Positions 1-64,000 of a stretch of DNA of 64,000 nt are shown here, piece after piece (position 1 is the first letter of the stretch; the number at the start of each line of letters is the position of its first letter). The notes below the pieces were generated by a model. It worked only from the letters and a program-made list of their open reading frames with translations. It made no database searches and had not been told where the DNA came from. This DNA is from Malacoraja senta (lineage: Eukaryota), in contig CM075987.1 in the NCBI GenBank assembly GCA_038087875.1, positions 18,106,001-18,170,000 on the forward strand. Direction: 5' to 3'. Made by a program: the position numbers and the translations under genes.

Positions 1-3000
1 ACGTCATGATTTCACTTTTATTCCAATTTATTCTATATCCAGAAAAGGAACCGAATTCCTCTATTAAATTTAATAAGTTTGGTATGCTCGTTTGTGAATT
101 TGTAATGTATAAAAGTATATCGTCTGCATATTATTATTTGAGTCCCTAGCATTATATCCCTGAATATTTGGATGGATTCTTATACTTTCAGCCAGGGGCT
201 CTATCATAAGGGCAAATAGCAGAGGTGATAAAGCACATCCCTGCCTATTGCCCCTTGATAATTGAAATTTTGGAGATAACATATTATTGGTTAATATTCT
301 TGCCGTCGGTTTATCATATAATAATTTTACCCATCCAATAAAATTCTCTCCCATATTAAATGTTTGCAGTACTTTATATAAATACTGCCACTCTACCTGA
401 TCAAATGCTTTCTCTGCATCCAGGGAAACAATTGATATATCTTCTTCCTCCGTTTTATATGAGTACATTATATTAAACAGGCGTCTCAAATTATTAAATG
501 AATGTCTTTTGGGTATAAACCCCGTTTGATCAGAATTTATCAATTTACCAATGTATTTACTCAATCTTCTTGCTAAGATCTTTGCTAAAATTTTCTGATC
601 TGTATTTAAAAGTGATATGAGCCTGGTTCATCTAGATCTTTATCTTTTTTTGGTGTAAGCATAATAGTTGATTCAGCTAATGTTTCTGGTAGTTTATTTT
701 CTTTAAAGGCGTGAGTATATAAATTAAGTAAGCATGGAGCCGTTATCTCGTGAAATCTTTTATAAAATTCATTACTAAAACCATCTGGCCCAGGCGTCTT
801 ACCATTTTTCAACGATTTTAATGTTTCACCTATTTCTTCAAGTGTAATCTGAGCTCCTAATTCCTCTTGTTCCGAAAGATCAAGTTTTGGAAGATTACAG
901 TTATCTAAAAAATGTATAATTTTACTATCTTCTATGTTAGTTTTAGATGTATATAAATTTTGATAAAATTGAGCAAATCTATTGTTAATATCCTTAGGTA
1001 ATATTAATAATTCACCTTTCTCTGATTTAATTTTAGTGATAGTGTTTTCCTTTTCTTGTTTTTTCAATTGACGAGCTAAGAGTTTATGTGGCTTGTCACC
1101 AAATTCGAAATGTTCCTGTTTTGTAAGTTGGAATAATCTTATGACTCTTGCCGATAAAATTCGATTAAGTTTAAATTTCAGTAGTATTATGTTTATCTGT
1201 AGTTGGATCTTTGGCATTATCTAACTCTAATTGTCTAATTTCTTGTTCTAGCATCAGTTGTTCTGTCTTATTCTTTTAATTTTGAAAAATTTGATATGAG
1301 ATTATAACTCCTCTGATAAATGCCTTGAAAGTTTCCCATGATCAAGAAGGTGAAATACCTGGTGTTTCATTTGTCTCAAAAAAAAATTTCATTTGTTGTT
1401 TTAAATATTTATAACCTTGTTGGTCGTTTAGAATTTGTGTGTTAAACCTGCAAAAGGATTTTTTACCCGGCATTCCCTCAAATTTTAATAGAAAAGTCAA
1501 TGGAGAATGATCGGAAATAATACTGGTGTGGTAAGAAGGATTAATTGTATATGGAATTAATTTTATATCCACTAAAAAATAATCAATTCGTGAATAAGTT
1601 TTATGTGCCGATGAGTAAAACGAGTATTCCCTTCCAGTTGGATTAGCAGTTCTCCATACATCTGTTATATTAGTATTTTTTATATATGTATTTAGAAGTT
1701 CACTAGTCTTAGATTTTAAATTACTCCTCCTTTGTTTTGCTGATTTGTCTAGATATGGATCTAAAGCGCAATTGAAGTCCCCCCTATTATTACATTTTGG
1801 TAATTAAACTCTGATATTATATCTATAATTTTATTAAAAAATTGGGGGTTGTCAAAATTCGGAGCGTAAATATTTATCATAGTCAGTGGGTTAAATAAAT
1901 TTCTCCCGAAACTATAATTTCCCTCTTTATCTGAAATAGTATTCTTTAATTTAAATGGTATACCTTTCCGAATAATAATAGCCTTACCTCTAGATTTAGA
2001 AGTAAATGAAGAATAATATGTTTGACCTATCCAATTTGCCTTCAATCTCATCTGTGTTTGTTGTTTCATGTGTGTTTCCGTCAAAAACATTATGTCACAA
2101 TTCAAAGATTTTAATTGGGCAAAAATGTTACCCCTCTTAATTGGTTCATTGGCACCCCTTATATTCCAACTACAGAATGTAATTCCTCCATTCTTTATTT
2201 GTCTATCGTCTTGCATTATATATCAGTTTAGTGTTTTTGACTCATATGGTGCAACCAAATACCTCAGAACTCTGGGTGCTGGGTGGTCGTCCCGAACTTT
2301 TAAATTTATGTTACATCTCCTTCCTGTATAATACCTTAAGAAAAAAAAGAAAAAATGTGATGTGAAATTAGTTACAAAAAAAGTAAACAAATAAAAATCT
2401 TTATAGTGATTTTTTTTTTTTAAAGTGATGTTAAGCTATCTAAGAGAAGATACCTTAAAAACAAGTAGCCACCTAAGGTGGCGAAAAATTTATGGACTTC
2501 CATTGATGTTGTTGTACATTGAGCTCCATCCCCTTAACAGAGTCTCGTGAAAGGCTGCGGACCGTTTCATATGTTTAAACACATTTTTTTATCAAACCAG
2601 AGCCAGTAAAAACAGAAAGAATTCAGAAAAAGAGGTAAAAAATAAAAAAACAAAAATAAAACACAACGTATGTTCAGTTCTATAAGTATATATGCCTTTC
2701 CAATTTATCTAACATTAATCTAGTCTAAACTTTACCATATATATCCACCCAAAGTTATTACATTATATCCCATTCTTTAACTTTAATACAAGCAGGTTCC
2801 AAGGGGTTAAACAAAGTCATGCATTTGGATCTTTTCCAAGTGTATGTTGCTCCTGCCTCCTTCCCACACAATATTAGTTTGTTAGTATTATTATGAACAT
2901 TTTAGTTAATTACTGTATATTAGTATATATCATCAATATTAGTTAATTTCCCTTAACTATTTTAAATTTATGATATCAAAATTATGTACACTCCCATTAT

Positions 3001-3920
3001 CTCCTTCCCCGCTCCATGGGTTATTCATATTTGCTACTTACATTAACAGATAATTAGTATTATTAAATTTGTTAGATTAATTGATTATTTATTATTAAAA
3101 TATAGTAATGAAAGATTTTCTTAAATCAACAAATTTTAATATTCCAGTCAATAATGTTTCATTCCATGTCCCTTATTAATTCCCTCATTAATTCTGTATC
3201 TTCAATGTCATTTTGTTTATCTTTAAGTTTTTCATTCAAGGTGAAACATGGACTGTACTCTCGAAAACACATTCCAGACAGATAAGCATATCTGGTAACT
3301 GTCTGGAAAAGTTCCGCCATCTTAATTAGAGCAAAATCTTGTATTGAAAAGTTCAATCTTCATCCTTGTCGTCAACTTCACCCACTGTTTTCTTTACGAT
3401 ATCCTGTGCGTACTTAAAAGCCTTTTCGGGATCCGTAAATGAGCGTTCAGTGTCCTTATAAGTAATCTTCATTTTTGCTGGGTAGACAACCCCATATCAC
3501 ACATGGGGTATTCCTTTCAGAATATTTCTTGTCTGTGTAAACAAGATCCTTTTTTGGATGACTTCAAGGGGATAATCACGGAAGAATCTAATATTATCCC
3601 CAAAATATGTAAGATTCTCCCCATGGGTAATCTTATTCAATATATTTTCCAGTGAAGAGATGTTGAGGAATTTCACAATTATCTGCCTTGGAGGAGCACT
3701 TATCCCTTTTGGAACGCGTCCAACCCGGTGAGCGACATCTATTCTTGGGTATTCCAGCAGTTTAAAAACATCTTTAAGTAAGTCAGCAACGAAAGTACAT
3801 GTTTGAGATCCACGCCCCTCTCGTCCTTCCTTTACTCCAAAAATTCTTAAGTTCTGCCTTCTCGATCTCGCCTCCAAGTCCAAACATTTATCAGTCATTC
3901 TCACGAGTTGCTCTCCCTCA
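1..3920 (-). mobile_element. L1/Tx1-like LINE, degraded (ORF1 part 3497-3904; ORF2 endonuclease 1761-2216; RT fragments 70-1572); runs off window start
   Basis: APE start 'SWNIRGAN...MFLTETH', 'SDHSP', 'KTPGPDGF', RT 'SLDAEKAFDQV', 'RQGCALSPLLF'; ORF1 'DLEARSRRQNLRIFGVKEG'; many frameshifts. Confidence 0.93.
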
Positions 3921-6900
3921 GATTCCTATAGTTCCTAAAGGGTCTAAATCACCTCGGAAGAAACGCCCTGTGGAAACTGTGGAAAGTGAAGAAGCCTCTG
4001 AAGAATAAGCCTCCACTTCAAGTATGGAAGCAGCTAGACAACCTTTGTGGAAGAAATCAAAACTTTATTGGGTGTGCAACTTGTGGTTGTAAAGTCGGAA
4101 ATCGCTTCTGGGAGAGCAGAAATCTGTGAAAAGATCCATAAGATAGATGTCCGCAGAGAGGACGTGAATTCCTCTCTGAAGGGGAAAATTAAAAGTCTTG
4201 AAATTGATATCAGCCGTAAGTTGGAACCCATTCTCGTTACTTCTAAACAACATAGTGAAGCCATTCGAGAATTAGAAGCTGCTACTACCGAAAATGCTGA
4301 GACAACACACAGACTGATGGCTGAACTGGAGCGTATTTCTGGGCAACTTGCCAAGGTGACTGAAAAATGTTTTGATCTGGAAGGGCGTTCTAAATGCCAG
4401 AATTAAAGGATTGTTGGGGGTGGATGAGAAGGACAGGGAGAAGGAGGAAGAGAGTGAGAGTCTGGGTAAGTGCTGGCAAGTATTGAGCAAGTCTTGGCAA
4501 GTCTGGGCGAAGTTCAGAGATTGAATTGGAATGCGTGGGGAAGGTGGTGGGAGGCAGAGGGAGGCAGAGAGGGAGGGGGAGAGAGAGAGAGATTGCTTTG
4601 TCTATGTAAACTACATCTGTAATCAACAACCTACCACAAGCTCACCGACTCTGAATCGGTTAATAGTTGACTTAATATACTAATACTAGTAAGTTACATA
4701 ATAAGTTTCGTATATTAATCTAATATCCAATATTTAACTACCAGATTTATTGTATGCTTTTATATTGTGTTTATACTTAATATGCCGTTATAAAGTTGCC
4801 GATACAAAGTTGGCTAAAATGTCAAACAGAGAACTTGACAGATTGCATGACAGAGCGAGAGGGAGTATGGTAGAGAAAGGGAGTGTTAGGGGTAGAGCAG
4901 TAGAGAGTTAGAGGTAGAGGGAGCGAGAGGGAACGCGGGAGTGTTAGAGAGCCATCTAGATAAGTGAGAATTAGTTTGGGGAAGTTGTGGAAAGCTTGGG
5001 GAGTGTAGGGACCGGGGGAAGGCGAGAGAGACAGGGAGATGTAAAGAGAGAGAGAGAGAGAGGGGTTGATTAAGTGTTGGGAGGTATTGAGCAAGTTGTG
5101 GTAAGTCTTGGGGAAGTTTAGAAATTGCACCGGAATGTGTGGGAAAGCTGGTGGGAGGCAAAGGGAGGCAGAGTGGGGGAGACAGAGAGAGAGAGACTGC
5201 TTTGCCTATGCAAACTGCAGGTGGAATTAACAGATTGCTATAAGTTCACCAACTTTGAACCGGTCAATAGTTTAACATATTAATATCAGAAAGCTATCTA
5301 ATAAGTCTTATATATTAATCTAAATACCCAATATCCATTTATCTACTGAGTGTACAAAAAGATACTTAACCTTTTGGGAATATTGATTACTTGACAAACT
5401 TGTACACTTTTTTATACTGTTCTATTCAGTGTTTTCTAACTCCTTAAGGAGCGGCGTTATTCGATATTAACATCTACGGAAGTTATCACGAATTACACCA
5501 CTAAGGGGTGGTATTCACTAGCAGCATGTCTTTATGCTGCAATTTCTGCTGTCTTTTTTTTCACCTTTTATTTTTTTCCACGGGATCGTTCATCTATTCT
5601 TCTTAACGCACTTTTTTTTCTAGGAGATACCTCCAGGGGTTAGGGGGAAATGGAACAGGGCTCACCCAACCCAGCAACTAAAAGATTCATTTAAAGTATT
5701 GTGTTGGACCATTTGAAACAAAGGAAACCATGTCAGCTTTAAAATGCAAGACGATGCCACTAGGAAAATTGGAGGAACTACATTTTGTAGTTGGAACGTC
5801 AGGGGCGTTAATGAGACGAATAAAAGGGGTAAAGTTTTAGCCCATTTAAAATCTATTAATACTGATATAATATTTTTACAAGAGACGCATCTCAAAAATG
5901 GAGCTCATAACAGGCTGAAGGCTAGCTGGATTGGTCAATTATATCACTCTACTTTTCTTTCCAAAGCAAGACGTACTGCAATTCTAATTTGCGAAGGTAT
6001 ACCATTTAAACACAATCCTCTATAGCCGGTAAGGAAGGTAGGTACATTATAGTATCTGGAGAATTACATCAACCCCTCTTACTATGGTGAATATCTACGC
6101 TCCTAATTTTGATAACCCACAATTTTTTAATAAAATATTTAATATAATTTCAGACACCTGTCAGCAAAATATGATAATTGGAGACCTTAATTGTGTGTTA
6201 GATCCATATTTGGATAAATCTTCACAGTAAAGGAGAAACACTTCAAAATCAAATTCCAGTGAACTTTTAAATACTTACATAAACACAAACATAACCGATG
6301 TATGGAGGATTGCCAACCCATCTGGGAAGAGAATACTCTTTTTATTCAGGTGTTCACAAAACGTATACACAAATTGATTATTTTCTGGTGGATTCAAAAC
6401 TGATCCCTTTTACATTCAATCCTAAATATCACAGTAACATTATTTCTGACCATTGTCCATTAACCTTCTCCTTAAAACTACAGTAGAAGGAATGCATAAG
6501 AAAAAAACATTCTGGAGATTTAATCCACAAATACTAACTGAGCCAGGTTGCTGTGATTACCTGAAGCAACAGATGGAATTATTCTATGAGACAAATGACA
6601 CACCTGGTATTTCGGCTACATTATTGTGGGAATCTTTCAAGGCCTTTATCAAAGGCTGTTTTATTTTGTACCAAGCTTTTCAAAATAAAAAAAACAGGTT
6701 GGAACAATTGGAATTAGAAAAACAGATTAAACAGCTTGATTCAGAAAATGCGATTGATCCATCTACTGTTAAACGTAATAAGATAGCAGCATTAAAATTT
6801 AAATTAAATCAGATCCTCTTGGCAAAAGTTGTTAAGATATTTCAATACACTAAGCAAAACATTTTCGAATTTGGTGATAAACCGCACAAACTTCTGGCAC

Positions 6901-8968
6901 GCCAACTGAGAAAAATGGAAAAAGATCACATCATTCAAAAAATTAGATCAGAAAAAGGTGAGCTGCTCACACTTGCCAAAGATATTAATGAAAGATTCCT
7001 AAAATTCGATCAAAATCTATATGCATCGAAAACATCTGCCGACTGCAAAGGTCAAAAACTTTCTTGACAATTGCAACCTCCCATCACTTAATGAGGAGGA
7101 ACGAGAAGAATTAGGTGCTGAGATTACAATAAAAGATATTGAAGGGACTATTAAATCACTGAATAGTGAGAAAACGCCAGGTCCAGATGGGTTCAGTAAT
7201 GAATTCTATTAAAAAATGCAATGATTTAATTTCTACGAGCCCTTTATATACATGCTTTTAAAGAACAGACCTTTCCACAAACCCTTGCCGTATCAACCAT
7301 TACATTGATACCTAAAAAAGGCAAAAATCTTGAAGAGCCTGGATCATACAGAGCAATAGCTCTTCTAAGTACAGATCAGAAAATATTAGCCAAGACTTTG
7401 ACAAGAAGATAAATTCTGTACATTAGTAAATTAATACATCCAGACCAAACTGGATTTATACCTAAGCGACATTTGTTTCATAATTTGAGACGTCTGTTTA
7501 ACATAATGTATTCACACAGAATGATAAATGAAGATTTAACAATTATTTCTTTAGATGCAGAAAAAGCATTTGACCAAGTAGAATGGGCCTACCTCTTTAC
7601 AGTGTTGGAAAAATTCCACTAGGAGAAAATTTTATTTCATGGGTAAAGCTGTTATATAACAATCCGACCACCAGAATATTGACAAATCAAATTCTGTCAC
7701 CTAAATTTTAATTATCCAGGGGTAATAGACAAGGATGTGCCCTTTCACCAATGTTATTTGCCTTAGCCATAGAACCCTTAGCCATAGAAAGCATAAGAGT
7801 ACATCCGGGCATTCATGGATACAATACTAAACATACCAATAACAAGATTTCATTATATGCAGACGATGTACTTTTATACATCACCAATTCTCAAGTCAGT
7901 ATCCCAAATATATTAAACCTTATAGAACGATTTGGTTCCTTCTCAGGGTAGAGAATAAACTGGAATAAAAGTGATGCCAATAAAAGCTCAAGACCATTCA
8001 CAACTCCAAAAATTCCCTTTCAGAATTGTTACTGAAAAATTCAGATACCCTGGAGTCTGTGACTAGAAAATACACCTCTCTATTTCAAACAAATTTCCCA
8101 CCATTAATTACTAAATTAAATGCCCTCATTCAATTTTGGAAAACATTCCCTATTTCCCTTATAGGTAGAGTAAATGCCATAAAGATGATTCCACAACTCC
8201 TATACCTATTTCAATCAATACCGATTTATCTCCCTAAAAGGACAAAAAAAACTTGACTCTGTTATCACAAATTTCATTTGGGATTATAAGACCCATAGAA
8301 TACATAAACGACAATTATGTAAATCTAAAGAAAATGGAGGATTAGCACTCCCCAATTTCCTTTTCTACTACTGGGCGACTAATATTAAAAACTTAATCTA
8401 ATGGATGGATGATACATGTCAACAGGTAAACTATTAATATAGGCGCGATTCTTCTTTCTCCAACATCTGAATAAATCAACGTATGAGCAAAACCCGATAA
8501 TACACAGTACCCTACGCATTTGGAAACAGTTGAAATTAAGTCTCAAACTGAGAAATTTCTCTCTCCTTTTACCAATCGCTAACGATCCCTCGTTTAAACC
8601 GTCTAATTTAGATAAGGCGTTTGCACAATGGAAAAACCCAGGAATTAAAATGGTGGGAGATCTTTACGAGAAGGGAATTTTCCTCTTGCTTCAAAAATTA
8701 CAGGAGAAATGTCATTTGAAAGCAAGTAATTTTTTGGATATCTTCAAATCCGAGACTATGTGAAAACATATACACAAGTGTCACTTCATGGGTCCAGATA
8801 TACTAGATGAATGCATGAATGGACAGGTTGATACAAGCAAGTTAAGTCCTACATTTACAACACTCTTTTAATTGCACACATCCCATCTTCTAAGATGCAT
8901 AGACGAGCATGGGAAGATGAATTGGGTTTATTAATTTCAAAGGATAGCTGGGAGGAAAGCCTTCTATA
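3921..8968 (+). mobile_element. L1/Tx1-like LINE, degraded, head-to-head with the previous element; 3' end cut at the putative Helitron start
   Basis: ORF1 fragment 4047-4406 ('CFDLEGRSKCQN'); ORF2 from 5744 ('SWNVRGVN...LQETH'), 'SDHCP', 'KTPGPDGF', 'LYADDVLL'; stops and frameshifts. Confidence 0.92.
4468..5330. repeat. Two diverged ~260-bp direct repeats (~4468-4730 and ~5072-5330) interrupting the L1 ORF1/ORF2 region
   Basis: Shared blocks 'gtattgagcaagt', 'ggtgggaggca', 'tgctttg.ctatg.aaact', 'tatattaatctaa' in the same order. Confidence 0.7.
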
Positions 8969-9330
8969 TCTATTTTACTAAAACTAAGATCTTGACCGTT
9001 TTTGACTTTCTGTTTCGTGATTTCCGAGAGAGCGCCGCCACATATGGCCGTCATTTTTGCTCACCTCGCTCAGAGTCCCCCTCCGCCGGATTGGACTGGA
9101 GGATTTTTCCCATCGATGAAAAATCAGAGGGTTATTAATGTTTTAAAAAATGTCATCATTCTCTCTGCAGTCCCCGCTGGCGGCAGGGGGCAGGGACTAT
9201 AAAACCCGCAAGTGTCGTGCCTCACTCAGTCTCTGCGAGATGGAGGAAGCGAGAGGGTCATCGCTCTCTGAGCTGCGAATAACACTGAACACACGTCTAC
9301 TCCACGGTGAGGCCCCTCGATGTCGTTGAA

Positions 9331-9610
9331 AAGTGTTTGCCAAATTGTCTTGCCTTTTAAAGACTTTTCAGAAAATGTGTTTGTTGCTTGCAAAGTGTTT
9401 GCCAAATTGGCTTGGCTTTTAAAGACTTTTCAGAAAATGTGTTTGTTGTTGGGAAAGTGTTTTCCAAATTAGCTTGGCTTATAAAGACTTTCCAGAAAAT
9501 GTGTTGGTTGTTTGCAAGGTTTTTGCCAAGTTGGCTTGGCTTTTAAAGACCCTTCAGAAAATGTGTGTGTTGTTTGCAAAGTGTTTGCCAAATTGGCTTG
9601 GCTTTTAAAA
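9331..9610. repeat. ~60-bp tandem repeat, about 4.5 copies
   Basis: Unit like aaagtgtttgccaaattggcttggcttttaaagacttttcagaaaatgtgtttgttg; also at ~48843-49122. Confidence 0.9.
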
Positions 9611-10007
9611 TGCGTGCAACAGTTTTCGGATGGATAAAGCGTTAATAAACATTTTATTAGATCAGGACTGTGTTTAATTGCAAAATTGGCACTCATTTCG
9701 TGATTTCCGCCCAGTTGCAAGATTGCGCCATTGACGTCTTTTATGGTTAGCGGCATGCTGGCGCTGAGTGCGTCATTTCCGGTTCATGGCAAGAAGCGGG
9801 ACATCAAGATGGCGCCGAGTGCAGGGACCGTTGAATAATTCCAGAGAGCTGACTGCTCTGTCTATGGCGAATGTGTTTGTTGGACGTTATTTAAAGCATG
9901 TTTTTGCTTCAGCAGCAGCCTCTACAGCAGGCTTTAAACGTTTGAATCGTTCGGTTCACACACTGTATGTTCACCACGTTCTGAAGTTAGTTGCCATTTT
10001 AGTATTG

Positions 10008-10380
10008 GGTGTGAGTGTGTGTCTGTGTCTGTGTGTGTGTCTGTGTGTGTGAGTGAGTCTGTGTTTAGTGTGTGAGTCTGCGTCTGTGTGCGTGAGTAAG
10101 TCTGTGTGTGTGAGTGAGTGTGTGTGTGTGTGTGTGAGTCTGTGTGTGTGTGTGAGTGAATGACTCTGTGTGTGTGAGTGAGTCTGTGTGTGTGTGAGTC
10201 TGTGTGTGTGAGTGAGTCTGTGTGTGTGTGAGTCTGTGTGTGTGTGTGTGTGAGAGAGTGAGTCTGTGTGTGTGTGACTGTGAGTGAGTCTGGGTGTGTG
10301 TGTGAGTATGTGTGTGTGTGTGGCTGTGTGAGTGAGTCTGTGTGTGTGTGAGAGTGTGGGTCTGAGAGTGTGTGTGTGTG
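10008..10380. repeat. (GT)n-rich compound microsatellite
   Basis: gtgt/gagt/tctgtg runs; longer allele at ~49521-50032. Confidence 0.97.
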
Positions 10381-10526
10381 TATAGGGGGTTGCACATAAG
10401 GTCACCGGGTCAAAGGGCTTGACGCACGGAGCCGCTCAATCCATCTGGAGGACATCACAGCTTCCGGTATATGTTGTTATGTTAATATACGAAACGCGTG
10501 CTTTCCTACCTGTAAAAAAAGCTAAA

Positions 10527-10684
10527 ATGGTGAATTTTTGCGCTGTAAATAATTGTGGAAGTCGGGGTAACCGTGAGAGACATCTATCCTACTTCAGAAT
10601 TCCAAAAGTGAAGAGAAATGAAGGTAAAGGGAAGTGAGAACTGAAGGGACAACAACAGCTAAAGTGCTTGGCGAACATTGGCCA
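10527..10684 (+). pseudogene. THAP-domain N-terminal fragment, probably transposon-derived
   Basis: ATG 10527: MVNFCAVNNCGSRGNRERHLSYFRIPKV (C-x4-C...F..P); in-frame stop at 10635-10637; truncated by the GT array. Confidence 0.7.
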
Positions 10685-10773
10685 TGTGAGTCTGTGTGTG
10701 TGTTTGTGTCTGTGTGTGTGTTTGTGTCTGTGTGTGTGAGCATGTGTGAGTCTGTGTGTGTGTGTGTCTGAGG

Positions 10774-10857
<84 letters not shown>

Positions 10858-11245
10858 CTCTCTGTGTGTGTGTGAGTCTGTGTGTGCGTGAGTCTGTGTG
10901 TGAGTGTGTATGAGTCTGTCTGAGGGTCTGTGTGTTTGTGAGTCTGTGTGTGTACGTGTGTGTGTGTGAGTCTGTGTCTGTGTGTGTGTCTGTGTGTGTC
11001 TGAGAGTCTGTGTGTGTGTGTGTGTGTGTGTCTGAGAGTCTGTGTGTCTGTGTGTGTCTGTGTGTGTCTGTGTGTGTGTGTGTGTGTGTGAGTCTGTGTG
11101 TGTGTGAGTCTGTGTGTGTGTGCGAGTCTGTGTGAGTCTGTGTGTGTGTGTCTGTGTGTGTGTGTGTGTGTCTGAGTGTGTGTCTGTGAGTGTGTGTGTG
11201 AGACTATTTTTTAGTGTCTGTGTGTGGTGGAGGGTGTGTGTGTGA
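10685..11245. repeat. (GT)n-rich compound microsatellite
   Basis: Direct observation; counterpart ~50336-50843. Confidence 0.97.
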
Positions 11246-11399
11246 TCAACAAATAACAAATAGTACAAATAATATAGTCTTTCGTAGTTCAGAGATTATT
11301 TGTTGTTTAATAGCCTGATGGCTCTCAGGAAGCTGTTCCTCAATGTGGATGTTACAGTTTTCAGTTTACAAATGTTGGACGTGACTCCAGAAGTCGGGC

Positions 11400-11560
11400 A
11401 TAAGTCAGTCAGTCCACAAGCCGTGATTCAGTCTGTCAGTCCAGAGGCCATGAGTGAGTCAGTCAGTAGGTCCAGAGGCCATGAGTGAGTGAGTCAGTCA
11501 GTCCAGAGACCATGAGTTAGTCCCAAGGCACTGAGTGAGTCCAGAGGCCATGAGTAGGTC
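11400..11560. repeat. Short imperfect tandem repeat (agtccagaggccatgagtgagtc-like)
   Basis: 4-5 degenerate copies; one unit fewer in copy 2. Confidence 0.8.
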
Positions 11561-11948
11561 GCTCATCGGCCCCCCCCCCTCACTGACATCCACCACCTCA
11601 AGACGCTGCCCTCCGCCTGGCTATAGGATGCTCCCCGTCCTGAAGCCGCCTCCATCCCCCGCTGCAGGACACCCCCCTCCCTCATCAGCCCACGAGAGCC
11701 CCCGCCTGAAGCCGTCCCCCTCCCTCGGCTGCAGGACGTTTGCCACCCCCCACCCCACCCCGACAGCCCCTGCCTCAAAAATATGTCTTGCACAAATTCT
11801 TCAGTGAGTCCAGAAGATTGAGAATTACAACAAAACTATGGAATTCTTTAATTTGCCACAACCAAGAAATGGAAGGATGCACCTTGATGATGACAATCCA
11901 GTTTTACTGCAGGAATTGCAATACGATAGAACTGAACAACACCAATTT

Positions 11949-13384
11949 TTAAAATTTATTTTTATTGGAAGCAATTGTACAAGATAAATCGCTCGGCAAC
12001 TTCCATTATACAATTATTGTACAGCTTCATTTTTTTTTTATTCATAACGAACACACAATAGACAGAAAACAAAAAACACCAATTAAAGAAACAAAAACAA
12101 AAAAAACAACAACAAAAAAGAGTGGGGGGGCAGCCAGAATATCAATCAGAGTGCAAGATCAAAGTTCGCTCAGATTAAAGACATAGCACAGCAGCAAAAT
12201 AAACAGATCAGACAATTATGCCTCTTCAAGCAAAATCAAAAATGGTTTCCACACCTTCAAAAAATAATTTTGTAAATTCCCTTTGTTAAAACGAATCTGT
12301 TCCATCTTAGCAATAGAAAGCATTCCGTTGAGCCACCTCTTAAAACACGGGGAGAGTGGGGACTTCCAATTCAGTAATATTATTTTTTTAGCTGCAACCA
12401 TACCTGCTCTAAGAATCTGCTTCTGGTGGGAAGGAAGGGCCCTTGTATTGTCAGAGCAACCAAAAATAGCCAGATTACAATCAGGCGGAATATTTATTCG
12501 ACATTGTTTGGAAAGACAGTTAAATATGTCATTCCAGAAATTACTTAATACTGGACAGTGCCAAAATAAATGTGATAGTGATCCTTCTGCAGTACCACAT
12601 CTGTCACACATGGAGGAAACCTATTCAAAAATCTTGTTAAGTTTGGTTTTAGAATAATGTAGTCTGTGCAAGACTTTAAATTGAATTAATCTGTATCTAG
12701 AACTAATAGAGCAACTCTGTATACCGGACAAACCTTCCTCCCACAGTTCATTTGACACAGGAGTGCCCAATTCTGCAGCCCAGGCCTCCCTGAGATGACC
12801 AGCTTCAACTGGTGTCGTAAAGGCAGTGACAAAGCGGGAGATCAAGTGTTTAGAGTCAGGCTGTGAGAGAAGTAGATCATAAAGAATGTGACTTTTTGGT
12901 TTGACTATGAATTCTGGTATATGCTCCCGTACAAAATGCCTGACTTGAAAGTAGCGATAGAAGTGTTGTTGAGGAAGGCGATATTTAGTTTGGAGCTGAA
13001 AAAATGAGGCAAATTTATTATCTATGTAGAGATCATCAATACAACAGAATGAAGTTATGGCCAACTAATTTGTAGGGAACCTGTGCTCCGAAAAAGAGCA
13101 ACACTGGGAGAGAGGTCTCTGAAACAAACATGGATTCAATTGTTTGCCGGAGTGGGGAAACATCAGACATCATCAGGAAAGCCCCACTGCCAGAAAGTGA
13201 GAGCCCTCGCATTTGCAGCCCAGTAGTAATGCTTCAGTACCGGAAGGCCGAGGCCACCCCTGTCCACATCTTTCTGTAGGTGGGCTTTAGCAATACGAGG
13301 GGATTTGTCTGCCCAGACAAATGAGAGTATAACCGAATCCAGTTGTTTGAAAAAAGACAAAGGTAAGTAGACAGGAAGGTTTTG
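11949..13384 (-). mobile_element. 5'-truncated L1/Tx1-like LINE 3' fragment flanked by a 127-bp direct duplication
   Basis: C-terminal CCHC region 'CDRCGTAEGSLSHLFWHC', 'QFKVLHRLHY'; A-rich tail and AATAAA near 11946-11966; flanks 11822-11948 and 13385-13511 match at 123/127. Confidence 0.9.
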
Positions 13385-13727
13385 GAATTACAACAAAACT
13401 ATGGAATTCTTTAATTTGCCACAACCAGGAAATGGAAGGATGCACCTTGATGATGACAATCCAGTTTTGCTGCAGGTATTGCAATACGATAGAACTGAAC
13501 AACAGCAATTTGTTGAGGAGAATGGGCCTCTACTGAATGCTGAGCAGAGAGCAGTGTATGCACTCAATTTAACAGAAGGTGAAGACATTCCCCTTCAGCA
13601 GACCCAATTCCCCATTCAATCAAGTTTTGCTATGACGATCTATAAAGCACAAGGACAAACAATGCAGAAGGTGTTGATCTACCTCGACAAACCAGTATTT
13701 CAGCATGGAAAACTATATGTGTCTCTT

Positions 13728-13824
13728 GGGTACACAAAAATGCTGGAGAAACTCAGCGGGTGCAGCAGCATCTATGGAGCGAAGGAAATAGGTAACGTTT
13801 CGGGCCGAAACCCTTCTTCAGACG
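13728..13824 (-). mobile_element. 97-bp Penelope-type short insert carrying a minimal hammerhead-ribozyme-like motif; 14-bp TSD
   Basis: TSD tatatgtgtctctt at 13714-13727 and 13825-13838; absent in copy 2 (~53284-53297); minus strand reads GT-CTGAAGA-AGGGTTTCGGCCC-GAAAC-GTT-AC. Confidence 0.75.
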
Positions 13825-13852
13825 TATATGTGTCTCTTAGCTGTTTCTATGA

Positions 13853-14150
13853 TTCTATGAATAAAGGGGAGGTCATTTAAGACTGAGGTGAGAAAAAACG
13901 TTTTCACCCAGAGAGTTGTGAATTTATGTAATTCCCTGCCACAGAGGGCAGTGGAGGCCAAGTCACTGGATGGATTTAAGAGAGAGTTAGATAGAGCTTT
14001 AGGGGCTATTGGAGTCAAGGGATATGGGGAGAAGGCAGGCATGGGTTATTGATGGGGGACGATCAGCCATGATCACAATGAATGGCGGTGCTGGCTCGAA
14101 GGGCCGAATGGCCTCCTCCTGCACCTATTCTCTATGTTTCTATGTTTCTA
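13853..14150 (+). mobile_element. CR1 LINE 3' fragment
   Basis: 'FKTEVRK..FTQRVVNL'-type end, CR1 3' UTR and (TTTCTATG)n tail; also at ~53313-53610. Confidence 0.9.
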
Positions 14151-14629
14151 TGGAAATGTCAAAGTTTTCCTGAAGGATGGAACATCGACCAAGAATGTTG
14201 TTATTAAAAGCGTGCTTCATTGAATGACGACTTCTGAGATAAATTCTCAGATTTTCTTTGTTAAAATTTGAGCGCTGAATCTCTCTATATTTAAATGATC
14301 TCTTTTTTTATCAACAGCAAAGAGACATAAAGACGCAGTGAGCAGCAACAAGAGACACAACAAGAAAGAACTTAAGAATTCTCATCTTTAACATTTAAAT
14401 TGTTCTTATATTTTAAGAGTCATTCACATTTTAAACTTTAATAAATCCTTTTTCCACTTTTCATGCCTGCTTGTTCTTCATCACAATGGGAACCTAATGG
14501 GCAGGAATGGATACTCTGTGAGAGAGCCACTAAGAGTGCATGGGGGAAGGTTGTGGGGAGATGCACTGAATGCATGGGGGGAGGGGAATGGCAAAGAGCA
14601 GAGTGGGCGGGTGAAGGGAGCAGGGGTGG

Positions 14630-16430
14630 CTGAGTGAACTGCCAGCGTACCAGGCGTGAGTGACTGCACTGCCAGCCCACGAGCCGTGAGTAAGTGAACT
14701 GCCAGCCCACCAGCTGTCATAGAATCATAGAATCATAGAAAGTAGGTGCGAGAGCAGACCACCAGGTCCATCGAGCCCGCACCGCCATTCGCTCATGGCT
14801 GAACACCAAACAAACACCCCTACCCACAAACAGTAGACACAAGACACAGAACACAAGACACTACCCTCCCCTTTATACCGCTATCACCCCTCTCCACCCC
14901 AAGAACCGCGTGTTCTCCTGGGGGAGGCAAAAAACCGGATAAAAACCCAGGTCCAATTCGGGAAAAAAATCCGGGAAATTCCTCTCCGACCCCAATCCAG
15001 GCGATCGACACTTGTCCAGGAGATCACTCAGGTCTTACTATACTAACCCTACCTAGGTCCATATCCCTGCCCTCTCCCCGTAGCCCCTTATCCCCTTGGC
15101 AGCTAAAAAAACATCTATTTTAGACTTAAATATATTTAATGTTTCTGCTTCCACTGCTCCCTGGGGCAGTGAATTCCATAAATTAACCACCCTCTGGGTG
15201 AAGAAGTTCTTCCTCATCTCAGTTTTAAAAGAGCCCCCCCTTATTCTGCAACTATGTCCCCTAGTTCTAGTTTCCCCGATCATTGGGAACATCCTTGGTG
15301 CATCCACCCGATCAAGGCCCCTCACGATCTTATATGTTTCAATGAGATCGCCTCTCATTCTTCTAAACTCCAAAGAGTAGAGTTCCAGCCTACTTAACCT
15401 TTCCTCATATGTCAATCCCCTCATTGCAGGAATTAATCTTGTAAACCTTCGCTGCACTGCCTCCAGGGCCAGTACATCCTTTCTTAAGTATGGACCCCAG
15501 AACTGTACACAGTATTCCAAATGTGGTCTCACTAATGCTGTGTACAGCTGCAGCAAGACCTCCGTGTTTTTATACTCAATCCCCCTAGCAATAAAGGCCA
15601 AAACTCCATTGGCCTTCCTGATAGCTTGCTGCACCTGCATACTAACTTTTAGTGATTCATGTACTACTACCACTAGATCCCTTTGCGTTGCATTACAGCG
15701 CAGCTCCTCCTCATTTAGAAAATAACTTGCCCTATCATTTTTTTTCCCAAAGTGAATGACTTCACATTTATTAGTATTAAATTTCATCTGCCAAGTTGTT
15801 GCCCACTCACCTAGCTTATCTATATCCTTTTGCAGACTCTTCCTATCCTCCTCATCCCCTACTTTTCTTCCCATTTTTGTATCGTCCGCAAATTTTGATA
15901 TATTACACTTGGTTCCCTCCTCCAAATCATTTATATAAATTGTGAACAACTGGGGTCCCAGCACCGACCCTTGCGGAACCCCGCTAGTTACCGGTTGCCA
16001 TCCCGAATATGAACCATTTATCCCCACTCTCTGCTTCCTATTTGTTAGCCAATCCTCTACCCATGCTAATATATTACCCCCAATCCCATAATTTTTTATT
16101 TTTAGCAATAGTCTCTTATGTGGCACCTTGTCAAAAGCCTTTTGGAAGTCCAAGTATACCACATCCACCGGTTCCCCTTTATCCACCCGGGTTGTTACTT
16201 CCTCAAAGAATTCGAGCAGATTCGTTAAACAGGACTTCCCGCCCACCAGCCGTGAGTGAACTGCCAGCCCACCAGCCATGAGTGACTGCACTGCCAGCCT
16301 ACGAGCCGTAAGTGAACTGCCAGCCCAGAAGCTGTAAGTGACTGAACTGCCAGCCCACCAGCCGTGAGTGACTGCACTGCCAGCCCACGAGCCATGAGTG
16401 ACTGCACTGCCAGCCCACCAGCCGTGAGTG
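14630..16430. repeat. ~26-30-bp minisatellite (gccagcccaccagccgtgagtgactgcact) split by a CR1 insertion
   Basis: Units at 14630-14716 and 16240-16430. Confidence 0.85.
14717..16238 (-). mobile_element. 5'-truncated CR1 LINE with an open RT frame (copy 1 only)
   Basis: '[13 protein letters not shown]', 'GVPQGSVLGP', 'KFADDTK', stop at 15053; (TTCTATGA)n tail at 14718-14740. Confidence 0.95.
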
Positions 16431-16994
16431 ACACTGGGACACTGCCTGATCTCATTAACTGAGCTGCCAGCCCAAGAATTCATTCGGCCCACAATGTCCA
16501 TACTAGCCATCTGGAAACCAGTTCCTTCGGCCCACAACACACATACTAGCGCAACAGAAAGCCCCCCCCCCCCCCCCACTGGCCTGCAATATTGGAATTG
16601 GTGGAGAGGTGGAATATTGCGTTGGGTGCCCAGCCCTCCCGTGTGATGCTGGGACCCAACGGGTCCCACATAGTCTAGTACCTAGTATGTTCTGTTGTGC
16701 TGAAGCAAAGCAAGAATTTCATTGTCCTATCAGGGACACATGACAATAAACTCTCTTGAATCTTAAGGTTAGACTGTGCACATCACTCCCCCCCCCCCTC
16801 CCCTCCCCCTCCCCGCCGTCCCCAACCTCCACCTTGAGTGGGATGCCTGTGCTTCTCTTGGGTCTGTACAATAAACAGGTGGCTGGAGGATCCTCAGCTT
16901 GTGAATCTTTGGTAGAAATAGGTGTAGCCCAGATCACGCGGTGGTTTATCCGAGGTACAGACTTTCTGGTCAATGCAGATCACACACCTGACGG

Positions 16995-17677
16995 GGAGAG
17001 AGGAAGAATGAGAAGGTAGAGAGGGAACTGTGTGTTGGGGTGAGAGGGAGAGGGGGATGAGGAGGTAGATAGGGAATGGTGTGATATAAAGAGGGAGAGA
17101 GGAGGAGAGAGACATGGGGTGGAGTGTGAGATGAGAGTGATGGAGGAGTGGGAGAGAGAGAAGGGGGAGATTGGGAAGAGGGAGCGGGTGGAGCGGGAAG
17201 TGGAGGAGTGTTGGGAGAGAGGGAAGGTGTAGGGAGAGAGAATGGTAGTCGTGTGTGGAGACAGAGGTGGAGGTGAGCGATTGGGAGTGAGAATGGCGTA
17301 TGAGTGTGGGAAGAGATGGGGAGGTGTGTGGGGAGTCAGAGGGGACGAGAGTGAGGAGAGTGGGAATGGAGTGAGGAGAGGGGAGGTGTATTGTGGAGTC
17401 CGAGGACCCGAGGAGTGGGACGAGAGAGGATGTGGGGTAGGAGGCGGCATGAGGAGCGTGTGGATAGCAGGGGGAGGGGTGTGGTGAGTGAGAGGGGGTG
17501 GAGTGAGGGAAACGGGACGGAGGAGTGTGGGTAGAGCGAGGGGATGAGTGTGAGAAGGCTGGTGGGAGTGAGGTGAGCAAGAGGGTCAGGTGTGGGTAGA
17601 GAGAGAGGGGAGGTGTGAGGGTGGTGGGGTGGAGAATGGGGAAGGGGGAGTTGGGGGAGTTGGGGGAGAGTGGAGAG
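16995..17677. repeat. G/A-rich low-complexity tract; continues at 22988-24090 beyond the Harbinger insertion
   Basis: Polypurine composition on the + strand. Confidence 0.9.
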
Positions 17678-17969
17678 TTAAGACTCTGTCTCACGGTGTT
17701 GCGGTCATTGGCGGTGAAGCGCGGCGTCGCTGGAAGAGGGGACCGCACGTCAACCGCGAGAGCGCCGAGCCTATGCCGCGGGAGCGCCGCACGGATGCTG
17801 CGCGGGGGCCGAGTGATCTCAGTACGGCCGGTCCCACGAGCTTGCGGTAAGTTAAAAAAAATTTAGCCTTACCGGAAGCTGTTGCTGTGCGTATGCCGGG
17901 TGACCACCGCACGGCCTGTCCAACGAGCATGCGATCGCGGACTTACCGGAAGCGGGGGGGTGCGCGGAC

Positions 17970-18059
17970 GTCCATTTTGGGAGGAGTCTATAAGCTCGAG
18001 CCTGACGCCATTTTGAGCGTATTTGTGAAGCTCGAGCCTGACGCCATTTTTTTGCAGGT
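17970..18059 (+). promoter_or_regulatory. Putative transposase promoter / non-coding first exon
   Basis: 23-bp direct repeat aagctcgagcctgacgccatttt (17992-18014, 18028-18050) with YY1-like GCCATTTT; donor CAG|GTAATC at 18057/18058; acceptor ttttgcAG at 18621-18622. Confidence 0.55.
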
Positions 18060-18655
18060 AATCAAAATCGCTGGCTATCAAAAAGATATATAATTTTGAA
18101 AATCATGCTGGGAAAAGGTCTTTATTATTGAGAGTCTGAAACATTCTAACCACTATTAATATAATTGATTTATAGCCTGATTTTCTATACCAAGAGGTTT
18201 CTTAGAAACACAACTGTCCCATTATAGTATAATACCTGCACTGATTTAGACTACAGGTGGTTCTGCTATAATATGAGAGTTTTGTTCCTAAAACCTTGTG
18301 TTATAGAAATTTGCTTTATAAAAGACAATTTTATAAAGGGGGTTAGGGCCTAGGAATTGTAGACCAGCAATAACAAAGTTAGTAATAATAATAGGATGAT
18401 TGTAAATAACAATATATCGCTTGTCGACTTCAGTGGTCACTCGTGGTTACAGTAGCAGCTGTGTTCGTAGAGAGACAATGAACATAGAACAGTATAACAC
18501 AGGAACAGGCCCTTTGGTCCACAAAGTCCATGCCAACTCTCCCTACGTAAACTGAGCCTACAGTGAAAGTGAAAATAACTTGTTCAGAATATTTGCACTT
18601 ATTCTTTATCTTAATTTTGCAGCAAACTTTATTTGGACCTGTAAACTACTGCACA

Positions 18656-19960
18656 ATGGAAGAGATTGAGATTGCATTGCTGCTACACCAACAGACACTT
18701 CTCTTAGCAGCAGCCCTCATGGTTGCAGGTCAGCCGTGCAGCAGTTCAACAAAGAAGGTTATGAAGAAGAAGAAGAAGCCCAGGAAGAGGTCTGTGTGGA
18801 CGAGGTCTTTGTTCCGGATGAGACTTACTTTGGGCCAGTATGAGACCATGATGATGGATCTGCAGCGGGTAGATGATGCTGCCTTTAGAAATTTCACCAG
18901 GATCCCCCCTGACCTGTTTCAGGAGCTCAAGACACGAGTCGGACCTCTACTGCAGAAAAGGGACACCGTCATGCGGAAGTCACTGGAACCAGGACTGCGC
19001 CTAGCCATCACCCTCCGCTACCTTGCATCAGGGGATTCCTACAAGAGCCTCTCGTATAACTTCCGTGTGGCTCACAACACCATCAGCAGTGTAGTCCGAG
19101 AGACTTGTGACGCCATCATCAAAACATATGATGAGCTTATTGACTGCCCAACTACACCAGACGGGTGGAGGAGTGTGGCGCACGGCTTTCAAAGCAGTTG
19201 GAACTTCCTGCACACATGTGGGGCTGTTGATGGGAAGCATGTGGCCATCCGGTGTCCACCCGGGGGAGGTTCTGTGTACTTCAACTACAAGAAGTTCCAT
19301 TCCATCGTGCTGTTAGCTGTGGTAGATGCAAACTACAACTTCATGTTTGTGAATGTGGGCACACCTGGCAGTGCCGCAGATGGAGGGATCTGGAGAGAGA
19401 CCTCCCTTGGGCAAGCATTGGAAGAAGGGAGAGCAGGCCTTCCTGATCCAGAACCTCTGCCGGGAGAAGACAACCCTGACATCACCTACGCACTGGTTGG
19501 TGATGATGCCTTCGCACTCAGGCCATGGATGATGAAGCCATACCCTCACAGGGGGATGTCAAGGGAGCAAAGGATCTTCAATTACAGGCTGTCCAGGGCT
19601 AGGAGGGTAGTGGAAAATTCTTTTGGTATCCTTGCTAGCAGATTCAGATGCCTGCTGACAACAATGGAGCAGGAGCCCGAGAATGTGCAGGCCATTGTCT
19701 ACGCGGCATGTGTCCTCCATAACCTGATCCGCACCAGAGGTGCATCTGCAGCCTTGGTGGAGGGTGACACGATGGACAAACAGACTGGTGAAGTCACACC
19801 AGGTTCATGGAGAGCTGCAAGACAGGCATCACTGATGGTGGCACTAGGGTCATTGCAAGGAAACACCAGCAACAAAAGAGCAAAGGAGCTGAGGAACCAT
19901 CTCTGTGCTTACTATAACTCAGAGCGAGGCAGTGTACCCTGGCAGGACAATATGTTTTGA
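18656..19960 (+). CDS. Harbinger (HARBI1-like DDE_Tnp_4) transposase, 434 aa from ATG 18656
   Basis: Uninterrupted ORF; 'LAITLRYLASGDSY' HTH region, catalytic 'GAVDGKH', 'LVGDDAF', 'RVVENSFGILASRFRCL', 'ACVLHN'; AATAAA at 20240. Confidence 0.95.
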   Translation: MEEIEIALLLHQQTLLLAAALMVAGQPCSSSTKKVMKKKKKPRKRSVWTRSLFRMRLTLGQYETMMMDLQRVDDAAFRNFTRIPPDLFQELKTRVGPLLQKRDTVMRKSLEPGLRLAITLRYLASGDSYKSLSYNFRVAHNTISSVVRETCDAIIKTYDELIDCPTTPDGWRSVAHGFQSSWNFLHTCGAVDGKHVAIRCPPGGGSVYFNYKKFHSIVLLAVVDANYNFMFVNVGTPGSAADGGIWRETSLGQALEEGRAGLPDPEPLPGEDNPDITYALVGDDAFALRPWMMKPYPHRGMSREQRIFNYRLSRARRVVENSFGILASRFRCLLTTMEQEPENVQAIVYAACVLHNLIRTRGASAALVEGDTMDKQTGEVTPGSWRAARQASLMVALGSLQGNTSNKRAKELRNHLCAYYNSERGSVPWQDNMF

Positions 19961-20568
19961 GGATCAAAAGCAAACAGGGGATGTCAGGGTTGTCTTCTCA
20001 CGGCAGAGGTACCCGATCATGAAGGCCCCAGATCTAACAAAAGTGCGATCCATGTATGTTGATGGATGGTTTTACATTGTGAAATTATTAATTCTGTGTT
20101 AATAGTAATACCTACATCACTTATTTTAAAATTGCCTGATCTTTAAAGCGTTTAAATGCCATTGTTTGATTTTCATGGCTTATAATGACAAATTTTGCAA
20201 TTCAATGCTATTCTATGCCTGTTTGTGTTTTATTTCTCTAATAAATCAATGCTTTTGTATGTGAGATGCATTCCATCATTAGAGGTTGTTTCCATATGAG
20301 AGATCTACGCCATGATTAACAGACACTTTTTTTCACCATACAATATTAAATTTAAACTGTTTATTTAGTGGAAACAATTAACATATTGAAAAACAAGAAA
20401 TTCTTTTTAAATATGCAACACAATTCCACAGAACATTGTTCATTAGTGCAAGCAAACAAATAACGTAGTGAGAAACAACAGTGAATTAAACGTTAATGTG
20501 CAACACACAAGCACACACCATAGTGAATTTTGGGGGCAATCTCACTCCTTACGGCCCATGTCCACATG

Positions 20569-22437
20569 TCAATTATCAATATAAAATTCTGAGAGTTCTG
20601 TGCCGGAGTTTGTGCTTTCTTCGGGGCCATCAAATTGCACATGAAAATCGCTTTCCCCTAGCCTATCCATGCCACGTGATGAATGATGTGGTGGTGGGGT
20701 GTGTCCACTGACATAGTGGGGGGGGCCTGCCATCCACGGGTATGCCATAGAACGGGATTCCATCCTTGCCTGTGGGCAAAACACATAAGCGTATCAATAT
20801 GTATCGGTGCCAAACAAATCTTATAAAACAAATCACAACCTTTCACAAGCTGTGTGTTAGAGACAATCTTGAGTCAGGCTGAAGACTCACAAATGTTTCA
20901 CAGTGTGCCTGGGGAGGATATTGTGGTGGCATCATCATGGTTTGTTGCAGTGGCACTAATGGCATGGGCCTCATCGGACTCTGCAACACAAAGAAAATCG
21001 TAGTAAATGATTCATAGACAGCATTAAATTAAAACTTTTATAAATTCAATAAACTTTGATTAAAATATTTTACTGGCAGAGCAAGTCTGTGTGCCCTTGC
21101 CAAGGCCAATCCCTCTATACTGTAGCGTTGCCAATTTTCCTCAGGGATCAAAAACATCTCCTCCTTCAGTAACATTGCGTAAGCATGGACGATCCTTTCC
21201 TGCGACGTCCTTGGCTGTGACAAAACGTTTATCATGCCCGACGTTGTCTTTGCCTGTTGCATGATCTGCAACAAGAGAGTACAATCATGATAATTATATT
21301 GTGGGATGCGATGGAGAAACGTGGACGTAGGGCGGAGTGAAAGAGATTTGATGATGGGTAATCCAAAAGCACTTACATCCGTGAACATCTCCCGTTGAAG
21401 ACCTTGAACAGCCACCTCGCTATCTGACGCAGTTGTGCAGGCCCGCTTCCGTTTTGCATGCTGCTGCAGTTCGACAGCAGTGCATGACCCGGATGGTCCA
21501 TGTGAGGGTCCCTCTAGCGGATCAGGCTCGCCCTCACTCGAGTCCGCGCACGTTGATACACCCACAGTACACTTGAAGAAAGTGAATGCATATCATAAAT
21601 GTGCAAGGTCATCAGGACGTAGCAAGAAAAGTGAACAAGTTATCATTGTTAAAATATTTTTGACTGACTTGCCGACAAATATTAATTGTCACATAATTTT
21701 CGTAATTATTCACCTTCCTGCAACTTTCCTTCCTCTGCACTCTTACAATGTGGTCCCGCACGAACCCCCATTTGTCATATATCCACTGGTCTCTGTCAGT
21801 CAGTGTCCTACTGCCAGAGCCAGACTTGCCAAGACTTTGAGAAATTTTCCCGAACCGTGTCCTCTGACTCTTTAGCCATTGACACAGTTGGTCATCTGTG
21901 AAAACATAGAATAAATGAAGATAAGTGTTGAGCAACTTATAATATGAATTGGGACTTCAATTACAAACACAGAAATGTAGATAAACTACAAATTATGTAC
22001 TTACAAGAGCAGTCAGGGAACTCCTTCACCTTTTCTCCAATTCTGACGTTGCGGAGACCCCTGTTCCTAAAATCACGGTGGGTCTTGTCATGCAGCTCAT
22101 GGTGGGCCTGATACCATTCCACCAGGTCCCCCTCTTGTTCCCTTGAAAAATTATATGGCTTTGAGCCAGACCTGTTCCACACCCATGCAGGGACATAAGC
22201 TGGAGCAGGAGATGGGCCAGCAGATGGGGCAGCAGATGGGGAAACAGATGAGGCAGCAGATGGAGAAGCAGATGGGGCAGCAGATGTGGAAGCAGATGGG
22301 GCAGGAGATGGGACAGGTAATGAAGCAGGGGCAGGGGCAGGAGCAGTAGCTGGACCCTCCAGTACCTGAATGTTTTCCATTATTACTTTTTTAACTTTGT
22401 CCTGCATCGATCTTCTTACACTCCTTGTTCTCCTCAT
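20569..22437 (-). CDS. Six-exon MADF/Myb-SANT-like DNA-binding protein of the Harbinger element (430 aa). Exons 22437-22005, 21895-21714, 21571-21377, 21265-21074, 20980-20891, 20769-20569
   Basis: All five introns GT..AG with consistent phase (1,0,0,0,0); spliced 1293 nt open; MADF-like 'FSREQEGDLVEWYQAHHELHDKTHRDFRN...QWLKSQRTRFGK...WGFVRDHI'; minus-strand AATAAA at 20360-20365. Confidence 0.85.
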
Positions 22438-22987
22438 GTTTCTAATAAACTGTCAAACACTCCGTTTGAAAAACGCGGTAAAATGCTACAATGTTGAAGT
22501 CTCAAATCTCGCGTGGTTTGGACGTGAACAGCTAAAAGAGGTGGGCCGACTGCGAAAGGACGTCGTGCGGCGTCGGGTGATGACGACATCGCGCAACGAG
22601 ACGCGCTACGCGATGACGTCATTTAGGATCGCTGGGCTGTTGCGGCGGTAGTGCTGATCGTGGCGCTGTGGCGGCGCCCGTGCCGCACATGTGCCGCACT
22701 GGCGGAGGCTGTGGCGGTGAAGGTTCAACTCGCGGCGCTCTTGCCACACTGGCAGCGGCTGTGGCGGTGACCGTGCCGCACTCGTGCCTCACTGGCGGCG
22801 GCTGTGCGGTAAGATATTATTTTTCGACATTGCTGGCTTTTTGTGAGCACTGTGCGGTGTTGGGACCAATGCCGCACGGCCTCGGCGGTGTGCGTTTCAC
22901 CGAACCCGCGGTCTCTGGCGGTCCACGAGCGGTAGATACTTCCTGTATCACTGCCAATGACCGCAGACTCGTGAGACAGGCCTTTTA

Positions 22988-24090
22988 GTGGAGTAATGGG
23001 GAGGGAGGGGAAGTGTGTGGATGAATGGTGAAGAGTTGGGGGAGAGAGGAGAGTGAGGGGAGAGGGGGAATGGTGGACGGGAGAGGGAGCTAAATGTAGG
23101 AATAAAAGAAGGGGAGGATTGTGTGAGCGAGTGGTGGAGTTGTGTGGGGAGACTGAAGGCGGAGTGAGGGGGAGAGGTGGAGGGGAAGAGGGGACAACGT
23201 GGCAGGGAGAGAGAGTGGGCAATTATGGAGCGATGTTGTGAGGACATCAGGAGGGGATGAGAACGATACGATGTGGAGAGTTTGTAATGAAGTGAGGAGC
23301 GACGGAGTGTGGAGAAAGAGTGAGGGGAGTGGGGAGAAAGATAAAGAGAGAGCGCGAGAGAGAGAGAGAAAGAGAGAGAGTGAGGAATGCGAAGTGAGAG
23401 GTCCGGAGAAATGTCGACAAGGTCGGAGGAGTGGCGGGAGAGAGTGAGCGAGGAGTGGGTAGAGAGAGGGAAGGCAGGGCGAGCGAGTGGGCTGGAGGTG
23501 TGTGTGGATAGGATGGGGGTGGTATGAGGAGAGAGGGGGAGAGAGGGAAGGTGGGGAGAGAGAGAGGAGGCCGGAGGTGTGTGGGGATAGGGTGGTGGTG
23601 GTATGAGGAGAGAGGGGGAGAGAGGGAAGGTGGGGAGAGAGAGAGAGGGCCGGAGGTGTGTGGGGATAGGGTGGTATGAGGAGAGAGAGGGAGAGAGGGG
23701 CATTGTGTGGAGAGCGATGGGGAGGAGTGTGGAGAGAGAGTGCGGGATATTGGGAAAGGGGATGGGGTGGGAAGAGTGGAAAGGGAGGTTTGCGGATAGA
23801 GTGCGGGAGGAAGGGATGAGGAGAGAAAGAGGGCCGGAGGAGGGTGGGGAGAGAGAGTTGCTGTGGTTAGAGAGATGCGGGGGAATGGGCAGAGTGGGGT
23901 AGGTGTGGAGGAGTGGGGTGAGAGGGGGAGGAGGATGGCAGAGAGGGATTAGGAGGGGAGAGAGGTAGAGGATTGGAGAGAGATATGATTTGGGAGATTG
24001 AGAGGCGAGTGCGAGGGAATAGGGCGGTGTGCGGGACGAAGGGGAGAGTGGGGATGAGGAAAGGGAGGCAGCTGGAGAGGGGGGGGGAGA
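22988..24090. repeat. G/A-rich low-complexity tract
   Basis: Polypurine composition, local internal duplications at ~23520-23700. Confidence 0.9.
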
Positions 24091-24431
24091 GTCGGACTCT
24101 GGTAAGGCGACGGCTGCGGCCCACTGGTGGGCGGTGGAATGGCCACGGCCGGCAGAGCTGCAGGGAGTGGAGTGGCACACGGGCGAAGCGTCGGGAGTGC
24201 CTGTCAGTGGATAAACGGGAAGGCAGTGAGGGTGGATGGCTCCGGTGAGGCAGCGAGGGTCGGCAGTGTCGCTGAAGGTCGGCGGCAACGGCCACAGGTG
24301 AGGCCGCGTGGAGAGGTCCATGACAGCGTCATCCTTGGTGATCCAGGCCCGAGATCGGTCAGGAAGGCAGTGAGTGTTGGTGCTGCTCCTCGTGGCAGCA
24401 ATGGTGTCATGGGGCTGTCAGTTCTGCCTGT

Positions 24432-24752
24432 CCCTTACTCCCCCAAGCTGGCTACCTACCATTCCCCTTACTCCCCCAAGTTGGCTACCTCCCATTTCCC
24501 TTACACCCCCAAGCTGGCTACCTATCATTCCCCTTACTCCCCCAAGCTGGCTACCTACCATTCCCTTTACTCCCCCAAGTTGGCTACCTCCCATTTCCCT
24601 TACACCCCCAAGCTGGCTACCTACCATTCCCTTTACTCCCCCAAGTTGGCTACCTCCCATTCCCCTTACTCCCCCAAGCTGGCTACCTCCCATTCCCCTT
24701 ACTCCCCCAAGCTGGCTTCCTCCCATTCCCCTTACTCCCCCAAGCTGGCTTC
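24432..24752. repeat. 33-bp minisatellite, ~9.5 copies
   Basis: Unit ccccaagctggctacctaccattccccttactc. Confidence 0.95.
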
Positions 24753-24914
24753 CACCGCACTGTGACGGGCTGTGGGTCAGCAGCGCTCACATACGGGGCC
24801 GCGGCTCCGGGCAACGGACACACGGGGCCAGCAACATACCCGTCAGTCTGGTCCCTCCGCCCACCCAGAGTCACTGACCACATTGCACCGGCACTGGCAC
24901 CATGACCCCCCACC

Positions 24915-25415
24915 AGGGTGATTCACTCCCCCCGACCCACACACCGGGGTGATTCACTTCCCCCGACCCACACACCGGGGTGATTCAACACCCCCCGACC
25001 CACACGCCGGGGTGATTCACTCCCATTCACCCCCACTGGACCCACACACCGGGGTGATTCATCCCCCACCCCCCGACCCACACACCGGGGTGATTCACAC
25101 CCCCCGACCCACACACCGGGGTGATTCACTCCCATTCACCCCCACTGGACCCACACACCGGGGTGATTCACCCCCCACCCCCGACCCACACACCGGGGTG
25201 ATTCACCCCCGCGACCCACACACCGGGGTGATTCACCCCCCCCCCCCCGACCCACACACCGGGATGATTCACCCCCCCCCCGACCCACACACCGGGGTGA
25301 TTCACCCCCCACCCCCCCCGACCCACACACCGGGGTGAGTCACCCCCCCCCCGACCTACACACCGGGGTGATTCACCCCCCCCCCCCCCGACCCACACAC
25401 CGGGGTGATTCACCC
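24915..25415. repeat. ~30-45-bp minisatellite with palindromic core
   Basis: Unit gacccacacaccggggtgattcacccc(c)n, ~14 copies; GGGGTGA-T-TCACCCC is an inverted repeat. Confidence 0.93.
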
Positions 25416-25740
25416 GGGTTTCCGTGTTGACTGTGCCTGAACCCCTCTGTCGGTGGATCACCAGCTTCCTGACAGACAGGAAGCAGCATGTGAGGCTGGG
25501 AAAGCACATCTCGGATCCACAAACCCTCAGCATAGGAGCACCGCAAGGCTGCGTACTCTCTCCTCTCCTCTACTCTCTCTACACCAATGACTGCACCTCC
25601 ACTAACTCCTGTCAAGCTTCTCAAGTTTGCGGATGACACAACCCTGATTGGACTGATCCAGGATGGGGAGGAATCTGCCTACAGACAGGAAGTGTCACAA
25701 CTGGCATCATGGTGCCATTGCAACAACCTAGAGCTCAATG
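25416..25740 (+). mobile_element. Rex1/Babar-type LINE RT fragment, cut by the gap
   Basis: 'WITSFLTDRKQHV', '[20 protein letters not shown]', 'KFADDTTLIGLI'. Confidence 0.88.
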
Positions 25741-25940
25741 NNNNNNNNNNNNNNNNNNNNNNNNNNNNNNNNNNNNNNNNNNNNNNNNNNNNNNNNNNNN
25801 NNNNNNNNNNNNNNNNNNNNNNNNNNNNNNNNNNNNNNNNNNNNNNNNNNNNNNNNNNNNNNNNNNNNNNNNNNNNNNNNNNNNNNNNNNNNNNNNNNNN
25901 NNNNNNNNNNNNNNNNNNNNNNNNNNNNNNNNNNNNNNNN
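25741..25940. other. Assembly gap (200 N)
   Basis: Run of n. Confidence 1.
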
Positions 25941-26228
25941 CTTCTCGCCCGTGTGCACCCTCCAGTGCATCTTCAGCTCATTCGCCGTCTTGAAGTTCTT
26001 GCCACAGTCAGAGCAGGTGAAGGGCCTCTCGCCAGAGTGCACGTGGTTGTGCTGCAGCAGGTTGCTGTAGTGGGTGAAGCTCTTGCCGCACTCCGGGCAG
26101 TTGAAGGGGCGTTCTCCCGTGTGAACCCGCCGGTGGATCTCCAGCTGGCTCGGGCCCAGCCAGGCTTTGCCACATACATCGCACTCATAACGCTTCTTAT
26201 TGTTGTGGCCCGTCATGTGGTCCTCCAT
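25941..26228 (-). CDS. C2H2 zinc-finger protein (three fingers visible; 3' part lost in the gap)
   Basis: CDVC..HRRVH-TGERP-CPEC..HNHVH-SGERP-CSDC..HWRVH-TGEK; candidate acceptor ctcctgcAG with exon start 26317. Confidence 0.9.
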
Positions 26229-26417
26229 CGAAGCTCAGCCCGCTCACCGGCACCCTGGCCGCGCTCAATGGCCGCTCACGTCCCCGTCTCTCCATCCACA
26301 GCAACGGCTCCTAAACCCTGCAGGAGGGGAGCACAGAGGGTCAACAAGCTGGCAAACAGGACATTACTAGCATATATTTGGTGCTTTTATGGCGGAGGAA
26401 ACGGTTATATAATTCTA

Positions 26418-26712
26418 CGTGGCACAGTGGCGCAGCGGTGCAGTTGCTGCCTCATCGCCAAAGACCCAAGGTCAATCCTGACTATGGGTGCTCTCTGTGC
26501 GGAGTTTGTACGTTCTCCCCTTGACCTGCGTGGGTTTTTACTCCGGGTGCTCCGGTTTCCTCCAACATTTTAAAGACGTTCAGGGTTGTAGATTAATCAG
26601 CCTCCGCAAAATTGGTAAATTATCCCTAATGTGCGTAGGATAGTGCTAGTGTACGGGGTGATCGCTGGTCGGCGCGGACCCCGCGGGCCGAAAGACCAGC
26701 ATCTCTACACTA
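26418..26712 (+). mobile_element. tRNA-derived SINE (V-SINE/HE1-like)
   Basis: A box TGGCGCAGCGG, degenerate B box, central 'gtgcggagtttgtacgttctccc...gtgctccggtttcctcc'. Confidence 0.85.
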
Positions 26713-26719
26713 AATTAAT

Positions 26720-26856
26720 GCAAAGAAGGGTCTCGACCCAAAACATCACTCATTCATTCTCTCCACAGATGCTGCCTGACCCGCTGAATTAGTCCAGCAC
26801 TTTGTGTCTATCTTCTCCACAGATGCTGCCTGACCCGCTGAATTACTCCAGCACTT
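26720..26856 (+). mobile_element. Degraded Penelope-type short repeat related to 13728-13824, with internal duplication
   Basis: 'gaagggtctcgacccaaaac', then 'tctccacagatgctgcctgacccgctgaatta' twice. Confidence 0.65.
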
Positions 26857-26994
26857 TCTCTCCCCCTCCCTCTCACTCCCCCCCCCTCTCTCTCTCTCTC
26901 TCTCTCTGTCTATCTCACTATCTCTCTCTCGCTCAGTCTCTCTCTCACTCTCTCTCTGTCTCTTTCCCTCATTCTGTCTCTTTCTCTCTGTCTC

Positions 26995-27046
<52 letters not shown>

Positions 27047-27081
27047 TGCCTCTCTCTTTCCCTTTCTCTCTCCTTGTGGCC

Positions 27082-27290
27082 TCCCTGCCACAGAAGGCAG
27101 TGGATGCCAAAACACTGGATGGATTTGAGAGTTGGATAGAGCTCTAGGGGTTAGTGGAATCAAAGGATATGGGGAGAAGGCAGGCACGGGTTATTGATTG
27201 AGGACGATCAGCCATGACCACAATGAATGGCGGTGCTGGCTCGAAGGGCTGAACGGCCTCCTCCAGCACCTATTTTCTATGTTTCTATCT
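27082..27290 (+). mobile_element. CR1 3' end fragment within (TC)n
   Basis: Same 3' UTR and tail as 13853-14150. Confidence 0.88.
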
Positions 27291-27380
27291 ATGTCTCTTG
27301 CTCGGTCTGTCCCCCTCCCTCTCTGTTTCTCTCTGTCTCTCTATCTGTCCCCCTCTGCCTCTCTGGTTCTGTCTGTCTCT

Positions 27381-27815
27381 CAATTCAATTCAATTTCAAT
27401 TAAAAAACTTTATTGGCATGATAAAATACATCGTTATATTGCCAAAGTATAAAACATGACATACATATTTAAAATGCATAAGTATAAATACAAGTATACA
27501 GTGCATGGATAGATATGTCCCTGGACATAAACTCGCAATAGACCTATAGCCCTTTATTGATTGCTACACGTTCTTCCAGCTGTAAGTAGTACAACAGAGT
27601 AGCAAGTTTAGCAATTTGATATTAATTTCTTAGTGTCAGTTAATGTCAATTAGTGTGTGCGTGCATATTGGTCATTCACCGTCTCTCAGGTTATGGCATG
27701 CTGTTACGTATTGTGCACCAAGATGTGCCGTATTTCCTTCACCAAGGATTATTCTTAGTTTTGATGTATCATCTAGTTCTTTAAAATCAGGTGTTGCCAG
27801 ACTGCCAAAGTATGT
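27381..27815 (-). mobile_element. 3' end of a non-LTR retrotransposon (clade uncertain; RTEX/Crack-like), short copy
   Basis: Highly similar to 32537-32960; AATAAA and (AATTG)n tail abutting (GA)n. Confidence 0.7.
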
Positions 27816-28170
27816 TTTCCTTTCTCTCTCTCTCTATATATATATATACATCTCTCTCTATCTATCTATCTCTATCTCACTTCCTCTCACTGTCTCTGTC
27901 TCTCTCACTATCTCTCTGTGTGTCACTCTCTCTCTCTGACTCTCTTGCTGACTCTGCTCTGCTCTGTCTCTCACTGTCTCTCTCGCTGACTGCTCTCCCT
28001 CTGCTGTCTCTCTCGCCGTCTCTCCTCTCTCTGTGTCTCTCTCTCTCCTTCTCCCTGTCTCAGTCTCCCTATCTCTCTCATTTTCTCTCTCTCTCTGTCT
28101 CACTCTGTCTCTCACTCTTTCTCTGTCTCTCTCTCTCTCTCCGTCTGTCTCCCTCAATCCCTTTCGTCTT

Positions 28171-30225
28171 CTGATGATGATGAAGATGATGAAATTCTTT
28201 ATTGTCATTATAACATGTAAACATGTACAACAAAATTAAAAATGCCAACCAGTCAGTGCACCAGTCACACATTATCTAAAAGCTAACGATACGTAAAAGA
28301 GAAATATCTAAAATAAACAACTAGAATAAATAACTTGAAAAAAACCCAAGCATAAACACACAACCATACATTCTTCTGTCGATTTCACAATCCCTTTGGT
28401 GTGTAGCGCACCTGCGCTCATTTGGTGGCTACATTAAGTGTAGTTATTGCTGTGGGATAAAAACTGTTTTTGAGTCTGTTTGTCCTTGTCCTCATTGATC
28501 TGTACCGTCTGCCTGACGGCAACAGTTCAAACAGGGAGTGTCCGGGGTGGTAAATGTCCTTTATAATGTTCTGGGATTTCTTGAGACAGTGGGAACTGTG
28601 TAGGTCCTCCAAGGTGAGGAGAGGGCAGCCGACAATCTTCTGGGCGTTGTCAATAGCCCTCTGGAGCGCTTTCCTCTTAGCCGCTGTGCAGCTGGTGTAC
28701 CACACGCATACACAGTATGTTAAGATGCTCTCTATGGAGCACCGATAAAAGGATAGCAGCAGTCTCTGGATGATGTTGTTCTTCCTGAGCACCCTCAGGA
28801 AGTACAGTCTCTGCTGGACCTTTTTCAGCAGCGGAGAGGTGTTCACGCTCCATGTCAGGTCCTCCTCAATGTGGATTCCCAGGAAGCGGAAATCCGCCAC
28901 CCCCTCCACACAGTCCCCTCTGATGATTAGTGGTGTAATGTCCGTTTTCTTCTTCCTGTTGTCTATTATGAGCTCCTTGGTCTTTGAGGTGTTGAGGAGC
29001 AGGTTATTCTCTCCACACCACACTGTCAGCTGCTCCACCTCATCCCTGTAGGCGTACTCATCCCCCCCAGAGATGAGCCCCACCACCGTGGTGTCATCCA
29101 CGAATTTGACAATGGTGTTACTGTGGTGGGCGGGGGTGCAGTCATATGCGTAGATGGTGTAAAGCAGGGGGCTCAGCACGCAGCCCTGTGGAGAGCCGGT
29201 ACTGAGGCTGAGGGCCGTGGATGTGTGATGGCCCACTCTGACTCTCTGGCTGCGACCCGACAGGAAGCTATTTATCCACATGCAGGTGGAGTGTGGAAGT
29301 CCCAGGTCCCCCAGTTTGTCCACCAGTTTGTGGGGAAGGATGGTGTTAAAAGCAGAGCTGTAGTCCACAAAGAGCATCCGCACGTAGCTCCCCCGCTGTT
29401 CCAGGTGGGACAGTGCAGCATGGAGAGCTGTGGCTACAGCATCCTCTGTGGATCTGTTCGCTCTATACGCAAACTGGTGGGGGTCAAAGCTTCGGGGCAG
29501 GATTGATGTAATGTGTCCCCGGACCAGTTTTTCAAAGCACTTCATCACCACTGGTGTGAGTGCGACTGGCCGGTAGTCGTTGAGGCTGGAAATGTGGGGT
29601 TTTTTTATGGCAAGGGGACTATGGTGGAGGACTTCAGACAGGGTGGGACAGTGAAGTGGGCCAGGGACTGGTTGAAAATCCTCGTAAAGACTCCAGCCAG
29701 CTGGTCTGCGCAGTCCTTCAGCACGCGTCCAGAGATGCCGTCGGGTCCAGCAGCCTTCCTCGGATTGATGGCCCGCAGCGTGCGCCTCACCTCATGCTCC
29801 TCTATTTTGAGGGATAAGCTGCTGTGGACCATGTGATGTGATATGGCTGTCTCTGGTGGCTCCACTTCAAAGCGAGCAAAGAAGAGGTTCAGCTCCTCTG
29901 CCAACGAGGCGTCACCTTCAGCAGCTCCAAGGTTCGTCTTGTAGTTGGTGAGATACTGGATCCCCTGCCACACCTGCCTGCTGTTGTTACTGTCCAGGTG
30001 GTCCTCTATCCTCCTCCTGTAGTCTGATTTGGCCTCTCTGATGCCTCTCTTCAGGTTAGCTCGGGCCGTGCTGTATAAAGCCCTATCGCCAGACCTAAAA
30101 GCGGTGTTCCTCTCTTTTAACAGCCGCTGGACCTCCCGGATCATCCAGGGCTTCTGGTTGGGGTAGACCCGGATGCGTTTGTCCACTGTGACAGTGTCCA
30201 TGCAGTTTTTAATGTAACATAGTAC
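28171..30225 (-). mobile_element. Rex1/Babar LINE, 5'-truncated, one frameshift near 29600
   Basis: ORFs 29605-30267 and 28418-29551: 'YPNQKPW', 'KAAGPDGI', '[11 protein letters not shown]', '[12 protein letters not shown]', 'LPSGRRYRS'; (CAT)n-like tail. Confidence 0.93.
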
Positions 30226-30483
30226 ACTCTCTCTCGCTCTCTGTCTCTCTCTCTCTCTGTCTCTCACTCTCTCTGTGTCACTCGCTCTGTCTCTTTCTCA
30301 CATGTCCCTCTCTGTATTTCTATCTGTCTCTCTCTGTATCTATCTGTCTCTCTCTCTATGTCTCTCTCTGTCTCTCTCACTCTCTCTCTCTGTCACTCGC
30401 TCTCTGTCTCTCTCTCACTCTGTATCTCTGTCTCCCTCTCTATCTCTCACTGTCTCCGTCTCTCTCTCCGCCTCTCTCGCTCC

Positions 30484-30523
<40 letters not shown>

Positions 30524-32221
30524 CTCTCTCTCTCTCTGTCTCTCCCCGTCCCCCTCTGCTTCTCTCTATCTCTGTCTCTCTCGCTCCGTCTCTCTCTGTG
30601 TCTCTCACTCTTTCTCTTTCAATCTCTTTGTCTCCCTGTTTCTCTCTCTGTCCCTCACTCTGTCTCCCTCTCTCTCTCGCTGTCTGTGTCCGTCTCTCAC
30701 TCTCTCTCCCCCACTTGATCTCTCTGCCTCTGTCTCCCGCTCTGTCTCCCGCTCTCTCTCTCTCTGTCTGTCACTCTCTCTCTGTCTCTCTATCTCTCTC
30801 GCTCCGTGTCTCTCGCTCCGTCTCTCTCTCTCTATCTCTCTCTCGCTCCGTCTCTCTCTCTCTATCTCTCTCTCGCTCCGTCACTCTCGCTCCGTCACTC
30901 TCGCTCCGTCTCTCTCTCTCTCTATCTCTCTCTCTCTCTCTCTGTCACTCTCGCTCCGTCTCTCTCTCTCTCTATCTCTCTCTCTCTCTCTCTGTCACTC
31001 TCGCTCCGTCTCTCTCTCTCTATCTCTCTCTCGCTCCGTCTCTCTCTCTCTATCTCTCTCTCGCTCCGTCACGCTCGCTCCGTCACTCTCTCTCCGTCTC
31101 TCTCTCTCTATCTCTCTCGCTCCGTCTCTCTCTCTCTATCTCTCTCGCTCCGTCTCTCTCTCTCTATCTCTCTCTCGCTCCGTCACGCTCGCTCCGTCAC
31201 TCTCTCTCCGTCTCTCTCTCTCTATCTCTCTCGCTCCGTCTCTCTCTCTCTATCTCTCTCGCTCCGTCTCTCTCTCTCTATCTCTCTCTCGCTCCGTCTC
31301 TCTCGCTCCCTCTGTCTCTGTCTCTGTCATCCTCTGCGTCTCTGTCTCTCTAGCTCCCTCTCTCGCTGTCTCTGTGTCTCTTCCCTATCTCTCTCTGTCT
31401 CTCTCTCACTGTCTGTCTCTCTGTTTCTCTCTATCTCTCTCTCTAACTCATTCTCCCTCTCTCTCACTGTCTGTGTTCCTCTCACTCTCTCTCTCTCTCT
31501 GTCATCTGACTGTCTCTCTCTCTCCTTCTCTCTGTCTCTATCTCTGTCTCCCTCTCTCTGTCTCTCTCTTCCTCTTTGTCTCTCTTTCTCCGTCTCTCTC
31601 CATCTCTCTCTCTCCGTCTTTCTCTATCTCTGTCTCTCTCCGTCTCTCTCTCCCTCTCACTGTCTGTTTCTCGCTATCTCTCTGTGTCTGTCTCTCTGAC
31701 TCTGTCTCTCACTCTCTCTCTGTCTCTCTCTCCCTCTGTCACTCGCTCTCGCTCTGTCTCCCCTCTCTGTCTCTCTCGGTCTCTCTCCCTCTCTGTCTCT
31801 CTCTCTCGCTCTCTGTCTCTCTCTCTCTGTCACTCGCTCTCCGTCTCTCTGTCTCTCACTGTCTGTCTCTCTCTGTCTGTCTCGCTCTCGCTCCGTCTCT
31901 CTCTCGCTGTCTCTGTCTCTCCCTCTGCCCCCCTCTGCCTCTCTCTCTGTCTCTCTCTCTCTGTCTCGCTCCATCTCTCTTGCTCCGTCTATCTGTGTCT
32001 CTCTCTCACTGTCTCTGTCTCCCTGTTTCTCTCTCACTCTGTCCCTCTCTCTGTCTCCCTCTCTCTCGCTATCTGTGTCTGTCTCTCTGTCTCTCTAGCT
32101 CTCTCTCTCCCTCTGGCTCCCCATCGCTCTCTCTGTCTCTGTCACTCTCTATCTCTCTCGCTCCATCTCTCTCGCTCCGTCTCTCTCGCTCCGTCTCTGT
32201 CTCTGTCATCCTCTGCCTCTC

Positions 32222-32270
<49 letters not shown>

Positions 32271-32536
32271 GTCTTCCCTCTCTATCTATCTCTGTCTCTC
32301 TCTCACTGTCTCTCTGGTTCTCTCTATATCTCTCTGTCTCTCACTCTCTGTCTCTCTCTGTGTCTCTCTCTCTCCCTCTCTGTCTCTCACTCTGTCTCTC
32401 TCTGACTGTCTCTCTCTCTGTCTCCCTCCTTCTCTCTGTCTCTCACTATCTCTCTCTGTCTCTCATTCTCTCGTTTTTTCTCTCGGTATCTCTATCTCTG
32501 GCTCTCTCTCTCTACTCTCTCACTCTGTCTCTCTCT
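30226..32536. repeat. 2.3-kb (TC)n-rich compound microsatellite
   Basis: Nearly pure pyrimidine; recurring tctctcgctccgtc units at 30790-31310; further TC tracts at 26860-27075 and 27816-28165. Confidence 0.97.
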
Positions 32537-33560
32537 CAATTCAATTTTAAAACTTTATTGGCATGATAAACTACAACGTTATATTGCCAAAGTATAAAAC
32601 ATGACCTACATATTTAAAATGCATAAGTATAAATACAAGTATACAGTGCATGGATAGATATGTCCCTGGACATAAACTCGCAATAGGCCTATAGCCCTTT
32701 ATTGATTGCTACACATTCTTACAGCTGTAAGCAGTACAACGGAATAGCAAGTTTAGCAATTCAACATGAATTTCTTAGTGTCAGTCAATATTAATTAGTG
32801 TGTGTGTGCATATGTGCATATTGGTCATTCACCGTCTCTCAGGTTATGGCATGACATTACGTATTGTGCACCAAGGTGTGCCGTATTTCCTTCACCAAGT
32901 TTTGATGTATCATCCAGTTCTTCAAAATCAGGGGTTGCCAGACTGAGTTTGTCAAAGTAAGTTTTCCTTGTTTTGTCAATTTTTTGTATTTTAGGAGGAA
33001 GTGCACCTCTGTTTTAACCTCATCTGTCAAACAGTGGCCGCATATTCTGTTTTCTCTTGGTTGCCAGAATCTGTCTTCCTTTTTCAACTGCCAAATAGTG
33101 GTCACTTAACCTGTATTTGGTGAGGGTCTGTCTCTGCTTTATGTCTCTAACAGTCGAGAGATATTCTGCCAATTTATAATCTCTTTTTAGGGCACGGTAG
33201 CATTCTAATCTGCTTTGGCTTTTGGTTTCTTTATCCCAATGTTCCAAATACATTTCTTAACATTGTTTGATAATTTGGTTCACTCTAACTTGTGATTGGG
33301 GATCAGTATTGATCTGAGGCTGGTCAGGGTTTAACTGAATTGGGGTAGTTAGTCTCAGTAACAGCTGTCACAGGGAACTCTTTTCTGGACTCCCCTCTTG
33401 TGTTTTAAGGGCTTTAAACTGGAGGGTATCTGGGGGGCTAGATTTAAGGTGATCCCAAAAATTTAGTGTTCTTTTCTGGATATTTATTATCAGTGGGTAT
33501 CAGCCTAATTCCGCCCTACATGCGTTTGTTGGTGTTTTCCTTTGGATACGGAGGATGTCT
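32537..33560 (-). mobile_element. Non-LTR retrotransposon 3' fragment (clade uncertain; RTEX/Crack-like)
   Basis: 'ECYRALKRDYKLAEYL...LTKYRLSDHYLAVEKGR', 'RICGHCLTDEVKTEVHFLL'; (AATTG) tail. Confidence 0.75.
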
Positions 33561-33588
33561 CTCTCTCCCTCTCTGTCTCCCTCTGACT

Positions 33589-34265
33589 CATGTCACAGCG
33601 GCCTCTGCAGTCCGTCTGTCTTTTTTTATTTTTTGTCTCGTTTGAGTGTAGTTATAATGTTTTTTTAACTGGGTATGTGCGTGGGGGGCGGGGGGTGGGG
33701 AAACTTTTATAATCTTTTCCCTGTATGGTGGACCCGACCTTTTCCCTGTCGGGTCTCCGTTGTCGTTGGGGCCTAGCACCGTGGAGAGGCCTCCAACCGG
33801 AACGACCTGGGGCTCCAGTCACGGAGCCTGCGGACTACTCATCATCGTGGAGCTGGCCGAGATCGGAGCGTGGAGAGCTGCGGTAGCGCGCGGCTGCAAC
33901 CCGACCCCGGAGATTCGGAGGCTCCAGCCGCAGGTCTGGTGGATGGTGACATCGGGAGCTCGCGGGTCCCAGGTGGGAGACCGCTTTTCGGAACTCCCGC
34001 AACGGCAACTTCTCCCGCCCGAGTTGCGGGGTTGAAAATGACCTGGAGCGGGGTCTTACATCGCCCGGTCCGGCTTTAATTGGCCGCGGGACTTGCTAGC
34101 GCCCGCCGGGGGCTCCAACATCAAGACCCGGAGCGCGGCCTTGCATCGCCCGGCGCGGCTTTAATGGCCGCGGGACTTATTTACCATCGCCCGCCGGGGG
34201 TTTTGACTTTGACATCGGGAGGAGAATGGGGAGTGCAGGGGAGAGATAAGACTTTGCCTTCCATC
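33589..34265. repeat. Unclassified GC-rich interspersed-repeat-like segment
   Basis: Sharp compositional boundaries; internal duplication 'ggctttaat..ggccgcgggactt' at ~34072 and ~34157; no recognisable ORF. Confidence 0.4.
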
Positions 34266-37200
34266 ACCCGGATGGTAGTTTGCCTCCCTGGTGCCAGGGT
34301 CTGTGATGTGTCTCAACGTGTCCAAGATATCCTGAAAGGGCAGGGAGAGGAGCCCGAGGTCGTGGTACATATAGGTACCAATGACATAGGTAAAAAAGGA
34401 GAAGAGGTCCTGAAAGGAGAATTTAGGGAGTTAGGAGGGGAGTTAAAGAGAAGGACAGCAAAGGTAACAATCTCGGGATTACTGCCTGTGCCACGCGACA
34501 GTGAGAGTAGGAATGGAGCGAGGTGGAGGATAAATGCGTGGCTGAAGGACTGGTGCAGAGGGCAGGGATTCAAATTTCTGGATCATTGGGACCTCTTTTG
34601 TGGAAGGTGCGACCTGTACAAAAAGGATGGGTTGCACTTGAACCTGAGGGGGACCGATATCCTGGTGGGGAGATCTGCAAAGGCTACTGGGGAGACTTTA
34701 AACTAGAATGGTTGGGGGGAGGGACTCAAATAGAGAAAGCTATTAGACAGTGTGTGAGGCAGGAGGCAGAGAAGGAAAGCACTCAGACCCAACATGTAGG
34801 GGGGAAAGAAGAAAACAATAATAAACAGAGAATAAGAGGTGGTGGGGTTCTTAAATGGGTGAGCAGAGAAACAGAGGGGTGTAAAATGCGGACGGAAGCA
34901 ATAGGTAGCAAGGTGAAAAGTAAAAGTGGCAGGCAGACAAATCCAGGGCAAAAATCAAAAAGGGCCACTTTTCAACATAATTGTATAAGGGGTTAGAGCC
35001 TGAAGGCTTTGTGTCTCAATGCAAGGAGCATTCGTAATAAGGTGGATGAGTTGACCGTGCAGATAGCTATTAATGATTATGATATAGTTGGGATCACGGA
35101 GACATGGCTCCAGGGTGACCAAGGCTGGGAGCTGAACATCCAGGGATATTCAATATTCAGGAGGGATAGAGAGAAAGGAAAAGGAGGTGGGGTAGCGTTG
35201 CTGGTTAGAGAGGAGATTAACGCAGTGGAAAGGAAGAACATTAGCTTGGAGGATGTGGAATCGGTATGGGTAGAGCTGCAAAACACTAAGGGGAAGAAAA
35301 CGCTGGTGGGTGTTGTGTACAGGCCACCTAGCAGTAGTAGTGAAGTTGGGGATGGCATCAAACAGGAAATTAGAAATGCGTGCAACAAAGGCAAAACAGT
35401 TATAATGGGTGACTTCAATCTACATATAGATTGGGTGAATCAAATTGGCAGGGGTGCTGAGGAAGAGGATTTCTTGGAATGTATGCGGGATAGTTATCTA
35501 AACCAACATGTAGAGGAACCAACCAGAGAGCAGGCTATTCTAGACTGGGTATTGAGTAATGAGGAAGGGTTAGTTAGCAGTCTTGTTGTGCGTGCCCCCT
35601 TGGGCAAGAGTGATCATAATATGGTTGAGTTCTTCATTAGGATGGAGTAAAGTAAAGTAAAGTAAGTTTATTTATATAGCGCCTTTCAATCAGATTACTG
35701 AAACCAAAGCGCTTTACAGACAATTAACCATATAAATAAAAAATAAAAAGGTAGAATAAAAAAGACACGACACACTATTTAGAGATTCAACATGAACATT
35801 GTTAATTCAGTGACAATGTTAATTCAGTGACATTGTTAATTCAGAAACAACGGTTCTGAACTTAAAGAAAGGTAACTTTGAGGGTATGACGTGAATTGGC
35901 CAAGATTGACTGGCAATTAGTTCTGAAAGGCTTGACGGTGGATATGCAATGGAAGGCATTTAAAGACTGCATGGATGAACTACAAAAATTGTTCATCCCA
36001 GTTTGGCAAAAGAATAAATCAGGGAAGGTAGTGCATCCGTGGCTAACAAGGGAAATCAGGGATAGTATCAAAGCAAAAGATGATGTGTACAAATTAGCCA
36101 GAAAAAGCATACCAGAGGACTGGGAGAAATTCAGAGACCAGCAGAGGAGGACAAAGGGCTTAATTAGGAAAGGGAAAATAGATTATGAAAGAAAACTGGC
36201 AGGGAACATAAAAACTGACTGCAAAAGTTTTTATAGATATGTGAAGAGAAAGAGATTAGTTAAAACAAATGTAGGTCCCTTGCAGTCAGAAACAGGTGAA
36301 TTGATCATGGGGAACAAGGATATGGCAGACCAATTGAATAACTACTTTGGTTCCATCTTCACTAAGGAAGACATAAATAATCTGCCGGAAATAGCAGGGG
36401 ACCGCGGGTCAAAGGAGATGGAGGAACTGAGTGAAATCCAGGTTAGTCGGGAAGTGGTGTTGGGTAAATTGAATGGATTAAAGGCCGATAAATCACCAGG
36501 GCCAGATAGGCTGCATCCCAGAGTACTTAAGGAAGTAGCTCCAGAAATAGTGGATGCATTAGTGATAATTTTTCAAAACTCTTTAGATTCTGGAGTAGTT
36601 CCTGAGCATTGGAGGGTAGCAAACGTAACCCCACTTTTTGAGAAGGGAGGGAGAGAGAAAACGTGGAATTACAGACCAGTTAGTCTAACATCGGTAGTGG
36701 GGAAACTGCTAGAGTCAGTTATTAAAGATGGGATAGCAGCACATTTGGAAAGTGGTGAAATCATTGGACAAAGTCAGCATGGATTTACGAAAGGTAAATC
36801 ATGTCTGACGAACCTTATAGAATTTTTCGAGGATGTAACTAGTAGAGTGGATAGGGGAGAACCAGTGGATGTGTTGTGTCTGGACTTTCAGAAGGCTTTC
36901 GACAAGGTCCCACATAAGAGATTAGTATACAAACTTAAAGCACACGGTATTGGGGGTTCAGTATTGATGTGGATAGAGAACTGGCTGGCAAACAGGAAGC
37001 AAAGAGTAGGAGTAAACGGGTCCTTTTCACAATGGCAGGCAGTGACTAGTGGGGTACCGCAAGGCTCATTGCTGGGACCCCAGCTATTTACAATTTATAT
37101 TAATGAACTGGATGAGGGAATGGAAGGCAACATCTCCAAGTTTGCGGATGACACTAAGCTGGGGGGGCAGTGTTAGCTGTGAGGAGGATGCTAGGAGACT

Positions 37201-38075
37201 GCAAGGTGACTTGGATAGGCTGGGTGAGTGGGCAAATGTTTGGCAGATGCAGTATAATGTGGATAAATGTGAGGTTATCCACTTTGGTGGCAAAAACAGG
37301 AAAGCAGACTATTATCTAAATGGTGGCCGATTAGGAATAGGGGAGATGCAGCGAGACCTGGGTGTAATGGTACACCAGTCATTGAAAGTAGGCATGCAGG
37401 TGCAGCAGGCAGTGAAGAAAGTGAATAGTATGTTAGCTTTCATAGCAAAAGGATTTGAGTATAGGAGCAGGGAGGTTCTACCGCAGTTGTACAGGGTCTT
37501 GGTGAGACCACACCTGGAGTATTGCGTACAGTTTTGGTCTCCAAATCTGAGGAAGGACATTATAGCCATAGAGGGAGTGCAGAGAAGGTTCACCAGACTG
37601 ATTCCTGGGATGTCAGGACTTTCATATGAAGAAAGACTGGATAGACTTGGCTTATACTCGCTAGAATTTAGGAGATTGAGGGGGGATCTTATAGAAACGT
37701 ACAAAATTCTTATGGGGTTGGACAGGCTAGATGCAGGAAGATTGTTCCCGATGTTGGGGAAGTCCAGGACAAGGGGTCACAGCTTAAGGATAAGGGGGAA
37801 ATCCTTTAAGACCGAGATGAGAAAAATCTTTTCCACACAGAGAGTGGTGAATCTCTGGAACTCTCTGCCACAGAGGGTAGTTGAGGCCAGTTCATTGGCT
37901 ATACTTAAGAGGGAGTTAGATGTGGCCCTTGTAGCTAAAGGGATCAGGGGGGTATGGAGAGAAGGCAGCTACGGGATACTGAGTTGGATGATCAGCCATG
38001 ATCATATTGAATGGCGGTGCAGGCTCGAAGGGCCGAATGGCCTACTCCTGCACCTATTATCTATGTATCTATGTA
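34265..38075 (+). mobile_element. Near full-length CR1 LINE (ORF1 esterase C-terminus, ORF2 APE and RT), disrupted
   Basis: 'VHIGTND', 'DGLHLN'; 'CLNARSIRNK', 'MGDFN', 'SDHN'; RT '[12 protein letters not shown]', 'KFADDTK' with frameshift near 37165; (ATCTATGT) tail. Confidence 0.95.
35648..35830 (-). mobile_element. Short L2-like 3' tail inserted in CR1 ORF2
   Basis: Minus strand ends 'aaggcgctatataaataaac' + (TTTAC)n; interrupts ORF2 between 35650 and ~35830. Confidence 0.6.
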
Positions 38076-38079
38076 GCTA

Positions 38080-38942
38080 CCATGTGCTTTAAGTTTGTAT
38101 GCTAATCTCTTATGTGGGACCTTGTCGAAAGCCTTCTGAAAGTCTAGATATGACACATCCACTGGTTCTCCCTTATCCACTCTACTAGTTACATCCTCGA
38201 AAAATTCTATAACATTCGTCAGACATGATTTACCTTTCATAAATCCATGCTGACTTTGTCCAATGAACCCACCATTTTCCAAATGTGCTGCTATCCCATC
38301 TTTAATAATTGACTCCAGTATTTTCCCCACCACCGATGTTAGACTAACTGGTCTGTAATTCCCCGTTTTCTCTCACCCTCCCTTTTTAAAAAGTGGTGTT
38401 ACATTAGCTACCCTCCAGTCCTCAGGAACTACTCCAGAATCTAAAGAGTTTTGAAAAATGATCACTAATGCATCCACTATTTCTGCGGCTACTTCCTTAC
38501 GTACTCTGGGATGCAACTTATCCGGCCCTGGGGATTTATTGGCCTGTAATCCATTCAATTTACCTAACACCACTTCCCGGCTAACCTGGATTTCACTCAG
38601 TTCCTCCATCTCATTTAACCCCCGGTCCCTTGCTATTTCCAGCAGATTATCTATGTCTTCCTTGGTGAAGACAGAACCAAAGTAATTATTCAATTGGTCT
38701 GCCATGTCCTTGTTCCCCATGATCAATTCGCCTGTTTCTGACTGCAAGAGACCTACATTTGTTTTAACTAATCTTTTCCTCTTGACATATCTATAAAAAC
38801 TTTTGCAGTCAGTTTTTATGTTCCCTGCCAGTTTTCTTTCATAATATATTTCGCCTTTCCTAATTAAGCCTTTTGTCCTCCTCTGCTGGACTCTGAATTT
38901 CTCCCAGTCCTCTGGTAGGCTGCTTGTTCTGGCTAATTTGTA
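38080..38942 (-). mobile_element. Internal CR1 ORF2 fragment, inverted relative to 34265-38075
   Basis: ORFs 38373-38747 and 38061-38333 closely match the protein encoded at ~36085-36945. Confidence 0.93.
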
Positions 38943-41900
38943 GCTAATGTATAATTGGGTTATTCTTATGTATTGTGTTGTTCAGTTTTATCGGGGAGAA
39001 TAGGATCGCTCCTGTGTTACAAGGAGAACAATCCTCTTTCTCCATTCTTATCCATTCTGTCTGTTGGATAGAACTGTCCAACCAGTAAATTATATTCTTA
39101 ATATGCACTGCCCAATAGTAATACAAAAAGTTTGGAAGTGAGTCCCCCAATGTCTTTTGGTTTACACAAGTGTTTTCTTTGAATTCGGTGTGTTCTATAG
39201 TCCCAAATAAAATTAGTAATATTAGTCTAGTTTTTTTTTAAACGTTTTTTGGTATATATAATGGTATAGATTGAAATAGGTATAATAATTGTGGTAAAAG
39301 ATCCTTTTTATAGCGTTTATTCTACCTATTAATGATAACGGAAGTGTTTTCCAGAATTTAATCAACGCGTTGAGTTTATTTAATAAAGGCATAAATTTTA
39401 GCATTAAATAATGCTTTATATTTTCTAGTAATTTAAATACCCAAATACTTAATTTTTTCTGTTGCGATTTTAAAGGAGAATTTTAATAGGTGTGTAGCTT
39501 CTTGAGGTTTTAACGTCATGATTTCACTTTTATTCCAATTTATTCTATATCCAGAAAAGGAACCGAATTCCTCTATTAAATTTAATAAGTTTGGTATGCT
39601 CGTTTGTGAATTTGTAATGTATAAAAGTATATCGTCTGCATATTATTATTTGAGTCCCTAGCATTATATCCCTGAATATTTGGATGGATTCTTATACTTT
39701 CAGCCAGGGGCTCTATCATAAGGGCAAATAGCAGAGGTGATAAAGCACATCCCTGCCTATTGCCCCTTGATAATTGAAATTTTGGAGATAACATATTATT
39801 GGTTAATATTCTTGCCGTCGGTTTATCATATAATAATTTTACCCATCCAATAAAATTCTCTCCCATATTAAATGTTTGCAGTACTTTATATAAATACTGC
39901 CACTCTACCTGATCAAATGCTTTCTCTGCATCCAGGGAAACAATTGATATATCTTCTTCCTCCGTTTTATATGAGTACATTATATTAAACAGGCGTCTCA
40001 AATTATTAAATGAATGTCTTTTGGGTATAAACCCCGTTTGATCAGAATTTATCAATTTACCAATGTATTTACTCAATCTTCTTGCTAAGATCTTTGCTAA
40101 AATTTTCTGATCTGTATTTAAAAGTGATATGAGCCTGGTTCATCTAGATCTTTATCTTTTTTTGGTGTAAGCATAATAGTTGATTCAGCTAATGTTTCTG
40201 GTAGTTTATTTTCTTTAAAGGCGTGAGTATATAAATTAAGTAAGCATGGAGCCGTTATCTCGTGAAATCTTTTATAAAATTCATTACTAAAACCATCTGG
40301 CCCAGGCGTCTTACCATTTTTCAACGATTTTAATGTTTCACCTATTTCTTCAAGTGTAATCTGAGCTCCTAATTCCTCTTGTTCCGAAAGATCAAGTTTT
40401 GGAAGATTACAGTTATCTAAAAAATGTATAATTTTACTATCTTCTATGTTAGTTTTAGATGTATATAAATTTTGATAAAATTGAGCAAATCTATTGTTAA
40501 TATCCTTAGGTAATATTAATAATTCACCTTTCTCTGATTTAATTTTAGTGATAGTGTTTTCCTTTTCTTGTTTTTTCAATTGACGAGCTAAGAGTTTATG
40601 TGGCTTGTCACCAAATTCGAAATGTTCCTGTTTTGTAAGTTGGAATAATCTTATGACTCTTGCCGATAAAATTCGATTAAGTTTAAATTTCAGTAGTATT
40701 ATGTTTATCTGTAGTTGGATCTTTGGCATTATCTAACTCTAATTGTCTAATTTCTTGTTCTAGCATCAGTTGTTCTGTCTTATTCTTTTAATTTTGAAAA
40801 ATTTGATATGAGATTATAACTCCTCTGATAAATGCCTTGAAAGTTTCCCATGATCAAGAAGGTGAAATACCTGGTGTTTCATTTGTCTCAAAAAAAAATT
40901 TCATTTGTTGTTTTAAATATTTATAACCTTGTGGGTCGTTTAGAATTTGTGTGTTAAACCTGCAAAAGGATTTTTTACCCGGCATTCCCTCAAATTTTAA
41001 TAGAAAAGTCAATGGAGAATGATCGGAAATAATACTGGTGTGGTAAGAAGGATTAATTGTATATGGAATTAATTTTATATCCACTAAAAAATAATCAATT
41101 CGTGAATAAGTTTTATGTGCCGATGAGTAAAACGAGTATTCCCTTCCAGTTGGATTAGCAGTTCTCCATACATCTGTTATATTAGTATTTTTTATATATG
41201 TATTTAGAAGTTCACTAGTCTTAGATTTTAAATTACTCCTCCTTTGTTTTGCTGATTTGTCTAGATATGGATCTAAAGCGCAATTGAAGTCCCCCCTATT
41301 ATTACATTTTGGTAATTAAACTCTGATATTATATCTATAATTTTATTAAAAAATTGGGGGTTGTCAAAATTCGGAGCGTAAATATTTATCATAGTCAGTG
41401 GGTTAAATAAATTTCTCCCGAAACTATAATTTCCCTCTTTATCTGAAATAGTATTCTTTAATTTAAATGGTATACCTTTCTGAATAATAATAGCCTTACC
41501 TCTAGATTTAGAAGTAAATGAAGAATAATATGTTTGACCTATCCAATTTGCCTTCAATCTCATCTGTGTTTGTTGTTTCATGTGTGTTTCCGTCAAAAAC
41601 ATTATGTCACAATTCAAAGATTTTAATTGGGCAAAAATTTTACCCCTCTTAATTGGTTCATTGGCACCCCTTATATTCCAACTACAGAATGTAATTCCTC
41701 CATTCTTTATTTGTCTATCGTCTTGCATTATATATCAGTTTAGTGTTTTTGACTCATATGGTGCAACCAAATACCTCAGAACTCTGGGTGCTGGGTGGTC
41801 GTCCCGAACTTTTAAATTTATGTTACATCTCCTTCCTGTATAATACCTTAAGAAAAAAAAGAAAAAATGTGATGTGAAATTAGTTACAAAAAAAGTAAAC

Positions 41901-43432
41901 AAATAAAAATCTTTATAGTGATTTTTTTTTTTTAAAGTGATGTTAAGCTATCTAAGAGAAGATACCTTAAAAACAAGTAGCCACCTAAGGTGGCGAAAAA
42001 TTTATGGACTTCCATTGATGTTGTTGTACATTGAGCTCCATCCCCTTAACAGAGTCTCGTGAAAGGCTGCGGACCGTTTCATATGTTTAAACACATTTTT
42101 TTATCAAACCAGAGCCAGTAAAAACAGAAAGAATTCAGAAAAAGAGGTAAAAAATAAAAAAACAAAAATAAAACACAACGTATGTTCAGTTCTATAAGTA
42201 TATATGCCTTTCCAATTTATCTAACATTAATCTAGTCTAAACTTTACCATATATATCCACCCAAAGTTATTACATTATATCCCATTCTTTAACTTTAATA
42301 CAAGCAGGTTCCAAGGGGTTAAACAAAGTCATGCATTTGGATCTTTTCCAAGTGTATGTTGCTCCTGCCTCCTTCCCACACAATATTAGTTTGTTAGTAT
42401 TATTATGAACATTTTAGTTAATTACTGTATATTAGTATATATCATCAATATTAGTTAATTTCCCTTAACTATTTTAAATTTATGATATCAAAATTATGTA
42501 CACTCCCATTATCTCCTTCCCCGCTCCATGGGTTATTCATATTTGCTACTTACATTAACAGATAATTAGTATTATTAAATTTGTTAGATTAATTGATTAT
42601 TTATTATTAAAATATAGTAATTAAAGATTTTCTTAAATCAACAAATTTTAATATTCCAGTCAATAATGTTTCATTCCATGTCCCTTATTAATTCCCTCAT
42701 TAATTCTGTATCTTCAATGTCATTTTGTTTATCTTTAAGTTTTTCATTCAAGGTGAAACATGGACTGTACTCTCGAAAACACATTCCAGACAGATAAGCA
42801 TATCTGGTAACTGTCTGGAAAAGTTCCGCCATCTTAATTAGAGCAAAATCTTGTATTGAAAAGTTCAATCTTCATCCTTGTCGTCAACTTCACCCACTGT
42901 TTTCTTTACGATATCCTGTGCGTACTTAAAAGCCTTTTCGGGATCCGTAAATGAGCGTTCAGTGTCCTTATAAGTAATCTTCATTTTTGCTGGGTAGACA
43001 ACCCCATATCACACTTGGGGTATTCCTTTCAGAATATTTCTTGTCTGTGTAAACAAGATCCTTTTTTGGATGACTTCAAGGGGATAATCACGGAAGAATC
43101 TAATATTATCCCCAAAATATGTAAGATTCTCCCCATGGGTAATCTTATTCAATATATTTTCCAGTGAAGAGATGTTGAGGAATTTCACAATTATCTGCCT
43201 TGGAGGAGCACTTATCCCTTTTGGAACGCGTCCAACCCGGTGAGCGACATCTATTCTTGGGTATTCCAGCAGTTTAAAAACATCTTTAAGTAAGTCAGCA
43301 ACGAAAGTACATGTTTGAGATCCACGCCCCTCTCGTCCTTCCTTTACTCCAAAAATTCTTAAGTTCTGCCTTCTCGATCTCGCCTCCAAGTCCAAACATT
43401 TATCAGTCATTCTCACGAGTTGCTCTCCCTCA
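38943..43432 (-). mobile_element. L1/Tx1-like LINE (copy 2 of 1-3920, with extra 3' sequence visible)
   Basis: Near-identical to 1-3920 at offset 39512. Confidence 0.93.
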
Positions 43433-46400
43433 GATTCCTATAGTTCCTAAAGGGTCTAAATCACCTCGGAAGAAACGCCCTGTGGAAACTGTGGAAAGTG
43501 AAGAAGCCTCTGAAGAATAAGCCTCCACTTCAAGTATGGAAGCAGCTAGACAACCTTTGTGGAAGAAATCAAAACTTTATTGGGTGTGCAACTTGTGGTT
43601 GTAAAGTCGGAAATCGCTTCTGGGAGAGCAGAAATCTGTGAAAAGATCCATAAGATAGATGTCCGCAGAGAGGACGTGAATTCCTCTCTGAAGGGGAAAA
43701 TTAAAAGTCTTGAAATTGATATCAGCCGTAAGTTGGAACCCATTCTCGTTACTTCTAAACAACATAGTGAAGCCATTCGAGAATTAGAAGCTGCTACTAC
43801 CGAAAATGCTGAGACAACACACAGACTGATGGCTGAACTGGAGCGTATTTCTGGGCAACTTGCCAAGGTGACTGAAAAATGTTTTGATCTGGAAGGGCGT
43901 TCTAAATGCCAGAATTAAAGGATTGTTGGGGGTGGATGAGAAGGACAGGGAGAAGGAGGAAGAGAGTGAGAGTCTGGGTAAGTGCTGGCAAGTATTGAGC
44001 AAGTCTTGGCAAGTCTGGGCGAAGTTCAGAGATTGAATTGGAATGCGTGGGGAAGGTGGTGGGAGGCAGAGGGAGGCAGAGAGGGAGGGGGAGAGAGAGA
44101 GAGATTGCTTTGTCTATGTAAACTACATCTGTAATCAACAACCTACCACAAGCTCACCGACTCTGAATCGGTTAATAGTTGACTTAATATACTAATACTA
44201 GTAAGTTACATAATAAGTTTCGTATATTAATCTAATATCCAATATTTAACTACCAGATTTATTGTATGCTTTTATATTGTGTTTATACTTAATATGCCGT
44301 TATAAAGTTGCCGATACAAAGTCGGCTAAAATGTCAAACAGAGAACTTGACAGATTGCATGACAGAGCGAGAGGGAGTATGGTAGAGAAAGGGAGTGTTA
44401 GGGGTAGAGCAGTAGAGAGTTAGAGGTAGAGGGAGCGAGAGGGAACGCGGGAGTGTTAGAGAGCCATCTAGATAAGTGAGAATTAGTTTGGGGAAGTTGT
44501 GGAAAGCTTGGGGAGTGTAGGGACCGGGGGAAGGCGAGAGAGACAGGGAGATGTAAAGAGAGAGAGAGAGAGAGGGGTTGATTAAGTGTTGGGAGGTATT
44601 GAGCAAGTTGTGGTAAGTCTTGGGGAAGTTTAGAAATTGCACCGGAATGTGTGGGAAAGCTGGTGGGAGGCAAAGGGAGGCAGAGTGGGGGAGACAGAGA
44701 GAGAGAGACTGCTTTGCCTATGCAAACTGCAGGTGGAATTAACAGATTGCTATAAGTTCACCAACTTTGAACCGGTCAATAGTTTAACATATTAATATCA
44801 GAAAGCTATCTAATAAGTCTTATATATTAATCTAAATACCCAATATCCATTTATCTACTGAGTGTACAAAAAGATACTTAACCTTTTGGGAATATTGATT
44901 ACTTGACAAACTTGTACACTTTTTTATACTGTTCTATTCAGTGTTTTCTAACTCCTTAAGGAGCGGCGTTATTCGATATTAACATCTACGGAAGTTATCA
45001 CGAATTACACCACTAAGGGGTGGTATTCACTAGCAGCATGTCTTTATGCTGCAATTTCTGCTGTCTTTTTTTTCACCTTTTATTTTTTTCCACGGGATCG
45101 TTCATCTATTCTTCTTAACGCACTTTTTTTTCTAGGAGATACCTCCAGGGGTTAGGGGGAAATGGAACAGGGCTCACCCAACCCAGCAACTAAAAGATTC
45201 ATTTAAAGTATTGTGTTGGACCATTTGAAACAAAGGAAACCATGTCAGCTTTAAAATGCAAGACGATGCCACTAGGAAAATTGGAGGAACTACATTTTGT
45301 AGTTGGAACGTCAGGGGCGTTAATGAGACGAATAAAAGGGGTAAAGTTTTAGCCCATTTAAAATCTATTAATACTGATATAATATTTTTACAAGAGACGC
45401 ATCTCAAAAATGGAGCTCATAACAGGCTGAAGGCTAGCTGGATTGGTCAATTATATCACTCTACTTTTCTTTCCAAAGCAAGACGTACTGCAATTCTAAT
45501 TTGCGAAGGTATACCATTTAAACACAATCCTCTATAGCCGGTAAGGAAGGTAGGTACATTATAGTATCTGGAGAATTACATCAACCCCTCTTACTATGGT
45601 GAATATCTACGCTCCTAATTTTGATAACCCACAATTTTTTAATAAAATATTTAATATAATTTCAGACACCTGTCAGCAAAATATGATAATTGGAGACCTT
45701 AATTGTGTGTTAGATCCATATTTGGATAAATCTTCACAGTAAAGGAGAAACACTTCAAAATCAAATTCCAGTGAACTTTTAAATACTTACATAAACACAA
45801 ACATAACCGATGTATGGAGGATTGCCAACCCATCTGGGAAGAGAATACTCTTTTTATTCAGGTGTTCACAAAACGTATACACAAATTGATTATTTTCTGG
45901 TGGATTCAAAACTGATCCCTTTTACATTCAATCCTAAATATCACAGTAACATTATTTCTGACCATTGTCCATTAACCTTCTCCTTAAAACTACAGTAGAA
46001 GGAATGCATAAGAAAAAAACATTCTGGAGATTTAATCCACAAATACTAACTGAGCCAGGTTGCTGTGATTACCTGAAGCAACAGATGGAATTATTCTATG
46101 AGACAAATGACACACCTGGTATTTCGGCTACATTATTGTGGGAATCTTTCAAGGCCTTTATCAAAGGCTGTTTTATTTTGTACCAAGCTTTTCAAAATAA
46201 AAAAAACAGGTTGGAACAATTGGAATTAGAAAAACAGATTAAACAGCTTGATTCAGAAAATGCGATTGATCCATCTACTGTTAAACGTAATAAGATAGCA
46301 GCATTAAAATTTAAATTAAATCAGATCCTCTTGGCAAAAGTTGTTAAGATATTTCAATACACTAAGCAAAACATTTTCGAATTTGGTAATAAACCGCACA

Positions 46401-48481
46401 AACTTCTGGCACGCCAACTGAGAAAAATGGAAAAAGATCACATCATTCAAAAAATTAGATCAGAAAAAGGTGAGCTGCTCACACTTGCCAAAGATATTAA
46501 TGAAAGATTCCTAAAATTCGATCAAAATCTATATGCATCGAAAACATCTGCCGACTGCAAAGGTCAAAAACTTTCTTGACAATTGCAACCTCCCATCACT
46601 TAATGAGGAGGAACGAGAAGAATTAGGTGCTGAGATTACAATAAAAGATATTGAAGGGACTATTAAATCACTGAATAGTGAGAAAACGCCAGGTCCAGAT
46701 GGGTTCAGTAATGAATTCTATTTAAAAATGCAATGATTTAATTTCTACGAGCCCTTTATATACATGCTTTTAAAGAACAGACCTTTCCACAAACCCTTGC
46801 CGTATCAACCATTACATTGATACCTAAAAAAGGCAAAAATCTTGAAGAGCCTGGATCATACAGAGCAATAGCTCTTCTAAGTACAGATCAGAAAATATTA
46901 GCCAAAACTTTGACAAGAAGACAAATTCTGTACATTAGTAAATTAATACATCCAGACCAAACTGGATTTATACCTAAGCGACATTTGTTTCATAATTTGA
47001 GACGTCTGTTTAACATAATGTATTCACACAGAATGATAAATGAAGATTTAACAATTATTTCTTTAGATGCAGAAAAAGCATTTGACCAAGTAGAATGGGC
47101 CTATCTCTTTACAGTGTTGGAAAAATTCCACTAGGAGAAAATTTTATTTCATGGGTAAAGCTGTTATATAACAATCCGACCACCAGAATATTGACAAATC
47201 AAATTCTGTCACCTAAATTTTAATAATCCAGGGGTAATAGACAAGGATGTGCCCTTTCACCAATGTTATTTGCCTTAGCCATAGAACCCTTAGCCATAGA
47301 AAGCATAAGAGTACATCCGGGCATTCATGGATACAATACTAAACATACCAATAACAAGATTTCATTATATGCAGACGATGTACTTTTATACATCACCAAT
47401 TCTCAAGTCAGTATCCCAAATATATTAAACCTTATAGAACAATTTGGTTCCTTCTCAGGGTAGAGAATAAACTGGAATAAAAGTGATGCCAATAAAAGCT
47501 CAAGACCATTCACAACTCCAAAAATTCCCTTTCAGAATTGTTACTGAAAAATTCAGATACCTTGGAGTCTGTGACTAGAAAATACACCTCTCTATTTCAA
47601 ACAAATTTCCCACCATTAATTACTAAATTAAATGCCCTCATTCAATTTTGGAAAACATTCCCTATTTCCCTTATAGGTAGAGTAAATGCCATAAAGATGA
47701 TTCCACAACTCCTATACCTATTTCAATCAATACCGATTTATCTCCCTAAAAGGACAAAAAAAAACTTGACTCTGTTATCACAAATTTCATTTGGGATTAT
47801 AAGACCCATAGAATACATAAACGACAATTATGTAAATCTAAAGAAAATGGAGGATTAGCACTCCCCAATTTCCTTTTCTACTACTGGGCGACTAATATTA
47901 AAAACTTAATCTAATGGATGGATGATACATGTCAACAGGTAAACTATTAATATAGGCGCGATTCTTCTTTCTCCAACATCTGAATAAATCAACGTATGAG
48001 CAAAACCCGATAATACACAGTACCCTACGCATTTGGAAACAGTTGAAATTAAGTCTCAAACTGAGAAATTTCTCTCTCCTTTTACCAATCGCTAACGATC
48101 CCTCGTTTAAACCGTCTAATTTAGATAAGGCGTTTGCACAATGGAAAAACCCAGGAATTAAAATGGTGGGAGATCTTTACGAGAAGGGGATTTTCCTCTT
48201 GCTTCAAAAATTACAGGAGAAATATCATTTGAAAGCAAGTAATTTTTTGGATATCTTCAAATCCGAGACTATGTGAAAACATATACACAAGTGTCACTTC
48301 ATGGGTCCAGATATACTAGATGAATGCATGAATAGACAGGTTGATACAAGCAAGTTAAGTCCTACATTTACAACACTCTTTTAATTGCACACATCCCATC
48401 TTCTAAGATGCATAGACGAGCATGGGAAGATGAATTGGGTTTATTAATTTCAAAGGATAGCTGGGAGGAAAGCCTTCTATA
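43433..48481 (+). mobile_element. L1/Tx1-like LINE (copy 2 of 3921-8968)
   Basis: Near-identical sequence. Confidence 0.92.
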
Positions 48482-51400
48482 TCTATTTTACTAAAACTAA
48501 GATCTTGACCGTTTTTGACTTTCTGTTTCGTGATTTCCGAGAGAGCGCCGCCACATATGGCCGTCATTTTTGCTCACCTCGCTCAGAGTCCCCCTCCGCC
48601 GGATTGGACTGGAGGATTTTTCCCATCGATGAAAAATCAGAGGGTTATTAATGTTTTAAAAAATGTCATCATTCTCTCTGCAGTCCCCGCTGGCGGCAGG
48701 GGGCAGGGACTATAAAACCCGCAAGTGTCGTGCCTCACTCAGTCTCTGCGAGACGGAGGAAGCGAGAGGGTCATCGCTCTCTGAGCTGCGAATAACACTG
48801 AACACACGTCTACTCCACGGTGAGGCCCCTCGATGTCGTTGAAAAGTGTTTGCCAAATTGTCTTGCCTTTTAAAGACTTTTCAGAAAATGTGTTTGTTGC
48901 TTGCAAAGTGTTTGCCAAATTGGCTTGGCTTTTAAAGACTTTTCAGAAAATGTGTTTGTTGTTGGGAAAGTGTTTTCCAAATTAGCTTGGCTTATAAAGA
49001 CTTTCCAGAAAATGTGTTGGTTGTTTGCAAGGTTTTTGCCAAGTTGGCTTGGCTTTTAAAGACCCTTCAGAAAATGTGTGTGTTGTTTGCAAAGTGTTTG
49101 CCAAATTGGCTTGGCTTTTAAAATGCGTGCAACAGTTTTCGGATGGATAAAGCGTTAATAAACATTTTATTAGATCAGGACTGTGTTTAATTGCAAAATT
49201 GGCGCTCATTTCGTGATTTCCGCCCAGTTGCAAGATTGCGCCATTGACGTCTTTTACGGTTAGCGGCATGCTGGCGCTGAGTGCGTCATTTCCGGTTCAT
49301 GGCAAGAAGCGGGACATCAAGATGGCGCCGAGTGCAGGGACCGTTGAATAATTCCAGAGAGCTGACTGCTCTGTCTATGGCGAATGTGTTTGTTGGACGT
49401 TATTTAAAGCATGTTTTTGCTTCAGCAGCAGCCTCTACAGCAGGCTTTAAACGTTTGAATCGTTCGGTTCACACACTGTATGTTCACCACGTTCTGAAGT
49501 TAGTTGCCATTTTAGTATTGGGTGTGAGTGTGTGTCTGTGTCTGTGTGTGTGTCTGTGTGTGTGAGTGAGTCTGTGTTTAGTGTGTGAGTCTGCGTCTGT
49601 GTGCGTGAGTAAGTCTGTGTGTGTGAGTGAGTGTGTGTGTGTGTGTGTGTGTGAGTCTGTGTGTGTGTGTGAGTGAATGACTCTGTGTGTGTGAGTGAGT
49701 CTGTGTGTGTGTGAGTCTGTGTGTGTGAGTGAGTCTGTGTGTGTGTGAGTCTGTGTGTGTGTGTGTGTGAGAGAGTGAGTCTGTGTGTGTGTGTGACTGT
49801 GAGTGAGTCTGCATGTGTGTGTGAGAGTGAGTCTGTGTGTGTGAGAGTGAGTCTGGGTGTGTGTGCGTGAGTGTGTGTGTGTGTCTGTGTGTGTGTCTGT
49901 GTGTGTCTGTGTGAGTGAGTTTGTGTGTATGTGAGAGTGAGTCTGGGTGTGTGTGTGAGTATGTGTGTGTGTGGCTGTGTGAGTGAGTCTGTGTGTGTGT
50001 GAGAGTGTGGGTCTGAGAGTGTGTGTGTGTGTATAGGGGGTTGCACATAAGGTCACCGGTTCAAAGGGCTTGACGCACGGAGCCGCTCAATCCATCTGGA
50101 GGACATCACAGCTTCCGGTATATGTTGTTATGTTAATATACGAAACGCGTGCTTTCCTACCTGTAAAAAAATGCTAAAATGGTGAATTTTTGCGCTGTAA
50201 ATAATTGTGGAAGTCGGGGTAACTGTGAGAGACATCTATCCTACTTCAGAATTCCAAAAGTGAAGAGAAATGAAGGTAAAGGGAAGTGAGAACTGAAGGG
50301 ACAACAACAGCTAAAGTGCTTGGCGAACATTGGCCATGTGAGTCTGTGTGTGTGTTTGTGTCTGTGTGTGTGTTTGTGTCTGTGTGTGTGAGCATGTGTG
50401 AGTCTGTGTGTGTGTCTGAGGGTCTGTGTGTGTGTGTGTGTGTGTGTGTGAGGCTGTCTGTGTGTGTGTGAGTCTGTGTATGCGTGAGTCTGTGTGTGAG
50501 TGTGTATGAGTCTGTCTGAGGGTCTGTGTGTTTGTGAGTCTGTGTGTGTACGTGTGTGTGTGTGAGTCTGTGTCTGTGTGTGTGTCTGTGTGTGTCTGAG
50601 AGTCTGTGTGTGTGTGTGTGCGTGTGTGTCTGAGAGTCTGTGTGTCTGTGTGTGCCTGTGTGTGTCTGTGTGTGTGTGTGTGTGTGTGAGTCTGTGTGTG
50701 TGTGAGTCTGTGTGTGTGTGCGAGTCTGTGTGAGTCTGTGTGTGTGTGTCTGTGTGTGTGTGTGTGTGTCTGAGTGTGTGTCTGTGAGTGTGTGTGTGAG
50801 ACTATTTTTTAGTGTCTGTGTGTGGTGGAGGGTGTGTGTGTGATCAACAAATAACAAATAGTACAAATAATATAGTCTTTCGTAGTTCAGAGATTATTTG
50901 TTGTTTAATAGCCTGATGGCTCTCAGGAAGCTGTTCCTCAATGTGGATGTTACAGTTTTCAGTTTACAAATGTTGGACGTGACTCCAGAAGTCGGGCATA
51001 AGTAAGTCAGTCCACAAGCCGTGATTCAGTCTGTCAGTCCAGAGGCCATGAGTGAGTCAGTCAGTCAGTCCAGAGACCATGAGTTAGTCCCAAGGCACTG
51101 AGTGAGTCCAGAGGCCATGAGTAGGTCACTCACCGCCCCCCCCCCCCTCACTGACATCCCCCACCTCAAGACGCTGCCCTCCGCCTGGCTATAGGATGCT
51201 CCCCGTCCTGAAGCCGCCTCCATCCCCCGCTGCAGGACACCCCCCTCCCTCATCAGCCCACGAGAGCCCCCGCCTGAAGCCATCCCCCTCCCTCGGCAGC
51301 AGGACGTTTGCCACCCCCCACCCCACCCCGACAGCCCCCGCCTCAAAAATATGTCTTGCACAAATTCTTCAGTGAGTCCAGAAGATTGAGAATTACAACA

Positions 51401-51516
51401 AAACTATGGAATTCTTTAATTTGCCACAACCAAGAAATGGAAGGGTGCACCTTGATTATGACAATCCAGTTTTACTGCAGGAATTGCAATACGATAGAAC
51501 TGAACAACACCAATTT

Positions 51517-52954
51517 TTTAAATTTATTTTTATTGGAAGCAATTGTACAAGGATAAATCGCTCGGCATCTTCCATTATACAATTATTGTACAGCTTCATT
51601 TTTTTAAATTCATAACGAACACACAATAGACAGAAAACAAAAAACACCAATTAAAGAAACAAAAACAAAAAAAACAACAAAAAAAAAGAGTGGGGGGGCA
51701 GCCAGAATATCAATCAGAGTGCAAGATCAAAGTTTGCTCAGATTAAAGACATAGCACAGCAGCAAAATAAACAGATCAGATAATTATGCCTCTTCAAGCA
51801 AAATCAAAAATGGTTTCCACACCTTCAAAAAATAATTTTGTAAATTCCCTTTGTTAAAACGAATCTGTTCCATCTTAGCAATAGAAAGCATTTTGTTGAG
51901 CCACCTCTTAAAACATGGGGTGAGTGGGGACTTCCAATTCAGTAATATTATTTTTTTAGCTGCAACCATACCTGCTCTAAGAATCTGCTTCTGGTGGGAA
52001 GGAAGGGCCCTTGTATTGTCAGAGCAACCAAAAATAGCCAGATTACAATCAGGCGGAATATTTATTCGACATTGTTTGGAAAGACAGTTAAATATGTCAC
52101 TCCAGAAATTACTTAATACTGGACAGTGCCAAAATAAATGTGATAGTGATCCTTCTGCAGTACCACATCTGTCACACATGGAGGAAACCGATTCAAAAAT
52201 CTTGTTAAGTTTGGTTTTAGAATAATGTAGTCTGTGCAAGATTTTAAATTGGATTAATCTGTATCTAGAACTAATAGAGCAACTCTGTATACCGGACAAA
52301 CCTTCCTCCCACAGTTCATTTGACACAGGAGTGCCCAATTCTGCAGCCCAGGCCTCCCTGAGATGACCAGCTTCAACTGGTGTCGTAAAGGCAGTGACAA
52401 AGCGGGAGATCAAGTGTTTAGAGTCAGGCTGTGAGAGAAGTAGATCATAAAGAATGTGACTTTTTGGTTTGACTATGAATTCTGGTATACGCTCCCGTAC
52501 AAAATGCCTGACTTGAAAGGAGTGATAGAAGTGTTGTTGAGGAAGGCGATATTTAGTTTGGAGCTGAAAAAATGAGGCAAATTTATTATCTATGTAGAGA
52601 TCATCAATACAACAGAATGAAGTTATGGCCAACTAATTTGTAGGGAACCTGTGCTCCGAAAAAGAGCAACACTGGGAGAGAGGTCTCTGAAACAAACATG
52701 GATTCAATTGTTTGCCAGAGTGGGGAAACATCAGAAATCATCAGGAAAGCCCCACTGCCAGAAAGTGAGAGCCCTCGCATTTGCAGCCCAGTTGTAATGC
52801 TTCAGTACCGGAAGGCCAAGGCCTCACCCCTGTCCACATCTTTCTGTAGGTGGGCTTTAGCAATACGAGGGGATTTGTCTGCCCAGACAAATGAGAGTAT
52901 AACCAAATCCAGTTGTTTGAAAAAAGACAAAGGTAAGTAGACAGGAAGGTTTTG
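51517..52954 (-). mobile_element. L1-like 3' fragment (copy 2 of 11949-13384)
   Basis: ORF 51784-52632; same long flanking duplication. Confidence 0.9.
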
Positions 52955-55189
52955 GAATTACAACAAAACTATGGAATTCTTTAATTTGCCACAACCAGGA
53001 AATGGAAGGATGCACCTTGATGATGACAATCCAGTTTTGCTGCAGGTATTGCAATACGATAGAACTGAACAACAGCAATTTGTTGAGGAGAATGGGCCTC
53101 TGCTGAATGCTGAGCAGAGAGCAGTGTATGCACTCAATTTAACAGAAGGTGAAGACATTCCCCTTCAGCAGACCCAATTCCCCATTCAATCAAGTTTTGC
53201 TATGACGATCCATAAAGCACAAGGACAAACAATGCAGAAGGTGTTGATCTACCTCGACAAACCGGTATTTCAGCATGGAAAACTATATGTGTCTTTTAGC
53301 TGTTTCTATGATTCTATGAATAAAGGGGAGGTCATTTAAGACTGAGGTGAGAAAAAAAAATTTCACCCAGAGAGTTGTGAATTTATGTAATTCCCTGCCA
53401 CAGAGGGCAGTGGAGGCCAAGTCACTGGATGGATTTAAGAGAGAGTTAGATAGAGCTTTAGGGGCTATTGGAGTCAAGGGATATGGGGAGAAGGCAGGCA
53501 TGGGTTATTGATGGGGGACGATCAGCCATGATCACAATGAATGGCGGTGCTGGCTCGAAGGGCCGAATGGCCTCCTCCTGCACCTATTTTCTATGTTTCT
53601 ATGTTTCTATGGAAATGTCAACGTTTTCCAGAAGGATGGAACATCGACCAAGAATGTTGTTATTAAAAGCGTGCTTCGTTGAATGACGACTTCTGAGATA
53701 AATTCTCAGATTTTACTTCGGAGTCACGTGAGTGACTACGTGAAGAGCCCGTCCAGCATGCATGCGCGACATTAGCGTTCACGCAGTGCAACAGCGACGA
53801 CCGGGAGTACAGGCGCTCCCGCTACACGTCGGTGGAAAATAAACAGCGGACCATCAGGTAAGTCTTACTCTGTGGTCGTAATCAGCAAGCTGTGCTCTGC
53901 TCTGTATTCCAGGGGAACTGGGAAAATGAGCAGCACGGCAAAGGAAGAAAACCGCCCCCCGTTCGACTCCAACAGAACGGGAGTGTTCCATCAGTGGGGG
54001 GCGAGAGGCGGCACCTGGACCGCATATGCTGCGGTCCACCCTCATCGAGACCGAGCCGAGCCCAGTACCGCTAGCGCAGCCTGACCAACAGCAGCGGGCT
54101 GGAGGAAAAGTTTAAAAAAAAAATTTTTTTTTAAACCGGCCGGTTATGTCTGACTCCGATGAGGAGGGTCCGCCTTAGAGCGGCAGAACTAGCCGCCTGA
54201 GCCGAATGGAAAGGCTCATGGAGCAACTGCTCCAGCTAGACTTGCTTCAGGAGCTAGAGCAGTCTCGCCAGGGGGATCAGGCACTCCCACATCAGTGCTC
54301 TACAATGCACTGGCCATCGCTTTCCCCTCAAAGCAGGGCAGCGTTGGCGACCAGGGCTGGGCTGGTCAGGAACAGGGGTCATTGGCTGAAGATGTCGGGA
54401 GTACGCTTGGGGTACAGGATCAGGAAGAGCTGCTGGGTGTGGAGATTCGCTACGTGGTTACACCACGAGCAGGGCGGCCATTGGAGCCAAAACTGGCGGC
54501 CAGCATCAACCACCTGTCCCTCAAACCCCTACAAGACAGGTACTTAATGTGGCACTAGAGCTGGAAAACTGCAGTTCGCTCAATGTACCGGCTGTTAACA
54601 GCCAAATCTGGGGGGGGGGGCGGGACAGAGTATCCGGAACCAGGAGCTAAAATCCTCAAGCTCCTGACGACAGGGATAACAGCCTATGCTCGTTCCGTGG
54701 ATGGAGATAAATAACCTCCGCAAGGAGAGAATAAGACCTGCCCTCAATCCCAGGTTTGCAGGACTGTGTAAAACACCGGCCTCAGAGCCGCAGATCCTGT
54801 TATTTGGAAGGACAAGTGAAAGACCTGGAGGAAGAGTCCAAAGCATTTGGCCTCATGAGGGCAGGCCCCGGAACGAGCAGACCCACACACAAAACCAGAC
54901 GGCAGTACCCCACCGCGTCCACCAGTCAAGGTCAAATTTATGGAACTAGTGAAAGCTCGGGGTCCGCATACTATCCCCGAAAGCCTTTTTAGGCCAGGGC
55001 CCAGAGCGGACCCCATGGAAAATGCGCCACCCCCAATCAGCAGTACATCAGCAGTACATCCAGCAGTATAACGACGGATGAACAAACGGAAGAAAGGAAC
55101 ACTACCATAACTATGGAGGTAGGTGGGTCTGGTTCCTACCAGCATGTAAATGGGGAACTGTACTAACAGGAGGTGTCTCACGAATGATA

Positions 55190-56500
55190 GTTATATACTT
55201 AACAGTATTCGGGGATACAAAATAGAGTTCATTCAAGAAAACATGCCACCAGTTCAGCACGTACCCCAAAGGGTCTTTACCCTCTCAGTCAAAGAGAACT
55301 AGAGGCTCAAGCAGAACTGGGGAGGTTACTTACAAAGGGTGTCATTGAGAAATCCAAACATGAACCTTTGGAATTTGTCTCAAATATATTTACCAAAAGC
55401 AAAAAAGATGGTGGATGTCGCATCATCATTGACTTAACCTCACTAAATACCTGTGTTAAGTATGTACATTTCAAAATGGAAACATTTGTAACTGCTAAAC
55501 AACTGATTTCCAAAGGATACTTTATGGCAAGCATTGATTTAAAAGATGCCTACTATACAGTACCCATTCACAAGGGTCATCGCAGATACCTGAAAATTTA
55601 CCTGGATGGGGCAACTATGGCAGTATAAAGTGTTGCCTAATGGGTTGACATCAGCCCTAGACTATTTACCAAGATATTAAAACCAGCCTTGGCAACATTA
55701 ACGAAACAAAGACATATTGTCATGGCGTATCTTGATGATATCCTAATAGTAGGCAAAACCATGGAGTTGGCTAAATCAGCTGTATTAGCTACCAAACAAT
55801 TGTTTGAAACCCTGGGTTTGTCATACATCCAGATAAATCTAAGTTGACGCCATCCACAACTATGGACTATCTGACTTTCACAATTAACTCAATCCACATG
55901 TCTGTAACGTTGCCAAAAGGTAAAGCAGCAGAATTGCCACAGATGTGCAACAATTTAATGGTAAGCAATCGACCAACCATCCGACAAGTGGCAAGAGGAA
56001 TTGGCAAAATGGTAGCAGCATTTTCAGCTACACAATTTGGACTCCTGCACTATCAGCACCTACAAAGGGCAAAAGTACAGGCGTTGAAACGACATGCAGG
56101 TCACTTTGACAAAACCATGAAACTACCCATTGAAGCAATATCAGAGTTACAATGGTGGATATAACATTTGGCATTGTTCCAGCCCTATCATCATCAATAA
56201 CCCAACGTTAACTATACAAACAGATGCCAGTGCTCAAGGCTGGGGAGCAACTAATACCATATCCAGCACAGGTGGTAGATGGACTAACCTAGACTCATCT
56301 TTACTACAAACACTGGGCATAAATTATTTGGAAATGTTGGGTGCGTTTTATGGTTTTAAAGCATATTCTAGGAATATGCACAACTTGCATCTTCATTTAC
56401 AAATTGATAATATCACGGTGGTGGCCTATATTAACCATATGGGCGGAATAAAGTCGATATCATGTGACAATTGGGTCAACACAATCTGGTAATGGTGGGT
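55190..56500 (+). pseudogene. DIRS RT-RNase H, frameshifted
   Basis: 'KKDGGCRIIIDL', 'IDLKDAYY', YLDD at ~55728, 'IQTDASAQGWG', 'INYLEM', 'DNITVVAYINHMGG'. Confidence 0.9.
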
Positions 56501-56552
56501 CGATAGACATATTTGGCTATCAGCAACTTACCTACCAGGTAAGCTAAATACA

Positions 56553-56950
56553 GTGCCAGGTCACGCAAATTCAATGATAAACACCGAATGGATGTTAAAT
56601 CCTAGAGCTTTTACTAAAATTACAAACCAATATGGCACACCAGATATCGATCTCTTTGCATCCAGACTAAATCACCACGTACCAATGTATGTCCCTTGGG
56701 AACCACACCCTGAGGCAGCAGCGATAGATGCATTCACGCTGAACTGGGGGACCTATTTCTTCTATGCTTTTCCCCCCTTCTGCCTTAATCTGTAGGGTAC
56801 TACGCAAAATACAGATGGACTCTGCTTCAGGTATTTTGATAGTACCAACTGGCCTACACAGCCATGGTTCCCAGTGGTCCTCGACATGGTCATCGAAACT
56901 CCTATGACCTTTCCCAGTAGCCCAGACCTATTGACGCACCCTGTATCAGG
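56553..56950 (+). pseudogene. DIRS phage-type N6-adenine methyltransferase-like domain remnant
   Basis: 'PDIDLFASRLN', 'DAFTLNW', 'YAFPPF'. Confidence 0.8.
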
Positions 56951-57058
56951 CATAAGTCATCCATGCCATGACAAAATTAACCTACTGGGTTGCCGATTAT
57001 CAAAAGACCACTGCTGGGACTGGGGTGTCTGACAGGACCATCAACATGATGACACCGT

Positions 57059-57860
57059 ATGTCCACCAGGAAACAATACCTATCGAGCATCAGGAAGTGG
57101 GAAAGATACTGCTCGACTACTGGGACAACATACTCATCTGCAACCATAACCAATGTACTGGAGTTCCTGGGGGGCCTTCACCATAATGAAGGATTGAGCT
57201 ACAGCGCCATCAATACTGCCAGAAGTGCGCTGTCAGCCTACTTAAAACAGGTGCCAGGACAACAGGCCATAGGGTCTCAACCGCTGGTGATCAAACTCAT
57301 GAGGAGTATCGTCAACTCCAACCCTCTTAGACCTTGGTATACCCAAATCTGGGATGTCAGTGTGGTCCTGACATACCTAAGGGGATGGTCCCCAACCAGG
57401 TCTCACCCTGGAAAAGCTAACCCTCAAAACCGTCATGCTGATGCCACTAGTCTCAGCACAAAGAGTCCAGTCCCTCCACTTACTGCGACTGGACAACATG
57501 GTTATAACACCAGACTGGGTCATTCACCATTCAGGAGCTGCTAAAGCAGAGCAAGCCAGGAACTTGAGTCCTAGTTATGGATTTCCAGGCATACCCACCT
57601 GACCTACGGTTGTGTGTCATGACTCACTTATTCACTTACATCAACACAACAAGAGATTCTCGAGGGAAAAGGGAAAAAAAAAAAAGAAAAAAAAAGCCTT
57701 ATGGGTCAGCCACAAGAAACCTCATGGTTGGGTGTCGAGACAAACCATCTCGAGATGGCTCAAGCAGGTACTGGGAGCTGCTGGAGTAGATACTGATGTA
57801 TATACATCTCACTCCACCAGGGCAGCATCCACATCGGCGGCTAAAAGAATGAACATGGAG
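57059..57860 (+). pseudogene. DIRS tyrosine recombinase remnant
   Basis: 'STRKQY...W', 'LSYSAINTARSALS', 'WDVSVVL', 'TISRWLK...HSTRAASTS'; frameshifted. Confidence 0.88.
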
Positions 57861-58660
57861 AAAACGTTCCAGACGTTCTACCACAAGCCGCTAGCAGAAC
57901 CTGTGTTATTTGCAGAAAGAGTTTTAAAATCTGCAAAAATATATAATTTAAGCCCGGGGGAGCATTTTGTCTTTTGTTATTGTTTAATAGATACCATTAT
58001 TGTTTACAAACAGATTATGGTTGATTACGATAACATACTTCCTCCCTTGAATGACTTCGGCAGCGAGTGAAGTATGAACTGTTACACGGTTTGAAATCAC
58101 AGAGCTTTAAAATCTTCACGTAGTCACTCACGTGACTACGAAGTAAAATAGTAAGATTAAACGAGAACTTACCAGTTTGAAGTTTGATCTGTATTTTATG
58201 AGGAGTTACGATGAGGGATTACGTGCCCTCCGCTCCCACCCTCAATTATAGATCAACTGGTATCTTAGTTCTCCTTTTCTTTACTATGTTTATTTCAATT
58301 ATTGTGTTTCCTGTGATTCCACACCGCTGCTTTGAAGAATGTCGCGCATGCGTGCTGGACGGGCTCTTCACGTAATCCCTCATCGTAACTCCTCATAAAA
58401 TACAGATCAAACTTCAAACTGGTAAGTTCTCGTTTAATCTTACTATTTTCTTTGTTAAAATTTGAGCGCTGAATCTCTCTATATTTAAATTGTCTCTTTT
58501 TTTATCAACAGCAAAGAGACATAAAGACGCAGTGAGCAGCAACAAGAGACACAACAAGAAAGAACTTAAGAATTCTCATCTTTAACATTTAAATTGTTCT
58601 TATATTTTAAGAGTCATTCACATTTTAAACTTTAATAAATCCTTTTTCCACTTTTCATGC

Positions 58661-59804
58661 ATGCGTGTTCAGAACTGCTGTAGATTTGGGAGCAACAGCA
58701 GCAGGAGATTAGCAAGAGATACGACTGATTGGCTCTAGCCCGAGTGGGAGGAGAGAAGTGAGTCAGAGGGGGGAAAACAGTTGAAAAGTAGAAGCCAAGC
58801 ACAGGCAGACTGTGTATCAATATAGTAATCCGGGTAGGGGATTCTTAAATAGGACCAGTTATTTACTTATATAAGATGGGCGGCCAGGAGATGTGCCAAT
58901 ACTGTGAGATGTGGGAATTTGTCGACACCATTGAAGTAGATGGTGTGGATGATCCCTACAGCTGCAGTAAGTGTTTGAGGCTAGCGGAGCTCGAGCTCCG
59001 CATTGAGGAGCTGGAGATCCAACTTCATACGCTGCGGTACATCAGGGAGGGGGAGTATTACCTGGATGTTTTGTGCCAGGGGATGGTCACACCGACCAGT
59101 TTAACTAATTCAGTAGTGAGTGAGCAAGGAAAGGAAGGTGTGGCCATAAGCGAGGCAGGTAGGGGGAACCAGGAGGAGATGCGGCAGGAGCCACAGCCCT
59201 TGTTCCTGACGAGCATGACCAAGGCTCTTACTCAATGTGAGGATGGGATCAGGGGCTGTGGGAGGGATGAGCAACCTGGCTGCAGCACCGTGGATCAGGG
59301 GGACATTCAAGAGGGGGGAGTTAGAAGAAATGCCGTTGTGATAGGGGATAGTATTATTCGGGGGGTAGATAAGGTTCTCTGCGGCCAGCAGAACATGTCC
59401 CGAAGGCTGTGTTGCCTACCCGGTGCTAGGGTTAAGGATATCTCTGCGATGCTGGAGAGAAATTTGCAGAGGGAGGGGGAGGATCCAGTGGTCGTGGTCC
59501 ATGTGGGGACCAATGACATAGGAAGGACGAGGAAGGAGGATCTGCTGAAGGAGTTTGAGCAGTTAGGGAATAAATTAAAAAGCAGAACCTCGAGGGTACT
59601 GATCTCCGGATTGCTACCTGAGCCACGGGCCAAATCGGCGAGAGTACGTAAAATTAAAAAGCTGAATGCGTGGCTCAAAGACTGGTGTGGGAAAAATGGG
59701 TTTGGTTTCTTGGGCCACTGGCACCAGTACTGGGACAGGGGGGATCTGTTCTGTAAGGACGGACTTCACCTGAACGGTGCTGGGACTGGGGTCCTGGCAA
59801 ATCA
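58661..59804 (+). mobile_element. CR1 5' part only (5' UTR plus ORF1 from 58876), 3'-truncated; copy 2 only
   Basis: CQYC...CSKC zinc finger, coiled coil 'LAELELRIEELEIQL', SGNH blocks 'IGDSII', 'VGTND', 'DGLH'; ends at a poly-C tract. Confidence 0.88.
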
Positions 59805-61894
59805 CCCCCCCCCCCCCACTGGCCTGCAATATTGGAATTGGTGAAGAGGTGGAATATTGCGTTGGGTGCCCAGCCCTCCCGTGTGATGCTGGGACCCAAC
59901 GGGTCCCACATAGTCTAGTACCTAGTATGTTCTGTTGTGCTGAAGCAAAGCAAGAATTTCATTGTCCTATCAGGGACACATGACAATAAACTCTCTTGAA
60001 TCTTGAGGTTAGACATGCACATCACCCCCCCCCCCCCCCATCCCCTCCCCCTCCCCGCCGTCCCCAACCTCCACCTTGAGTGGGATGCCTGTGCTTCTCT
60101 TGGGTCTGTACAATAAACAGGTGGCTGGAGGATCCTCAGCTTGTGAATCTTTGGTAGAAATAGGTGTAGCCCAGATCACGCGGTGGTTTATCCGAGGTAC
60201 AGACTTTCTGGTCAATGCAGATCACACACCTGACGGGGAGAGAGGAAGAATGAGAAGGTAGAGAGGGAACTGTGTGTTGGGGTGAGAGGGAGAGGGGGAT
60301 GAGGAGGTAGATAGGGAATGGTGTGATATAAAGAGGGAGAGAGGAGGAGAGAGACATGGGGTGGAGTGTGAGATGAGAGTGATGGAGGAGTGGGAGAGAG
60401 AGAAGGGGAGACTGGGAAGAGGGAGAGGGTGGAGCGGGAAGTGGATTAGTGTGGGGAGAGAGGGAAGGTGTAGGGAGAGAGAATGGTAGTCGTGTGTGGA
60501 GAGAGAGGTGGAGGTGAGCGATTGGGAGTGAGAATGGCGTATGAGTGTGGGAAGAGATGGGGAGGTGTGTGGGGAGTCAGAGGGGACGAGAGTGAGGAGA
60601 GTGGGAATGGAGTGAGGAGAGGGGAGGTGTATTGTGGAGTCCGAGGACCCGAGGAGTGGGACGAGAGAGGATGTGGGGTAGGAGGCGGCATGAGGAGCGT
60701 GTGGATAGCAGGGGGAGGGGTGTGGTGAGTGAGAGGGGGTGGAGTGAGGGAAACGGGATGGAGGAGTGTGGGTAGAGTGAGGGGATGAGTGTGAGAAGGC
60801 TGGTGGGAGTGAGGTGAGCAAGAGGGTCAGGTGTGGGTAGAGAGAGGGGAGGTGTGAGGGTGGTGGGGTGAAGAATGGGGAAGGGGGAGTTGGGGGAGTT
60901 GGGGGAGAGTGGAGAGTTAAGACTCTGTCTCACGGTGTTGCGGTCATTGGCGGTGAAGCGCGGCGTCGCTGGAAGAGGGGACCGCACGTCAACCGCGAGA
61001 GCGCCGAGCCTATGCCGCGGGAGCGCCGCACGGATGCTGCGCGGGGGCCGAGTGATCTCAGTACGGCCGGTCCCACGAGCTTGCGGTAAGTTAAAAAAAA
61101 TTTAGCCTTACCGGAAGCTGTTGCTGTGCGTATGCCGGGTGACCACCGCACGGCCTGTCCAACGAGCATGCGATCGCGGACTTACCGGAAGCGGGGGGGT
61201 GCGCGGACGTCCATTTTGGGAGGAGTCTATAAGCTCGAGCCTGACGCCATTTTGAGCGTATTTGTGAAGCTCGAGCCTGACGCCATTTTTTTGCAGGTAA
61301 TCAAAATCGCTGGCTATCAAAAAGATATATAATTTTGAAAATCATGCTGGGAAAAGGTCTTTATTATTGAGAGTCTGAAACATTCTAACCACTATTAATA
61401 TAATTGATTTATAGCCTGATTTTCTATACCAAGAGGTTTCTTAGAAACACAACTGTCCCATTATAGTATAATACCTGCACTGATTTAGACTACAGGTGGT
61501 TCTGCTATAATATGAGAGTTTTGTTCCTAAAACCTTGTGTTATAGAAATTTGCTTTATAAAAGACAATTTTATAAAGGGGGTTAGGGCCTAGGAATTGTA
61601 GACCAGCAATAACAAAGTTAGTAATAATAATAGGATGATTGTAAATAACAATATATCGCTTGTCGACTTCAGTGGTCACTCGTGGTTACAGTAGCAGCTG
61701 TGTTCGTAGAGAGACAATGAACATAGAACAGTATAACACAGGAACAGGCCCTTTGGTCCACAAAGTCCATGCCAACTCTCCCTACGTAAACTGAGCCTAC
61801 AGTGAAAGTGAAAATAACTTGTTCAGAATATTTGCACTTATTCTTTATCTTAATTTTGCAGCAAACTTTATTTGGACCTGTAAACTACTGCACA

Positions 61895-63199
61895 ATGGAA
61901 GAGATTGAGATTGCATTGCTGCTACACCAACAGACACTTCTCTTAGCAGCAGCCCTCATGGTTGCAGGTCAGCCGTGCAGCAGTTCAACAAAGAAGGTTA
62001 TGAAGAAGAAGAAGAAGCCCAGGAAGAGGTCTGTGTGGACAAGGTCTTTGTTCCGGATGAGACTTACTTTGGGCCAGTATGAGACCATGATGATGGATCT
62101 GCAGCGGGTAGATGATGCTGCCTTTAGAAATTTCACCAGGATCCCCCCTGACCTGTTTCAGGAGCTCAAGACACGAGTCGGACCTCTACTGCAGAAAAGG
62201 GACACCGTCATGCGGAAGTCACTGGAACCAGGACTGCGCCTAGCCATCACCCTCCGCTACCTTGCATCAGGGGATTCCTACAAGAGCCTCTCGTATAACT
62301 TCCGTGTGGCTCACAACACCATCAGCAGTGTAGTCCGAGAGACTTGTGACGCCATCATCAAAACATATGATGAGCTTATTGACTGCCCAACTACACCAGA
62401 CGGGTGGAGGAGTGTGGCGCACGGCTTTCAAAGCAGTTGGAACTTCCTGCACACATGTGGGGCTGTTGATGGGAAGCATGTGGCCATCCGGTGTCCACCC
62501 GGGGGAGGTTCTGTGTACTTCAACTACAAGAAGTTCCATTCCATCGTGCTGTTAGCTGTGGTAGATGCAAACTACAACTTCATGTTTGTGAATGTGGGCA
62601 CACCTGGCAGTGCCGCAGATGGAGGGATCTGGAGAGAGACCTCCCTTGGGCAAGCATTGGAAGAAGGGAGAGCAGGCCTTCCTGATCCAGAACCTCTGCC
62701 GGGAGAAGACAACCCTGACATCACCTACGCACTGGTTGGTGATGATGCCTTCGCACTCAGGCCATGGATGATGAAGCCATACCCTCACAGGGGGATGTCA
62801 AGGGAGCAAAGGATCTTCAATTACAGGCTGTCCAGGGCTAGGAGGGTAGTGGAAAATTCTTTTGGTATCCTTGCTAGCAGATTCAGATGCCTGCTGACAA
62901 CAATGGAGCAGGAGCCCGAGAATGTGCAGGCCATTGTCTACGCGGCATGTGTCCTCCATAACCTGATCCGCACCAGAGGTGCATCTGCAGCCTTGGTGGA
63001 GGGTGACACGATGGACAAACAGACTGGTGAAGTCACACCAGGTTCATGGAGAGCTGCAAGACAGGCATCACTGATGGTGGCACTAGGGTCATTGCAAGGA
63101 AACACCAGCAACAAAAGAGCAAAGGAGCTGAGGAACCATCTCTGTGCTTACTATAACTCAGAGCGAGGCAGTGTACCCTGGCAGGACAATATGTTTTGA
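61895..63199 (+). CDS. Harbinger transposase, copy 2
   Basis: ORF-track translation identical to copy 1. Confidence 0.95.
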   Translation: MEEIEIALLLHQQTLLLAAALMVAGQPCSSSTKKVMKKKKKPRKRSVWTRSLFRMRLTLGQYETMMMDLQRVDDAAFRNFTRIPPDLFQELKTRVGPLLQKRDTVMRKSLEPGLRLAITLRYLASGDSYKSLSYNFRVAHNTISSVVRETCDAIIKTYDELIDCPTTPDGWRSVAHGFQSSWNFLHTCGAVDGKHVAIRCPPGGGSVYFNYKKFHSIVLLAVVDANYNFMFVNVGTPGSAADGGIWRETSLGQALEEGRAGLPDPEPLPGEDNPDITYALVGDDAFALRPWMMKPYPHRGMSREQRIFNYRLSRARRVVENSFGILASRFRCLLTTMEQEPENVQAIVYAACVLHNLIRTRGASAALVEGDTMDKQTGEVTPGSWRAARQASLMVALGSLQGNTSNKRAKELRNHLCAYYNSERGSVPWQDNMF

Positions 63200-63807
63200 G
63201 GATCAAAAGCAAACAGGGGATGTCAGGGTTGTCTTCTCACGGCAGAGGTACCCGATCATGAAGGCCCCAGATCTAACAAAAGTGCGATCCATGTATGTTG
63301 ATGGATGGTTTTACATTGTGAAATTATTAATTCTGTGTTAATAGTAATACCTACATCACTTATTTTAAAATTGCCTGATCTTTAAAGCGTTTAAATGCCA
63401 TTGTTTGATTTTCATGGCTTATAATGACAAATTTTGCAATTCAATGCTATTCTATGCCTGTTTGTGTTTTATTTCTCTAATAAATCAATGCTTTTGTATG
63501 TGAGATGCATTCCATCATTAGAGGTTGTTTCCATATGAGAGATCTACGCCATGATTAACAGACACTTTTTTTCACAATACAATATTAAATTTAAACTGTT
63601 TATTTAGTGGAAACAATTAACATATTGAAAAACAAGAAATTCTTTTTAAATATGCAACACAATTCCACAGAACATTGTTCATTAGTGCAAGCAAACAAAT
63701 AACGTAGTGAGAAACAACAGTGAATTAAACGTTAATGTGCAACACTCAAGCAGACACAACAGTGAATTTTGGGGGCAATCTCACTCCTTACGGCCCATGT
63801 CCACATG

Positions 63808-64000
63808 TCAATTATCAATATAAAAGTCTGAGAGTTCTGTGCCGGAGTTTGTGCTTTCTTCGGGACCCTCAAATTGCACATGGAAATCGCTTTCCCCTAG
63901 CCTATCCATGCCACGTGATGAATGATGTGGCGGTGGGGTGTGTCCACTGACATAGTGGGGGGGGCCTGCCATCCACGGGTATGCCATAGAACGGGATTCC
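63808..64000 (-). CDS. Last exon (partial) of the MADF gene, copy 2
   Basis: Matches 20569-20761 with about five substitutions and no new stop. Confidence 0.75.
   Translation of the reverse strand, partial: ESRSMAYPWMAGPPHYVSGHTPPPHHSSRGMDRLGESDFHVQFEGPEESTNSGTELSDFYIDN

What the first reader, a model, noticed from the sequence alone, without database searches (positions are those of the whole stretch)
17678..22987. Structurally complete two-gene Harbinger transposon, possibly still mobilisable
Seen: TTA duplication on both sides, imperfect 37-bp TIRs, an uninterrupted 434-aa transposase with D-D-E motifs, and a convergent partner gene. The element splits one G/A-rich tract. Known: PIF/Harbinger elements use TTA/TAA targets and need both a transposase and a Myb/SANT-like protein. 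Inferred: both genes are intact while nearly every other element here is broken, so it may be young and autonomous, or under selection. The mismatched outermost TIR bases could limit excision.
Basis: partly seen in the sequence, partly recalled or inferred. Interest (0 to 1): 0.8.

Follow-up and report, generated by a model that had tools for sequence, protein, structure and literature searches.

The report
Intact two-gene Harbinger transposon, skate genome
This is a real, structurally complete cut-and-paste Harbinger transposon in a skate genome, one of about ninety gene-carrying copies that also gave rise to thousands of miniature copies, so it is an ordinary member of a known kind and not an especially young one.

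Summary
Window 17681-22984 is a 5,304-bp PIF/Harbinger element. It has TTA on both sides and imperfect terminal inverted repeats. It carries an open 434-aa DDE_Tnp_4 transposase gene with its catalytic D-D-E residues conserved. It also carries a convergent six-exon gene for a 430-aa MADF/Myb-like protein.

The host is a skate: its RAG1 is 97% identical to the Amblyraja radiata protein.

The element is mobile DNA, not a domesticated gene. The assembly holds about 85-90 gene-carrying copies at different TWA sites, and 3,685 exact copies of the right terminus. Of 28 such termini sampled, 27 belong to 0.5-0.7-kb miniature elements (MITEs).

This copy is not especially young. Its nearest independent relatives are 96% identical, and its own branch is about 1.2%. 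Another subfamily has tip branches of 0.3-0.5%. The 99% copy 43 kb downstream comes from a segmental duplication. Both genes are open in 5 of 23 copies compared.

The outer TIR mismatch is a family-wide one-base offset. Only one G>A change at base 3 is private to this copy.

Expression and mobility remain untested.

One side result: at a single repeat-borne TTA target, 16 of 37 insertions carry TAA on exactly one side. This fits carry-over of the donor site's 3-nt overhangs.

The parts
17678..17680 (.). left target-site duplication, TTA
17681..17717 (+). left terminal inverted repeat. Base 3 is A here but G in the other left ends examined.
17718..18058 (+). left subterminal region. It holds RCCGCAC motifs at 17742, 17786 and 17906, and two 36-nt direct repeats at 17972-18043. 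It is a candidate binding and promoter region (inferred).
18079..18535 (+). variable 5' stretch. Other subfamilies begin to align only at element positions 600, 766 or 856. Positions 399-599 are seen only in L001-L004.
18656..19960 (+). transposase gene: one exon, 434 aa, DDE_Tnp_4, with D192, D283 and E320
19436..19487 (+). arm 1, inside the transposase coding sequence, of a 52-nt inverted repeat; arm 2 lies at 19976-20027
19976..20027 (+). arm 2 of the 52-nt inverted repeat, just past the transposase stop codon
22005..22437 (-). partner gene exon 1: start codon, a Pro/Ser/Ala 12-nt tandem repeat, and the first part of the MADF domain
21714..21895 (-). partner gene exon 2, the rest of the MADF domain
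21377..21571 (-). partner gene exon 3
21074..21265 (-). partner gene exon 4
20891..20980 (-). partner gene exon 5
20569..20769 (-). partner gene exon 6 with the stop codon. It holds a C8 run whose length varies between copies.
22438..22947 (+). right subterminal region, with 32-49-nt direct repeats (22651-22806) and RCCGCAC motifs
22948..22984 (+). right terminal inverted repeat. Its last 26 nt occur exactly 3,685 times in the genome.
22985..22987 (.). right target-site duplication, TTA
60920..64000 (+). start of the 99% identical second copy. It runs off the window end and was made by duplication of the whole segment, not by transposition.

Best explanation
Window 17681-22984 is one copy of a multi-copy PIF/Harbinger DNA transposon family in a skate genome. 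It has the autonomous-type layout and full coding capacity.

Shown here: the two TIRs and the TTA duplication; an open DDE_Tnp_4 transposase gene; an open six-exon MADF/Myb-like partner gene on the opposite strand, ending tail to tail with the transposase gene; many copies at different SWS-TWA-SWS sites; and thousands of 0.5-0.7-kb MITEs built from the left ~180 nt and the right ~350-420 nt of the element.

Inferred from what is established for zebrafish Harbinger3_DR and rice Ping/Pong: the MADF protein binds repeated subterminal motifs (here probably RCCGCAC), pairs with the transposase and brings it to the ends. The transposase then cuts at the flanking TWA and pastes the element into a new TWA.

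This copy inserted into a G/A-rich repeat about 1.2% divergence ago and was later copied passively with a roughly 43-kb segment. It can probably still encode both proteins. Whether it moves itself is open, because it has a private G>A at base 3 of the left end and 8 private amino-acid changes in the transposase.
For: - Ends, target duplication and transposase domain.
- D-D-E residues invariant.
- Partner gene: six exons, all introns GT-AG. It is 61% identical over 359 aa, in the same order, to Amblyraja radiata LOC116982106 X2. That protein matches Pfam MADF_DNA_bdg above the curated cut-off (24.5 against 22 bits). The window's own exon 1 gives MADF as its top hit in the same register, but below cut-off (E 0.035).
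- Copy numbers: at least 28 long copies. A transposase 31-mer has 89 exact genome hits and a partner-gene-region 25-mer has 84. The right-end 26-mer has 3,685 hits against 0 for the reversed control.
- Of 28 right-end sites sampled, 27 are MITEs of 529-676 bp.
- DNA-run contigs join window 17858-17929 directly to 22543-22616.
- Different flanks at each copy, with TWA beside the ends.
- A 9-bp SWS-TWA-SWS target preference in 41 sites.
- The RCCGCAC motif occurs 10 or more times in the subterminal 420/460 nt and 0-1 times in the inner 4.4 kb.
- The mechanism of the superfamily is taken from passages read in PMC9710019, PMC9179366, PMC2836001 and PMC4561436.
Against: - No direct evidence of expression or movement of this copy.
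- Its closest independent relatives are only 96% identical.
- Base 3 of the left end is A here, while all 45 other left ends examined have G there.
- Three of the 8 private amino-acid changes (L57, S181, T277) fall on positions where most relatives agree on another residue.
- The partner gene is broken in the two nearest relatives, L003 and L004. Chance survival of open frames at 1.2% divergence is therefore plausible.
- The MADF assignment for the window's own protein rests on a 61%-identical homologue. The spliced protein could not be handed to the family search.
- Only 30 of roughly 89 gene-carrying copies were examined.
Confidence: 0.82

Rival explanations
1. The copy is a dead relic whose two reading frames have stayed open by chance. 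It neither moves nor supplies working proteins.
For: - Its own branch is 1.2%. That is roughly 15 changes per 1.3-kb frame, so a sizeable share of copies of this age would keep open frames without selection.
- Private changes in its transposase are 8 non-synonymous to 4 synonymous, close to neutral.
- It has a private G>A at base 3 of the left end.
- No copy more than 96% identical was found at another site among the candidates scored.
Against: - None of the 70 columns invariant across 10 relatives is changed, including D192, D283 and E320.
- All splice sites of the partner gene are kept.
- The family as a whole was active more recently: L021 and L022 are 99.4% identical at different sites. 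Working proteins from other copies could therefore still move this one.
Confidence: 0.35
2. The pair is a domesticated host gene pair, like HARBI1 with NAIF1, kept by selection at a fixed locus.
For: Both frames are open, and dN/dS between copies is below 1 (median 0.52).
Against: - TIRs and TSD are present.
- There are about 85-90 gene-carrying copies at different sites.
- dN/dS of about 0.5 is typical of a mix of selection on active lineages and neutral decay. It is well above the values of 0.04-0.25 quoted for domesticated PIF genes in PMC9710019.
- The partner gene is broken in most copies.
Confidence: 0.03
3. The element, or its second copy in the window, is an assembly artefact such as a collapsed or falsely duplicated haplotype.
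For: The two copies and at least 20 kb of their flanks are 99.3-99.6% identical in tandem. That level could be haplotype divergence.
Against: Contigs from run X1 cross both junctions of the element, at 17300-17708 and 22967-23318. That run may come from the sample that was assembled, so the support is not independent. The element's structure is repeated at many other loci. Only the duplication is in doubt, not the element.
Confidence: 0.1

Closest known systems
Harbinger3_DR of zebrafish (reconstructed vertebrate Harbinger; Sinzelle et al. 2008, as described in PMC9710019 and PMC9179366)
   Same: It has a two-gene layout with a DDE transposase and a Myb/SANT/MADF-like DNA-binding protein. [quoted passage not shown]
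   Different: No sequence of Harbinger3_DR was at hand, so identity was not measured. Here the partner gene has six exons, the genes converge tail to tail, and natural copies with both frames open exist, so no reconstruction is needed. The host is a cartilaginous fish.
Ping/Pong with the MITE mPing of rice (PIF/Pong branch)
   Same: An autonomous two-gene element has a large population of Tourist-like MITEs sharing its ends. It uses TTA/TAA targets with a 9-bp preference. TSDs are cut in a staggered way, so the excised element carries 3-nt overhangs (passages read in PMC4561436 and PMC11254759).
   Different: It is a distant plant lineage. In yeast, an mPing donor with TCA flanks gave 45 of 46 insertions in TTA/TAA (PMC4561436), so donor bases were not seen to carry over there. 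Here one-sided TAA at a TTA target is common.
HARBI1 and NAIF1/MSANTD genes (domesticated Harbinger genes of jawed vertebrates; PMC9392472)
   Same: The protein families are the same: a DDE_Tnp_4 nuclease and a Myb/SANT-like partner. Many database relatives of the window's transposase are labelled 'putative nuclease HARBI1'.
   Different: Those are single-copy host genes without TIRs or TSDs. This element is multi-copy and has both.
Uncharacterised skate proteins LOC144593005 (Rhinoraja longicauda) and LOC116982106 (Amblyraja radiata)
   Same: These are the closest named relatives. The first is 74% identical to the transposase over 72% of its length. The second is 61% identical to the partner protein over 359 aa with the same exon junctions.
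   Different: They are far more diverged than host genes: RAG1 is 97% identical to A. radiata. They therefore belong to other Harbinger lineages or to old copies, not to the same family at the same locus.

Membership tests
PIF/Harbinger superfamily | DDE transposase of the DDE_Tnp_4 / Plant_tran type with an intact catalytic triad | tested here: met
   DDE_Tnp_4 E 1.3e-34, above the cut-off; Plant_tran E 2.7e-07. D192, D283 and E320 are invariant in 10 sequences.
PIF/Harbinger superfamily | second gene for a Myb/SANT/MADF-like DNA-binding protein | tested here: met
   The spliced 430-aa model aligns with P0121. P0121 passes Pfam MADF_DNA_bdg (24.5 bits, cut-off 22) at the residues that match model residues ~105-166. 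The window's exon 1 alone gives MADF at E 0.035, below the cut-off. The support is therefore indirect for the window's own protein.
PIF/Harbinger superfamily | 3-bp target-site duplication, TWA | tested here: met
   This copy has TTA on both sides. TWA lies beside the ends in nearly all copies. The two sides are identical in 11 of 16 long copies and 17 of 27 MITEs. The rest differ mostly at the middle base (see the side finding).
PIF/Harbinger superfamily | terminal inverted repeats of roughly 25-50 bp | tested here: met
   28 of 37 positions match without gaps; 32-nt arms are 84% complementary. The termini are conserved across copies.
PIF/Harbinger superfamily | target preference extending beyond the TSD (9 bp in plants, 15 bp in vertebrates) | tested here: met
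   In 41 sites, position -3 is G/C in 33, -2 is A/T in 30, -1 is G/C in 34 and +1 is G/C in 35. One repeat-borne site, GCTGAG-TTA-CTCCAGC, was hit many times in both orientations.
PIF/Harbinger superfamily | Tourist-like MITEs sharing the ends | tested here: met
   27 of 28 sampled right-end sites are elements of 529-676 bp with both ends. Joints in DNA-run contigs show the same structure.
PIF/Harbinger superfamily | both proteins needed for transposition; precise excision | not testable with these tools
   This needs an excision assay.
Autonomous, currently active element | transcripts of both genes; insertion polymorphism or near-identical copies at new sites | tested here: inconclusive
   No copy more than 96% identical to this one lies at another site among the candidates scored. 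The youngest pairs in the family are 99.3-99.4% identical. No population data were available.
Domesticated Harbinger-derived gene (HARBI1/NAIF1-like) | single copy, no TIR or TSD, conserved synteny, strong purifying selection | tested here: not met
   It is multi-copy. TIRs and TSD are present. dN/dS is about 0.5. Synteny could not be tested because no related genome was held.

The most novel reading that the evidence does not exclude
In this family the 'target-site duplication' is often not a pure duplication. The excised element would carry the donor site's TWA as 3-nt single-stranded overhangs. These would be ligated into the new site instead of the gap being refilled, as piggyBac does with TTAA. 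When the donor's and the target's middle bases differ, a heteroduplex forms, and replication leaves one flank with the donor's base.

The evidence comes from one host-repeat site. When empty it reads TTA 49,770 times and TAA 576 times. When occupied, TAA is found at 35 of 199 junctions. In the 37 loci where both junctions were caught, 21 are TTA/TTA, 16 have exactly one TAA, and none has two.

If this holds, it is a natural genome-wide record of donor-overhang carry-over in a vertebrate Harbinger, and each discordant TSD records the donor's flank.
Probability: 0.4. Interest if true: 0.55.

Novelty: new member of a known kind. Interest (0 to 1): 0.38.

Why it matters
Harbinger elements in cartilaginous fishes are barely described. 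A 2022 survey (PMC9179366, passages read) found none in the elephant shark and said other cartilaginous fishes needed study. Two shark genome papers list the superfamily only in their repeat annotation (PMC8455134, PMC12498223, one passage each). My search joining 'Harbinger' with five skate genus names found no paper on the subject.

This skate family has natural copies with both genes open, a subfamily with tip branches of only 0.3-0.5%, and thousands of MITEs. It could therefore serve as a natural, unreconstructed vertebrate Harbinger system for transposition assays.

The discordant middle base of the TSDs, if explained as proposed, gives a cheap genomic read-out of how the excised element's ends are joined. 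None of this changes what is known about the superfamily's basic biology.

Tried and rejected
- **RNA evidence.** No RNA holder was listed among the sequencing runs. All four runs laid were contigs that look like DNA. Expression and the exon model could therefore not be checked with reads.
- **Empty-site allele.** No joint spanning an empty site for this insertion was among the joints listed (16 more joints were not shown). This says nothing either way.
- **Pfam on single exons of the partner gene.** There were no hits at E up to 0.01 for the 158-aa exon-1 ORF. Exons 2, 3, 4 and 6 gave none at E up to 10.
- **Word-based homologue search with the partner's exon 1.** In the 'longer' length class it found only one protein. 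The rarity of relatives is therefore not established.
- **Complex prediction of transposase with partner.** Not attempted.
- **The 52-nt inverted repeat as a selected RNA hairpin.** 42-49 of 52 pairs hold across 23 copies. All 15 variable pairs change on one side only, with no compensatory change. I rejected it as evidence of a conserved structure.
- **Alternative element boundaries.** I tried ends shifted by one base, a 2-bp TA duplication, and insertion without duplication to explain the discordant TSDs. None fits: the outer T and A are always duplicated, and the empty site is a single TTA.
- **Target polymorphism as the cause of the TAA flanks.** Rejected. TAA makes up 1.1% of empty sites, and no TAA/TAA pair occurs among 37.
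- **Repbase and Dfam.** Neither could be searched, so I cannot say whether this family is already catalogued.
- **Earlier notes of this scan.** None exist for this genome.
Full report
**What is there.** The window is G000:C11:18106001-18170000 of a 1.94-Gb assembly. Between the two TTA triplets at 17678-17680 and 22985-22987 lies a 5,304-bp element.

Its ends are inverted repeats. They match at 28 of 37 positions without gaps. The repeat finder reports 32-nt arms that are 84% complementary. As a control I compared all 111,598 pairs of TTA sites lying 3-8 kb apart in the window. Only three other pairs reach 28/37, and all three fall in two inverted copies of a LINE fragment.

Both flanks belong to one G/A-rich repeat (families D2-D6).

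**The two genes.** The + strand carries an open 434-aa frame at 18656-19960. It matches Pfam DDE_Tnp_4 at E 1.3e-34. In an alignment with nine relatives, D192, D283 and E320 are among 70 invariant columns.

The minus strand carries a six-exon gene:
- exon 1, 22437-22005
- exon 2, 21895-21714
- exon 3, 21571-21377
- exon 4, 21265-21074
- exon 5, 20980-20891
- exon 6, 20769-20569

All five introns are GT-AG, and the joined frame is 430 aa. The model is 61% identical over 359 aa to a 350-aa thorny-skate protein, P0121. The alignment runs in the same order across junctions 1/2 to 4/5.

P0121 passes Pfam MADF_DNA_bdg (24.5 bits, cut-off 22) at the residues that correspond to the exon 1/2 boundary of the model. 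The window's exon 1 alone gives the same family in the same register, but below the cut-off (E 0.035). The two genes end tail to tail.

**Host.** The genome's RAG1 core is 97% identical to that of Amblyraja radiata and 86-88% identical to those of rays and sharks. The host is therefore a skate. The rest of the window is made of LINE fragments.

**Family.** A genome search returned 141 matching pieces from 28 scored candidates out of 5,793. They include a 99% copy 43.2 kb downstream, two full-length copies at 96% (on C1 and C2), and many at 88-95%.

The 99% copy has the same flanks, and window 1-20761 is repeated at 39513-64000 at 99.3-99.6%. It therefore arose by duplication of the segment, or by an assembly duplication, and not by transposition. 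The other copies have different flanks, with TWA next to conserved termini: left AGGCTCTGTCT(C/T)AC, right GTGAGACAGGCCTT.

Exact-word counts for the whole genome are:
- 89 for a transposase 31-mer
- 84 for a 25-mer in the partner gene region
- 3,685 for the last 26 nt of the right end, against 0 for the reversed control

I fetched 28 of the right-end sites. Of these, 27 are elements of 529-676 bp with both ends. In the remaining one the left end lay outside the piece fetched. The first eight of these MITEs have a median pairwise identity of 94%, and seven of them are closest to the ends of the L019-type subfamily, not to this copy.

Contigs of two DNA-like runs join window 17858-17929 directly to 22543-22616, which is the same MITE structure. 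Summed contig depth in those runs is far higher over the terminal bins than over the interior. The tool warns that this figure is not a copy number.

From 41 sites the target preference is SWS-TWA-SWS. This copy's site, GAG-TTA-GTG, fits it.

**Age and integrity.** I aligned a 4-kb core of 23 copies. The tree is comb-like.
- This copy and its duplicate share a stem of 0.84%, plus tips of 0.39% and 0.26%. That is 1.2% from the node shared with L003-L006.
- The L018-L022 clade has tips of 0.3-0.5%. L021 and L022 are 99.42% identical at different loci.
- If one assumes 1e-9 changes per site per year, these figures mean roughly 12 and 3 million years. That rate is my assumption and has not been measured for this species.

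An open transposase frame of 431-443 aa is present in 20 of 30 loci, or 21 if a 472-aa frame in L025 is counted. Several of the 30 loci are partial. dN/dS between the 20 copies has a median of 0.52 over 188 pairs. It is 0.63 for changes seen in one copy only and 0.40 for shared changes.

I projected the partner gene model on all loci. It is open in L001, L002 (+12 nt in the exon-1 repeat) and L007 (+60 nt). It is open to a stop three codons early in L021 and L022. It is broken in L003 and L004.

The other subfamily has lost the exon-5 donor used here, but it has a GT 18 nt upstream that keeps the frame. Exon 6 holds a run of 7 to 20 C that shifts the frame between copies. This may be real or may be a homopolymer error of the assembly. 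Both genes are thus open in 5 of the 23 copies.

This copy's transposase has 12 private changes, 8 of them amino-acid changes. None falls in the invariant columns. Three fall at positions where most relatives agree.

At the left end, base 3 is A here. It is G in all 45 other left ends examined, 18 and 27. The apparent mismatch of the outermost TIR bases is otherwise a one-base offset shared by the whole family.

**Likely mechanism.** From passages read in PMC9710019, PMC9179366, PMC2836001 and PMC4561436:
- Both proteins are needed for transposition.
- The Myb-like protein of Harbinger3_DR binds a 9-bp subterminal motif and brings the transposase into the nucleus.
- Excision is precise, because the TSDs are cut in a staggered way.

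Here the motif RCCGCAC occurs ten or more times within the subterminal 420/460 nt and 0-1 times in the inner 4.4 kb. A related GACCGCA lies in both TIRs. I propose these as the MADF protein's binding sites; this is an inference.

**Side finding.** The two TSD copies often differ at the middle base.
- They are the same in 11 of 16 long copies.
- They are the same in 17 of 27 MITEs.
- Eight of the ten discordant MITE pairs are TAA against TTA.

Several MITEs sit in the same site of an abundant host repeat. That site, when empty, reads TTA 49,770 times and TAA 576 times. When occupied, the flank reads TAA at:
- 10 of 41 junctions
- 11 of 49 junctions
- 10 of 57 junctions
- 4 of 52 junctions

I paired junctions lying within 700 bp of each other, reading the pairs off those lists. 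Of 37 loci, 21 are TTA/TTA, 16 have one TAA and none has two. Two pairs of loci with equal spacing may be duplicates of each other.

The excised mPing element is reported to carry the donor's 3-nt overhangs (PMC11254759, PMC4561436). If such overhangs are ligated at the new site, a donor with TAA landing in TTA would give exactly this pattern.

Three points count against this reading:
- Independent changes at each junction, at about 18%, would also give no double TAA in 37 loci with probability about 0.17.
- Three TGA/TGA pairs (L010, the MITE inside L015, and L041) are not expected without repair.
- In yeast, a donor with TCA flanks did not pass on its C.

Ectopic gene conversion between MITEs is an untested alternative. 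My search for this pattern in print and passages of PMC13668399 showed no report of it. That covers only the held library.

**Verdict.** This is a real, complete Harbinger element and a new member of a known kind. It is neither the youngest lineage in its genome nor domesticated. Its activity is untested.

Noticed in passing
window 1-20761 and 39513-64000: A large tandem duplication. The blocks are 99.3-99.6% identical, with a 93.8% stretch at 10006-13724. The offset is 39.5-43.2 kb. It carries the whole element and its flanks. It could be a true segmental duplication or a haplotype placed twice by the assembler.
   Followed up: partly
genome-wide; for example L035, L038, L047 and the sites listed: The two copies of the target-site duplication often differ at the middle base, TAA against TTA. 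At one host-repeat site that is TTA in 98.9% of empty copies, 35 of 199 occupied junctions read TAA. Of 37 insertions with both junctions caught, 16 have exactly one TAA.
   Followed up: yes
window 19436-19487 and 19976-20027: A 52-nt piece of the transposase coding sequence is repeated in inverted orientation just after the stop codon. It is present in all 23 copies compared, with 42-49 of 52 pairs holding. No compensatory change is seen, so nothing shows that the pairing is selected.
   Followed up: yes
window 20700-20715 (exon 6 of the partner gene) and the same place in L003-L022: A run of C varies from 7 to 20 between copies and decides whether the last exon is in frame. It may be a mutational hot spot or a homopolymer error of the assembly.
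   Followed up: partly
window 22174-22353 (exon 1 of the partner gene): Ten copies of a 12-nt tandem repeat encode a Pro/Ser/Ala-rich stretch. Its length differs between copies, from -24 to +60 nt among loci where exon 1 was recovered whole.
   Followed up: partly
L014, L016-L022, L027, L028 (5' ends): The younger subfamily carries one to four tandem units of about 270-290 bp near its left end. Each unit contains an exact or near-exact copy of the last 29 nt of the right TIR, as if MITE-like ends were reiterated inside the element.
   Followed up: no
host repeat around L035, L038, L047; genome-wide: A 21-mer of an abundant interspersed repeat, containing GCTGAG-TTA-CTCCAGC, occurs 49,770 times. 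It is a repeated landing site for this family in both orientations.
   Followed up: partly
run X3 (organism B), laid on window 17779-22800: A second organism from another study holds short contigs 96-98% identical to the transposase gene and to the ends. The family is therefore shared with at least one other species.
   Followed up: no
window 17972-18050 and 22610-22622: The word CCATTTT recurs three times at 36-nt spacing upstream of the transposase gene. A TGACGTCA palindrome lies about 180 nt upstream of the partner gene's start codon. These are possible promoter elements, read from the sequence only.
   Followed up: no
window 70-2222, 15053-16681, 28418-29791, 34080-38092, 58849-59844: Broken LINE copies with reverse transcriptase and endonuclease domains. 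Two have an ORF1 of the GDSL-lipase/esterase type. No host gene was recognised in the window.
   Followed up: partly

What the first reader, a model, noticed from the sequence alone, without database searches (positions are those of the whole stretch)
20569..22437. Hidden six-exon MADF/Myb-like gene reconstructed from splice signals
Four fragmentary minus-strand ORFs plus a 90-nt exon absent from the ORF track join through five canonical GT-AG introns into one 1293-nt frame (430 aa). It has a basic N-terminus, a Pro/Ser/Ala 12-bp-repeat linker, a MADF-like domain split by intron 1, a predicted helical segment in exon 4 (possibly BESS-like; inference) and a Pro/Met-rich tail. Phase agreement at every junction makes chance unlikely.
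Basis: partly seen in the sequence, partly recalled or inferred. Interest (0 to 1): 0.72.

Follow-up and report, generated by a model that had tools for sequence, protein, structure and literature searches.

The report
Helper gene of a Harbinger transposon
The spliced gene is real, but it is the ordinary DNA-binding helper gene of a common jumping element (a Harbinger transposon) that sits beside its transposase gene and is present in many copies in this genome.

Summary
Six minus-strand exons join through five GT..AG introns into a 1293-nt frame of 430 codons.

It is not a hidden host gene. It is the second, Myb-like/MADF gene of a 5,304-bp PIF/Harbinger DNA transposon (window 17681-22984). 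That element has terminal inverted repeats, a 3-bp TTA target-site duplication, and a convergent DDE_Tnp_4 transposase gene. The genome holds at least 150 related copies.

Junctions 1-4 are well supported.
- Annotated skate proteins align colinearly across them.
- Their GT and AG are each kept in 23-25 of 25 copies.
- Substitutions shared between copies pile up at third codon positions (p = 1e-5), and dN/dS is about 0.29.

Junction 5 is uncertain. Its GT is TT in 17 of 25 copies, and skate models join or end differently there.

MADF is supported. The homologue P0001 passes Pfam's cut-off, and 135 of 149 relatives match MADF. BESS is not supported: 0 of 149 match it.

No RNA data could be found. 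The scan has noted Harbinger two-gene modules before in other genomes.

This is a new member of a known kind, of low interest. One oddity remains unexplained: the Myb-like exons are far more diverged between subfamilies than introns 3 and 5 or the transposase gene.

The parts
17678..17680 (.). Left copy of the 3-bp target-site duplication (TTA)
   Evidence: TTA flanks both ends. Other copies carry TTA, TAA or TGA at different loci.
17681..17717 (+). Left terminal inverted repeat
   Evidence: arms 17686-17717 and 22948-22979, 32 nt, 84% complementary; similarity to independent copies stops here; the terminus pattern occurs 3 times in the window against 0 expected.
17743..17912 (.). Left subterminal cluster of CCGCAC motifs (3 copies); candidate binding sites for the Myb-like protein (inference)
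   Evidence: 10 motifs in 825 subterminal nt against 0.94 expected; 0 of 2000 shuffles reach 10. They are not clearly better conserved than their flanks.
18656..19960 (+). Transposase gene, single coding exon, 434 codons plus stop
   Evidence: DDE_Tnp_4 at 1.3e-34, Plant_tran at 2.7e-07; 2535 or more relatives, named 'putative nuclease HARBI1' or 'ALP1-like', covering up to 100% of the query; it keeps all invariant columns of 46 aligned transposases.
19436..20027 (.). Internal inverted repeat: 52 nt of transposase coding sequence (19436-19487) repeated in reverse just past the stop codon (19976-20027)
   Evidence: 88% complementary; the same pair is found in the other copies.
20569..20769 (-). 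Exon 6 of the Myb-like gene (66 codons plus stop); holds a C8 run at 20718-20725 that varies in length between copies
   Evidence: The frame is kept in copies whose C run stays in frame. Skate P0004 and P0010 carry a homologous tail.
20891..20980 (-). Exon 5 (30 codons); its 3' end is uncertain
   Evidence: the donor GT at 20890 is present in 8 of 25 copies and is TT in 17. Skate models join 18 nt upstream, where the window reads GC, or read on into the intron.
21074..21265 (-). Exon 4 (64 codons): conserved C-terminal helical module
   Evidence: helices 2-15, 21-37 and 42-61, mean pLDDT 82.6; conserved in relatives from skates, hagfish, crustaceans and a teleost; dN/dS 0.16-0.24.
21377..21571 (-). 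Exon 3 (65 codons): low-complexity linker with a KRKR stretch
21266..21376 (-). Intron 3: 111 nt, in frame, without a stop, nearly invariant between subfamilies
   Evidence: 0-4 differences in 101-111 nt in 24 copies, against 4-30 in the 192 nt of exon 4.
21714..22155 (-). MADF/Myb-like DNA-binding domain (about residues 95-205), interrupted by intron 1 (22004-21896)
   Evidence: Model of homologue P0001: pLDDT 64-92 over residues 111-200.
22005..22437 (-). Exon 1 (144 codons plus 1 nt): basic N-terminus, Pro/Ser/Ala repeat, first half of the MADF domain
   Evidence: The ATG is kept in 24 of 25 copies.
22201..22316 (-). 12-bp tandem repeat encoding the Pro/Ser/Ala linker
   Evidence: period 12, 9.7 copies; 74 of 78 exon-1 indels between copies are multiples of 3, mostly of 12.
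22565..22877 (.). Right subterminal cluster of CCGCAC/GTGCGG motifs (7 copies), upstream of the Myb-like gene
22948..22984 (-). Right terminal inverted repeat
22985..22987 (.). Right copy of the target-site duplication (TTA)
60920..64000 (+). Second copy of the element, cut by the window's end; it lies in a segmental duplication, not at a separate insertion site
   Evidence: locus L002 matches window 16565-24376 at 97.4% with the flanks included; a left terminus lies at 60925.

Best explanation
The six-exon gene is the second gene of a structurally complete PIF/Harbinger DNA transposon at window 17681-22984. This second gene is the one called 'Myb-like' or 'ORF1' in the literature, and here it is of the MADF type.

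Shown here:
- the element's ends
- the 3-bp target-site duplication
- the convergent DDE transposase gene
- the many copies
- the coding constraint on the spliced frame
- its MADF-type domain.

Inferred from what is established for zebrafish Harbinger3_DR and rice Ping/Pong (passages read in PMC9710019, PMC9392472, PMC9179366):
- The protein enters the nucleus. Candidate signals are the basic N-terminus and a KRKR stretch in exon 3.
- It binds short repeated motifs in the element's subterminal regions through its MADF domain. The candidates here are the CCGCAC clusters.
- It binds the transposase, brings it into the nucleus and to the ends, and so allows cut-and-paste transposition.

My own inference: the conserved three-helix module of exon 4, which is not a BESS motif, is the likeliest protein-contact part.

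The last splice is open.
For: Element.
- DDE_Tnp_4 at 1.3e-34 on the facing strand.
- Inverted termini of 32 nt at 84%.
- Similarity to copies at other loci ends exactly at 17681 and 22984. TTA, TAA or TGA duplications flank 6 of the 7 copies inspected, the window included; the seventh, L010, has TTA on one side and TAA on the other.
- 151 DNA matches from 30 scored candidates of 4413.
- 150 exon-4 matches at 47-100% identity, 13 of them with a stop.

Gene.
- The frame and splice signals are as described.
- It aligns colinearly with the skate model P0001 at 61% identity, E = 4e-145, without gaps at junctions 1-4.
- Donor and acceptor dinucleotides of introns 1-4 are each kept in 23-25 of 25 copies.
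- Third-position excess among shared substitutions: 47, 42 and 86 sites, p = 1e-5.
- dN/dS against the intact copy L007 is 0.29 overall, 0.20 in the MADF part and 0.16 in exon 4.

Domain.
- Pfam MADF_DNA_bdg passes its 22-bit cut-off in P0001, P0005, P0006 and P0007 (24.5, 28.9, 23.7, 23.1 bits).
- It matches 135 of 149 relatives at E <= 0.001.
- The window's spliced product scores 166.6 bits against the relatives' profile.
- The P0001 model has a confident helical domain at 111-200. That domain resembles DNA-binding helix bundles: Sap1 Z 7.9, GT-1 trihelix Z 5.6, Zeste Z 5.3.

Literature. PIF/Harbinger elements carry a transposase gene plus a Myb/SANT/trihelix/MADF gene and make 3-bp duplications. 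The Myb-like protein binds subterminal motifs and imports the transposase (passages).
Against: - No transcript evidence could be obtained, so no junction is confirmed by RNA.
- The window's exon 1 alone scores only 12.3 bits on Pfam MADF and exon 2 alone scores nothing. The joined product could not be given to Pfam.
- Two of the six domain-bearing skate relatives fall below Pfam's cut-off (16.3 and 17.3 bits).
- Fold matches are middling (all Z < 8) and include many homeodomains.
- The fifth donor is TT in 17 of 25 copies.
- Only 3 of 25 copies (window, L002, L007) keep the whole six-exon frame. The transposase frame, by contrast, is whole in 17 of 23 other copies.
- The CCGCAC motifs are enriched but not better conserved than their surroundings.
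- DNA binding, transposase binding and mobility are inferred, not shown.
Confidence: 0.92

Rival explanations
1. Same gene, different 3' end. The real product stops after exon 5 by reading into intron 5 (378 residues), or exon 5 ends 18 nt earlier at a GC donor (424 residues). Under this reading the reader's sixth exon is joined otherwise, or is untranslated in part of the family.
For:
- In 14 of 25 copies the first stop falls only in exon 6, beyond residue 387, so exons 1-5 are open far more often than the whole frame.
- Skate P0011 ends with the read-through peptide. P0004 and P0010 join directly after the Gln codon 18 nt upstream.
- Exon 6 holds a length-variable C run that breaks the frame in many copies.
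Against:
- At the upstream site the window reads GC, a rare donor type (general knowledge).
- The exon-6 peptide is kept across subfamilies where the C run is in frame. Skate P0004 and P0010 have a homologous tail.
- Exon-6 divergence is lowest at second and highest at third codon positions.
Confidence: 0.35
2. A domesticated host gene descended from a Harbinger Myb-like gene (like NAIF1 or the MSANTD genes), not a transposon gene.
For: - The frame is intact and under purifying selection.
- Skate relatives are annotated as ordinary loci.
- Such domestications are recurrent in vertebrates (PMC9392472, passages).
Against: - It lies inside intact inverted ends with a target-site duplication, next to an intact transposase gene.
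- The whole 5.3-kb unit recurs at many unrelated loci at 88-97% identity.
- There are at least 150 exon-4 copies.
Confidence: 0.03
3. A dead relic: the right family, but this copy is silent or inactive, and its open frames persist only because it is fairly young.
For: - The nearest independent copies differ by 3-4%.
- Most copies have a broken Myb-like frame: 22 of 25.
- No RNA holder was listed. That is no evidence either way.
Against: - Both frames, both ends and the duplication are intact in this copy.
- Selection on the frame is visible in the family.
- Activity of a single copy cannot be judged from sequence.
Confidence: 0.4

Closest known systems
Myb-like (SANT/trihelix/MADF) gene of animal PIF/Harbinger transposons, type case zebrafish Harbinger3_DR (Sinzelle et al. 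2008; known to me only through passages in PMC9710019, PMC9392472, PMC9179366)
   Same: A two-gene element: a DDE transposase plus a 300-400-residue DNA-binding helper. 3-bp target duplication. Inverted ends. Repeated subterminal motifs. The helper evolves faster than the transposase; here, Myb-like exons differ 3-16% against about 2.5% for the transposase gene.
   Different: I made no sequence comparison with Harbinger3_DR, because none was on hand. This helper has five introns, a 12-bp repeat linker and a conserved C-terminal three-helix module. The host appears to be a cartilaginous fish, a group for which PMC9179366 (passage) reports absence in elephant shark and calls for more species.
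Predicted skate proteins 'uncharacterized protein LOC116982106' and relatives (Amblyraja radiata, Leucoraja erinacea)
   Same: 61% identity over 361 columns. Same domain order and the same exon junctions 1-4.
   Different: These are other species and diverged subfamilies. Several models are chimeric ('ensconsin-like') or retain introns 4 or 5. None is described as a transposon gene.
NAIF1 and MSANTD1-4, vertebrate host genes derived from Harbinger Myb-like genes (PMC9392472)
   Same: The same ancestral kind of trihelix DNA-binding protein. NAIF1 binds the transposase-derived HARBI1 (passage).
   Different: Those are single-copy host genes without transposon ends. This gene is inside a mobile-looking, multi-copy element. 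I made no sequence comparison.
Insect MADF-BESS proteins (Pfam MADF_DNA_bdg plus BESS)
   Same: A MADF-type DNA-binding domain followed by a C-terminal protein-contact region.
   Different: There is no BESS match in the window's exon 4, in P0001, or in any of 149 relatives. The C-terminal module here is an unnamed helical unit.

Membership tests
PIF/Harbinger transposon superfamily | Transposase of the DDE_Tnp_4 / Plant_tran type | tested here: met
   PF13359 at 1.3e-34, PF04827 at 2.7e-07; relatives are named HARBI1 or ALP1-like.
PIF/Harbinger transposon superfamily | A second gene encoding a Myb/SANT/trihelix/MADF protein | tested here: met
PIF/Harbinger transposon superfamily | 3-bp target-site duplication, usually TWA | tested here: met
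   TTA here. Five other copies carry matching TTA, TAA or TGA. One (L010) has TTA on one side and TAA on the other.
PIF/Harbinger transposon superfamily | Terminal inverted repeats at the limits of copy-to-copy similarity | tested here: met
PIF/Harbinger transposon superfamily | Transposition that needs both proteins | not testable with these tools
   This needs a cell-based excision or integration assay.
Pfam MADF_DNA_bdg (PF10545) | Score at or above the 22-bit gathering cut-off | tested here: inconclusive
   Window exon 1 alone scores 12.3 bits and exon 2 alone has no match. Homologue P0001 scores 24.5 bits. 4 of 6 domain-bearing skate relatives pass. 135 of 149 relatives match at E <= 0.001. 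The window's spliced product scores 166.6 bits against the relatives' profile.
Pfam MADF_DNA_bdg (PF10545) | Helical Myb/SANT-like fold | tested here: inconclusive
   The P0001 model has helices at 113-125, 140-151, 159-180 and 192-216, with pLDDT 64-92. Best fold matches are Sap1 Z 7.9, GT-1 Z 5.6, Zeste Z 5.3 and MYB RAD Z 5.0, among many homeodomains. All lie under the tool's caution line of Z 8.
BESS motif (Pfam PF02944) | A match to the BESS profile C-terminal of the MADF domain | tested here: not met
   Exon 4 has no family at E <= 1. P0001 matches only MADF at E <= 1. 0 of 149 relatives match BESS at E <= 0.001.
Domesticated Harbinger-derived host genes (NAIF1/MSANTD type) | A single-copy locus without transposon ends | tested here: not met
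   The gene lies inside an element with inverted ends and a duplication, and that element is present in many copies.

The most novel reading that the evidence does not exclude
Introns 3 and 5 of the helper gene may be functional parts of the element, not spacers.

Against the 17 older-subfamily copies they are almost invariant: 1-4 differences in 111 nt and 3-6 in 107-121 nt. In the same copies the flanking exons differ at 14-45% of synonymous sites. The transposase gene differs at only 4-6.5% of synonymous sites.

Intron 3 is in frame and open, and it would insert 37 residues into the first helix of the C-terminal module. Intron 5 read-through truncates the tail.

A regulated retention switch that makes an altered, possibly inhibitory, helper would be a new self-limiting control for Harbinger elements. 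The analogy is the tissue-specific third intron of the Drosophila P element (recalled, not checked here).

The plainer alternative is patchy recombination between diverged lineages. The most diverged block is inside exon 4, not at its edges, and L007 and L025 are recombinant for it.
Probability: 0.1. Interest if true: 0.55.

Novelty: new member of a known kind. Interest (0 to 1): 0.2.

Why it matters
Mainly for annotation. Genes like this are called 'uncharacterized protein' or are fused into chimeric models in related species. They should be masked or labelled as transposon genes.

A structurally complete Harbinger copy has both frames open, intact ends and many relatives. In what looks like a cartilaginous fish, it adds a data point where the literature I could search is thin. 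PMC9179366 reports absence from elephant shark and asks for more species. A search for Harbinger with skate, shark and elasmobranch terms listed no dedicated study (listing only).

It could also be raw material for studying how the helper protein recruits the transposase, because the conserved C-terminal helical module has no name yet.

None of this is surprising to a transposon specialist.

Tried and rejected
RNA evidence.
- The look-up of sequencing runs listed no RNA holder.
- The two runs that hold the stretch (X1, X2; kind not on record) were laid. Their short contigs cover exons and introns alike and show no joint at any predicted junction. They say nothing about splicing or expression.

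Complex prediction.
- Exon-4 module against the transposase gave 'no answer', score 0.00. The alignments I supplied were not used. This is no evidence either way.

Sequence search of solved structures.
- A search with the family profile found nothing meaningful. The best hit was EzrA at E = 0.02.

Fold searches.
- Foldseek on the whole P0001 model gave no match at E <= 0.001.
- A fold search with the exon-4 model gave a best Z of 4.9, all generic helical hairpins.

Rfam.
- No family reached its gathering score in 17600-23050.

Literature.
- Sinzelle et al. 2008 is not held under PMC2290759. I used other papers' accounts of it.

Ideas dropped.
I dropped this because the C-run lengths fall in all three frame classes.
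- I tested whether CCGCAC motifs are better conserved than their flanks. They are not clearly so, and the left-end alignment is poor.

Earlier scan notes.
- There were none for this genome.

Full report
**What is there**

They are 22437-22005, 21895-21714, 21571-21377, 21265-21074, 20980-20891 and 20769-20569. They encode 430 residues and a stop.
- Every intron starts GT and ends AG, with a pyrimidine-rich 3' end.
- Intron 1 is phase 1 and the rest are phase 0.
- Introns are 22-42% G+C against 49-58% for exons.
- The four fragmentary frames, and the short frame that holds the 90-nt exon, are all in the stop-to-stop list.
- The Pro/Ser/Ala linker is a 12-bp tandem repeat at 22201-22316.

**Context**

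The facing plus-strand frame 18656-19960 is a 434-residue DDE_Tnp_4 transposase.
- Pfam gives 1.3e-34.
- It has thousands of relatives, named 'putative nuclease HARBI1' or 'ALP1-like'.

The genome is 1.94 Gb in 6182 contigs. A DNA search with 18000-22800 returned 151 matches, from 30 scored candidates of 4413.

Aligning the window to 11 independent copies shows where similarity starts and stops: at about 17676-17686 and at 22985-22989.
- The termini are imperfect inverted repeats, 32 nt at 84%.
- Each of 7 inspected copies, the window included, is flanked by a 3-bp duplication: TTA, TAA or TGA. One copy has TTA on one side and TAA on the other.

The unit is therefore a 5,304-bp PIF/Harbinger element at 17681-22984, with a TTA duplication.

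A second copy starts at about 60920. It shares its flanks with the first copy: 16565-24376 at 97.4%. It is therefore part of a segmental duplication, not a new insertion.

**Is the gene model right?**

*Homologues.* The only close database relatives are predicted proteins of skates. The spliced product aligns to P0001 at 61% identity, E = 4e-145. There is no gap at residues 144/145, 205/206, 270/271 and 334/335, which are junctions 1-4.

*Copies.* I compared 25 copies: the window, 11 of the 12 loci (the twelfth, L001, is the window's own stretch), and 13 fetched.
- Each donor GT and each acceptor AG of introns 1-4 is kept in 23-25 of 25 copies.

*Selection.*
- Sites with substitutions shared by two or more copies number 47, 42 and 86 at codon positions 1, 2 and 3 (p = 1e-5). 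Singletons number 75, 70 and 67 (p = 0.75). This is the signature of a frame selected while the family spread and decaying neutrally after insertion.
- dN/dS against the intact copy L007 is 0.29.
- Exon-1 indels are multiples of three in 74 of 78 cases.

*Junction 5 is weaker.*
- The GT is TT in the 17 older copies.
- Skate P0004 and P0010 join exon 6 directly after the Gln codon 18 nt upstream, where the window reads GC.
- P0011 reads on into the intron.
- Exon 6 also carries a C run whose length varies and breaks the frame in many copies.
- Only 3 of 25 copies keep the whole frame, but 14 of 25 are open through exon 5.

**What the protein is**

Taken by single exons, Pfam gives only a weak MADF hit in exon 1: 12.3 bits, E = 0.22.

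I could not hand the joined product to Pfam, so I tested it through relatives.
- P0001 scores 24.5 bits on MADF_DNA_bdg, against a cut-off of 22.
- P0005, P0006 and P0007 pass. P0002 and P0003 do not.
- A profile of 8 skate proteins found 1266 cluster representatives at E <= 0.001 and 480 at E <= 1e-10.
- Of 149 aligned members (5 skate proteins plus 144 top hits), 135 match MADF_DNA_bdg and none matches BESS.
- An HMM built from 137 of those rows, leaving out the 12 closest, scores the window's spliced product at 166.6 bits. The single alignment runs through the exon 1/2 junction.

Structure predictions agree in outline.
- The AlphaFold model of P0001 is confident only in the domain: pLDDT 64-92 over residues 111-200.
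- That part resembles DNA-binding helix bundles: Sap1 Z 7.9, GT-1 trihelix Z 5.6, Zeste Z 5.3, and many homeodomains. All are below the tool's caution line.

Exon 4 forms three helices.
- It is conserved in relatives from skates, hagfish, shrimp, crab and a toadfish.
- It has no named family and no specific fold match.

**How it most likely works**

This part is inferred. According to passages in PMC9710019, PMC9392472 and PMC9179366, Harbinger elements need both proteins. The Myb-like protein binds a short subterminal motif, binds the N-terminal end of the transposase, and carries it into the nucleus.

Features here that fit:
- The candidate binding sites are ten CCGCAC/GTGCGG motifs in the 825 subterminal nt, against 0.94 expected.
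- The protein has a basic N-terminus and a KRKR stretch.

I propose the exon-4 module as the transposase contact. The one complex prediction gave no answer.

**An unexplained pattern**

Against the older subfamily, the Myb-like exons differ much more than everything around them.

| Region | Divergence from the older subfamily |
|---|---|
| Myb-like exons, synonymous sites | dS 0.16-0.23 |
| Exon 4 module, synonymous sites | dS 0.39-0.45 |
| Intron 3 | 1-4 of 111 nt |
| Intron 5 | 3-6 of 107-121 nt |
| Transposase gene, synonymous sites | dS 0.04-0.065 |
| Intergenic spacer | 3-7% |

The most diverged block lies inside exon 4. It holds 8 of 9 consecutive codons with third-position changes, and two copies are recombinant for it.

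Recombination among the many coexisting lineages is the plain reading. Constraint on the introns is the bolder one.

**Verdict**

This is a correctly reconstructed gene. It is the ordinary helper gene of a Harbinger transposon, and a new member of a known kind.

Noticed in passing
window 19436-19487 and 19976-20027: A 52-nt piece of the transposase coding sequence is repeated in reverse orientation just after the stop codon (88% complementary). The pair is present in the other copies too. A transcript running through both would fold back on itself. Its function is unknown.
   Followed up: partly
window 21266-21376 (intron 3) and 20770-20890 (intron 5): These two introns are nearly invariant across subfamilies whose flanking exons are 10-16% diverged. 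Intron 3 is in frame and has no stop.
   Followed up: partly
window 16565-24376 and 59800-64000 (locus L002): The element and at least 1 kb of flank on each side are duplicated about 43 kb away at 97.4% identity. This is a segmental duplication that carries the transposon.
   Followed up: partly
window 20718-20725 (minus strand C run in exon 6): This homopolymer varies in length between copies, from 7 to more than 20, and is the main source of frame breaks in the helper gene's last exon.
   Followed up: yes
window 22556-22700: In the two laid runs this stretch has 10-30 times the depth of the rest of the element. It may also occur in a far more abundant short repeat, for example a derived miniature element.
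   Followed up: no
window 23000-24900: Beyond the element's right end lie long low-complexity, purine/pyrimidine-skewed repeats that give long open frames on several strands. They look like simple-sequence DNA, not genes.
   Followed up: no
window 18056-18622: Upstream of the transposase ATG there is a GT after CAG at about 18057 and a pyrimidine tract plus CAG at about 18620. This suggests a non-coding first exon and a 5' intron for the transposase gene.
   Followed up: no
proteins P0008, P0009, P0011 (skates): Some skate gene models named 'ensconsin-like' fuse a Glu-rich N-terminus to exons 3-5 of this helper gene. These are either chimeric predictions or host-transposon fusion transcripts.
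   Followed up: no
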